NCBI GenBank assembly: GCA_964016885.1
Contig: OZ024740.1
Span: 273,606,001-273,670,000, forward strand
Source: Eledone cirrhosa
Taxonomy: Eukaryota
Direction: 5' to 3'
DNA length: 64,000 nt
Notes under the pieces: model-generated
What the model saw: only the letters and a program-made list of their open reading frames with translations
What the model was told of the DNA's origin: nothing
Database searches by the model: none
Part shown: in pieces, positions 1 through 64,000 of the stretch
Position numbering within the stretch: position 1 is the stretch's first letter
How the letters are laid out: each line of letters begins with the position of its first letter
Translations under genes and position numbers: made by a program

Positions 1-57
<57 letters not shown>

Positions 58-118
58 TATGTATGTGTCTATATAAGTGTGTGCGCGAGTACTTGCATGT
101 GAGTGTGTGTCTGTCTAT

Positions 119-247
<129 letters not shown>

Positions 248-548
248 TAGGGTTAAACCTATATATTGATATCGACTGTATGTATAATGAAATGAATTTC
301 AAGACTTGAATAAAAAATAAATTACTACATCAGGAAAAAAATAAAGCAATGACGTAGCTATAAACCTGCTGCGTTCGTTTAATTGAATTCGAGTGTGACT
401 TTATGTTTGTTTGTTTCTCTGCCTTGTCTCTGTTTATCTATATTATCTCTACTGTATTTTGTCATCATTGCTTTTACCAATTATTTTATACATAGAAAGG
501 AAGACGCACACACACACACACATACACACATACATATATATATATATT

Positions 549-624
<76 letters not shown>

Positions 625-847
625 AATGGAGTAACATGTGCTATCACACCGAGTTTTTGGTTAGAACGAAAGCTTATTGAGAAAGTAAGTCCTCTGTTCG
701 ATCTTCCAGAGACCTAACTTGTATACACCACAAGCGGACTTTGTTGATTTCGGATTTACAGAAACCTCACTACTTAGATAATCAATAATTTCGAAGTCAC
801 GGTCCAGGAATGTTATATATACAGATATATGCATGTACGTATGTATA

Positions 848-936
<89 letters not shown>

Positions 937-1171
937 CTGTGTATACATATATCTGTGTATGTGTGTGTCTGTGTATTTCCTTTTCTCACTAGTCAGTTCT
1001 TTCGTTGCTACAGATCACGCAGCTGGATTAGCGGTCGCTATTTTCAATTTGCAAAGCCCTTTAAACTGTATGTTATTACTCTGAGGTATATACCTTGTCG
1101 AGTGCTTGGCTGCACTGCTGAGGGCATTCGTTGGCTTAGCTGCTACTCGAACTTCGAATATGCTGTACTTT

Positions 1172-1204
<33 letters not shown>

Positions 1205-1205
<1 letters not shown>

Positions 1206-1809
1206 TATACTTTGGGAGGGTCATGTTGCCAAAAAGAAACACACGCACCAGATGCTTTCACTCCAATTTATTATAAATTAAATTATTAATTTAAGAATTT
1301 ATAAATATCCGGTTGCTTCGTTAATCCCACAACCGGACGGTTGTTCATATATTGTTAAAGTTCTTTCGTCACACATTCTGTGACCTTTTCAATGACTGTG
1401 GATTATTTTATTTGTTTTGTGCCTCTCCTTTGTTCTGTCCTACGCCATCTTGTTTTTGTATATGTTGTGTGCTTAGTGTGCGCATGTGTTACATCCGGGT
1501 GTCTGTGTGTGTTTTTATTTGTTTATTTATTTGTTTATTTTCATGTTACTGGTTGGTTTTTTGTTCTATGTGTGTGTGTGTTTTCATTTTGTCCTTAATT
1601 GTAAGTTGTGATGTTGCTATTCCATTCATGTTTTCTGTTTAATTTTGGTTGGAGTTCATTTATTTTTATTGTCTCTGTGATTTGTCTAAACATTGCGTCT
1701 TTTCTGTGTGTAGATTTTATTTTCATTTCTATGTTCTCTAATTTGCCCTTATGTTCTATTTTAGCATGTTGGTGGAGTATCGATGATTCTTTTTTATCTT
1801 GAAGCTCTC
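1205..1809 (-). mobile_element. Decayed Penelope-like element 3' fragment (GIY-YIG C-terminus + pseudo-LTR)
   Basis: Minus strand reads HQHAKIEHKGKLENIEMKIKSTHRKDAMFRQITETIKINELQPKLNRKHEW, like a PLE endonuclease C-terminus. It ends in ATGACCCTCCCAAAGTATAA, shared with the plus-strand copy at ~3062. Confidence 0.7.
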
Positions 1810-1928
1810 GCCAGTGAGAGCTTCAAGATAAAAAAAATAAATAAATAAAAAAGAATTATCAATATTCCACCAACATGCTAAAATAGAACGTAAGGGCAAA
1901 TTAGAGAACATAGAAATAAAAATAAAAT
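1714..1928. repeat. Foldback inverted repeat (~95-110 bp arms) centred on 1810-1815
   Basis: TTATCTTGAAGCTCTC-GCCAGT-GAGAGCTTCAAGATAA at the centre; arms extend through TTAGCATGTTGGTGGA / TCCACCAACATGCTAA. Confidence 0.9.
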
Positions 1929-1929
1929 G

Positions 1930-3130
1930 GCTTACCATGAGGTGGCTTCCCTATCTTATGTCTAGCCCTATATAAAGCCACCTCATGGTACGACAACCAG
2001 AGATACCAGAGTGTCATGTTTGTGGACGCTACCCCTGGAGGGAAATTACCTAACCAGTGTAGAAAGGCCCTGAGAAAGACCCACTTAAAGATTAAGGTGG
2101 TAGAAAAGCCAGGAACCACCATAAAATCCCTGATCAGCAAAACCTACCCTTTTAAGAAGACTCACTGTACTAATAGGAACTGTATCATATGTAAAGTAAC
2201 CCCTCGGATAAACTGTAAAACTAGAAACGTAGTCTATAGCATAAGATGTACAGAGGGTACTTGCAGAAACATGACAACAACATACATAGGCGAGACAGCT
2301 CGTAGCATAGGTGAAAGGATAGACCAATACTGGGGGGGGGGGGGAATAAAAGGACGAAAAAAAACGGTTCAGTACTATACGAACCTCCCAGACAACAACA
2401 CAACGGTAACATAGACAACATAGATATTAGAATAATATCTAAGCATAGAAATGACCCAGCAGATAGGCAAATCAGAGAGGCCAGTGAAATAGAACTTAGA
2501 AGGCCAAGAATAAACGGAAAAAATGAATTGAATAACAACAACACACAAACAAACAACACTGACCTAAGAAAAGTATAAATAAATAAATAAATAGATAAAT
2601 AAATACATACATACACAAGCACAATAACAACAAACACATATAAACGCACACTAGTAAACATGGAAGACATTAACCAATACACAGTCACCCAAAAACGAAC
2701 ACACATCAAACACAACATTATACACACACGCAAACGCATCCGCAAAGAAAACAAAAAAAACAAAACAAATGAATAAATATATAAACAGACTAACTAAAGA
2801 TGGCGTAGACATACAATGCAACGGGACGAAATAATAGCACCACTGACGATGTTGCAGATGTGCAACGAAAGAACTCTGATAGACTATATATATGTGTTTG
2901 TGTCTATATTGTATCTGTATTTTTGACCGTTGTTCAGTCAATGGCAACATTGAGGACCGAATAAATTAAATTAACCGATATAAAAGAGACAGAAGCGTAA
3001 AGCGAAAACCAACCAAACAGTGAGTGTGTTCTGTTATTAAATCTGGGAATATTACACAAATATGACCCTCCCCAAGTATAACAATATTTGTTTCGACACA
3101 CGATTTCATATCAAAAACCTCACAAAACTA
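1930..3130 (+). mobile_element. 5'-truncated Penelope-like element (Zn motif, GIY-YIG, pseudo-LTR)
   Basis: ORF 2016-2414 has CxxxxCxxC, NVVY...YIGETARSIGERI. A frameshifted tail reads DPADRQIREASEIELRRPRINGKNE. AC-rich 3' region ends in (TA)n. Confidence 0.85.
2838..2882 (+). ncRNA. Minimal hammerhead ribozyme-like motif
   Basis: CTGACGA-T-GTTGCA-GATG-TGCAAC-GAAA-GAAC-TC; stem I is weak. Confidence 0.55.
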
Positions 3131-3133
3131 ATA

Positions 3134-3263
<130 letters not shown>

Positions 3264-3300
3264 TATATTTATACATATATATATATACATACATTTGTAT

Positions 3301-3489
3301 ATAACGAAGGAGCTGTGGTAAGGAACCAGATGGACCTTAACGCACGAGAGTACTCAATACTTAGGGTAGCAGAGTCGGTAATAGGAAAATGTATAACCCC
3401 GAAGGCAGAGCTCACGCCGTTTTGAACGGCTATTGAAATAGCCGTCGAAACGGTTTGAGCTCTGCCGTCGGGGTCATACATTTTCCTAT
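3301..3489 (-). mobile_element. ~190 bp hairpin element, family A copy 1, inserted in (TA)n
   Basis: Homologous to 13737-13931 and 43221-43409; hairpin 3381-3489. Confidence 0.8.
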
Positions 3490-3517
3490 ATTTATATATA
3501 TATATATATATATACAC

Positions 3518-3685
<168 letters not shown>

Positions 3686-4343
3686 GTGTGTATGTGTGTG
3701 GTGTATTAGATGCGTGTTCTACAATTAAAATAAATAACTAATTATACACTTGTTAAGGTGTGTGGGTATGGAAGGAATATCACTATAGATTCTAGCAACT
3801 GGTGGTGAGGGTTAGGTTAATTTTAAGATTAAGTTTATAAATTAGAAAATAAGGAATTGTTATTTCATTAAAATATCAGTATTAAGTTAGGTTGTCCAAA
3901 ATAGAAACTTAACTTTTTGATTTTATTCCCCAACAATGGAAATTAGTTGTAAACTCATGTGTACATGTCAATGTAGGTATAACCAACAAGACGGCGATTT
4001 GTTTGCTTACGTATACTGGTGATTGTTAAACGGAAAGTTCGGTTTATTAACAACACATCTTGCATTGTGGTTGGTGTACTTTGTGCATCGGATTTAACAG
4101 CACATGTATATTATCTCATACAACGTGGTAATATTATTAAGAAGGGGAGATTTTTATGTATATTAACACACACACACACACACAAACACAGACAGACACA
4201 GATGCACAGACACAGGCCCACACATACAGACACATACATATATGTATATATAGTGAAAAAAGAATAAGGTTAGACAACTTAAATCCATTCTTTAATTACT
4301 TCGTACGTTTCTTTACAGGTGCTAATAGTATATATATATATAA

Positions 4344-4379
<36 letters not shown>

Positions 4380-4384
4380 TTACC

Positions 4385-4577
4385 AGGTGTGAATTGGCAG
4401 TATCGGTAGAGAGTCGGACGCCATGCTTTCCAGCATAGTTACGTCCCTTTACGGTCTGAGTTCAAATCCCGCCGAGGTTAACTTTGCCTTTCATCCTTAC
4501 GGGGTCGATAAAATAATGTACCAGTAATGCACTGGGTATTTGTTGGCCTTGTGCCTAAAGTAGAAACAATTATTATT
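4385..4577 (+). mobile_element. tRNA-derived SINE (Meta-domain-like) with (ATT)n tail
   Basis: B-box GAGTTCAAATCCC, followed by AACTTTGCCTTTCATCCTTACGGGGTCGATAAAATAATGTACCAG; second copy at 35372. Confidence 0.8.
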
Positions 4578-4591
4578 ATATATATATATAT

Positions 4592-4755
4592 AAATAATAA
4601 TAATAATAATTGTTTCTAATTTGGCACAGGGCCAGCAATAAACCAATGTATTACTGGTATTTTATTTTACGGAGTCGATAAAATAAAGTACCAGTAATAC
4701 ACTGGGTATTTGGTGGCATTGTGCCAAAAATAGAAACAATTATTATTATTATTAT
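4592..4755. repeat. Palindrome formed from two inverted SINE 3' ends
   Basis: TGTTTCTAATTTGGCACA...TTACTGGTATTTTATTTTA versus TAAAATAAAGTACCAGTAA...TGTGCCAAAAATAGAAACA. Confidence 0.8.
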
Positions 4756-4794
4756 TAATATATATATATATATATATATATAAATTAATAAAAA

Positions 4795-4967
4795 TAATGA
4801 ATAAAAACAAAGAAACAGTTCCTTATATTAAAAAATTCATCATTTTACGATCGTTTCTAGGATATATATGTGTTTGTGTTGGTATGTATATCATATAGAT
4901 CTATGTAAAATGTTTACAAACTATCAGAGGGAATATACATACCTACACATATATATGTTGTCTACAG
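4795..4967 (-). ncRNA. Diverged solo copy of the long-stem-II hammerhead / pseudo-LTR end of the Naiad-like PLE
   Basis: Aligns to 48972-49170. Minus strand reads CTGTAGA (core mutated)...long stem II...GAAA-CGATCG-TA-AAATGATGAA. Confidence 0.75.
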
Positions 4968-4979
4968 CATATATATGTG

Positions 4980-6254
4980 TTACACTGGGAGATCCTAGTT
5001 AGGGCTAAATCGTATAACGGAAATAAAAAAAAACATGTGACCTCTGCGCCGCTGAGGCCCTGGAAATACTCTACGCCACAGACCACTTCTTAAACAAAAA
5101 ATCTGAGGCAATTTCGGCTTGTAAACATAAATTGCACAAAACTTTCCTGTATGACAGCCCCACGTTATACCCTAACGGATAGTACGATCTATACGTGGAT
5201 ATTTTACGTCTTGATGTGGTAGCTAAGTATATGTTTTGTTTATACCATTACTTATTTGCATAGGTAAGTATATATTACCTGTATGTGTTGTGAAGGTACG
5301 TATACTTTCTCGTACATATATTTGATTGTATATGATATGGCGTATAATTTTTTTTATATATTCTGGTACATACGGTTTGGTTATGTGTGTACGGGAGTTT
5401 TGCGTCTGTGTGAGTATGCAGGTTCGTTCGTATGTAGGGTGTGTGTATATGTGTACGTCATGCTTTGGTTGACGTCGTCTCCGAACATTTGTGTATTTAC
5501 ATGTAAGTATGTGTGTGCGATTGTTCTATACGTATTTATTTATTTATATACGTTTATTTAATTATTTATTTATTTGTATACACACACACACTCATTTTTA
5601 TATGTGCGTTGTTTTGTATACCTATGGCAAGTGTTTTCGCGTTTGCTCGTGTATGTACGTATTTGCATGCGTGTATGTATTGATTTAATTTCTATTACCT
5701 CTGTATTGTATTTTATTTACTTTATTCTTAACTCTGAAGCGGAGATTCACTCGGTTTCCTAGTTAGAACTTTAGTCTACGACTTCAGCTATGCCATTTAC
5801 GTGGTTTTGTCTTTGCGTGCAATTGTTCTCCACGCTCCACATATGACGTATTATCTTCGTTTTTTTCCGTTCATTGCCAGAGAAATTCTCTATGAACCAC
5901 CTAAGGGAACATTAGTCTACGACTTCTTTTATACCATAAACGTGGTTCTGTCTTTGCGCGTAATTGTTTTTCACCGCTCCTATCGTTCTTTGCCAGGGAA
6001 CGTTTCCACGAACCAAAGTATCGTCTTCCTGTCTTCCTTCGGTTGCAATGTTTTTTTAAATATCCACTTCTGCGTTTACAGATTGACTTTGTTAGTTTCA
6101 GAAGATCCCGTTAAGGGTGAAAGCAGCGATTCTTTGCTTAAACTTTAATCTGTTATTTTAATAAATATTTGCTCTATGGTTCTTATATATTTGATATATA
6201 TTTATCCTTATCGAGCCCTCTTTGGATTTTAGTCTTCAAATTTATTATTATTAC

Positions 6255-6260
<6 letters not shown>
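4980..6260 (+). mobile_element. 3' fragment of a second Naiad-like PLE family (GIY-YIG C-terminus 4980-5182 + pseudo-LTR)
   Basis: With one frameshift it translates WEILVRAKSYNGNKK/TCDLCAAEALEILYATDHFLNKKSEAISACKHKLHKTFLY, aligning to WSVLKRATPYQNNRKECRLCSQELFEIMKSRDILLNKRQELIISCNHKLKKTFKY of the large PLE. 5602-6260 is homologous to 44341-45160. Confidence 0.8.
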
Positions 6261-6319
<59 letters not shown>

Positions 6320-6342
6320 ATATATATATATACAAAATATTA

Positions 6343-7164
6343 TAGGGATGAACACTGATACAAGTATACATGTGTTTGAATTGCAAATGACCAAGTTAGC
6401 TAGGTTGAAAAATACTAATTTAAAATAATATAATTTGCCTGTCTCGATTTAAAATAATAAATCAATAAAAATAAAAATATCAAACCTATATTGGCAATGG
6501 CCGTGATACCCGGACAAATTCTAAATTTGTTTCGCAACAATTATTAAGTGAAAGTCACTGTTCCTGTGCTCTTCTGCGGGTATCCAGGAAATTCGTACCT
6601 TTCACTTCAAAATACTTAAGAAGAGTGAGAAACATGTGTTTTTGAACGCACTGTGTCACAGCACCTAACTCGTCTCATACTCGTGCTGCTAAACATAGCA
6701 GCTGGTTTTATGGGACTAAAATTAGCTCAACGTATGGAGCCGAGAATATCATATATTGAGTTATAAACTCGAAATAGTCTTTTACAATTAAATAGTTCAA
6801 ACAAGGGAATATTTCCGAGCCGCGTAATACAAATGAATATATGAGAGGGATGAACACTGATACAAGTATACATGTGTTCAAATTGCAAATGACCAAGTTA
6901 GCTAGGTTGAAAAATACAATTGTCAATATAGGTTTGTTATTTTTTATTTTTATTGATTTATTATTTTAAGTCGAGACAGGCAAACCATATTATTTTAAAT
7001 TAGTATTTTTCAACCTAACTTGGTCATTTGCAATTCGAACACATGTATACTTGTATCAGTGCTCATCCCTCTAATATATTTATTTGTATTATGCGGCTCG
7101 GAAATATTCCCTTGTTTGAACTATTTAATTGTAAAAGACTATTTCGAGTTTATAACTCAATATA

Positions 7165-7170
<6 letters not shown>
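6343..7170. repeat. Compound foldback element (arms 6746-6917 / 7003-7170; loop is an inverted copy of 6415-6497)
   Basis: GGGATGAACACTGATACAAGTATACATGTG occurs at 6345 and 6847, and inverted at 7040-7069; flanked by (TA)n. Confidence 0.85.
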
Positions 7171-7260
<90 letters not shown>

Positions 7261-7364
7261 GTGTGTGTGTGTGTGTGTGTAAAGGGTAAACAGAAGCAAC
7301 AACACAATCAGTACAGTATATGGAAGGGATATATTAGGTTAACGCTTGATATAACAGGAAGAGG

Positions 7365-7400
7365 GTCTTAACGTTCCGGACGCTAGTCTTCATCAGAATA
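7365..7400 (-). ncRNA. Degenerate minimal hammerhead in a PLE pseudo-LTR remnant
   Basis: Minus strand reads TTCTGATGA-AGAC-TAGC-GTCC-GGAA-CGTT-A, with GAAA mutated to GGAA. Confidence 0.45.
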
Positions 7401-7981
7401 CAGAATGAGAAATAAGATAGATTGGGGGGACGGGCGGGTTGGAATTGAAAAAAATGTATTTAGATAAAAATAATAGTTCCATTCATGTTGACATCTCTTG
7501 CAAATATATATATATATGTATATATATATATGTGTGTGTGTTTTTGTGTAACTGGTAATCAGGTAACATGTGAATCAATTACAACCACATATTCAAAACT
7601 GATTGTTGTATTATTTACATTATTCGGAAGCAATAGGAAAGTTGCTTTACCTACTAGATAGTGAGATCAACTCCTTGTTTTCAGTCGATGGATACTTTCT
7701 CAAGCAGCTGTTCCTTGTGATCTTGAGCAAGATTCATCATTTCCCGTGGCTTGTAATCAAATGATTGGGGTATTATCACTAAATCGAACATGAAATATGT
7801 TTGTCTTAAACCTAGTTGAAATTCATATTAATTTATTCGGGGACATTGAAGTTACAGATAAGTAGAAAACCACAATTCATTGTTTATTGTCCCCCAAAAT
7901 TGATTGAATAAATCCCCAGTTGGTTCAAATATAAATAACTTTAATATAATAAATAAGGCGATCAATTAACAAACTATTTAA

Positions 7982-8201
7982 CCCTTTAGCATTTAAACCG
8001 GCCATATCCGGCCAGAATTATCTCACCTTTTTCTGTTCAAACTGGCCATAAATGGCCGCTCATAATATCGTTGAGTTATTGTTTTCAAAATATATAAGAT
8101 CAAAATCTCATAGATCCGATATTATATGAGATATTATGTAAGATAAAGCCTTTACCACAAAAATACAATAGTATATACAGAGTAATATACATTCTAAAGG
8201 G
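7982..8201. mobile_element. piggyBac-type MITE
   Basis: TTAA|CCCTTTAG ... CTAAAGGG|TTAA: short TIRs starting CCC with a TTAA duplication. Confidence 0.75.
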
Positions 8202-11200
8202 TTAAAGAGTCGCATTGATTACCTTGTGGCTGTTTGAACTCAGATCCCATCAAGGTAAATATTTTCTTGTTATCTCGGTAGCATCGCTAAAAGGAGTACC
8301 CATTTTGGAGTTGATTCTTCATCTCTCACTCTTTTCTCTTTCTCTTCTCCTCATACTCTCTCTCCGTTTCTTTCTTTTAGGTCAGACCTGGAGTGGACTG
8401 GGGTAATCCTGATTTACTTACTGCATTCCACGTTCTTATCCGTGCAACTATATCAGGATTTGAATATTCACGGAAAGGTGGGAATGAATATAAGCATCGT
8501 TTTGGTAGCGTTTATTGCTTAGCAACATCTCCACCGCCATAGAAAGATCTGTGATTAAAAGCCTTTCTCTGTATTACGGATGACATGACCATATATATAT
8601 TTATTTTTTCAATTATTACCATCAACCTGATCATCTATGTTTAGAATTCCTCTTTGACTAAGTAGCAGAAGGATGATGCTGTTATTTCCTAGACCTGTCT
8701 GGCTGTGTAGATGTTTGGCTAAAGTCATTCCAGTTCTGATCATCTTGTTTTTTAACAGAATTCTTTAAAATGTGTCAATTCCTTACTTAAGGCCATAAAG
8801 GAATTGATAGTGCGAACTTGACGGTAGTCTCAGTATTCAGTGGGTAATCGTATCCGACTTATACGTAATAACAGTAGTTCAATAATATTTCACAGATAAA
8901 CAATGTTCAGATATTGTCCGTCTACAGCAGAACCAGAACTGAATTTGGAATCTAGTACAAGCCATTAATTTCAACTATTTCCTCAGACATGACACCATAG
9001 CTAGCAATACTATTTTACATTAAACCCAGATATTAACACCAAATTACTCGACAATATTTGCAGTTATTTTGTCAAACGCGTTGAGTTAAACAAAAACAGG
9101 CAATATGCAGAGGAATTTAACTTGATGTTTTAGAAATTCGTAAGAATACTGTATTGCATTTAAGTAGTCTGTTCACTACACTCGATGAATTACAAGTGTC
9201 CACTTATGATATTAATGATAGCCTTTTAGAAGAAAATATTTTGGGCTAGCAAACAAGAGCACTTTATAGGAAGACCCTTATTAGAAAAATAATAATCTTC
9301 AATCCATTTGCCAATGAGGGAGTCTTTTTGTATTTAGTTGGCTTGCTAGAAATAGTAGAAAAATCGCTTCTCATTAATTACCCACCGTATAAAAATAAGT
9401 CTAAGATGGAAGAATTTTTCTTCATTTACTTATTTCTTTATTTTTAGACATTATGATGTGCAGGTCCCATAATGTTTGAACGTTCACACAGACTGTTGAA
9501 ATTTATGTATTCAATGTCCTGGCTGAACCCTTATAGGTAGGGAAAGGAAACCGGAAGTCTGGATGAAATCAACTGAGTGTACAGCTCGCTCTGTAGACAT
9601 GAAGCAGAGAAAGAAAGAGACAGGGGAGAAAGAAAGAAAGGAAAGAAGATATTGAGATTGGGTGAGAAATTCAAAGATAAAAAGAGTAAGAGAAAGAGAA
9701 GGAGGTATTGATAAACAATGAGACTTAACACGGATAATGTGTAGGCGATGCTATGAACAAAGGGATATAAACATTTTTCTGATATTTGAAATGAAAGTGA
9801 AAAGGAAGAAAGAGATAATTATATGTTATGAGGTATGAAAGTGAAAGTAATTAGTCTACTTTTCAACACACTTAATCTACACTTTAAAGCACTTGAAAGG
9901 CTAGAGAATTTCTTAATGTATATGATAAATCTCTTTAGTGTGTCATCATAATGTAATTTTGTAATGGTATAGGCAGTAACTAAACAACATCATCAAATTT
10001 TCTGTATCTTGAATGATGTCAAATAAATGCTATCTTTCTCATATAGGAAGTTATTTGCAGATTATTCAGCTGTTTTATAAACATGGTCTAAGACATTTCT
10101 GAGACATTTATGCATCACAGTGTAAAATACTGAATAACGATGGGGAATTCCTAAAAATTCATAATTTGATATACGTTCGGGTTCCTATTGAACCATTTCA
10201 CTCAATTTGCATTCAATATATTTGATCAAGGGTTACATACCTTAAGCTCATTATAGTCAATAGCTTAAATAAGTGTTGATAAGATAACAGTCGAACAAGG
10301 CAAACGTTATGAAATCCAAATTGTATTTTCATGCGAATAGTTCTACTCTTCGCATGCTTCTGTACGCTTATGTCGGGTGGTAGATGGCATTTTCCTCAAT
10401 AGATAAAGCAATTGTGAATCTATAAACTTCTTCGTTTGGCCTTGATGGTTGCCGCAATTGAATTTGTCAGTTTGTTCGCATATTGGATCAGAGATTAGAT
10501 GGCAAAAATAGTGGAGCAGCAGATTTCTGTGTGCAGGTCCCACATTCATTTCATTTATCTAAATGTTGAGAAATTAATTTAATTAACTGTTAAGAGCAAC
10601 AATTACAATTACATTTAGCAAAACGTGAAGCAAAGAAGTCTCTTTAGTGTTTATTTGTTTGTATTTTTGTTTTTAAGTTCAAATCACAATGAAACAATGT
10701 CGATCATTTAAAATATATGGCTTATTAATCTCTACATCAGTCCGATATTATGGTTGAGCCATTCCTATGTGTTATACCCTGTCTTATGATTATGAACGAG
10801 TGTTATATCCTGTCTTATGAATATGACGAATGATTTCGTCTGACAACGGTTCCGGCACATTTTGAACAGGATTTTGCACGTTTCTTAGCAGCGACTATCT
10901 TCTCTTCGACACTAGGGGTCATGGAAATCTCCACGACAGTTTTTGGAGGTCTTGTTCGACAGTGTGTGTAACAGTCTAGTCTGAAAATAAATCAAAATAA
11001 ATCCAAAATTATAGGGTCGGTAAGTATGAAATTTGTAGAAGTTTGTAGAATAAAACAACAAATCTCTACAAATATAATGACGACCCAATAATATGAAATA
11101 GAAATAAAGAGTGTCGAGATGGTAATGATTGTAATGTGATGTTATTTGTAAGGATTGTGATTTGATGAATGGTGATGCTGCTAATAATGTTGATAATGCT

Positions 11201-11387
11201 AATGATGATAATGGTGTTGGTGGTTGTGATGATGATAATGGTGATAATAATGAGCAGAATAATAATAATAATAATGATGATGATGATGATATTTATGGCA
11301 GGTAATAATGATGGTGCTGCTGCTTCTGCCGATGTTGATGATGATCGGGATAATGATAGGTTGAAAACTGAGGAAGACCACGACAAT

Positions 11388-11510
11388 TTCTTCTTCTTCT
11401 TCTTCTTCTTCTTCTTCTTCTTCTTCTTCTTCTTCTTCTTCTTCTTCTTCTTCTTCTTCTTCTTCTTCTTCTTCTTCTTCTTCTTCTTCTTCTTCTTCTT
11501 CTTCTTCTTC
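11388..11510 (+). repeat. (TTC)n microsatellite within ATG/ATA triplet low-complexity region
   Basis: Perfect TTC run. Confidence 0.95.
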
Positions 11511-11669
11511 CACCTCCCACTCCTTCCCCTTCTCCATCTTCTTATTATGATGATGATGACAACGACGATGACGATGATAGAGATGACAGAAGGGCTCAGC
11601 TTCTATTACTTTCTAATCATGTAGTTTCTTGGTGACATGAGAGCTGCTTCAGAGTGCTATATATATTTC

Positions 11670-11727
<58 letters not shown>

Positions 11728-12393
11728 TGTGTGTGTGTGTGTGTGTGTGTGATTGAGGGTATTCATATGAGAAAGAATTATATGGGAAAGTATCATGTTT
11801 CATTTGACACCGTTATATCACATCAGGGAGAGGAGATGGGGTTATGTAGGGGTGTTTTGAAGTGGAAAATTTGGGCATATTAGAAACTAGGAATGATGAC
11901 TGTTGTCATGACGTAGGGGTTGACATGGTGACAGTAATAGTGCTGTTACAGGTAGTAATACTAATCGCTGTGGTGCTTATAAGGTGACAGATTTCGTCAT
12001 ACCAATGTTTTAACCACACATCACAAATTCATGCTTAAAATAAAAACGAAACGAAAATTACAAGAAATTTATATAACAACAAAAATAACTCAAAATAATG
12101 GAAACAAAATCAAAATTTATAAATATAAATTAAAATAAAACACATGACGATTCAGCAACATTGAGTCTGATTGGTACAAAACTGGGTTTTCGGTGTTTAA
12201 ATGGGTTCCTCATCTTTCCGGAGATCCTAAAATCAATGTAACTCAACTCTCTATTTGATCCAATGTCAACCGAGAAAATCGAGTTTTATTTATGAATATT
12301 CAAAATACGCAAACTCTCACACACATACATTCACACATACACACGCACACATACACATACACACACATACATATGAATATATGTGTGTGTTTG

Positions 12394-12426
<33 letters not shown>

Positions 12427-12476
12427 ACATATTAATATATATATATATAAGTATATATATTGTATATAATATATAA

Positions 12477-12508
<32 letters not shown>

Positions 12509-13281
12509 CTGTTATATATAGTTGTACTATATGTTGATTTTCGTTATTTTTAAATTTAATTTACACTATCTATATTTTATAGTTCGTTTTATTTGAATTT
12601 TCGTTATATTTTTGGTATCTTTAAGAATTTCATTATTTATTTATTACAATTCCGTTCGATTTAAATATTTTTGTTTATATATTCTTTCATTTAGTTTTCT
12701 ACTTATTCAGTTGAAAGATCTGCATAACACATTTTTAGTTAGAAGACATCTCCTTACATAACAAACATTTAGAAAGACACTTTGCTTTCTCTCGCTCTCC
12801 TTCTCACTCATTCTGGGTATGTGTGTGTATATATATATATATATATCTACCAATACATATATATATATATGGAAATATTTATATATGTGTGTATGTATAT
12901 ATTTATATGTGTGTATCTATATATATATGAAATATATATATATATATATATATATGTGTGAATTTATATGTATATATATATATATATCCATATCCTTATA
13001 CTTACATATATATGTACATACATGCATACATATGTAATACATGCATAAATAAATACATACATATGGGATAGTCCTCCATTGCTTTCGGTGATTAGTGTGT
13101 CTCCTGAGCAGTGGTGATTGTGAAGCCCTTCTCCGAGCGTATTACTGGTGAGAGAGAGGTTAAATATATATATATAACTTGGAATCAATGGTCGCTAAGA
13201 ATATGATACAAGAAGATGATACGATTTGTTGTGTAACCAAAAATACATTCCCACCTGTAAGTACACAAACAACATTAAAAT

Positions 13282-13322
<41 letters not shown>

Positions 13323-13693
13323 TCCTCATAACGCAACGCAAATATAAATGCTGGAACGCCGATATAAGATATGCGCGCACCCCACACACACGGGCACGCT
13401 TGCAACAGATTTAAATAGATTCCCTGGAAACACAAACGGAAACACCAGATGAAAAATAGGAACCTATTCATCCCACCCTATTTCCTTGATTGTTACACTC
13501 TGTACATGTAACATGCGCATTCCTACACATACATTCCTACACAAACAAACAAGTTTACCCTTACATAATAAATACCAACATGACCCGAATACACAACACA
13601 CACACATATATAGTTATATATACATACATACATACATGTATATATATATATGTATAGATATATATATAAATACACACACACACACACACACAC

Positions 13694-13736
<43 letters not shown>

Positions 13737-13739
<3 letters not shown>

Positions 13740-13926
13740 CGAGGGAAATGTGGTAAGGAACCAGATGGACCATAACGCACTAAATTACTCAATACTTACG
13801 GTAGAAGTGTGGGTAATAGGAACGAGTAGGACCCCGACGGCTGAGGTCAAGCCGTTTCGACGGCTAATTCTGTCCAGAATTAGCCGTCAAAACGACTTGA
13901 GCTCAGCGGTCAGGGTCCTACTGGTT

Positions 13927-13931
<5 letters not shown>
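13737..13931 (-). mobile_element. Hairpin element family A copy 2 in (TA)n
   Basis: TGTGGTAAGGAACCAGATGGACC shared with the 3301 copy; hairpin 13816-13931. Confidence 0.8.
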
Positions 13932-14006
<75 letters not shown>

Positions 14007-14125
14007 TATATATATGAATATATATATATATGAATATATATATATATGAATATATATATGTATCTGAATATATATATGAATATATATATTAATATATATA
14101 TATATTAAAATAACAGATTAGAGTT

Positions 14126-14183
<58 letters not shown>

Positions 14184-14451
14184 TTGCGCACATCATATAG
14201 AGAGACTCGTTTACACATATCTGAAACACTTGCACGTACCGGTAATATGTCAGCAAAAACATCCGCATTAGTTATGATAATCATAAAAGAATTGTCGCTC
14301 GGATCATTTTACAAAAACTACCTTGCTGTATGTAGAAATCCTTCAGATTAGCACCAACACACACTGTAAACTGAGTGACATGTTTTCATTTCGGAAACCT
14401 CCCCAATCTAGGGTTTCATCAAAGGAGAAGTCACTAAATAGATTATTTGAA

Positions 14452-14600
14452 GCCTGTCAATGTGATTGTCGCAGTAGCAACGGAAACACGACATCCGACT
14501 GTGATCACTTATCCGGATCTTGTGGATTGAAATACAATACGTTTGGAGGTAGCTGGAGGGGTGTTGTTTAGCCATCAACCATCACAACATTTGAAATGCA
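14452..14600 (+). pseudogene. Possible decayed laminin-type EGF exon
   Basis: After TTTGAAG it reads ACQCDCRSSNGNTTSDCDHLSGSCGLKYNTFGGSW. Cys spacing resembles a laminin EGF repeat, but two Cys are lost and the frame breaks. Confidence 0.3.
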
Positions 14601-14633
14601 TACAAACACACACAAACACAAGTACAAACACAC

Positions 14634-14693
<60 letters not shown>

Positions 14694-14734
14694 ATATATA
14701 TATATATATATAATATATATATATATATTATAGA

Positions 14735-15413
14735 TTGTTGGCTTCTTGCTCACATTAATTTCTCTATTTTGATTTATATTTATACTCGGAATTTTTCCTA
14801 GAGTGCTTAAAGTTATTTGTGACTAATCCCGGTCTTTTTTTAAAATAACCGCGATAATAATGCTATTTTGCTGAACTCCTTACTTTTTGTAGAGTCTTTT
14901 CGGAATGTTTTCACTGCTGTTTCATGTAAACAGACATTGGTCTCATTCTGACATCACCAGCCATGTTTCTCCATGTGTGTTTATTTTCATAATTCCGCAC
15001 GAGGTGAACTAGCGTGCTTTCAAATTCCCTTTCTGGCATATTTTTGCAGTGAAATTTTGGTTATCCTGTTTGAGCTCTACTGATGAACGGTTCCAACGGT
15101 GACTAACCCCACTGAAAAGTTTCGTGAAATAGTCTTTTTAAGACTATATAGAGTATTTCTAGTTTTTCCAAATTGGTGGATGAGTATTTAAACTTTATTT
15201 TATTCTGAGTTAAGACACTATTGGTTTTTTCCCTGGATTTCACAAAATCTGTGGACAAAATCTCTGTCTTGATTTTTTTTTAATTGAGTTTGAATTATTT
15301 TCCCATATCTTACGTTAATTATTTTCCATTTTGACGTTATAGTCACTTATATATTATGAAATACTGTTGGCTTCTTGCTCACATTGATTTCTCTATTTTC
15401 ATTTATATATATA
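14735..15413 (+). mobile_element. ~630 bp non-coding retrozyme-like element with ~49 bp terminal direct repeats
   Basis: TGTTGGCTTCTTGCTCACATT(A/G)ATTTCTCTATTTT(G/C)ATTTATAT at 14735 and 15365; internal hammerhead; flanked by (TA)n. Confidence 0.75.
15075..15153 (+). ncRNA. Type I hammerhead ribozyme with intact core
   Basis: CTCTA-CTGATGA-ACGG...TCGT-GAAA-TAGTC-TTTTTAA-GACTA-TA-TAGAG. Stems I and III pair perfectly; predicted cleavage after 15148. Confidence 0.85.
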
Positions 15414-15423
15414 TTTATATATA

Positions 15424-15507
<84 letters not shown>

Positions 15508-15699
15508 TATATACATGCATATATATATATGTATATATGCTTGTATGTATGTATGCATGTAAGTATGTATGTATGTAAGTATGTATGTATATATAAATGT
15601 ATGTATAGAGAGAGACATAGATGGGATATATATATATATAATAGATATACAGAGAGATAGACTGGTAAATAGATAGATTGAATAGACAGATAGATAGAT

Positions 15700-15888
15700 A
15701 GATATGTTTCTTTATTAGCCACATGGGCACAAAAGAAGGGGACAAATACAAAGGGGGAAGTTTACATACAATAAAAACGTGTAAAATGTTATCACAAATG
15801 CAATTTAAAAAATTAGTCGATTTTCCCGAATAGGGGGAGACAATTCATAAGAGTAACACATACCCCCGAATAAATGTGCAACCCTAGT
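15700..15888 (-). mobile_element. Tx1-clade LINE 3' UTR fragment running into (CTAT)n
   Basis: Reverse complement GTATTTGTCCCCTTCTT...AATAAAGAAAC matches the 3' end at 18810-18880. Confidence 0.7.
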
Positions 15889-15931
<43 letters not shown>

Positions 15932-16230
15932 TTAATTAGATAGAACGGTATAATTAAAAATAGAAGTGTAATTAAAAATAGAACCGTACAAGTATCAACA
16001 TTAATTTAGATATAAAAAAAGACCTGTACCTACTGAATTTGAATCTGCAGAATTATGATATAATTGAAAGATACAAGAAAAAAAAAAATATATATATATA
16101 TATATCTGTGTGTGTATATATGTGAAGTAATTTCGTCGGAAAGGTCCAGGAAAAGAGAGTGCTCTATGTAAGTTACAGAGCTTATTAGTTATGTAATAAA
16201 CAATAAGATAATTATTTCATTTATCACGGG

Positions 16231-18880
16231 TCAGTTCTTCGACGCGAAACACGAAGGCTGCATTGTCCGAAGCAAAATACGTGCTCTGGGAAACGAGGGG
16301 ACCAAAGCTGTTAGCTGGGCCCGCGTGACAGAAGCCAAAAGTGGGTTTAGATCCACTATCCGGTCTTTGCGAGACCAGCATGGACGGGTGATCCTTGAAG
16401 CTAAGCAGATGTGCGAGGCACTTTGCCCGATTGTTCGGAAGGGGAGGGGGGCGTATGGAGATGTCGACCTCGGTCCATACCTCGATGGCCTGCCGCGTCT
16501 TTCGGACGAGGAGGCGAAGTCCTGCAAGAGGCCAATCTTAGCTGCTGAAATAGGGGACGTGCTCAGCCAATGCAGCAGACGCAAATCTCCGGGCTTCGAT
16601 GGCCTTCCATACGAACTGTATTTAAGTATGCCGGACCTGTTCTTCGATCTCCTCGAGGCGCTCTACTGCAACTGGCAACAGAACGGGATAATTCCCTGTT
16701 CTGTGACCAAGGACAGTCTCGATAGTGAGGAAGGACGAGAACAAGGGGGATGAAATAAGTAATTTTAGGCCCATAACTCTGCTAAATGCAGAGTTAAAGA
16801 TTTTGGCCAAGGTGTTAGCAAAGAGGTTGGCGCTTGTCGTGGGAAACCTGTTGGGGGATGCGCAGATATGCGCCATCCCGTCCAGGTCCATTCACGACAA
16901 CCTCCATCTCATGCGATACATCATAGAGAGAGATGGGAACGAACCCGGATTTGGTGAGGCCCTGATCAACTTGGATCAATCTAAGGCGTTCCATAAGGTC
17001 GACCATCGTTACCTGGATGCGGTCCAAGTGGCGGCAGGTTTCGGACCCGTTTTCACGGGCTGGATCACTGCCATGCACAGCAGCCGCATCTGCTCTAGGG
17101 TCAAGGTGAACCGCTATCTCTCGGAGCCGTTCCAAATCACGCGGTTCATCTAACAGGGATACCCTCTCTCCCCCTTCTGTATGTATTTGCCCTAGAGTCA
17201 CTGCTGCGGAAGTTGGAGTTGTTACAAGGCATCCCTTTGGAACCGGGATTGCGGAAAGCGGTGTCGGCCTACGCCGATGACGTGACAGTAATGGTGTCAA
17301 GCGCCTCGGAAATTGGGGTGATCGGCATCTTACTGGAGGAATATGAAAAGTTTACAGGGGCTAAGCTGAACCGGGACAAGTCAGTCGGGTTGCAACTCGG
17401 CGAGTGGAGGGGAAAACCGATGGCCTCCAACGGCGTCGTCGAATACTGGACGGAGGGCCCGGTGAAGTTGCTCGGGGTCTGGTTTGGGCCAGACCTCCAG
17501 GTAGAGAAGAACTGGGGTGAGGTATCGAACAGGGTGTTTGAGCTGACGCAGAACTGGGCTGAGTTCAAACTATCCCTGAAAGGTCGGGCGGAGGTGGCGA
17601 ACGCTTATATAGCGTCCGTCATCTATTACCCACTGACTGTCGTGCCTTGCCCAAGGGAAACGCTCACCAAAATGGAGCGCGCACTCTTCCAATTCCTTTG
17701 GAAGAAGCGGGCTCCTTTGGTGAGGAGATCCATCTGCTGTCAACACCGTTCTAAAGGCGGTAGGGGATGCCGTGGTTGCTGATGCGTAAACACGTATTAA
17801 GGCTACAGTACCTCCAGGTATTCCTCACCGGTCAACCGGTGTGGGCCCCGTTTGTGAGGCGGCCTTTCCGAGACTCGTCTCGCTCACCGAGCTGCAGTCC
17901 TGGGTCAAGCAAAGACCGAGAAAATTGGCCGCGTGGCACACCGTGTGTGCCCAAGTGCTCACGGATCTCTGGCAGGCGGACCCGGCTATCGGTGGAGACT
18001 CCACCTCGTCATTCTATAGAAGGCTGGTGGTTAGTAGGTGCGACGACGCCCTCGGACAAGTCCTAGGCACGGAAGAAGATGAACTGGCCAGCCTATTCGG
18101 GAGGACATTTGGCTCGGGACCTATGGACAACTTCCAGAGATCCCTGGCCTGGCAGTGATACCGAGGGGCGCTGCCCGTTCGATAACTCTACAGATACGGG
18201 CGCCAGGGTAGGGACCCCTCGAAAAAGATCTGTTCCATATGAGTGCGCGACGAGGAAACCGTTGCGCACATATTGGTACACTGCTCGGGCGTTGCCGATC
18301 TGTGGGGCTATATCGAACGACTGCTGTCACGGGTGGGACCAATCCGGTTGACCACCGAGTACATTGTAACGATCAAGCCGCCCCCCGCCCTAAAAAATGA
18401 AGGAGAGGCGGTCTTCCTCTGTGTAATAGCCATGGTGAAAGAGGTGGTATGGTGGACACGTTTGAAAGGGCTGAGATCAGACACCTTTCTCTCTGGCCAG
18501 CAACTGGTCTTTTTCTTTAAATACCATTTTAAGAGAAGGTTCAGAATGGAGAGAGATGTGCTCTACCCCAGCAAGTTTTATGAAAGGTGGGTGAAAGTAA
18601 CGAGAATGGCCGGTGTGAATAGGCCTTCTCTCTTTATCAGCCTGTAGGTGGAAAGGTGGAAGTTCAATGGAGCCCCCGCCTCTCTGTGCTCCTAAGGAAA
18701 AAGGTTGAACACTTTTTCGGGGGTGTGTGTAACCCCCAAAACACCTCCTCCTTATTAAGGACTGCATTGTTAATTTTATATTTGTTATTTGTTTTTTACT
18801 CGTTCCTTTATGTAAACTCCCCTCCCCCTTGTATTTGTCCCCTTCTTGTGTGCCCTCGTGACAAATAAATAGAAACTTAT
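16231..18880 (+). mobile_element. 5'-truncated, disrupted Tx1/L1-clade LINE (RT + C-terminal Zn finger)
   Basis: KSPGFDGLPYE, FRPITLLNAELKILAK, LDQSKAF, SAYADD, EETVAHILVHC across frameshifted ORFs; AATAAA then (CTAT)n. Confidence 0.93.
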
Positions 18881-19149
18881 CTATCTATCTATCTATCTGT
18901 CTATTTAATCTATCTATTTATCAGTCTATCTGTCTTTATATCTATTATATATATATACCCCATCTTTGTCTCTCTCTATACATACATTCATATATACATA
19001 CATGAATACGTACATACATCTTACATACATACTTACATGCAAACATGCATATATGCATACATGCATACATAGATACATGCATACACATATACTTACATAC
19101 ATACATGCATGATGACTGCAAACTCTGCTAAGAGTATTGCAATCATTTG

Positions 19150-19720
19150 TCAGATTATAGAGTTTGGTGCACTTTTAGGGTACGACCAGTCACACGCACC
19201 TGTAACATATCCTGAACAAGCAGGCTTTTTAAGTGGGGAAAGGCCAAGCACTCGGCCAATCCCACTCTCTGATCATCGAAAATACTACCAGAAAAGGGGA
19301 ACTGGTCGGATGTTTCCGAAGTGGCAGGTTTTTTTCTTCTTTTCAGTGTTTCCCTCTCGAAGAGACGTGTTGTGATAACAACTGGGGGCCTTTCACTCCC
19401 AGTTTGGAAAAAAAAGGACTGTTTGTATGGCCGTTGACTCTGCTGATTTCCCTCCACCTTTTACCGGGTCTTGTATTTCATCCAGCAGGGTGTCCAAATA
19501 TCAACCTCCTCACCATGCAACCCTTGTGGGGTCACCGGTTTAATCGCCGACGACCCGACAATGAGACAGGTCGTACTGGGTTACATGTTACCAGTAGCAC
19601 TCGAGAGTGACTTGACATAATGCATACATGCATATATATATATATATATATATATACATGCAAACATACATACATACATACATGACGGTTGCCTCCTCGT
19701 TATCGAGTATGGCCATTGCA
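19150..19720 (-). mobile_element. Probable RTE-type LINE 5' UTR fragment
   Basis: GC-rich island amid (TACA)n; the minus strand runs into TGRTLKVHQTL, resembling an RTE ORF start. Family assignment is by recollection only. Confidence 0.4.
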
Positions 19721-19799
19721 CAATATACCATTATTAATAATTATTAATTAATTCTATCGTGAAAGGGAATTGGTCCAAGGAGTATGGGAAATTACAGAG

Positions 19800-20594
19800 A
19801 AAATCAGGTGGGGTGGCAGGGAAAAGAACGAAGCGGGTATAAGAACTTGTTTCCTTAATCTTGTTCATCCTCACCATAAACTTCCGAAAGCAAACGCCCA
19901 CGGATTGTTAGCATAGACAACCCCAGGAGTTGGTAGTTATGAGTGAGACCGGAATTTTGCGATGCAGTCTTGGAAACAACAAACGTTTGGATGGAGTGGT
20001 GTGATAGTGCTGTCAGAAAGGCCTTGATCGAGAGATAAGAACGGTTTTCCTGGACATTGGTGATAGATAGGTGATTATACCCCACCCTCAAAAAAGAAAC
20101 AGACGCCAAGACTGGAATGATTGTTCTTTCATAATTGTGCAAGAGACAGGTCACACAATTCGGAAAATCCATAAAACCGATACCCGTCAGTCTGGACTAC
20201 CGGATGCCTTATTAATGATACACTGACAGGCGTTGTGGTAAACCCATCTTCAAAGATGAGGCCAGCGAAAGCAAAAGCCAACCATGTATGTTTAGTGCAA
20301 TACGTCTATCCAGAACTTTTATCTTGGACCAGAAACATTCCTGGGTAATGGAGTAGTTAAGGTGGTTCAAGAGATCATCATTGCATTTTACCATTTGGCC
20401 AGGGAGGAATAAGTTGTATGATGAACACATCTCTAATATGTTTCTGGACAGATACCTTACTCCCTGGCCGGGACTTCATCATTTATTTATTGCAATTTTT
20501 TTCAGCTTAGTATTCTTCCCAACGACTTGGGCCCTTATGGCAAATAAAGAAATCATTATAATCATTATATTATTATTATTATTATTATTATTAT
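19800..20594 (+). mobile_element. Highly deleted Tx1-like remnant (APE N-terminus fragment + 3' tail)
   Basis: VVMSETGI and RKGLDREIRTVFLD-like segments match the ORF2 start at 22430; ends GGCAAATAAAGAAATC(ATT)n like the other Tx1 copies. Confidence 0.6.
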
Positions 20595-22003
20595 TTGCAT
20601 TTATCTTGCTTTATGTTTATACGAGTTATCACCAAGTCACAACCAGTGACCTCAAGAGACAACAAGGTCCGCCATGTTCAAGAAAGAACACACATATTCA
20701 CACATGCATCCTTAGTGTTTAGACTTGTGATGTACTTATATTGACAGGATCTTCCTTAGTATATGGGCAGTTCCCATTAGTACTATCTTTTGTATTTCTC
20801 CTATACGCGGGTTTCCTGGGATTTGCGATAAGTAGTCGTTAGACCCCTTAGGTATCATTCCCAGAGCGCCTACAACCACTGGTATTGTTTTAGTTCTCAA
20901 TTTCCACATTTTTCCAATTTCTATCTCCAGGTCCTCATACTTGCTCAATTTTTCAAATGTTTTTATAGATACATTCTTGTCTATTGGAACAGACATATCA
21001 ATTAGCAGGCATACCCTCCTTTGAAAGTCCTTCAATATTATATCAGGTCTATTTGCATCTATTTTTCGGTCTGTTTGGATGCTAAAGTTCCACAAGATTG
21101 AGATGTGATCTTTTTCAAGTATGGGAGGTGGTTGATGCTCCCACCAATTCTTTTGATGGGGCAGGTCAAAATGCTTGCACATTATCCAATGTATGTATTG
21201 TGCAGCTCTGTCATGCCTGTTTAGGTATTCGGTTGGAGCTATAGGACTGCACATTGAAATTATATGGTCAATGGTCTCTGGTTGTTTTTTGCATACACGG
21301 CATAATGGGCTGCACCCATTTTTTATTATGTTGGCTTGGTAATTTTTTGTTGGCAGACACTGATCTTGTGCGGATATAATCAGTCCTTCAGTCTCCGATT
21401 TCAGTCCAGAGGATGCCAACCACTGATGGGTTAAAGTTTTGTCAACATCAGGATTGTTAGCTCGCTCTGGGTATTTTCCATACAGAGGCTTTTCTTGCCA
21501 TTTCTTAGCCAGTTTCTGTAGCAGTTCTTTCTTTGCAGTTACTTTTACCTGCTTTGCTTTTTCTGTGTTTTCCATTTCAGCAGTAAATGGGACTTCTGAA
21601 ATTTGTAGTCCATTACTGTATCTTTGTGCATCTTTTGTAATGGAATATGATCTTTTGGTGCTTTCGTGTTTCAAAACGAGTTTGATCATCCAATCATGTG
21701 ATTCCCTTAGATATGTGGATAATCCAATTGTTGCAGTTTTCAACGCAATGTCTAACTGGATTAACCCACGTCCTCCTTCTTTCCTAGGGAGATATATTCT
21801 ATCTATGTCTGCCTTAGGGTGATGCATTCTGTGCATGGTTAAGAATTTTCGGATTTTTGTATCGAGCCTACGGATCTCTGTGCTTGACCAGTTGATGACA
21901 TTGTAACTGTAGGTTACTACTGGTATGGCAAGCGTGTTTATGGCATCGATCCTATTCCTTGCATTCAATTCCGTTCTTAAGATTGCTCTGACTCTGCGGT
22001 AAC

Positions 22004-22007
<4 letters not shown>
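20595..22007 (-). mobile_element. 5'-truncated R4/Dong-like non-LTR retrotransposon (thumb, CCHC, restriction-like endonuclease)
   Basis: PRKEGGRGL, CRVC...ETIDHIISMC, RHD, RPDII...LIDMSVP, KLSKYEDL, PVVVGALG; open frame ~22005-20736; flanked both sides by (TAA)n. Confidence 0.9.

Positions 22008-22078
<71 letters not shown>
22008..22078 (+). repeat. (ATT)n microsatellite at LINE junction
   Basis: Perfect triplet run. Confidence 0.95.
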
Positions 22079-25000
22079 AACCACACCAACAAAATGTTAA
22101 AAACTTCGTGCTTGTCAGAAGGGCAAACGATAAACTAATGGCCCTCTTAGCGCGAAGCGAGGACATTCAAACAGAGGGGGAGATTTTTGAAATGAGCACA
22201 TCTTGCGTGCCAGAAGATTTGCTTCTGGTCCGAATGTCACTCAATTCCTTTAAAGAAATTCGAGAGAGCTTTCCTCAAGACGTGGGAACCCCGAATGTGA
22301 AACCCACATCAAGACTTTTAAAGGGGTTCCCAAAAGAAACCCCACCAACCATGGAGGTCGAACCACCCGACCTTCACAAGACCCCGGGAGGTAAGTAAAC
22401 CTTCCCTCTCTCTCTCTTAGCTTACCAATATGGCCATATTAAGAGTAGGAAGTTTAAATGTTCGCGGCCTGGGGTCACCCTGGAAGCAGGGTCGCCTGCT
22501 CAACGACCTCCGGTCGCTGGAAATGGTTGTGATTGCAGTAAGCGAGACCAGAATTTCCGACACGCGCGCACTAGCCCCCATTTTCGACGACTATCAGATC
22601 TTCGCATCTGTTAGCAGGCCGGGAATGGGGGGTGGGGTGGCAGTGCTGTTTAGGAAAGGACTGGATCTCGAGGTAAGGTCGATCTTCCGGGACCCGGACG
22701 GTAAGTTGGTGGTCTTGTATGTGAGCAGTAGCGAAGGTGGTGCCTTTAGACTGCTGGCCGTCTACGCCCCTACAGGGGCCGGACGACCGGACTTTTTTAG
22801 GCGCCTCGAGACCTTTATGGGTACGTCTCGCCCTTTACTGATAGCGGGGGACTGGAATGGCATCTTAGACGCACGCTGGGATTGGGTGGGAGTATCCGAT
22901 AGGTGCGGGAGGTGCAAAAGCCTCAAGCACCTACTCAGCCAGTTCCAACTGTCTGACAGGTATCGACTAGATTTCCCCAATGTGCCAGTATGGACATGAA
23001 CCAACCGAATGGGGTCATCTAGATCGTATATAGACAGGATCTTCATCAGAAAAATAGAAAGAAATAGTGTGGGCTGTCCACTTTTTAAAACGGTCGCCTA
23101 TTCAGATCACAAATTTGTGATCTGTACGGTCGACCTAAGTAAAACGCGTAGGTTAGGATCGGGTTACTGGAAGCTTAACATGTCATTTCCGGCACGTAAG
23201 GCTTACAGGGACCGAGTCAACAATTTAGTTAAGCAAAAATTGACGGGGGATCATCAACAACAGATGGTGGGGGCTGTCAAAAGAGAGATTAGAGTAACTT
23301 CGATAGAGTTCAGCAAAGAACTAGCGTTAGAGAAAAATAGAAAGGAGGGGGAGCTGGTAGATAAGTTAGACCAGGCTATTTGTAGTGGCATCGCAACTGA
23401 CGTGCTAGCGGCGAGAATGCATTAGACCATTTCTTCAATGCCAAACACGAAGGTTGCATTGTCAGAGCTAAGGCGCGTGCGCTGAGAAAAGAAGGAACTA
23501 AAGCTGTTAGATGGGCCCGCGCGGTGGAGGCCCAGCGTGGTAATAAAACCACAATTCCGTCTTTGGCGGACCGAGATGGACACGAGATAAGCGATTCCAA
23601 GCGGATGCGTGAGGCCTTTCGCCAGCACTTTGCTCGGTTGTTCGGGGAGAGTGGCGAGTCAGAGAGCGTAGCGGATTTCAGTCCCTACCTTGACGGCTTT
23701 CCGCGCATCTCGACGGTCGACGCTGAGCGCTGCGAAAGGCCGATTACTTCAGCCGAAATTCAGGACGCCCTTGTCGGCTGCATGAGGCGCAAGTCACGCG
23801 GTTTGGATGGCCTGCCCTACGAGCTTTACGTAAATATGCCAGACTTGTTCTCCGAACTCCTCGAAGCACTCTACTGCAACTGGCAGCAGAATGGGAGTAT
23901 TCCCAGTTCTGTGAGCAGGGGAGTGGTGACGCTGATAAGGAAAGACGAGAACAAGAGGGATACATTAGACAAATTCAGGCCCATAACTCTGCTCAACACA
24001 GAGTTTAAGATATTGGCCAAGGTGTTAGCAAAGAGATTGGCGCTTGTCGTCGAGGAGGCGCAAACTTGCGCAATCCCAGCCAGGTCCATACACAACAATC
24101 TCCACCTCAAGCGATACATCATAGAGAGGGTAGGGTGTAAACCTGGCTTCGGTGGGGCACTGATCAATTTAGATCAATCGAAAGCATTCGATAGGGTCGA
24201 CCATCGGTATCTGGAGTTTGTCCTCAAAGCAGCTGGCTTCGGCCCTGTCTTTAGAAGCTGGATCGTTGCAATGCACAGCGGCACACGCTCGGTGGTCAAG
24301 GTTAATGGCCACCTCTCGGAACCATTTCGGCTCTCCCGATCGGTCCGTCAAGGGTGCCCTCTCTCTTCCCTTCTGTACGTATTGACTCTCGACCTTTACT
24401 GCGGAAGCTGGAGCTGTTGCAGGGCATCCCGCTCGAACAGGAACGTGGAAAGGCGGTGTCGGCTTATGCGGACGACAACACCGTGATGGTGTCGAACACC
24501 TCAGAAATCGAGGTGGTCGGCGCCTTATTGAAGGAATATGAAAGGTTGACAGGAGCCAAACTTAACCCGGAAAAGTCGGTGGGCTTGCAGCTCGGAACCT
24601 GGAGAGGCAAGCCCATGTCGTCCAACAGCGTTGTGGGGCGCTGGACGGACGGACCGGTAAAGTTGCTTGGGGTTTGGTTCGGACCAGACCTCCAGGTGGA
24701 AAAGAATTGGGACGAGGTAACGAGCAGAGTAGCCAGTCTCACACAAAAATGGGCTGGGAGGAAGCTATCACTGAAAGGTCGCACGGAGGTGGCGAATGCG
24801 TACATCGCGTCCGTCATCTACTACCGCCTAACCGTCGTGCCTTGCCCCTGTCGGCGCCTCGTCAAGTTGGAACGGCTCCTCTTCAAATTCTTGTGGAGGG
24901 GACAAGTTGCGTTGGTGAGGCGGTCCATCTGCTGCCAGCACCCTCTACGCGGAGGGCTGGGCATGCCGTGGCTAATGATGCGGAGACATGCGTTGAGGCT

Positions 25001-26030
25001 TCGACATCTCCAGATATTCTGCCTCAATGGTGAACAGGTGTGGTCGCCGTTTATCAGACGAGCCTTTCCGCAGCTCATTTCTTTGACTGAGCTGCAGTCC
25101 TGGGTCAAGAAGAGACCGAGACTGGGTGACTGGCACCTGGAATGTTGCCAGGCACTCACTGCCCTCTACCAAGCGGGAAATGCGATCAATGGAACTTCCA
25201 CTCTCGAGTTCTATAGAGGATTAGTGGTGGGCAAGTGCGATGACGCACTCGGAGAAGCTTTGGGCCTCGACGAAGTCGAACTGACCAGTCTGTACCGGAG
25301 GACTTTTGAGCCGGGGACGATGGACAATTTCCAGAAATCCCTCGCTTGGCAGTGCTACCGGGGGGCACTGCCGGTTTGGGATAAACTCTACAGGCACGGA
25401 AGTGCTGTCAGACGGACCTGCCCAAGATGCGCACAGAACGACGAAACCGTTCTGCATGCACTTGCCCAATGTCCGTGCATTACTGACTTGTGGAGTTATG
25501 TCGAACAGCTACTGTCGTGTGTGGAACGAATCCGGCTACCGGCCGAGTCCATAGTGAAGATCGAGCCGCCACCTTCCTTAGGTCAGGAAGAGCAGGAAAT
25601 TTTCCTCTGTCTGGTGGCAGTTGCGAAAGAGATTATATGGTGGACCAGATTGAAAGGACTAAAGACAGACACTTTTCTCTTCGGCCAATCCCTCATCAAC
25701 TTTTTCAAGTTTCACCTGGAAAGGAGGGTGAGGGTGGAGAGAGAAGTGCTCTCCCCAGTACATTTGCTAAAAGGTGGGTGAATGTGGCGAGAATGGCTCG
25801 TGTGAATGGGCCTACTGGTTCAGGATTGGTGGGGTACCAATCGGGGAATTTATTTTGTTATATTTATGCACAGTTTATTTTATATTTTTATATTTTCATT
25901 GTTAAATTAGTCTTGCCATTGTGCACTTTTACTCGACCTTATTGTAAACCCCCACTGTCCCTGTCTTTGTATTGTCCCCTACATGTCGGCCTTTGTGGCT
26001 AATAAATGAAATCATTATTATTATTATTAT
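22079..26030 (+). mobile_element. Tx1/L1-clade LINE: ORF1 C-terminal remnant + disrupted ORF2 (APE, RT, Zn finger)
   Basis: MAILRVGSLNVRGL, SETR, VYAP, GDWN, SYIDR, SDH; RQGCPLS; SAYADD; CPRC...ETVLHALAQC; AATAAA + (ATT)n tail. Confidence 0.95.
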
Positions 26031-26119
26031 TATTTGTTATCATTACAAAACGGCGGTAACTACCGCGGAGTAATTTGGTTGAATTTTTATGTGTTATCGA
26101 AAGTTCTAATAATATATTT

Positions 26120-29100
26120 TACATCGGTGTGTAGTTAAAGAACCCCTCTGTCAAAGGAGGTGGTTTTTTTAATTGTATCTCGCGCCCTTGAGTGCTAAAT
26201 TTGCTTTTATTTACAATCATAACCCCAAAATAAAATAAAAACATGGCGGACAAAGAAAATTGTCCACAGGGAGGAGCAGCGAGTTGTTCAGAGGGTGGAA
26301 CAGCCATTTCCACCCAATCACAAGGCAAAGTAGAAAACAAGAGAAACAGCAGCAGTAGCGACAACGACAGTGAAAATGATATCAGCAGCAGCTGTCACTG
26401 GAACTGTAGTAGCAGTAGGGAAAATTATAACGAAAAATTTCGTGCGTTACAGAAATCAAACACCACTACCACCCCCAAATAACAACAATAACAACAGCAA
26501 CAACCACAAAGCACCCAAAGAACAACAACTATAACAGCAGCAACACAAACAAAAACACCGGCGACGGCAACAAAGGCAAAACTAGTGAAGTGTCAACACA
26601 AATCAAAACAAACACATCTTTCGCGAAAGCAACCAACAATTTTGAGCAAATAAACATCACTAACGAAGAGATAAAACAAGCAAAGGTCTTGGTAAAAAAA
26701 CCGGTAAGTCTCACCCGCCCAGCTGAGATAATAAGAAACAAACTTTTGTGTTCGGTCAGTTATCGCACGATCGGATCAAAATCCAGGCGAGTTGAACGGG
26801 CAACGGAGTCACAGGTCCAAAGAGCTATGGGTGCCGTCTGGGCACAGAAAACATATATAGCCCGGGGATCGAGATATGGCACTGTGCATGTGCTCTTCGC
26901 TACACCAGAGGAAGCCAGAGCACACTCCATTGCACCACTCGGCAGCGACGAAATCACAATGATGCCCACATATTGCGGCCAGAGAGTCGTTAGGGTTCGA
27001 TTAGGCCAGGTTCCACCCTCAGTGGAGATGGCGTGGTTGACGGCAGACGTCCTCGCTGACGTTGAAGATTCAACAACCATATTCAACGTCATACGAAAGA
27101 CAGGTAAATAGGACAGGGTCGGGGATGGAGCTAATCATCCAAGCAAACCACGAACGCGTTGAGGCCATCTCCGATGTAATAGATCTGGACGACGGCCCCC
27201 ATCTACCCGTGACTGTCGAAGGTAGGCGCCCAAGGTGTCATGGATGCGGTGACAAGACGCACCCTAAGGCATTCTGCCCCCAAATTACCAAATTACCACG
27301 CCGTGCCCCGCAACTGGAGCAGACAAACAATCAAAGAACACAGTGGCAGAAGAGAAATCACCATCCCCAACAACAAAAACACCATCTCTTGCACCACCCA
27401 CAAAACCAATAGAAAACATACCCCGTCCTGATATAGCCAAATCGGATAAGGGGTGCGATGAGGATGAAGAGTGGAGGACTATTCCAACAAGAAAAGGAAG
27501 AAATCCCTAACCTCACCCCCCCCCCCCCGAAAAAAGAGGAAGAAAGAACCTTAAAAAGAAAGAAAATGAAAACTACCCCACCTCCTTCACCACCATCAAC
27601 AACCACACCCCCACAACCACCTACATAACCACCACCACCGCCACCACCACCACAACCCTTACCATCTACCCATCGTCACCTCCACCAACACGACAGCAAA
27701 CACAGAAAACACCAACACCCAAACAGCAGACACAATACACAGCCATAGACACAGACAACACAAAGCTTTTAAATTACATTCAACACCACACCAACATCAC
27801 AGAAACAAACTACGTACAAGCCACCAAAATTGCCCCCCCACCCCCACACACACACACATAAAAATAATAGAGATTACACAAACAAATTACAACATTAAAA
27901 GAAATATTCCCCACATCAACTGGAGACTACCGAGGGAACATCACCAAAAGAATTTTCACGGATATTCTCGTGGAGAAACCCACCAAGGGTCGGAGGGATG
28001 GATCTCCAACCCCCTTCCTAAAGAAGAGCCACAGGTAATTTTTTTGTACCTCTCCCCTATCATTTGTTTTCCTCCTATCCTAGCCAACATGGCTACTCTC
28101 AGAATAGGTAGCATAAATGTACATGGCCTAGGATCGTCTTGGAAGCAGGGGCACCTGCTGAACGATCTCAGGTCGCTAAATATGGATGTGGTGGCCATCA
28201 GCTAGACCAGAATCTCCGAGGCACGGGCCTTCGCACCGATCTTCGGCGGCTACGATGTGTACGCATCTCCCAGCCGTCCGAGGGAGGAGTTTCTGTGCTT
28301 TTTCGGAGAGGTTTGGATCTCGCCATACGGCCTATCTTCCTGGACCCAGAAGGTAAGTTGGGGATGCTGGATGTGACCAACGGAGACGGCCAAGCTTTCA
28401 GGCTAGTGGCCGTCTATGCCCCGACAGGAGCAGGGCCACCTGATTTCTTCCGGCGTCTGGAGACCTTTCTTGGAACGTCCCGCTCTTTAGTGTTAGTGGG
28501 CGACTGGAACGTGATCTTAGATGCACGTTGGGACTGTGTGGGATTAGCGGATAGGGGTGGAGGGTGCAAGAGCCTCACCAACCTGCTCAGGCGTTTTGAA
28601 TTGTCTGACAGGTACCGATTGGATTTCCCGAATGTGCCAATGTGGAGTCGGACAAATCGCATAGGGTCATCCAGATCATATCTAGATAGAGTATTTTGTA
28701 GGGAAATAGATAGGTGTAGCATAGGCTGTCCACAATTCAAGAGAGTCATTTACACGGACCACAAATTCGTGATCCGTGTGCTTGACTTAGATAGGCTTCA
28801 TAGACGAGGACCCGGCTACTGGAAGCTAAACGCGTCCTTACCAGCGCCCAAGGCCTACAGAGACCGGATTATCAAACTAGTTAAGCGGGCGTTGACGGGG
28901 GCCATCGCCAACAACAAGTGGTGGATTGCTCTGAAAAGAACAATTAGAATAGAGTCCATTAGGTTTAGTAAGGCTTTAGCAATAGAGAAAAATAGAGCAG
29001 AGGGAGAATTAGTTAGACAATTAGACGAGGCGCTTAGCAAAGGCATCGCGACCGACGTACTTGCGGCGAAATTGGCTCTTGACCAATTCTTCAATGCAAA

Positions 29101-31690
29101 GCACGAAAGCTGCGTTGTAAGAGCTAGGGTGCGTGCACTCAGACACGAGGGGACGAAAGCCGTTCAATGGGCCCGAGTGGCGGAGGTGCGTCGTGGCAAC
29201 AAAGCCACGATACGGTCTTTGGTGGACCACGACGGGCGCATGCTACTCTACCCCGGGAAAATGTGTGAAGCTTTTCAGCGACACTTCGCACAGCTGTTCG
29301 GGGGAAGCGGCGGGCCGGATCAAGGGATGGACTTTAGTGTCTACCTCGACGGACTGCCGCGGCTCTCGGCCACTGAGGCAGAGTGTTGCGAAAAGCCGAT
29401 AACAGCCGCTGAAGTACGGGAGGCAATGACTGGCTGCTCAAGGACTAAATCGCCTGGTTTGGATGGTCTGCCTATGAACTTTACGTACATATGCCAGAAC
29501 GGGAGAATTCCCAGTTCTGTGAGCCGATGAGCTGTGGCGCTGCTGAGAAAGGATCCGAACAACGGGGATAACATAGATAATTTCAGGCCCATAACTCTGC
29601 TAAACACAGAGTTCATGATTTTGGCCAAGGTGCTAGCAAAGAGGTTGGCGCTTGTCGTTGGTGGCCATTCAATACAGATCCATCCACGACAACCTCCACC
29701 TCATGCGATACATCGTAGAGAGGTTGGTAGGGAACCTGGCACGAGTGGGTCGTTGATCAATTTAGATCAGTCGAAACCTGTCGATAGGGTCGACCATCGC
29801 TATCTAGCGGCAGTCCTGAGGGCGGCTGGCTTTGGGCCCGTCTTCAGCGGCTGGATCGCTGCCATGCACAGCGACATCTGCTCTGTGGTGAGAGTGAACG
29901 GTCACCTTTCGGAACCGTTCAACATCATGCCCTCGGTCCGCCAAAGATGTCCCCTCTCGTCCCTCTTGTACGTATTGACTATCGAGCCATTATTGCATAA
30001 ACTGGAGACGTTGAGGGGGGTCCCACGCGAACTAGGATGCGGAAGATCCGTGTCAGCATATGCGGACGATGTCAAAGTAGTGGTGTCGAACGCCAAACAC
30101 ATCGAGGCGATCGGCACTACGCTAAGAGAATACGAAGCGGTGACAGGAACAATGATCAAACAGGAAAAGTCAGTGGGCCTGCAGCTCGGCACCTGGAGAG
30201 GCAGGTCCATGCCGTACAACAGCGTTGTCGGGCGCTAGACGGACGGACCGGTTAAATTGCTAGGGGTCTGGTTCGTTTCGGACCTCCATACGGACAAAAA
30301 CTGGGACGAGGTGACGAGCAGGGTGGCTTCTCTCACCCAGAAATGGGCGGAGAGGAAGCTATCCCTGAAAGGTCGAGCGGAGGTGGCTAACGCGTATATC
30401 GCGTCCGTTATCTACTACCGTCTGACCGTTGTACCTTGTCCTAAGCGCCGCCTGACTGCGCTGGAGCGTTTGCTCTTTCGGTTTTTGTGGAAGGGAAGCG
30501 CTCCGATGGTCAGGCGGTCCATCTGCTGTCAACACCCGCTACGTGGAGGGCTGGGCATGCCGTGGATGATGATGCGCAGACACGCGCTCAGGCTACGACA
30601 TCTCCACCTCTTCCGCGACGGTGATCAGGTGTGGTCGCCGTTTGCTAGACACGTCTTTCCCCAGCTCGTCTCCTTGACGGAGCTGCAGTCCTGGGTCAAG
30701 CGAAGACCGAGAGGGAGCGCTTGGAGACTGGAATGTCTTCAGGCGCTCACCGCCCTCGACCAATCGGGCAATGTGATCGGTGGAAACTCCACCTTGGCGT
30801 TCTATAGAGGAGTAGTGGAGGGGAAGAGCGACGACGTACTTGGAGAAACTCTAGGCGTCGACGAAAATCAACTAGCCAATCTCTTCTGAAGGACTTTCGG
30901 GCCGGGGCCTATGGACAACTTCCAGAAATCCCTGGCCTGGCAGTGCTACCGAGGAGTTTGCCAGTTCGGGATAAATTCTACAGACATGGAGGTGCCCTCA
31001 GCCAGGAATGTCCGAGATGCGCTCAGGGCGACGAAACCGTCCTGCACGCACTCGTCCAGTGTCCGACATTGCTGACTTGTGGGTTTATGTCGAACATCTG
31101 CTGTCACGTGTAGGAGGGATCCAGCTATCAGCTGAGTCCATCGTGAGGATTTCCCCGCCCACTTCTTTTAGCCGGGAAGGGAAGGCAGTTTTTATCTGTC
31201 TGGTGGCCATGGCGAAAGAGATAGTATGGTGGACACGTTTGAAAGGGCCGAAGACGAGCACTTACCTCTTCTGTGATGCCCTGATTAACCTTATCAAATT
31301 TCATTTGAAAAGGAAAATCAGGGTAGTGAGGGAAGTGCTCTCTTACCAGAATTTTGTTGAAAGAGGGGTGAGAGAAGCAATTATGGCCCGTGTGAATTGG
31401 CCTACTCTGAGTATCTCTCTGTAAATTAAAGGTGGAAAACTGGGAGAGGGCACTTGCCCTGGTGGTCAGGATAACTGTGGCCTTTTAATGGGCTTTCTCC
31501 ACAAATGTCCCTCGGAAGTCTCCCCCCTATTGGGGAATTTTTTGTTATTTTTTATTACATCCTCTGTTTTTTTTACACGCAGAAATGCCCATTTGTACCG
31601 TCCTGTATTGTCCTGTACTGTCCTTAATGTCTACTTTATGTAAACCCTTGTGGTTAATAAAGAAAGCATTATTAATATTATTATTATTTT
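26120..31690 (+). mobile_element. Near full-length Tx1/L1-clade LINE, ORF1 (from 26243) and ORF2 (28089-31424), both disrupted
   Basis: ORF1 has CCHC knuckle CHGCGDKTHPKAFC and a Pro/Thr-rich tail. ORF2 has MATLRIGSINVHGL, GDWN, TDH, SAYADD. Ends AATAAA + (ATT)n. Confidence 0.95.
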
Positions 31691-31718
31691 CATCATTATT
31701 ATTATTATTATTATTATT

Positions 31719-32740
31719 GTTCTTTGAGTCTCAGTCGTTGATGTTAATTAACTGGAAAGTTTGTTGAAATGAATATCAAGCCACTACCTGCAGCCTCAGA
31801 TATTCAGGACGTATCGGAGGGTTCTTGCTGTCCACAGCAAGCATTCCTTTTGAAGTGTTCCAAAAAGCGGGGCTGGACTAATTTTCTTTAACCATCCTTG
31901 GAAACTCTTTGAGATAGTACCTTGTGCGCCTATGTCAATAGCGACAACCTTGATTTCATGGCAGTTCCAAATCCTTTTTAACTCCCACTTTAAGTCCTGG
32001 TATCGGTTAATTTTCTCCATCTCCTTTTCTTGCAATCTCGTGTCAAATGGGCAGGCTACATCTACAATCAGGCACGATCTTTTCTCCTTGTCCAAAACCA
32101 CCAGGTCAGGCCTATTGTGTTCCAGTTTCTTGTCCGTCTGTATCCTAACATCCCATAGCCCCTTCACCTGATCATTTTCTATCACCGACTCTGGTTTATG
32201 CTCATTCCACTTCTCAGAATGTGGTAAATTGTTTACTTTGCATAGGTGCTAGTGGATCACCCTGTCTATCACATCATGTCTCCAGCCTTTATAGTGAGTC
32301 TGGGCTAGGTGTTCACACTCGGATACAATGTGAGCCACAGTCTCCTCTCTCTCACCACAGATCCTACACAGTGGGCTAGACTCTTCTTTGTAAATATGGT
32401 GTTTCACCACTCTTGCGCAGCCATTAGCATTCCTTCTGTAGCTTTTTTAAGGTCTCCTCTTTTTAACCAGTTCCATGTCTGTTGTTCTCTAAATTCAGTT
32501 TTCCTAAAGAAGGTACTATGAAGGGATTTTTCATGAAGGTTGCACTCTGGTACCTCACCCGAAATCAAGCACTCATTGAACATGGTTGTCAGTTTCGTGT
32601 GGAGGGATGTTATATTGTTAATCCAATACCCCTGCACACCATCTGGGCCTGGTGATTTCCAGTTGGGTAGTATTTTGGCCTGCTCTTTAAGAGTTTCAAC
32701 TGTGATACTCAAATCCGGTTGTTGGTGTGCTTGTTTACTT
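31719..32740 (-). mobile_element. Internally deleted R4/Dong-like LINE fragment
   Basis: PNWKSPGPDGVQGYW is fused directly to TWNWLKRGDLKKATEG; then HNRPDLVV, IVDVACPFD, KINRYQDL; (TAA)n at both ends. Confidence 0.88.
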
Positions 32741-34749
32741 ATTAATTTTATTATTATTATTACTTTTTTTATTTATTTAATTAGTTAGTTAGTTTTATAC
32801 AAATAAGCTAATCTTATAAGCAATTTGACTGAAAGCAAAAACAAAAACATTTCTCTTTTTTTGTTTCTTTCAACAGTTGTTTTATCACAAAAGAAAAAAT
32901 TGAATAACATCAATTAGAAAATGTCTCAAGAAAATAAGATATTTCATGTTAATAAATAGTTTAGAGACTTAAGACTTGCAAGAGAGACAGTATAAAGAGA
33001 ACATCTTTCATTATATAATTATATGGACATTTTTCTCAAATGTCACCCACTAGTAGAGAGTCTTATGGTTCAACTGTGACATTTAAGTCAAGCAACTGGC
33101 TTTTGATTCTTGTGACCCTCTCATGATATCCATTTTCTTCTTAAGTTTTCCGCACAACAACCAATGTTTTTCGCTTCATCAAGTCAACACGATGGTGGAA
33201 GAAATCCTCCTTGAAATGTATAAGATATTGTTTCGAAACTTAGCAGAATAAAAACCAAGAGCTCTTTTAATTTGTTTAATGTCAACATTCTCGATAAGTC
33301 TCCTTCCAAAAAATCTTAAGAGTGGCAATATAATCTAATCGGTTTTTGGCAAGGACATTGTGGCGGTAGGTAGGATAATGGTAGGTGCTGAAATCTTCGT
33401 GATAAGTCTTTTCTTCCTATAGCCATGGAATGTCTATCAATTCTATTTCTGTATGAGAGGGTTTGGTTGTAAAGAACAAAAAATAAAAAATAAAGAAAAT
33501 AAAAACAAAAACAAAACATAAATGGATACAAAAATAAAGAAACATATTTAAAACAACAAAAACATAGAATAAATATTTTGATTCAAATATTCTATTTTAA
33601 CACTTTATTTGGAAAAATAGTATTTTAATCAATAGTAATTTTTTTCTTGTTTTACGCAGAATGAATAGGGAGAAGCATGACTAAATAGGCTAAAAGATAT
33701 CATACTAGTCTTCTCCAATTTAACTGATTAAATTTCGAACAAGAAAGAAAAATAAATAAAAGAGAAAATCCCGTTTTGGATTATTATTTGTATTCAGGTT
33801 TTCGTTTTTAATTATTGCTGTTGCTATAGGATCTAATTCTGTACCTCACATTTCGTAGTTAGAGTCTAGCGAGGGATCAACTTTTCAATCAGTATAAAAG
33901 GTTTATACAATTCGTCAACATCATCATTATCATCATTTTGATCATGATAATTATCACCTTCGTCACTATCATCATCACATCATCAGTAGTCATGATTGAG
34001 CCAACATGAACGCGGATAGATGATCAAACGATTATGTGTATTTTTCTGTTGAGCTTTTGTTTGATCAGCTTTCGTCGAGAAACATTTCTATACAGATTTA
34101 CACTATCCGGTATTCAAGGGTGGCATTATCCAGTGGATTGTTTCGTTTTTTCAGAGTGTATGGTGGTATTTATATAAAAAGCTGTTTACAATTTCTAGTA
34201 GATTCGGTGACTGCATATAAGTATAATCTTTGAAATCAACAATGTAATAAATAGGTACAAACGTAGATGTTTTAAGATATGATTGATGCACTGGAATCGG
34301 GCTCAATCATGCAATAATCACTCTTCACAATATTTTCAAATAACCAATAAAAAATTTAACATTGTTTGATATTGAAGTCCTTAGAGTACTTTTCATTTTC
34401 CAGTCTTTTGCTTGTGGATTAAATACTTTCCCTGCAAACTTGCAAAATACCACAGTCTTCTCAACTCCAAATCCATCTCAAATAACAACTTAACACATTA
34501 AGGGGAAACAATGGAATACAAAGTTTTGGTTATTTAAAGAAGAATGTTTAGTTAGAAATTTATAGGTCAGCTCGATAAGAGTTTTTTAAAAACTTATCAA
34601 GGTTTAATCCTAGGCCAGTCCTGGTTTACTATTGCATAGAAAATAGTTAACAATGAGAAAACTTTATAATGATACTTACCTACATTGACCTCAAATCTTG
34701 TCTTTTCATCACATTTTCCATTCATATGAAATTATAGGAATATAATTCA

Positions 34750-34880
34750 GCTGATGATTTATTTTATTGACACTGGAACAAGGACAAGTAATCTGATATC
34801 GGCAGCATTTGAACTCAGAATGTAATGAACCGTAATTAAATAACACATCTTTTTCTTTTCCGATGCACTCATGATTTTCA
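34750..34880 (-). mobile_element. Degenerate SINE remnant
   Basis: Minus strand has TTACATTCTGAGTTCAAATGCTGCCGA...GTCAATAAAATAA. Confidence 0.45.
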
Positions 34881-35371
34881 TTATCCTCCACGAAACAAAG
34901 TATGTGATTGAGGAAATTCGTGTTTTTCTCAACGAAATGATCTTAGACCTCGAAATTACCGAGTGGATAATGACTAAATTACAAACTCAATTATTAACTG
35001 ATCCTACTTGAAGGTATGCCATTGTGTTTAGAGGCAATAAACGTAAATACTGTATGTATTGTTTCAAGAAAGTTAAATGTCAGAAAGTAATCTATAACAA
35101 GACTTCAAGGAAAGTTACTATATCACAATAGCACAGAACCTGTAAAACAATTATTTCACAGATATATATAGGGTACAAGAAATCCTAGATAAATGTTGGT
35201 CTTTATAAATCCTAGTGATTTGAAAATGTTTAATTGTCTTATAAATATTTCATACACCTAACCACAAACGTATCCCCAGTTGTATTGTTGGTAGTGACTG
35301 ATAGCCACGCTGCAATGACAGACAATGTCAGTCCCGAATAAATGCTTCTCTTACATACATATATAAGGAGG

Positions 35372-35690
35372 ATTATTGGCAGCATCAGTAGACGGTCGGA
35401 CGCCATGCTTTGTAGCATAGAGTTACGACCCTTTACGGTCTGAGTTCAAATCCAGCCGAGATTAACTTTGCCTTACGGTCCATTATTTTAATCTGTCACC
35501 TGGTTTAGAACTGTACACTAGACAATTTAATTACTTCTTAATTAGATAGTTAGCAACGGAAATATTAAGTAATTGTAATAACATAAGAAGTAGATCTATG
35601 AGTAGAACCCCTTACGGGGTCAATAAAATAAAGGACCAGTAATGTACTGGGATAATTGTTGGCCCCCTGCCAAAGGTAGAAACAATTATA
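35372..35690 (+). mobile_element. tRNA-derived SINE interrupted by a ~125 bp insertion (35482-35607)
   Basis: Matches 4385-4577 on both sides of the insert. Confidence 0.8.
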
Positions 35691-36394
35691 TTAGATTTCT
35701 AAATTATTTAGTAATAAAATAAATATATAACTAAACTTTATCATTAAACCAGAGATTAAGCTCATTGTACTTCTACTCATAGATCTACTTCTTACGTTAC
35801 TATAATTATTAAATATTTCCGTTGTTAACTATATAATTAAGAAATAATTAACTTGGCTTCAAACCAGGGACGTGGCTCGAATTCTTGCAGCGAATGGAAT
35901 GTGCTAAAGACCAACAATGCCTAGTGGACAGTTCTAAACCAGGTGACATATTAAATTTACCACCCAGGTAGGACACAGTGGGATTTAAAATCTATACAAC
36001 ACAGCAGAACCACGTTGCTGAGAGGCGAACTCAACCACACAGACTTGCCTGCGTCTGTTATTAATTATTTATTCTTTCAGTCAAACTGAAAAAGGAATCA
36101 CGTAGAACTTAAATATAGGGAACAGAACAGGATTTAGAAAGATAATTAAAATAATTCCAAACTACAATGAACAATAATGATTGACTAAATCATTTTTAAC
36201 AACGTTTTTCACTGACAAATAATCAATAATTGATTGATATTTTATGGGATTTCATTTTGCTAACTTGATTGTTCTGTTTTTGTTTGAAAGTAGTTCATCT
36301 TGACTGTGTGATAGTCAGCGTGATAATTGTACTATTTACTATTTTACATTTTGCGTTTGCTGTGTCATTCCGCGTCATCATTAATATCTTTCAT

Positions 36395-36495
36395 CATGAT
36401 CTGATGACGTAACCCGCCAGCCATAGAAATACGTATTCTGTGTACGTATGCAACATTAGAGGAATATATTGGAATCTGGCCTTCTTTTTAACATA
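36395..36495 (+). ncRNA. Degenerate hammerhead-like motif in PLE-like end
   Basis: CTGATGA (36401)...GAAA-TACGTA-TT; stems I and II pair poorly. Confidence 0.35.
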
Positions 36496-36518
36496 TATAT
36501 GTGTGTGCATGTGTGTGT

Positions 36519-36629
<111 letters not shown>

Positions 36630-37224
36630 TGTGTGTGTATTGTATGTGTATAATGCAGTTTGAAGTATGTACTTAAATTTAAATTGCTTTTGAATATTTT
36701 ATTTATGTAATATTCATCTATTTGATTATTTCATTTATTTCAATAATAGTTTGCTTATTTTCATGTGTTGTATTGGCTTTGGCTTTTCTGATAAGCGTTT
36801 CCTGGCATACAGTATCGTGCCGTCAGATTACGTGGTCTTGAAGGATTGCTTTGTCTCTGACCTTCGTTTTGGAGTTTATAGATCAGTGACGTAATGGAAT
36901 TGTAGTCACTGCAGATAAATATAATTCTATTAAACAGAAACTACGAAATGTGACAGCTGCAGCTTAATAAAACTTGTCTTCTCCATCTGGTGGCTGGTGT
37001 GGGTTTGAGGCTGGTGTACGTTTGTGGTTGGTTTCCGGTATATAGTGATACGGGTCGGTGGTTGTTTAGCGAGAATTATGGGTGCAGTTCAGTGGTTGGT
37101 TTACGGTATTATCCGAGAGTTTTATTTACGGGTTAGAGCAATCAACGGTCTTATTTGCGAACATACATACGTACACACATACATACATACACACATACAC
37201 ACACACACACGTACACACACACAC

Positions 37225-37284
<60 letters not shown>

Positions 37285-37291
37285 ACACACA

Positions 37292-37330
<39 letters not shown>

Positions 37331-39481
37331 AATGGCTGCGATAGCTGGCACCGCCAAGATTTGCAAAACATTCTTGCGATTCTAGGGATGACAATTTCTT
37401 TTCTTGTACAACCTTGCCACCAGGAAGGTGGCCGGTCAGAAATATACTTGAAATTAAGAGAAAGAGAAACATACATACATTTAATAACTGCACTACACTT
37501 GTACAGATACAAAGCATATGCACATACACACATATAACTCAAAACATAAACATCCACACATACAATAACATCAATACCTGCACACATGCACGCATGCAGA
37601 CATGCAGACATATCTACCTAGTTAATGTCGTTTAAATTCCAATGAGAGAGTCTTGTGTCTATCAAACAGACTATCATGTTTTTTTTATCATCAAACCTTC
37701 CTGAATGTTATCATGAAATCTAAAACTTTATATATGTTACGTATGACTTGATTCACTTTGTATACGTACATCAATCAATTATATTATCATATATTTCAGT
37801 GGGCCAAGCTTTGTAACGACAACTAAAATACAATGATGGAAAAACAGTCAAACCTCTTGAGTTATATCTCAATGGCTGGCTGAATTAGGTATGAGAACTT
37901 GATTGATTGTTGATTGATTAGTATATGCTAGCAGAATAACTACCCTTCGGGTGGTTTTCTGCTACCATGTGTAGTGTTTATATTGATATTATACACAAAT
38001 ATATATACATGTGGATACATCAAATAAAATCGTAATTGACAATATACACAGAAATTGAACGAAGTCTATGTTACACTGTCTTCTGCAATCAGTAAAGTAA
38101 TGCATGAAACATTAAAAATAAGACGATATTACATATAAACTGCATTAGGAGTAAATTAGCGACGGAAATATATGCGATATATTTATAAGTGTTATAATAT
38201 AACGGCTACTAACAGGAAGTGTTCACATTAAAAATGTTAAAGAAGTGAATCTTTAAATAATCTATAAAATATATTTAATCAACAGCCACGAAATTTAGCA
38301 CATAAATTATGTAGTAGTCATTCATTATTTATTCAGAGTAATCCAACTTATTTTACAAACGAGGTAAAAAAATATATTCTGGACGCAGTCCCGCACTCGT
38401 TTCTTTATTATAGTTTAGAATGTACAAAATAAACAAATGGGATTCGATTGATACAGAATTATTTTGACGTCCTGGACATCAATGGACATGTCTTTTTAAT
38501 TTCATACGGAATGTGGACCTTGCAGATATTGCTGGCTCCGGAACACCACAGATAAAACTGAGACATGATGAGAACAACTTTTAGTTAGGACCATCAGCCT
38601 TTATTTATCAAATGCATAGCATATCTCGTATTTCATTTCTTACTAGATCCTTCCTGTTTCAAATACTGCAGCAAAATTTGTGGAAGTAAAGGCTGTTAAT
38701 TGTCGAAGGTTAAGTGAACGAAAATGACTCTCCCGCTCTGTTTTGTGTATGGATTATGCGGCCACCTTTTAATGGGTACTAATGTAGTTGTTTAATACCG
38801 AACATCATGAATTCATTTGGAAGGCTTCCTTATTTACATGAAACTAGCATACAAATAAGTAATTTTAAATCCCTGTACCAAATAAGTAATTGTTAATCCT
38901 CTTACAATACAATATCTTCTCAATCGGTACTTAGAAAACTACCATTCCACTACTCAATTGCCAAAGAATATAAGTAATATGCTAATAATCTAAAGCCTGA
39001 ATGGCTTTAAACGCATGAAATTGTCAAAAGAGGATTCTCAGTAATCATCGACAATGTTTAAGTGTCATTGAGACTAGTAGATTAGTGGGTGGTGAGTGTT
39101 TCAAACAAGGTTCTATCGACGCTTGGACTACTGAAGCTCATTGGGATATATCGCTATCTTTCATCTGATGGCTTTTAAAACATATTAAACTTTATTAACT
39201 ATATTCAAGCGTCATGCAGTTGTATTAAACAGGGCGAAATATTAAATCTACTTTTCAAGAAAAGGTTCAATTAATCCGAGGAGCTACCGCATACTTATTT
39301 CCTCACAATATATTTGATGATAGGGGTCATTCGAAAAAATACACTTTCATCAGTTACTAAGCATTGAACCGGGCCTACATCCAAGTGAAATCAAAGCGAA
39401 CGCTTAAACCAAGCTTGCGTCCAATCTTCATAATGTATCAGTAATTTCTTTTAACTTTTGTACATGCTATCTATCCCCATT

Positions 39482-39488
<7 letters not shown>

Positions 39489-39563
<75 letters not shown>
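39489..39563 (+). repeat. (CT)n microsatellite
   Basis: Perfect run. Confidence 0.95.
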
Positions 39564-39566
<3 letters not shown>

Positions 39567-40188
39567 ATGTATAAGCTGTCTCTCCTAGATTAAACCACAT
39601 TAAAAAACCGTATACAAAACCATAGATAAATGAAAATGGAAAACTTGATCAGCAGTAGATGGGATTTTAATGAAGCATCAACCGTTTCCAAAAGATAATA
39701 TGGGATGTAATTTGTTAATTTTATGTAAAACTTCTGTTCTTACACATTCTCCTGATATCCCTCGTCACTCTCAGTTTTAAGCTAAAAATCACAGCATAGC
39801 TCAATATTCAGGTTATCTTCAAGTAATGAACAAATACAACTAACAGCAATAACACGACGAATAAGAGGAAAATATAAAGTGAATAAAATCTTTTCAAGTC
39901 ACATTAGACTATAATTAAAACACATTGATTTCTTTGTGAAAATAAAAATCATTTTAAAAATGATATTTATTGAGCGAATCAATTAGATGAAACAGAATCT
40001 GACAATGAGTGAAATAATCCAGTGTTGTAATCCTCTACAGGCACACTCGACATTCTAGAAAAAGTAGCCAAATGTGTTTTCAAATAACACATTAGCTAAT
40101 AGAGACCTTAGATATGTTTATTTAAAAAAACAATATTGAAAAGAACAGAATAATGAAAGGCTGGAAAGGTTTTCATGACAGACTGACA

Positions 40189-40246
40189 GAAGAAGAAGAA
40201 GAAGAAGAAGAAGAAGAAGAAGAAGAAGAAGAAGAAGAAGAAGAAG

Positions 40247-40281
<35 letters not shown>

Positions 40282-40400
40282 CGACAACACCAATACTAAC
40301 AACAACAACAACAACGCCAATACTAACAACAACAACAATAACAACAATACTAACAACAACAACAATAATAATAATATAACAATATCAACAACAACAACAG
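40189..40400 (+). repeat. Compound (GAA)n(CAA)n(TAA)n microsatellite
   Basis: Direct reading. Confidence 0.95.
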
Positions 40401-41282
40401 CACCGACAAGAGTAAAAAGAATAAAAATACCAGGTAATCGGGTTTGGAATGAAACGTACAAAGATAACACAAAGACAAATAAATCAATTATATTTTGTTT
40501 TGATTTGTGTAAAAGTAAGTCTATTTTTTAAGCTGAATGAATCTGATAGAATTGGATTGAAATATTTCAAGATTTCAACCTTCTTTGCTGACGTCTTTAT
40601 AGAGTATGAAGACATTACAAATTTCACCTGCTTAGACGGTCAGTGTTGTTTAGAAGAATCTAAACTATAAAAAAAAGGCCTGCGGGACTGCGTACGGTTT
40701 ATTTTTGTTATATCCAGTTAGTAAAATAAGTTGGATTACTTTGAATAAATAATGAATGAATATTACATAATTTATCTACTAAATTTCGTAAACAAAAATA
40801 ATTTCGTAACAATAAATAATTTAAAATTGACTTCTTTTCAAAGTTGCACTTCCGGTATATCGTTGCCACCACCACCACCACTTCAACTGCCATATATATA
40901 GAAAGAGAGAGTGTGTGATGTCAACACTTCCGGTGGCGATCACTTAAATAAACATACTCATTTTCTGCCACTAATTTTCTCCTAATGTAGTTTATATATA
41001 ATATCGTCTTTTGTTAATGTATCATGGATTACGTTACTAATTACATAAGACAGTATAACACACTCTTCGTTCAATTTCTGTGTATATTGTCAATTACGAT
41101 TTTATTTGATGTAGCATATCTACATATATATATACTTGCGTACCGTTTATTTGTTTATATCCCGTTAGTAAAATAAGTTGGATTACACACTACACTTGCT
41201 AGCAGAAAAACCACCCGAAGATTATTTTAATGTTGATTTCTTACGTTTGCAGAGAATCTAAAATTTGTGAAATGGTGTAGAT

Positions 41283-41637
41283 TAGGTGTTCCCAAACAAT
41301 TTTGCGTCATCGTCCACTTTCACATGGAATACATTTCCATCACCCACCTGTAAAGTAGATATTCAAAATCTTACCAACATTTTACCAAAAATGTTTGATA
41401 AAAGTGTTTACTGGTTCGTTAATCCCATTTAGCTTCCTTTATCTTTTGTACACAGCTTCTGTTCATAACTCCTTTGAATATATCTTTTTCGTGTAGCATA
41501 TGTTAAACTATTTTCTTAATACTCCTATTCCTATATCATCCCCTAACATTTATAATTACCTACCATATTCTGTTGTGGCCCACCCAAACGTTGAATCCTC
41601 CAACGGTAGGAGATATTGCCCAGGTTGGGAAACCCTG
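41283..41637. mobile_element. hAT/Charlie-type MITE
   Basis: Left end TAGGTGTTCCCAAAC, right end GGTTGGGAAACCCTG; 8-bp TSD GTGTAGAT / GTATAGAT resembling the NTCTAGAN preference. Confidence 0.7.
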
Positions 41638-42019
41638 GTATAGATAATGACATCAACCTTAGTACTTGAGTGAATGAAAATCAATTTTGTATATTCAGTA
41701 TATTCATCAGAATATTCATTATTATCACAATCTCCATCGTAAACTTTATCATGTCCTCATCAATTATTTCCTGCACTGCATTTATTACTATTCTACCATT
41801 TCAAATAACGAAACAATTTCAACCATTAGAAAGAGAGGTATGAAAAAGATATGTAGGGAAACTTATAAAAGCAAACAACACTGCAAAAGGAAACAACACT
41901 AACATCTACAAATACAACCTCACTCCTTTCTGGTTATTTCAGGGTAAACAATACTTATGAAACTAACTATTATTGATAAATAGAAACACTCAACTAATAC
42001 ATGTAACACACACATATTT

Positions 42020-42312
42020 GTTGGTTAGACCGTGAGGTTGTCTAATTTCTTGAGCGGCCAACACTCTGTGTCCTTGAGCAAGACCATTTATTTCATGATG
42101 CTCCAATTCATACAGTTGTAAAAATGAATTGGGACGTCACTGGTGCCAAGATGTATCAGCCTTAGCCTTTGTCTTAGAATAGATCAGTGGCGTGGAGAGA
42201 GAGACTGGTCTCCATGGGTGATTCTAGTTATTCAACAAAACTCTTTGCCAAGGTTTGTGCCTTCCTAAGTGTAAAGCCCTTGGGTATGCGTGACCAAAGT
42301 GTGTCTTTACCA
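42020..42312 (+). mobile_element. CORE-type SINE, degenerate
   Basis: GTGTCCTTGAGCAAGACCATTTATTTCATGATGCTCCA...CAGTTGTAAAAATG; ends TCTTTACC. Confidence 0.65.
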
Positions 42313-42904
42313 TTTTTATATATTTTATATTCATTTATTTATTTCTACTCATGATTTTTTAATATATCGGCGGGAATACTACACAAATAGCGAGTGAGCT
42401 GTTTTTAGAAATTCTCCCTCCCTACCTCAGTCTACGACTGTCACAGGTATTATCGCAGATACTATAACAAAACACGTGAGTTATGGTCTCGAATAAGACT
42501 TAATTATGGACAGTTAATATCTTGTTTAATTAATAAGATGCCCCACTTCTGATTGTCGGCTTCTTTAGATTGGTAATTATCCATTTAATAATGGTAATTG
42601 TCCTGTTTTCTCAAGAGCCGAAACCAGGTTGTATAGGACAATATATTGCTGATATAAAGTAAGTAACATATATTTAACATTTGGCTTGGTTCTATGTTAC
42701 TAATTCGGAATATATTACAATTGTATCCATAATATTATCGTTTATGAGGGCTCTCTGTCTTTTGTATTTTCACGCCAATTCTATACTCTCCGGTTATAGT
42801 GTGTGTGACAGCCCAAACCTATGCAGGTTTAGTTGGCCTCTTCCAAGGTATATCTCGTTGGAGGTGTCTTGAGTAATTCAATGATAGGGACTCAAATCCT
42901 ATCA

Positions 42905-43045
42905 ATCCATTTCTACAGCTGAGTAAACTGGAGCAACGCGAAATAAAGTGTCTTGCTCAAGGAATCGACACATCACCGGTCCGAGAATTGAACTCACAAC
43001 CTTTCGATTGCAAGCCCAATGCTCTAACCACTAAGCCATGCGCGT
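42905..43045 (-). mobile_element. CORE-type tRNA SINE (head + core)
   Basis: Minus strand has A-box TGGCTTAGTGG, B-box GAGTTCAATTCTC, then CCTTGAGCAAGACACTTTATTTCGCGTTGCTCCAG. Confidence 0.8.
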
Positions 43046-43096
43046 TCCGGTTATGATACATCGGGTTGATATTTCTAACTTCGATTTAAATTCATT

Positions 43097-43142
<46 letters not shown>

Positions 43143-43155
43143 AACACACACACAA

Positions 43156-43220
<65 letters not shown>

Positions 43221-43223
<3 letters not shown>

Positions 43224-43406
43224 AGTCAGGATCAAGACGGCTGAGCTCCGGCCGTTTAGATAGCTAGATCACAATCTAGCTGTCGAAACAGCCGGAGCTC
43301 AGCCGTCGGGGTCATGACACCTTTTCTATTACCCTATCTACTACCCTAAGTATCGAGTACTCTGGTACTTTATGGTCCACCTGGGATCTTACCACACGTT
43401 CGTTGT

Positions 43407-43409
<3 letters not shown>
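43221..43409 (+). mobile_element. Hairpin element family A copy 3 in (TA)n
   Basis: Hairpin 43236-43307; the tail is the reverse complement of 3301-3400-like sequence. Confidence 0.75.
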
Positions 43410-43440
<31 letters not shown>

Positions 43441-43615
43441 TATATATATATACTTAATATAGAAATGGGTTATGATTTCCTTCGAATGAAATAGTTCTAG
43501 TCATGTCGAACCTATTTCTATATTAAATATTTATGCACTTCTATGTATTGAGTACCTTACTTACGGTGTTTACCCCCGATTCAACTCGTGACACCCACAC
43601 GCACACACACACACA

Positions 43616-43707
<92 letters not shown>

Positions 43708-43744
43708 TATATATATATATATTTACACACACACACACATGAAA

Positions 43745-44279
43745 TACGTGAAGTTGTATATCTGGTAACATACGGTATGTTTATAAATAAACATTTTGAA
43801 AGCCTTCCATTATGAATTTGAAAACTGACAGCATAGCGCTATCTTTTGTATTCCAACAGAAGCTAAGTACTGGCAACCAGTGATGATGACGTCATCATTT
43901 CTGACTTTAGTCGTTATCAAACTGGTACTGCCGACCACTTATTGTTGGAACATAATATAAGATAAAATATAGTTTAGAAGCCTATTTACATTTGCTGATC
44001 AAGCACATTGGCATATAGAGTTACGGCTGGCTCAGCCGGAGATAAAATGGGGGCATATAGCATATATATTATGTTCCAATAATAAGTGGTCGGCAGTACC
44101 AGTTACATAACGACTAAAATCAGATATCATGACGTCATCATCGCTGGTTGTCCGTACTTACCTACAGTTGGAACATGCTAGATGGCGTTATGCTGTCAGT
44201 TTTCAAATTCATAGCTGAAGGTTTTCAAGATGTTTATTTGTAAACATACCGTATGTTACCAGATATACAACTTCATATA
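43745..44279. mobile_element. ~535 bp foldback/MITE-like element with ~215 bp inverted arms
   Basis: TGAAGTTGTATATCTGGTAACATACGGTATGTTTA ... TAAACATACCGTATGTTACCAGATATACAACTTCA; ~105 bp spacer. Confidence 0.85.
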
Positions 44280-44302
44280 CAAAGCTATGTTAGAGTTAAT
44301 GC

Positions 44303-44340
<38 letters not shown>

Positions 44341-44348
<8 letters not shown>

Positions 44349-45158
44349 TAAAATAACAGATTAAAGTTTAAGCAAAGAATCGCTGCTTTCACCCTTAACG
44401 GGATCTTCTGAAACTAACAAAGTCAATCTGTAAACGCAGAACTGGATATTTCAAAAAACGTTGCAACCGGAGGAAGACAGGAAGACGATACTTTGGTTCA
44501 TGGTGACGTTCGCTGGCAAAGAACGGGAAAAAACGAATAATATGTCATTAATAGGAGCGGTGAAAAACAATTACGCGCAAAGACAAAACCACATTTATGG
44601 TATAAAAGAGGTCGTAGACTAATGTTCTCTTAGGTGGTGCATAGAGACGTTCTCTGGCAATGAACGAAAAAACGAAGATAATAAGTCATATGTGGAGCGT
44701 GGAGAACAATAGCACGCAAAGACAAAACCACGTAAATGGTATAGCAGAAGTCGTAGACTAAAATTCTAACTAGGAGACCGAATGAATCTCCGCTACAGAG
44801 TTAAGAACAAAGTAAATAAATACAATACAGAAGTAATAGGAACAAATAAATACATACACGCAAACAGATACGTACATACACAAGCATACGCAAAACCTTA
44901 CCATAGGTATACAAAACCACGCACATCGTCTTCCTGTCTTCCTCCGGTTGCAACGTTTTTTGAAATATCCAGTTCTGCGTTTACAGATTGACTTTGTTAG
45001 TTTCAGAAGATCCCGTTAAGGGTGAAAGCAGCTATTCTTTGCTTAAACTTTAATCTGTTATTTTAATAAATATTTGCTCTTCGGTTCTTATATATTTGAT
45101 ATATATTTTCCTTATCGAGCCCTCTCTGGATTTTAGTCTTCAATTTTATTATTATTAC

Positions 45159-45160
<2 letters not shown>
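44341..45160. mobile_element. Non-autonomous inverted pseudo-LTR derivative of the PLE at 4980-6260
   Basis: 44341-44926 is the reverse complement of 5602-6173; 44926-45160 is a direct match to 6020-6260; gives ~148 bp inverted repeats plus a one-sided tail. Confidence 0.85.
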
Positions 45161-45184
<24 letters not shown>

Positions 45185-45193
<9 letters not shown>

Positions 45194-45690
45194 GGATGTA
45201 TATATAATGTATTTTGCAATACACTTTATGCTTAATTAAAAGCATTTTGAAGACCGTAAGCTATTGTTTTAAAGTAGTGACAAATTCACTTACTTTGATC
45301 TCAGCAAACAGGGGAGATAAGCCGACAAGTCTTGTTTCGCTTTGGTTGAAGCTTATCAAGGCCAACTACCCCTCCTGTCTACCGAGATCATTGATGTTAT
45401 ATTCTTATAGAAATCTAGTAAATAATCAGGAGCTGATTATGCAGAGCGGTTGTTGGTCAGGCAGAAATAAAAAATTAGAATTGGAGCTCTGATAAGCTTC
45501 AACCAAAGCGAAACAAGACTTGTCGGCTTATCTCCCCTGTTTGCTGAGATCAAAGTAAGTGAATTTGTCACTACTTTAAAACAATAGCTTATGGTCTTCA
45601 AAATGCTTTTAATTAAGCATAAAGTGTATTGCAAAATACATTATATATACATCCATATATATATATTGCTATTTCAGAGCTCCAATTCTA

Positions 45691-45695
<5 letters not shown>
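45185..45695. mobile_element. Foldback element with ~170 bp near-perfect arms carrying a hammerhead
   Basis: Arms 45185-45358 and 45490-45662; an extra inverted 21-mer at 45674-45694 matches 45472-45492. Confidence 0.88.
45484..45529 (+). ncRNA. Type I hammerhead with variant core CUGAUAA
   Basis: GAGCT-CTGATAA-GCTT-CAACCA-AAGC-GAAA-CAAG-A-CTTG-TC-GGCTT. Confidence 0.7.
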
Positions 45696-45728
<33 letters not shown>

Positions 45729-45842
45729 GGATTTAAATGGATACAGTTCAGTTAAAAGGAATTTATTGACACGTGTTTCAATAACAGTTACATAACCTGA
45801 AAACAGCTGCTATCTACAAAGTATACAACACTACGGAAAATA

Positions 45843-45912
<70 letters not shown>

Positions 45913-46211
45913 GCTTTTGTGTCTGGTAATGCTCTTAGGGTAATTGCTCTATTATATTGGTTTAAATCTTACATTCCCAGGTTTTTGAGCAACAAAAACC
46001 TATTAGATTAAAGCTACCTGTTATATGTAATGCATTTCAGTCTCCAATCTGTCTAATATTTTTTTAATTCATAAAATTGTACTCACTTGATAAAACTCTC
46101 TATCAAATATGTGATAATAAAATCAATTCTTAAACAGATTTTCATATACATACGTGTATATAGTCTACACACATACACACACAAACATACAAATACCCCT
46201 CCCCCTCTTCC

Positions 46212-46255
<44 letters not shown>

Positions 46256-46323
46256 TTACATATATGATGAGTTCCTGCCAATGAAACGGTTCTAGTCATA
46301 CAGAAGGCATTTCTCCATATATT

Positions 46324-46360
<37 letters not shown>

Positions 46361-46380
46361 GGGGGGGGGAGAAAGCGTGA

Positions 46381-46484
46381 GAAGAAGAAGAAGAAGAAGA
46401 AGAAGAAGAAGAAGAAGAAGAAGAAGAAGAAGAAGAAGAAGAAGAAGAAGAAGAAGAAGAAGAAGAAGAAGAAGAAGAAGAAGA
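46381..46484 (+). repeat. (GAA)n microsatellite
   Basis: Perfect run. Confidence 0.95.
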
Positions 46485-47001
46485 AAGTGAGAGAAGGAGA
46501 GAGAGAGAGAGAGAGAGAGAGTGTGAAGGAGAGGCTCACACATATTGGTGTATTGTTATTCTTGTGAAAACTGTCAAAATAGAGCAGATCAAATTAAAAT
46601 TACAAAATCGAGTTTAAATTAAGTTCATGAAGAGATAATATGATTTAAATTCTTTATTCCAAGAAAGTTATGCTATAGCATTTTTACTGTAATGAGACAT
46701 TAAAAAAGCTTCATTAGCTTTCAAAAATTAGATAAAGAAACAGAAAGTAGCACGGAAAGAAGTAAAGGTAGAACTTTTTGTTAATGTGGCAAACTATCCA
46801 GCAGAATATCAAGAAATATTAAACAAATGTATACAGAAAAACTACTTCAAAATATTAAGGGAAAAGTTTAAACATATAGCACATAAAATATAAACAAACG
46901 CGCATCAACACATACAGACATTCAAACAGAAGCACACACACACACGCGCACGCGCGCACACACACACACATATATATGGGTATGTATGTACATATATATG
47001 A

Positions 47002-47035
<34 letters not shown>

Positions 47036-47121
47036 ATGTATGTATATATATATGTATGTATATATATATATACATATAAATACATACATACTTGCACATA
47101 TATATATACATACATAATACG

Positions 47122-47171
<50 letters not shown>

Positions 47172-47509
47172 TGCATACATTCATACATACCTTCATAAAT
47201 ATATACATGGTGGTGAGTCTGTGTCTGTAATTGTATATCTGTCTTTATATGTGTTTGACTGCATATTTAGGTAACTCGTGTAAAATAAATATGATGTTGT
47301 GTCAGTTATAACAAGAAACTTCTATAATTAATTGGCTTATGTAATAAATTAATAAACAGAGTTTGTTGTTGAATGAATAAAGTTATCTTGTCTATTTAAT
47401 AAGTGTAGCTTCGAAGAGGCAAGATAATAAGAAAATAAAGTACATATACATATAAATATATAAATTATATATATGTTTGTGTTTGTGTTTGTGTGCGTCT
47501 TTGTGTGTG

Positions 47510-47541
<32 letters not shown>

Positions 47542-47544
47542 AAG

Positions 47545-47583
<39 letters not shown>

Positions 47584-47614
47584 CGATATATATATATATA
47601 TATTTATATATATA

Positions 47615-47674
<60 letters not shown>

Positions 47675-47773
47675 GTATATAAATATAATGAATACAGAAT
47701 CAAATAATATTTTATGGAGTGTAAGGAGATGACAAGAAGGAACGAAATAACAGAAAGACAATGAGAAGGATTC

Positions 47774-47982
<209 letters not shown>

Positions 47983-48302
47983 AGGGGTTGGATTACGCGA
48001 TGTTAGTTAGCCTGGAGGTGAAGGTGTAGCAAAATATAATAACCGATTCATCGTAATTATTCTAGATTTTCTTAATGCATTTTTTGATACTGCCTTTATT
48101 TTTAGAAGTATTAGTGAGGGTGTGATTGTCCCGGTTTTGATTCTGCTGTTGTTTATGTCGATGTTTTCTAACTGCAGTTATTGTTAGGTAGCCTCTGGGT
48201 TAGTTTTAACCTTATTGGAGCAGATCATGTTAGTAATGATATAGCAGGCTTCGGAATAAAATTGTCATTTTCTCCACACACACACACGCACGCACACGCA
48301 CG

Positions 48303-48403
<101 letters not shown>

Positions 48404-48417
48404 GCACACACACACAT

Positions 48418-48452
<35 letters not shown>

Positions 48453-48668
48453 CACATATTTATATATAAATAAATATATATATATACACATATTTATATA
48501 TAAATATATATATGTACTTATATATATATGACAAATGTAATCTGAGTTTTTCGAATCTTAATAATATTCGATTCGTTTGCAATTATGCAAACAAGCCTCT
48601 TTTAAACCCTGTCAGTAGAATGAGCCCCTCATTCTTGCTGTTGTGTTGGAATATAAACAGAACATTTG

Positions 48669-48709
<41 letters not shown>

Positions 48710-48715
<6 letters not shown>

Positions 48716-48950
48716 GAACACTGGAAGGTAATATCCGTAGTGGTAGAGCACTCAGTCCATGGAAGGAGTTAGGTAGAAGTGGTTACACAACAGTTAGTTC
48801 ACCATCCCGAGTACAATTGTTTCACCTTAGCGGATCCTGAGCTCGTAATGGGCATGGTTATACGGAACATGCCCATTACGAGCTGAGGATCCGCTAAGGT
48901 GAAACAATTGTTCTTGGTATGGTGAACTAACTGTTGTGTAACCACTTCTA
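48710..48950. mobile_element. 240 bp foldback element with a hammerhead in each arm
   Basis: Arms 48774-48856 and 48868-48950; one-sided tail 48710-48773; embedded in (TA)n. Confidence 0.88.
48873..48922 (+). ncRNA. Minimal type I hammerhead (mirror copy at 48802-48851 on minus)
   Basis: CCATTACGAG-CTGAGGA-TCC-GCTAA-GGT-GAAA-CAATTG-TT-CTTGGTATGG; the mirror copy has CTCAGGA and TA-CTCGGGATGG. Confidence 0.75.
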
Positions 48951-48971
48951 TATATATATATATATTTATAT

Positions 48972-49937
48972 ATAAAATATTAAACAAATAATGAACAAAC
49001 AATTCCTTATATTAAACAAAAAAAGTTCACTATTTAACGATCGTTTCTAGGGCATATATGTGTTATAATTGGTATGCATATTTAACAGATCTATGTACAA
49101 AATTATACAAAATTATACAAATTATCAAGATTAAATATACATACCTAACTCATATATACGCCGTCTTCAGAAATAATGAAGTATATTTATTGATAATAAC
49201 AACAATTCAAAATATCAGTTCAAAATTGACCAATGAAAACACAAAGGGTTAAAAGCAGTTTGGTGTGTGTATATACATGCAAAAACCTTACACATATTTT
49301 ACAATAATGTGTGTATAATTTGTATGTGTATACTAAAAAGATGGATGTAAACACAAAATTTCAAGGTTAATATCTCTGTAAGCTTAATGCGCTGATAAGA
49401 TACGCAAAGATACTTATGGAGTCAAGCATATAAATATATTTTTTTCATACACACACATATCAGTATAATCACACATACATGTGCGTATATGCATAAATAT
49501 ACACATAACCACGAACATACAAACACACACACTCCCCCACTCACATTTATATATGTGGATATAAAATCATAAGCAAATAGAAATTAAGTCACTCACATAA
49601 AAACACTGGTACACACATTTCAAGATCAAGATACAGAAATTAGGTGGGAGGGGGGGGAGGGGTCAGTATTTGATTGTCAGACCAGACAGCCTAAAATAAA
49701 TGTATCTATAAATTAAGAAAAATAAAAAAATAAAAACAATAAAATATAATAAATGTACATACACATACAGATATACATACACATACATACATGTACGCGC
49801 ACATAGAGATATCTACACATACATACATACACACATACCTATACTGTCATACACACACATACATTTACACGAACATACACATACACATATAAAAAGATAT
49901 AAATACACACACACTCACGCGCAACACATATACACAT

Positions 49938-49976
<39 letters not shown>

Positions 49977-49997
49977 TATACACACACACATAGACTC

Positions 49998-50031
<34 letters not shown>

Positions 50032-50496
50032 ATACAAACATATATATCCCCACACTCATACCACCATAAATATACATACAAACACCCACATGTATATATA
50101 TATATATATATATATATATCCACATACACACACGTACACATATATATATATACATACACATATATACACATACATATATATATATACACACACATAAAAA
50201 ACAGACATGCACATATATATATATATATATATACATATTTCATTACTCTTATATATACACATAGTATATATACATACACAACCTCACTTATACACATATA
50301 CACATAAGTTATATTACAATAATAATAAAGAATAATATATATATATATATATACATATATACACACATATACATATATACATATACATATATATATACAC
50401 ACACATACATACACATACATACATACACCTAAACATATACATACATAAATACACACATACGAATAAAGACATATATTCACACATAGACACCTATAT

Positions 50497-50532
<36 letters not shown>

Positions 50533-52330
50533 ATATATATACACATACATACATATATATATATACATATATATATACATATACACACACACACACACAC
50601 ACAGACACACATACACACTCACATATACATATATATATATATGTGTATGTGAGTGTGCGCAAATACATATATATATACACACACACATACAAACACACAC
50701 AAACACATACATATGCATATATGCACACACACACACATATATCACATAGATACGAAGATAAACATATAAATAGAGAGACATACGAATATATACAGAACCC
50801 ATATACACATACATACAACCACGCATATACATATACATACATATATACACATATATATATTCCTATATACAAGCATACACATACATACACATATATACAT
50901 ATACATACACATATACATACCACACATTCACATACACATACATATATAATACATATATATACATATATATACATACATATGTATGTACAATCATATATAC
51001 ACACTCAATCTTACATTCATATTTACATGCTCATATATGTATTTTTATATTTAGAAATAAATACCAAAACCTATATAGACACCCACCTACACATATATTC
51101 ATACATATACTCTTACAAAAACAGATGATAATAGTATGGGGGAAAGGGGGGGTTTGGAGAAGGGGATCAAAGTAAATATATGTTTCAAGAAACATATAAT
51201 ATTTTCCGTATCTTAATTCAATGTATGTTCTTACATATTTTCAGTGCTAGGAAATACGAAATCTATGCATCCCAAAATAAAAAAGTATACCATTAATCAT
51301 ATGTTAACTAAACCAAAGATAGTCAACATATTGATTTCCAAGGTGTAAATTAGTTAGGTTTATAATATTTGAAGCAAAATTATGAAGTCAAACAGTAGTA
51401 GATTATTAATTACATTATAACTAAATTAAAGTTAATAACGTTATGGTATCAATATTAGGAGATGAATTTAGTAATAGGGAAAAGAAACCCAAATAAAAAT
51501 AAAATAAAGTATTACATCGGTAGTAGCATATAAATTATATGTTAACTAAATTAAAGATTATATATTTATTTCAATAGTATACGTTAATTAGTATATGTTA
51601 ATTAGGTATACAATACATAAAGCAGATATTGTATTTCATCAATAGCATAATATAATTATATGCAAATAAAAATCAAAATTAATACGCATACATATACATA
51701 TACATACACATACACATATATATACATATACACACATATATATATATATATACATATATATACACATACATAGATATATAGTCACATAAATATACATACA
51801 GATACACATACAATACACACATATACATATACATATAGATATACATATCTTTTTCAAAAAATTGCACAGAATATATTAACTAGGTATATATCCAAAACAC
51901 ATCCCATTCTATGATTACATGACATTCTGCAATTCGTCTGTACAAGGATACTAATTTTAAGCAAATTAAAATTAAAGTTTTAGGTTGATTAAAACTAAAA
52001 CCAAATAATAAATATATTTCCAAAATGTATATTAATTAGGTCTATAATACTAAAAATTCTTTCTCCGTCATAGGATACATGATATTATTTTGTTATATTT
52101 TATCTGTAAAAGAATTATAATAAAAAAAAAAAAAAAAAAATTATAATAAAAGGTTAAAATAAATTAAAATTAATCTATAAATTAAATTACTGAGTATATA
52201 TTAGTAATATTTAAAGGTTTTTCAAAATTTATGATTACATAATATTTTCTCATCTGTAATAAAATATTAATTAAATTAAATTTATAGGTTAACTAACATT
52301 TAAATTAAATTAAATTCTAGAATAATGTTA
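48972..52330 (-). repeat. Pseudo-LTR copy 1 (~3.36 kb)
   Basis: Near-identical to 54653-57951 and 60685-64000. Confidence 0.92.
49026..49180 (-). ncRNA. Type I hammerhead ribozyme with 116-nt stem II
   Basis: TTCATTATTT-CTGAAGA-[stem II]-GAAA-CGATCG-TT-AAATAGTGAA; 10-bp stem I; predicted cleavage between 49036 and 49035. Confidence 0.82.
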
Positions 52331-54655
52331 TTAATTAGGTTTATAATATTTAAATGTTTTTTTTAGTTTATGATTACACGATATAATTAATTCCTGTCTT
52401 TTATTTAATAAGATATCCCTAGACTTCATTATTTCAAATAGTTCTTGGGAACATAATCTACATTCCTTTCTATTATTTTGATAAGGGGTGGCTCTTTTGA
52501 GCACACTCCAGGTCAAATCATATTTTATATTTTTATTTTTATAACTATTGATTTTTTCTGCTAGAGATGTTGTATTAGCCAGTGCGGCATTTTTAAAGCT
52601 ATGTTTGTGGGTATTATACCTTGTCTTAAAATTGTTAGAGGTAGCTCCTATATATGAGCAAATAGAATCTTTAGTTTTAACATTACATTTATAGACTATG
52701 TTGTTAATAAGACAATTCCCTTTTAATGGGCAGTTTGTTTTGTTTCTACAGTTACATCCTTTCGTTAATTCTGTATTTGAGGAGATATTATTGTTAATTT
52801 GATGTACTGGTGGTATACTTATGGTTTTCTTACATTTATATGCATTATATGCACTTATATTTTGTTTTATGTTATTTGTTGTAGAGTATGAGAATTTAAC
52901 TGTAGACCTATTTAAGATTTGATGGTATTTGTGGTTTGGCGGGAAGTTTTTTTCAAGGATATAAAAAAATTTTTTAGCAATATTATCCTTAACTTGTAAA
53001 TTAAAAGGAGCATTATACCAAGTAACTCGTCTATTACGGTTTCTATGTTGTTTATTATTTTTATTATTTTTATATGTTGTATCATGATTTTTACTAGGAG
53101 GATTAATGTTAATGATCTCATCACAACTATTTTTAGTTATATTTGTAGATTTAGGTGTTTTATCTTTTTTATTAGGAGTTTTATTATTAATATTTATTAT
53201 AGTCGTATGATGAGTAGTTTTTTGAGGGTTACCATACTTTATATTAGAAGATTTAGTATTTTGGGGTATACTGTGGGTGGCATTTAGGTGTGTACTTTTC
53301 ATTTGGTGTTTGTTGGTAATATTATGCTGTATGCTTTCAGTATTTTTAGTAGAAGGTATATACTCTAATCTATTTTTGTGGCCACTTCTATCTAGAGCTT
53401 CATTATAAAAGGTCGCATTTTTATCAAATACATCTTGGTTAGAAGAAAGGTTAGAAATTCTAAGTGATATATTATATGCAAGGTTTTTAAGGATAGATTT
53501 AGGGTGATTAGATTGTGAGTGTATGTAATGTAAGTTTTGGTTAGGTTTATGGTAAGGTTGGTATATACCCGTAGCTAAATCTAAAGTTATATCTAGGAAA
53601 TTTACTACTTTACTTGTTTTTTCAAAAGTAATATTAAGATTATAATAGTCTTTAAGGAAAGTTCTAATATGCTTTTTGTTTTTTTCGATTTCTGAAAGGC
53701 TAAGGTTGTTAGAAAGAAGAAGACAGTCATCACGATATAAACCACCTTTGAGGTGGGGAAAAGAGGCATTTATGTTGAAAAGGAGAAAGAGGCCCACAAG
53801 ATCAGTAATTTGGGCGGAATCGCTTGAACCCATAGTAATATCAAAAAGATTACTGTAAGTGTTTCTGGTCCAGTACTCATTCTGAAATTCAATAAGTGTT
53901 TGTCTAGCATGTGTAATAATGTTAATGTCATCCGAAGTTAAATTAGATCTATTTTTAGCAAATATTAATGCTTTGTTCAGGAGTATGGGTGATATAGAAG
54001 AATAGTAATTATCTATATCAAATTGTAGGAAAGAAGCAGAAGATTTACACCTAATATTTTTAAACCAATTAATTACCTGGGAGGTGTTTTCCCAGAGTGG
54101 TAAAATAACGTATTTTCTTATTTGTGGGATGACTCTATCTAAAATTTTTTTGCTAATTATTCCAATATCTGATTTGGAGGGACATATAAGTCTAATAGAA
54201 GGATTAGAGTTAAAGTTAGATTTGTGATCTTTCAGGTTGAAGTGTGGACTTTTCAATGCCAAAGGTTCAGTTCTATCTTCAATATTTAGTTTTTTTACTA
54301 TGTTGTGTGTTTTGTTGTTGATGTTGGTGAGTGACACATTATTAGATTTTTTATAATTTTTTCTGAGTTCTTTATATATGAACTCATTATAATGTTCAAT
54401 ATCCATATGATACAAGTTACCAGTTTTGTCCGAGTGGACATGGATTTTTTTAGACTTTTTTAGGTCCAATAGGGTAGAATCAAGGTCCTTTTGAAAGACG
54501 GATTTATACTTTTTAAATTTGAGGTGTTTAATTAAATTAAAAAGGTCTTTCTCGAAGTCTTCAAGTAAAAAGTTGTGTGGTGGATTCTTGTAAGTGTTGA
54601 AATCATACATATATTTCCGATCTGCTTGTTTAGATTTTCTATCGAAGTGGTAGGC
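52331..54655 (-). CDS. PLE RT/GIY-YIG polyprotein, open but missing ~40 N-terminal residues
   Basis: FDIDNYYSSI, FDITMGSSDSAQ, GLYRDD, FLDITL, SNHP, WYNAPF, CNCRNKTNCPLKGNC, IVY...YIG, CRLC. Confidence 0.93.
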   Translation of the reverse strand, partial: AYHFDRKSKQADRKYMYDFNTYKNPPHNFLLEDFEKDLFNLIKHLKFKKYKSVFQKDLDSTLLDLKKSKKIHVHSDKTGNLYHMDIEHYNEFIYKELRKNYKKSNNVSLTNINNKTHNIVKKLNIEDRTEPLALKSPHFNLKDHKSNFNSNPSIRLICPSKSDIGIISKKILDRVIPQIRKYVILPLWENTSQVINWFKNIRCKSSASFLQFDIDNYYSSISPILLNKALIFAKNRSNLTSDDINIITHARQTLIEFQNEYWTRNTYSNLFDITMGSSDSAQITDLVGLFLLFNINASFPHLKGGLYRDDCLLLSNNLSLSEIEKNKKHIRTFLKDYYNLNITFEKTSKVVNFLDITLDLATGIYQPYHKPNQNLHYIHSQSNHPKSILKNLAYNISLRISNLSSNQDVFDKNATFYNEALDRSGHKNRLEYIPSTKNTESIQHNITNKHQMKSTHLNATHSIPQNTKSSNIKYGNPQKTTHHTTIININNKTPNKKDKTPKSTNITKNSCDEIININPPSKNHDTTYKNNKNNKQHRNRNRRVTWYNAPFNLQVKDNIAKKFFYILEKNFPPNHKYHQILNRSTVKFSYSTTNNIKQNISAYNAYKCKKTISIPPVHQINNNISSNTELTKGCNCRNKTNCPLKGNCLINNIVYKCNVKTKDSICSYIGATSNNFKTRYNTHKHSFKNAALANTTSLAEKINSYKNKNIKYDLTWSVLKRATPYQNNRKECRLCSQELFEIMKSRDILLNKRQELIISCNHKLKKTFKYYKPN

Positions 54656-55545
54656 ATATATGTGTTATAATTGGTATGCATATTTAACAGATCTATGTAC
54701 AAAATTATACAAAATTATACAAATTATCAAGATTAAATATACATACCTAACTCATATATACGCCGTCTTCAGAAATAATGAAGTATATTTATTGATAATA
54801 ACAACAATTCAAAATATCAGTTCAAAATTGACCAATGAAAACACAAAGGGTTAAAAGCAGTTTGGTGTGTGTATATACATGCAAAAACCTTACACATATT
54901 TTACAATAATGTGTGTATAATTTGTATGTGTATACTAAAAAGATGGATGTAAACACAAAATTTCAAGGTTAATATCTCTGTAAGCTTAATGCGCTGATAA
55001 GATACGCAAAGATACTTATGGAGTCAAGCATATAAATATATTTTTTTCATACACACACATATCAGTATAATCACACATACATGTGCGTATATGCATAAAT
55101 ATACACATAACCACGAACATACAAACACACACACTCCCCCACTCACATTTATATATGTGGATATAAAATCATAAGCAAATAGAAATTAAGTCACTCACAT
55201 AAAAACACTGGTACACACATTTCAAGATCAAGATACAGAAATTAGGTGGGAGGGGGGGGGGGGGGAGGGGTCAGTATTAGATTGTCAGACCAGACAGCCT
55301 AAAATAAATGTATCTATAAATTAAGAAAAATAAAAAAATAAAAACAATAAAATATAATAAATGTACATACACATACAGATATACATACACATACATACAT
55401 GTACGCGCACATAGAGATATCTACACATACATACATACACACATACCTATACTGTCATACACACACATACATTTACACGAACATACACATACACATATAA
55501 AAAGATATAAATACACACACACTCACGCGCAACACATATACACAT

Positions 55546-55584
<39 letters not shown>

Positions 55585-55605
55585 TATACACACACACATA
55601 GACTC

Positions 55606-55639
<34 letters not shown>

Positions 55640-56104
55640 ATACAAACATATATATCCCCACACTCATACCACCATAAATATACATACAAACACCCACATG
55701 TATATATATATATATATATATATATATCCACATACACACACGTACACATATATATATATACATACACATATATACACATACATATATATATATACACACA
55801 CATAAAAAACAGACATGCACATATATATATATATATATATACATATTTCATTACTCTTATATATACACATAGTATATATACATACACAACCTCACTTATA
55901 CACATATACACATAAGTTATATTACAATAATAATAAAGAATAATATATATATATATATATACATATATACACACATATACATATATACATATACATATAT
56001 ATATACACACACATACATACACATACATACATACACCTAAACATATACATACATAAATACACACATACGAATAAAGACATATATTCACACATAGACACCT
56101 ATAT

Positions 56105-56138
<34 letters not shown>

Positions 56139-57727
56139 CTATATATATACACATACATACATATATATATATACATATATATATACATATACACACACAC
56201 ACACACACACAGACACACATACACACTCACATATACATATATATATATATGTGTATGTGAGTGTGCGCAAATACATATATATATACACACACACATACAA
56301 ACACACACAAACACATACATATGCATATATGCACACACACACACATATATCACATAGATACGAAGATAAACATATAAATAGAGAGACATACGAATATATA
56401 CAGAACCCATATACACATACATACAACCACGCATATACATATACATACATATATACACATATATATATTCATATATACAAGCATACACATACATACACAT
56501 ATATACATATACATACACATATACATACCACACATTCACATACACATACATATATAATACATATATATACATATATATACATACATATGTATGTACAATC
56601 ATATATACACACTCAATCTTACATTCATATTTACATGCTCATATATGTATTTTTATATTTAGAAATAAATACCAAAACCTATATAGACACCCACCTACAC
56701 ATATATTCATACATATACTCTTACAAAAACAGATGATAATAGTATGGGGGAAAGGGGGGGTTTGGAGAAGGGGATCAAAGTAAATATATGTTTCAAGAAA
56801 CATATAATATTTTCCGTATCTTAATTCAATGTATGTTCTTACATATTTTCAGTGCTAGGAAATACGAAATCTATGCATCCCAAAATAAAAAAGTATACCA
56901 TTAATCATATGTTAACTAAACCAAAGATAGTCAACATATTGATTTCCAAGGTGTAAATTAGTTAGGTTTATAATATTTGAAGCAAAATTATGAAGTCAAA
57001 CAGTAGTAGATTATTAATTACATTATAACTAAATTAAAGTTAATAACGTTATGGTATCAATATTAGGAGATGAATTTAGTAATAGGGAAAAGAAACCCAA
57101 ATAAAAATAAAATAAAGTATTACATCGGTAGTAGAATATAAATTATATGTTAACTAAATTAAAGATTATATATTTATTTCAATAGTATACGTTAATTAGT
57201 ATATGTTAATTAGGTATACAATACATAAAGCAGATATTGTATTTCATCAATAGCATAATATAATTATATGCAAATAAAAATCAAAATTAATACGCATACA
57301 TATACATATACATACACATACACATATATATACATATACACACATATATATATATATATACATATATATACACATACATAGATATATAGTCACATAAATA
57401 TACATACAGATACACATACAATACACACATATACATATACATATAGATATACATATCTTTTTCAAAAAATTGCACAGAATATATTAACTAGGTATATATC
57501 CAAAACACATCCCATTCTATGATTACATGACATTCTGCAATTCGTCTGTACAAGGATACTAATTTTAAGCAAATTAAAATTAAAGTTTTAGGTTGATTAA
57601 AACTAAAACCAAATAATAAATATATTTCCAAAATGTATATTAATTAGGTCTATAATACTAAAAATTCTTTCTCCGTCATAGGATACATGATATTATTTTG
57701 TTATATTTTATCTGTAAAAGAATTATA

Positions 57728-57763
<36 letters not shown>

Positions 57764-57951
57764 ATAATAAAAGGTTAAAATAAATTAAAATTAATCTATA
57801 AATTAAATTACTGAGTATATATTAGTAATATTTAAAGGTTTTTCAAAATTTATGATTACATAATATTTTCTCATCTGTAATAAAATATTAATTAAATTAA
57901 ATTTATAGGTTAACTAACATTTAAATTAAATTAAATTCTAGAATAATGTTA
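54653..57951 (-). repeat. Pseudo-LTR copy 2, lacking its 3' end and the 3' half of the hammerhead
   Basis: Junction GAAGTGGTAGGC|ATATATGTG joins ORF sequence directly to stem II. Confidence 0.9.
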
Positions 57952-60393
57952 TTAATTAGGTTTATAATATTTAAATGTTTTTTTTAGTTTATGATTACAC
58001 GATATAATTAATTCCTGTCTTTTATTTAATAAGATATCCCTAGACTTCATTATTTCAAATAGTTCTTGGGAACATAATCTACATTCCTTTCTATTATTTT
58101 GATAAGGGGTGGCTCTTTTGAGCACACTCCAGGTCAAATCATATTTTATATTTTTATTTTTATAACTATTGATTTTTTCTGCTAGAGATGTTGTATTAGC
58201 CAGTGCGGCATTTTTAAAGCTATGTTTGTGGGTATTATACCTTGTCTTAAAATTGTTAGAGGTAGCTCCTATATATGAGCAAATAGAATCTTTAGTTTAA
58301 ACATTACATTTATAGACTATGTTGTTAATAAGACAATTCCCTTTTAATGGGCAGTTTGTTTTGTTTCTACAGTTACATCCTTTCGTTAATTCTGTATTTG
58401 AGGAGATATTATTGTTAATTTGATGTACTGGTGGTATACTTATGGTTTTCTTACATTTATATGCATTATATGCACTTATATTTTGTTTTATGTTATTTGT
58501 TGTAGAGTATGAGAATTTAACTGTAGACCTATTTAAGATTTGATGGTATTTGTGGTTTGGCGGGAAGTTTTTTTCAAGGATATAAAAAAATTTTTTAGCA
58601 ATATTATCCTTAACTTGTAAATTAAAAGGAGCATTATACCAAGTAACTCGTCTATTACGGTTTCTATGTTGTTTATTATTTTTATTATTTTTATATGTTG
58701 TATCATGATTTTTACTAGGAGGATTAATGTTAATGATCTCATCACAACTATTTTTAGTTATATTTGTAGATTTAGGTGTTTTATCTTTTTTATTAGGAGT
58801 TTTATTATTAATATTTATTATAGTCGTATGATGAGTAGTTTTTTGAGGGTTACCATACTTTATATTAGAAGATTTAGTATTTTGGGGTATACTGTGGGTG
58901 GCATTTAGGTGTGTACTTTTCATTTGGTGTTTGTTGGTAATATTATGCTGTATGCTTTCAGTATTTTTAGTAGAAGGTATATACTCTAATCTATTTTTGT
59001 GGCCACTTCTATCTAGAGCTTCATTATAAAAGGTCGCATTTTTATCAAATACATCTTGGTTAGAAGAAAGGTTAGAAATTCTAAGTGATATATTATATGC
59101 AAGGTTTTTAAGGATAGATTTAGGGTGATTAGATTGTGAGTGTATGTAATGTAAGTTTTGGTTAGGTTTATGGTAAGGTTGGTATATACCCGTAGCTAAA
59201 TCTAAAGTTATATCTAGGAAATTTACTACTTTACTTGTTTTTTCAAAAGTAATATTAAGATTATAATAGTCTTTAAGGAAAGTTCTAATATGCTTTTTGT
59301 TTTTTTCGATTTCTGAAAGGCTAAGGTTGTTAGAAAGAAGAAGACAGTCATCACGATATAAACCACCTTTGAGGTGGGGAAAAGAGGCATTTATGTTGAA
59401 AAGGAGAAAGAGGCCCACAAGATCAGTAATTTGGGCGGAATCGCTTGAACCCATAGTAATATCAAAAAGATTACTGTAAGTGTTTCTGGTCCAGTACTCA
59501 TTCTGAAATTCAATAAGTGTTTGTCTAGCATGTGTAATAATGTTAATGTCATCCGAAGTTAAATTAGATCTATTTTTAGCAAATATTAATGCTTTGTTCA
59601 GGAGTATGGGTGATATAGAAGAATAGTAATTATCTATATCAAATTGTAGGAAAGAAGCAGAAGATTTACACCTAATATTTTTAAACCAATTAATTACCTG
59701 GGAGGTGTTTTCCCAGAGTGGTAAAATAACGTATTTTCTTATTTGTGGGATGACTCTATCTAAAATTTTTTTGCTAATTATTCCAATATCTGATTTGGAG
59801 GGACATATAAGTCTAATAGAAGGATTAGAGTTAAAGTTAGATTTGTGATCTTTCAGGTTGAAGTGTGGACTTTTCAATGCCAAAGGTTCAGTTCTATCTT
59901 CAATATTTAGTTTTTTTACTATGTTGTGTGTTTTGTTGTTGATGTTGGTGAGTGACACATTATTAGATTTTTTATAATTTTTTCTGAGTTCTTTATATAT
60001 GAACTCATTATAATGTTCAATATCCATATGATACAAGTTACCAGTTTTGTCCGAGTGGACATGGATTTTTTTAGACTTTTTTAGGTCCAATAGGGTAGAA
60101 TCAAGGTCCTTTTGAAAGACGGATTTATACTTTTTAAATTTGAGGTGTTTAATTAAATTAAAAAGGTCTTTCTCGAAGTCTTCAAGTAAAAAGTTGTGTG
60201 GTGGATTCTTGTAAGTGTTGAAATCATACATATATTTCCGATCTGCTTGTTTAGATTTTCTATCGAAGTGGTAGGCTCTCCATCTAACCCTTCTGATAAA
60301 ATTATTAGTTTTCTGAATCATAAGGAGTAAGAAGTCGTCCTTAGAAGGTATTGGTATGTTTTTTAAGGAGGTTCCTAAATATTGTTTTTCCAT
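57952..60393 (-). pseudogene. Full-length PLE ORF (~813 codons) with one nonsense codon
   Basis: Starts MEKQYLGTSLKNIPIPSK...FIRRVRWRAYHF. AAA>TAA at 58297-58299 falls inside the GIY-YIG motif; the frame continues to 57952. Confidence 0.9.
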
Positions 60394-60684
60394 TGTGATA
60401 TGGATGATGGACAATTGAAAGAGCTCAACTAAATGTATATGGGTTTACAAAATCATACATATATATATATGTTTATACATAAATATAAAATTAATACACA
60501 CATACAGTACAAAAATACGAATATTTCCGTGAAAATAGGAGCAAAATTATGTAGATAAATCTACCAAGAGTTTACGGTAGTGTCCAATCCGTATGAAGAA
60601 CTCAATGTATTCCGGATATCATGGAAAGAAGAGATGTAATGAAAATCCACTTTCGGTGAAAGATAAACGGTATACAGAGTCAAG

Positions 60685-61650
60685 ATAAAATATTAAACAA
60701 ATAATGAACAAACAATTCCTTATATTAAACAAAAAAAGTTCACTATTTAACGATCGTTTCTAGGGCATATATGTGTTATAATTGGTATGCATATTTAACA
60801 GATCTATGTACAAAATTATACAAAATTATACAAATTATCAAGATTAAATATACATACCTAACTCATATATACGCCGTCTTCAGAAATAATGAAGTATATT
60901 TATTGATAATAACAACAATTCAAAATATCAGTTCAAAATTGACCAATGAAAACACAAAGGGTTAAAAGCAGTTTGGTGTGTGTATATACATGCAAAAACC
61001 TTACACATATTTTACAATAATGTGTGTATAATTTGTATGTGTATACTAAAAAGATGGATGTAAACACAAAATTTCAAGGTTAATATCTCTGTAAGCTTAA
61101 TGCGCTGATAAGATACGCAAAGATACTTATGGAGTCAAGCATATAAATATATTTTTTTCATACACACACATATCAGTATAATCACACATACATGTGCGTA
61201 TATGCATAAATATACACATAACCACGAACATACAAACACACACACTCCCCCACTCACATTTATATATGTGGATATAAAATCATAAGCAAATAGAAATTAA
61301 GTCACTCACATAAAAACACTGGTACACACATTTCAAGATCAAGATACAGAAATTAGGTGGGAGGGGGGGGAGGGGTCAGTATTAGATTGTCAGACCAGAC
61401 AGCCTAAAATAAATGTATCTATAAATTAAGAAAAATAAAAAAATAAAAACAATAAAATATAATAAATGTACATACACATACAGATATACATACACATACA
61501 TACATGTACGCGCACATAGAGATATCTACACATACATACATACACACATACCTATACTGTCATACACACACATACATTTACACGAACATACACATACACA
61601 TATAAAAAGATATAAATACACACACACTCACGCGCAACACATATACACAT

Positions 61651-61689
<39 letters not shown>

Positions 61690-61710
61690 TATACACACAC
61701 ACATAGACTC

Positions 61711-61744
<34 letters not shown>

Positions 61745-61802
61745 ATACAAACATATATATCCCCACACTCATACCACCATAAATATACATACAAACACCC
61801 AC

Positions 61803-61838
<36 letters not shown>

Positions 61839-62213
61839 ACATACACACACGTACACATATATATATATACATACACATATATACACATACATATATATAT
61901 ATACACACACATAAAAAACAGACATGCACATATATATATATATATATATACATATTTCATTACTCTTATATATACACATAGTATATATACATACACAACC
62001 TCACTTATACACATATACACATAAGTTATATTACAATAATAATAAAGAATAATATATATATATATATATACATATATACACACATATACATATATACATA
62101 TACATATATATATACACACACATACATACACATACATACATACACCTAAACATATACATACATAAATACACACATACGAATAAAGACATATATTCACACA
62201 TAGACACCTATAT

Positions 62214-62249
<36 letters not shown>

Positions 62250-63837
62250 ATATATATACACATACATACATATATATATATACATATATATATACATATA
62301 CACACACACACACACACACAGACACACATACACACTCACATATACATATATATATATATGTGTATGTGAGTGTGCGCAAATACATATATATATACACACA
62401 CACATACAAACACACACAAACACATACATATGCATATATGCACACACACACACATATATCACATAGATACGAAGATAAACATATAAATAGAGAGACATAC
62501 GAATATATACAGAACCCATATACACATACATACAACCACGCATATACATATACATACATATATACACATATATATATTCATATATACAAGCATACACATA
62601 CATACACATATATACATATACATACACATATACATACCACACATTCACATACACATACATATATAATACATATATATACATATATATACATACATATGTA
62701 TGTACAATCATATATACACACTCAATCTTACATTCATATTTACATGCTCATATATGTATTTTTATATTTAGAAATAAATACCAAAACCTATATAGACACC
62801 CACCTACACATATATTCATACATATACTCTTACAAAAACAGATGATAATAGTATGGGGGAAAGGGGGGGGTTTGGAGAAGGGGATCAAAGTAAATATATG
62901 TTTCAAGAAACATATAATATTTTCCGTATCTTAATTCAATGTATGTTCTTACATATTTTCAGTGCTAGGAAATACGAAATCTATGCATCCCAAAATAAAA
63001 AAGTATACCATTAATCATATGTTAACTAAACCAAAGATAGTCAACATATTGATTTCCAAGGTGTAAATTAGTTAGGTTTATAATATTTGAAGCAAAATTA
63101 TGAAGTCAAACAGTAGTAGATTATTAATTACATTATAACTAAATTAAAGTTAATAACGTTATGGTATCAATATTAGGAGATGAATTTAGTAATAGGGAAA
63201 AGAAACCCAAATAAAAATAAAATAAAGTATTACATCGGTAGTAGCATATAAATTATATGTTAACTAAATTAAAGATTATATATTTATTTCAATAGTATAC
63301 GTTAATTAGTATATGTTAATTAGGTATACAATACATAAAGCAGATATTGTATTTCATCAATAGCATAATATAATTATATGCAAATAAAAATCAAAATTAA
63401 TACGCATACATATACATATACATACACATACACATATATATACATATACACACATATATATATATATATACATATATATACACATACATAGATATATAGT
63501 CACATAAATATACATACAGATACACATACAATACACACATATACATATACATATAGATATACATATCTTTTTCAAAAAATTGCACAGAATATATTAACTA
63601 GGTATATATCCAAAACACATCCCATTCTATGATTACATGACATTCTGCAATTCGTCTGTACAAGGATACTAATTTTAAGCAAATTAAAATTAAAGTTTTA
63701 GGTTGATTAAAACTAAAACCAAATAATAAATATATTTCCAAAATGTATATTAATTAGGTCTATAATACTAAAAATTCTTTCTCCGTCATAGGATACATGA
63801 TATTATTTTGTTATATTTTATCTGTAAAAGAATTATA

Positions 63838-63874
<37 letters not shown>

Positions 63875-64000
63875 ATAATAAAAGGTTAAAATAAATTAAA
63901 ATTAATCTATAAATTAAATTACTGAGTATATATTAGTAATATTTAAAGGTTTTTCAAAATTTATGATTACATAATATTTTCTCATCTGTAATAAAATATT
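60685..64000 (-). repeat. Pseudo-LTR copy 3 (cut by the window edge)
   Basis: Near-identical to copy 1. Confidence 0.92.
60739..60893 (-). ncRNA. Second intact long-stem-II hammerhead, ~350 nt upstream of the ORF start
   Basis: Identical to 49026-49180. Confidence 0.82.

Follow-up and report, generated by a model that had tools for sequence, protein, structure and literature searches.

The long head-to-tail arrays of a Penelope-like element (PLE) in Eledone cirrhosa behave as copies of a template without ends, and a circle made by the element's own hammerhead-like ribozyme is the best reading of that template, one to which we give even weight. The tandem array in the window, i.e. the whole 64,000-nucleotide stretch of DNA analysed, would then be the long arm of a head-to-head insertion for which reverse transcription was primed at unit positions +64 and +201 (counted from the predicted hammerhead cut) of one unspliced RNA, probably a unit-length circle; we judge this account, too, to be about evenly poised. 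Internal initiation (PMC11167929) and a circle model for PLE tandems (PMC4209133) are already published. What is new here is a contrast between first and later passes in genomic stops at -142, of which no published report was found in the literature searched, a search with most subscription journals outside its coverage.

Results

A two-armed insertion in a TA microsatellite

The window array consists of three head-to-tail PLE units (U1 to U3) on the minus strand, running from 48972 to beyond 64000 with a period of 6.09-6.11 kb. The units are nearly identical, as the earlier note had claimed, and differ by a few SNPs and indels. The counts of SNPs and indels are 5 and 2 (the latter in homopolymers) for U1 and U2 over 5.6 kb, 2 and 3 for U1 and U3 over 3.3 kb, and 2 and 4 for U2 and U3 over 3.2 kb. 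The long arm reaches unit +1096 just outside the window (window-equivalent 65764), and beyond the window lies a short inverted arm, from -12 to +201, that ends in (TA)n at ~65974. The insertion therefore comprises two head-to-head arms in (TA)n, the left of 2.8 units, and the array first described is only half of it; the second start site and the inverted arm had been overlooked. The features of the locus are as follows.

48949..48971, no strand: (TA)n target microsatellite at the left insertion end, from sequence; nearly all sampled ends have a (TA)n flank
48972..49035, minus: outermost stretch of the long arm, covering unit positions +64 to +1, with the first of the two fixed end sites, a putative reverse transcription start site
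49026..49180, minus: hammerhead-like motif, copy 1, predicted cut 49036/49035, from the fold
49181..52330, minus: U1 3' UTR, ~3.1 kb, abundant TA/CA microsatellite-like sequence
52331..54655, minus: U1 ORF remnant, reverse transcriptase and C-terminal endonuclease region in an open frame, N-terminus absent (DKT, GLYRDD, CxCx5C, YIG, CxxC, CxH)
54653..54655, minus: non-seamless U1/U2 junction, unit +473 to -16, with GGC microhomology, from sequence
54653..54782, minus: hammerhead-like motif, copy 2, broken at the junction and lacking the GAAA and the cut site, from sequence
57952..60390, minus: U2 ORF from its ATG (RWR, DKT, GLYRDD, CxCx5C), nonsense codon at 58297-58299
60548..60685, minus: 137-nt 'tail' between +201 (60548) and +64 (60685), read through in the window array, from end-site mapping
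60699..60748, minus: hairpin predicted between +1..+11 and +40..+50, a would-be competitor of hammerhead stem I, a prediction only
60739..60893, minus: third copy of the hammerhead-like motif, located at the seamless U3/U2 junction, predicted cut 60749/60748, from the fold
60749..64000, minus: 3' part of U3, running past the window to unit +1096, from flanking sequence
60852..60890, minus: putative RNA 5' end at unit -142 (60890; TC-A-TT), a stop hot spot, and GTATGT at -109 (60857-60852)

All three units are damaged: the 5' region and first codons are missing from U1, the U2 frame is broken by the nonsense change at 58299 and U3 is 5'-truncated. The seamless joining of pseudo-LTR to the next 5' UTR that had been reported holds at the U3/U2 junction and fails at the U1/U2 junction, where 487 nt are skipped and a template switch is likely. 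The sequence of this odd junction occurs once in the whole genome.

It is very improbable that the window array is an assembly artefact of a single unit. No bridging read or contig was seen at the locus, and in contigs of four sequencing runs none of the matches listed bridges the U1/U2 junction, although the runs may come from other individuals and contigs inform on presence only; contigs of runs X1, X4 and X6 do carry loose ends with (TA)n at 60548. Against an artefact, private variants distinguish every unit, the odd junction has no second copy in the genome, both outer ends obey the family rule set out below, and a dozen other loci carry arms of 2-4 units, the longest ~4 units. Nor is the array end a chance match, since a 33-nt piece of it has 1199 exact genome copies and its reversed control has 0.

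A Hydra-type element with a long 3' UTR

A single frame encodes DKT, GLYRDD and a C-terminal YIG region, by motif a PLE-type reverse transcriptase followed by a GIY-YIG-like endonuclease, and the protein has 52 relatives at 31-49% identity. In the U2 frame RWR lies at residue 36 and DKT at 114, matching the RWK-like motif and the DKG to DKT change of the Hydra clade; the CxCX5C linker reads CNCRNKTNC, the endonuclease CxxC is CRLC and its CxH is CNH, and no CCHH motif is present in the endonuclease as judged by eye from the translation. Pfam and PDB sequence searches with the protein gave no significant match, so the call as an endonuclease-bearing (EN+) PLE leans on the motifs of PMC8557442, and the element is assigned to the Hydra-type Penelope-like retrotransposons by these motifs rather than by a tree against reference PLEs.

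The Hydra clade as described by Craig et al. (2021, PMC8557442) shares with it a single ORF with reverse transcriptase then endonuclease, the RWK-like, DKT, CxCx5C, CxxC and CxH motifs, a hammerhead (here a hammerhead-like motif) at the repeat, (TA)n targets, and tandem arrays that are partial, have an inverted copy beside them and carry a tail at one end. The Eledone element shows all three of these last features, a trait of EN+ PLEs, and (TA)n is found at the flanks of mapped ends. The differences lie in length, tail and hammerhead. Members of the Hydra clade are generally <3 kb, in that source a tendency rather than a defining trait, whereas the Eledone unit is 6054-6908 nt (6.1-6.9 kb) with a 3.1-kb 3' UTR that constitutes the excess; the tail is 30-40 in the clade and 137 nt here, and in the Eledone hammerhead-like motif stem II is 112 nt long and a UA is inserted ahead of G12. 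The unit is likewise unlike the small non-coding unit of retrozymes, being 6 kb with an RT-EN ORF. The family is young, in keeping with the very recent activity suggested for it earlier, and an open frame of at least 800 aa is kept in 24 of 35 sampled ATG-bearing copies.

Insertions end at two fixed sites, probable internal start sites

The earlier note had placed the genomic end ~64 nt beyond the predicted cleavage site and had raised internal priming; position 48972 is exactly +64, and sampled arms of the family end at two fixed internal sites, the putative start sites, so that the ends of insertions are non-random with respect to the hammerhead. Among ends with the '+64' anchor, 57 of 64 stop exactly at +64. 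Every paired insertion among the first 100 listed matches has one +64 end and one +201 end (42/42), a count beside which 22 further ends had no partner recognised or in available sequence. The same pairing is found in 48 of 49 insertions of a wider set, the exception being a diverged relative, and in five of five further fully covered arrays. Two ends of a diverged relative, at C1:273316674 and 308012357, were dropped before counting, as were ends lacking a TA-like flank in the set of the first 100 matches and in the census of passes described below. This pattern fits published internal initiation and the PLE 'tail'.

In PAc, the Poseidon PLE of Anolis, Frangieh et al. (2024, PMC11167929) described two internal start sites with both strands extended; as here, the sites lie downstream of the hammerhead and set the tail, the target is AT-rich, uncut RNA serves as template and a dimer is predicted. 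The PAc sites lie in the ORF and show no strand preference, and array growth is outside the scope of that work, whereas the Eledone sites lie 137 nt apart in the 5' UTR with one end of each kind per insertion.

In some insertions neither arm includes the other's sequence; at C1:5399814, for example, the arms run from +64 to -607 and from +106 to +201. Fold-back synthesis of the inverted arm cannot make such insertions and was rejected for them. Penelope of Drosophila virilis and elements of Adineta vaga (PMC2377424; PMC3846280) likewise have a head-to-head inverted repeat, a palindromic junction and an optional tail. Self-priming on an antisense template was described for such palindromes in PMC3846280; here two primers on sense RNA are favoured because some arms do not include each other's sequence.

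Stops at -142 are confined to first passes

When an arm traverses the region upstream of the hammerhead for the first time, it stops at -146..-134 in 28 of 81 cases, whereas later passes stop there in none of 74 (Fisher p = 9e-10). The census sampled 90 of 301 read-through matches, ten of the first 100 being left out, and later-pass breaks at ~-175 to -183 and -240 to -383, mostly subfamily divergence, were counted as past -146. The corresponding later-pass count among the closest copies is 0/48. Few first passes end at the cut itself (2 of 93 within 8 nt of it) and about a third cross it uncut to -142. Genome-wide, matches fall from 3104 inside to 1699 across -142, with search patterns of unequal length, and an exact -142/-142 arm junction is found at 158 loci, where shared descent is a possible source of identity. 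The two inverted arms of an insertion are alike at -142 (8 stop/stop, 15 pass/pass, 2 mixed, p = 7e-5), and in both mixed pairs the alignment runs on into the partner arm, as far as -153. Read-through runs in the first 100 matches comprise 75 single, 8 double and 3 triple, with no cliff at one unit.

Because stops occur on first passes only, and few at the cut, short insertions are likely to have been copied from uncut linear RNA and long arrays from an end-less template. The unit-length RNA released by hammerhead-to-hammerhead cleavage that was first proposed does not survive as the general or main template in linear form, given 2/93 first passes ending at the cut. A structural stall at -142 was also rejected, as the same sequence stops 0/74 later passes, and a single self-copying short palindrome is unlikely to be the only source of the stops, since arm junctions vary (-142/-142, -140/-140, -142/-131, +61/-142 and -142/+164).

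Judged solely from these DNA ends, -142 is likely to be the RNA 5' end. Among the data sets listed as carrying the sequence none was of RNA, which does not bear on expression. TC-A-TT at -142 is presumably initiator-like and GTATGT at -109 we take to be splice-donor-like. A G that could derive from a cap precedes -142 in 5 of 14 arms, several of them ambiguous, and is a hint only. A DPE-like AGTTA at +28 from -142 was dropped, its A being present in just 6 of 37 variants. A spliced template finds no support: neither a splice joint nor a -142 stop occurs in any of 41 ATG-anchored copies (of 319 matches; 11 picked for lacking a read-through match), the intron itself being predicted. A transcript start inside the pseudo-LTR with a splice donor close by, and an intron kept in genomic copies, are described for Penelope and the Adineta elements (PMC2377424; PMC3846280) and would have their putative counterparts here.

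A non-canonical hammerhead-like motif

The predicted cuts belong to a type I hammerhead-like fold (CUGAAGA ... GAAAC-GAUC-GUU, followed by the cut), of which copy 3 has a 112-nt stem II, a palindromic 2-bp stem III and the extra UA before G12. The core is non-canonical, with the UA between C11.1 and G12 or, alternatively, a C-A mismatch at the base of stem II. Across 37 aligned variants the core boxes are preserved along with the three helices, which hold in 99.5% of cells, and the one covarying pair (G-C/G-U/A-U) lends weak support, the variants being 95% identical and related. An Rfam scan gave no hammerhead among the best 150 of 190 matches, only microsatellite-driven microRNA noise. The downstream hairpin is predicted to sequester hammerhead stem I, with a pairing probability of 0.92-1.0 in all six folds holding both strands. 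The cut site is crossed without a scar, with 1154 exact matches across it and 1199 just past it.

These properties bear on copying that would be circular in effect without ligation, from a linear, terminally redundant transcript running from -142 to the same region one unit later. On reaching the RNA 5' end, cDNA would transfer by homology to the 3' copy in retroviral style, or jump end to end at the cut, and short insertions would stem from RNAs without the 3' copy. We regard this as unlikely but as a serious competitor. It predicts seamless junctions, a single haplotype and, if transfer is ~100% efficient, no later-pass stops; it accounts for switches between sister RNAs such as that at U1/U2; and breaks within 16 nt of the cut show a weak post hoc excess (7/95, 6/81). 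An active ribozyme would be unnecessary, which fits the odd core, the competing hairpin and the result of PMC11167929 for the only PLE tested in vitro, where ribozyme mutations were reported to leave insertion unaffected and RNA reads with an end at the cut were absent. However, transfer would have to succeed in every one of the 74 later passes when ~35% of first passes run off, its acceptor would already be paired with the arm's own cDNA on later rounds, and no excess of scars was seen at the cut or at -142 in long arms.

Variation within and between insertions

Units and arms within one insertion differ by 0.4-0.7 per kb, whereas the nearest other insertion is typically 2-7 per kb away and the median is near 8 per kb. 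Nearly all differences within insertions are singletons (33 of 38 variable sites, with 4 two-copy and 1 shared). Copies exceed unit length, with no fixed 5' stop and with one haplotype per insertion, and the exceptions are three shared derived variants: two alleles common to U2 and U3 and absent from U1, and one at C2:36.29 Mb common to units of opposite arms. The three need a second template, a multimer or later conversion and do not fit one monomer circle; the window array in particular, with U2 and U3 sharing two variants that U1 lacks, is more than three readings of one monomer circle. Of the earlier proposal that template jumping or rolling on a circle made the array in one event, single-event copying of an end-less template is supported by the behaviour of long arrays.

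Such sharing would fit long arms that were copied directly from multimeric read-through transcripts of tandem donors, or arrays that grew later as DNA through unequal crossing-over or conversion. Divergence is slightly higher within an arm (0.68/kb) than across arms (0.42/kb), which also speaks for this alternative, and PMC11167929 assumes an mRNA of several copies. We nevertheless consider it improbable. Linear multimers from -142 with up to ~4 units should stop in at least a quarter of later passes, and 0/74 do; the model has no means of regenerating array length; and DNA-level duplication predicts nested shared variants rather than a predominance of singletons.

Discussion

The data are drawn together, with a confidence somewhat short of even, in a model in which an autonomous animal retrotransposon of 6-7 kb uses two RNA forms of one transcript: uncut linear RNA gives short promoter-ribozyme insertions and a covalent circle together with a reverse transcriptase dimer gives rolling, multi-unit arrays that rebuild the pseudo-LTR. 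Transcription would start at ~-142, just ahead of the hammerhead. The short back-to-back insertions, which are abundant and have arms running off at -142, would derive from RNAs left uncut there. Transcripts with two hammerheads would be cut at both, probably as a dimer, and joined into a circle. Both ends of a cut in (TA)n would prime reverse transcription, at +64 and +201, the enzyme would go round one to four times, crossing the circle joint and leaving no scar, before falling off, and the two cDNA ends would be joined over a few bases of microhomology. In the window array the first 5.7 kb (U1) would likely come from one RNA and U2-U3 from a sister RNA reached by a microhomology switch. DNA sequence is silent on the covalent circle itself, in that a circle joint and a tandem junction are the same sequence.

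Cervera and de la Pena (2014, PMC4209133) proposed a circle for PLE tandems, and retrozyme monomers are circularised by RtcB (PMC7229834). With these systems (PMC4209133; PMC7229834; bioRxiv 10.64898/2026.07.22.740005) the Eledone element shares a minimal type I hammerhead-like motif in which helix III is palindromic and A9 and G10.1 are separated by a nucleotide, head-to-tail copies at one-unit spacing, and the proposed sequence of cutting, ligation and more-than-unit reverse transcription. In these sources circles are demonstrated for non-coding retrozymes of 170-400 nt and the PLE circle is a proposal, whereas the Eledone unit is a 6-kb coding element; support here comes from the contrast between first and later passes in genomic ends. 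Compared with PAc (PMC11167929), the long Eledone arms behave unlike copies of linear RNA.

How PLEs rebuild the pseudo-LTR, and what the hammerhead does, are stated as open in PMC2377424 and PMC8557442. The contrast between passes is incompatible with a plain linear template of one unit for the long arrays. As a simple genomic discriminator, a fixed stop that appears on first passes and is absent from later ones can be used on any PLE-rich long-read assembly. Furthermore, exact positions are named for bench work, i.e. the 5' end at -142, the predicted cut and the start sites +64 and +201. If the circle is real, it would link coding PLEs to the RNA cycles of retrozymes and viroid-like agents, and if the reading with two RNA forms is true, these insertion ends would amount to a first footprint, at population scale, of a circular intermediate in the transposition of a coding PLE.

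Structure of the insertion

Self-comparison of the window array, a Hydra-type Penelope-like element (PLE), reveals three minus-strand units (U1, left and outer, U2 and U3) of 99.4-99.6% identity, with a handful of SNPs and repeat-length changes between them, confirming the near-identical tandem units claimed in the earlier note; none of the three is intact. Unit numbering takes the predicted hammerhead cut as its origin: +1 is the base just past it (window 60748, minus strand) and -1 the base preceding it. The left end of the array, at 48972, adjoins (TA)n and is unit +64, so the claimed end ~64 nt beyond the cut also stands. The array had further been described as seamless, which is true of the U3/U2 junction and not of U2/U1, where -16 is joined to +473 over GGC, an arrangement found once genome-wide. 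Past the window edge (the window is G000:C1:273,606,001-273,670,000 in the assembly), U3 runs to +1096 and meets an inverted arm over GAAA; this arm spans -12 to +201 and terminates in (TA)n, and the whole insertion is ~17 kb. Other repeats in the window are:

48774-48950, near-perfect 177-bp hairpin element immediately to the left of the (TA)n target
43673-44348, degenerate inverted repeat of ~680 bp, 76% self-identity
5602-6205 and 44307-44926, a 600-bp repeat present as two inverted copies, 88% identity
16232-18661, 22425-25816 and 28084-31437, three copies of an old 2-3.4-kb repeat, 70-73% identical

The 177-bp hairpin may be a miniature inverted-repeat element. Elsewhere, ~345 bp of unrelated sequence (G000:C1:230813287-230813632) breaks a long arm, which continues beyond it in register (unit 5027 to 5020); this is probably a later insertion.

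The ORF frame carries RWR, DKT, GLYRDD, CxCx5C, YIG, CxxC and CxH motifs, which fit those described for the Hydra clade in passages of PMC8557442. Pfam and PDB searches gave no significant match, and 52 relatives were recovered, with similar motifs in all six inspected.

In the predicted ribozyme, a hammerhead-like fold with GUU as its cut triplet, stem I measures 10 bp, stem II 112 nt and stem III 2 bp, the last capped by a palindromic loop; the core is non-canonical, with an extra UA ahead of G12. Across 37 variants, helix pairing is kept in 99.5% of cells, a single pair covaries (G-C/G-U/A-U) and the lone CUGANGA-box change is at N7, support that is weak because the variants are 95% identical and related. 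A competing pairing of +1..+11 with +40..+50 is predicted to replace stem I.

Outer ends

The genome contains 1199 exact copies of a 33-nt piece taken immediately after the cut and 1154 of a piece spanning it. In DNA surrounding the first 100 listed matches, outer ends lie in (TA)n at either +64 or +201, bearing out the claim that ends are non-random relative to the hammerhead. Every paired insertion in this positional sample (42/42) has one +64 and one +201 end, as do 48/49 with selected loci included, the sole exception being a diverged relative, and 5/5 additional arrays. The +201 end is also present in contigs of three other sequencing runs (X1, X4, X6) and a head-to-head joint at -142 in one contig of X6. 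That the window array is an assembly artefact is very improbable. Close relatives of the element end (window 60277-61300) occur in runs X5 and X6, labelled organisms B and C.

Passages of PMC8557442 and PMC3846280 give the known tail-at-one-end PLE layout, which is the layout seen here. Furthermore, the paired ends agree with the scheme presented in part of PMC11167929, in which synthesis begins at two internal sites and both strands are extended. Since some arms (element runs in a single orientation) lack each other's sequence, each would have had its own priming event. The minimal two-armed form of the family is a 70-bp insertion 9 kb beyond the array (G000:C1:273681239-273681311), in which the +201 arm measures 41 nt and the +64 arm 24-30 nt.

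Inner ends depend on the pass

Each time an arm crosses the ribozyme region, going the way reverse transcription proceeds, one pass is counted. Among first passes, 28/81 at-risk arms end between -146 and -134, with 14 at -142 precisely, and 158 loci contain an exact -142/-142 junction. The earlier note had proposed a unit-length RNA released by hammerhead cleavage; as a linear template this is not supported as a general source: only 2/93 first passes end within 8 nt of the cut, and the RNAs behind the short insertions had escaped ribozyme cleavage. Later passes were taken from +201 read-through at 301 exact sites, of which 90 were examined; in contrast to first passes, 0/74 stop at -146..-134 (p = 9e-10). 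Read-through extends well into the ORF in 29/30 arms checked, stops at -142 number 0/48 among the closest copies, and neither a -142 stop nor a spliced form occurs in ATG-anchored copies (0/41).

A structural stall at -142 would recur at every pass and was rejected; from these sequence comparisons, -142 is best read as a true RNA 5' end, at which transcription would start. Its TC-A-TT context resembles an initiator. Donor-like GTATGT lies downstream at -109, much as Penelope has a splice donor after its transcript start, according to passages of PMC2377424. A short insertion (G000:C1:162182627-162183419) contains an additional inner piece running from +13 to -136, in which the ribozyme region was copied again, and similar local re-copies occur at C1:99158198 and C1:334573070.

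Templates and haplotypes

The two arms of an insertion share a stop/pass class (p = 7e-5), which points to a single RNA templating each insertion, on which two primers would act. Read-through run lengths (75, 8, 3 among the first 100 matches) decay smoothly, to a maximum of four units. A linear one-unit RNA from -142 is excluded, since it predicts a stop at the second -142 in every full-length arm, and not one arm stopped there. Linear multimers with four units or fewer should halt at least a quarter of later passes at -142, which is at odds with the same 0/74. The lack of later-pass -142 stops and the smooth decay suggest that long arms were copied from a template with no 5' end in their path.

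Each insertion carries a single haplotype. Divergence within one insertion is 0.68 per kb in the same arm and 0.42 per kb across arms, below the 2-7 differences per kb typical of the nearest other insertion, which argues for one donor lineage per insertion. Among 38 variable sites in 13 arrays other than the window array, 33 are singletons, four occur in just two copies and one is shared. One (TA)n tract, at G000:C2:170444813-170454476, contains two or three adjacent insertions of the family that differ in haplotype.

Two derived alleles are common to U2 and U3 and absent from U1 and all other sampled copies, and at C2:36.29 Mb one allele is common to opposite arms; these shared alleles disfavour a single monomer circle. 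The window allele split falls at the non-seamless U2/U1 junction and is compatible with template switching between sister RNAs, and also with later duplication or conversion. Multimeric donors of recent origin may be compatible with the SNP data taken alone; multimers or DNA-level growth are an improbable account of the arrays. The best locus to separate multimer from monomer templates is G000:C2:36290964-36329723, where each arm of a 39-kb insertion comprises nearly three units.

For the end-less template, a ribozyme-cut, ligated circle is proposed, with about an even chance of being correct. A circle was suggested for PLE tandems in part of PMC4209133, and passages of PMC7229834 show circularisation for small retrozymes. 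In vitro insertion by PAc, the Poseidon PLE of Anolis, is unaffected by ribozyme mutants in the relevant part of PMC11167929, which counts against a circle. Strand transfer or exact end-to-end jumping, which would have to pass -142 without the stops that linear RNA predicts, is the less likely explanation.

Both ideas of the earlier note are already published; for the first-pass/later-pass contrast and the strict one-of-each end count, a literature search found no published report. The element itself is a previously undescribed long PLE, belonging to a known kind.
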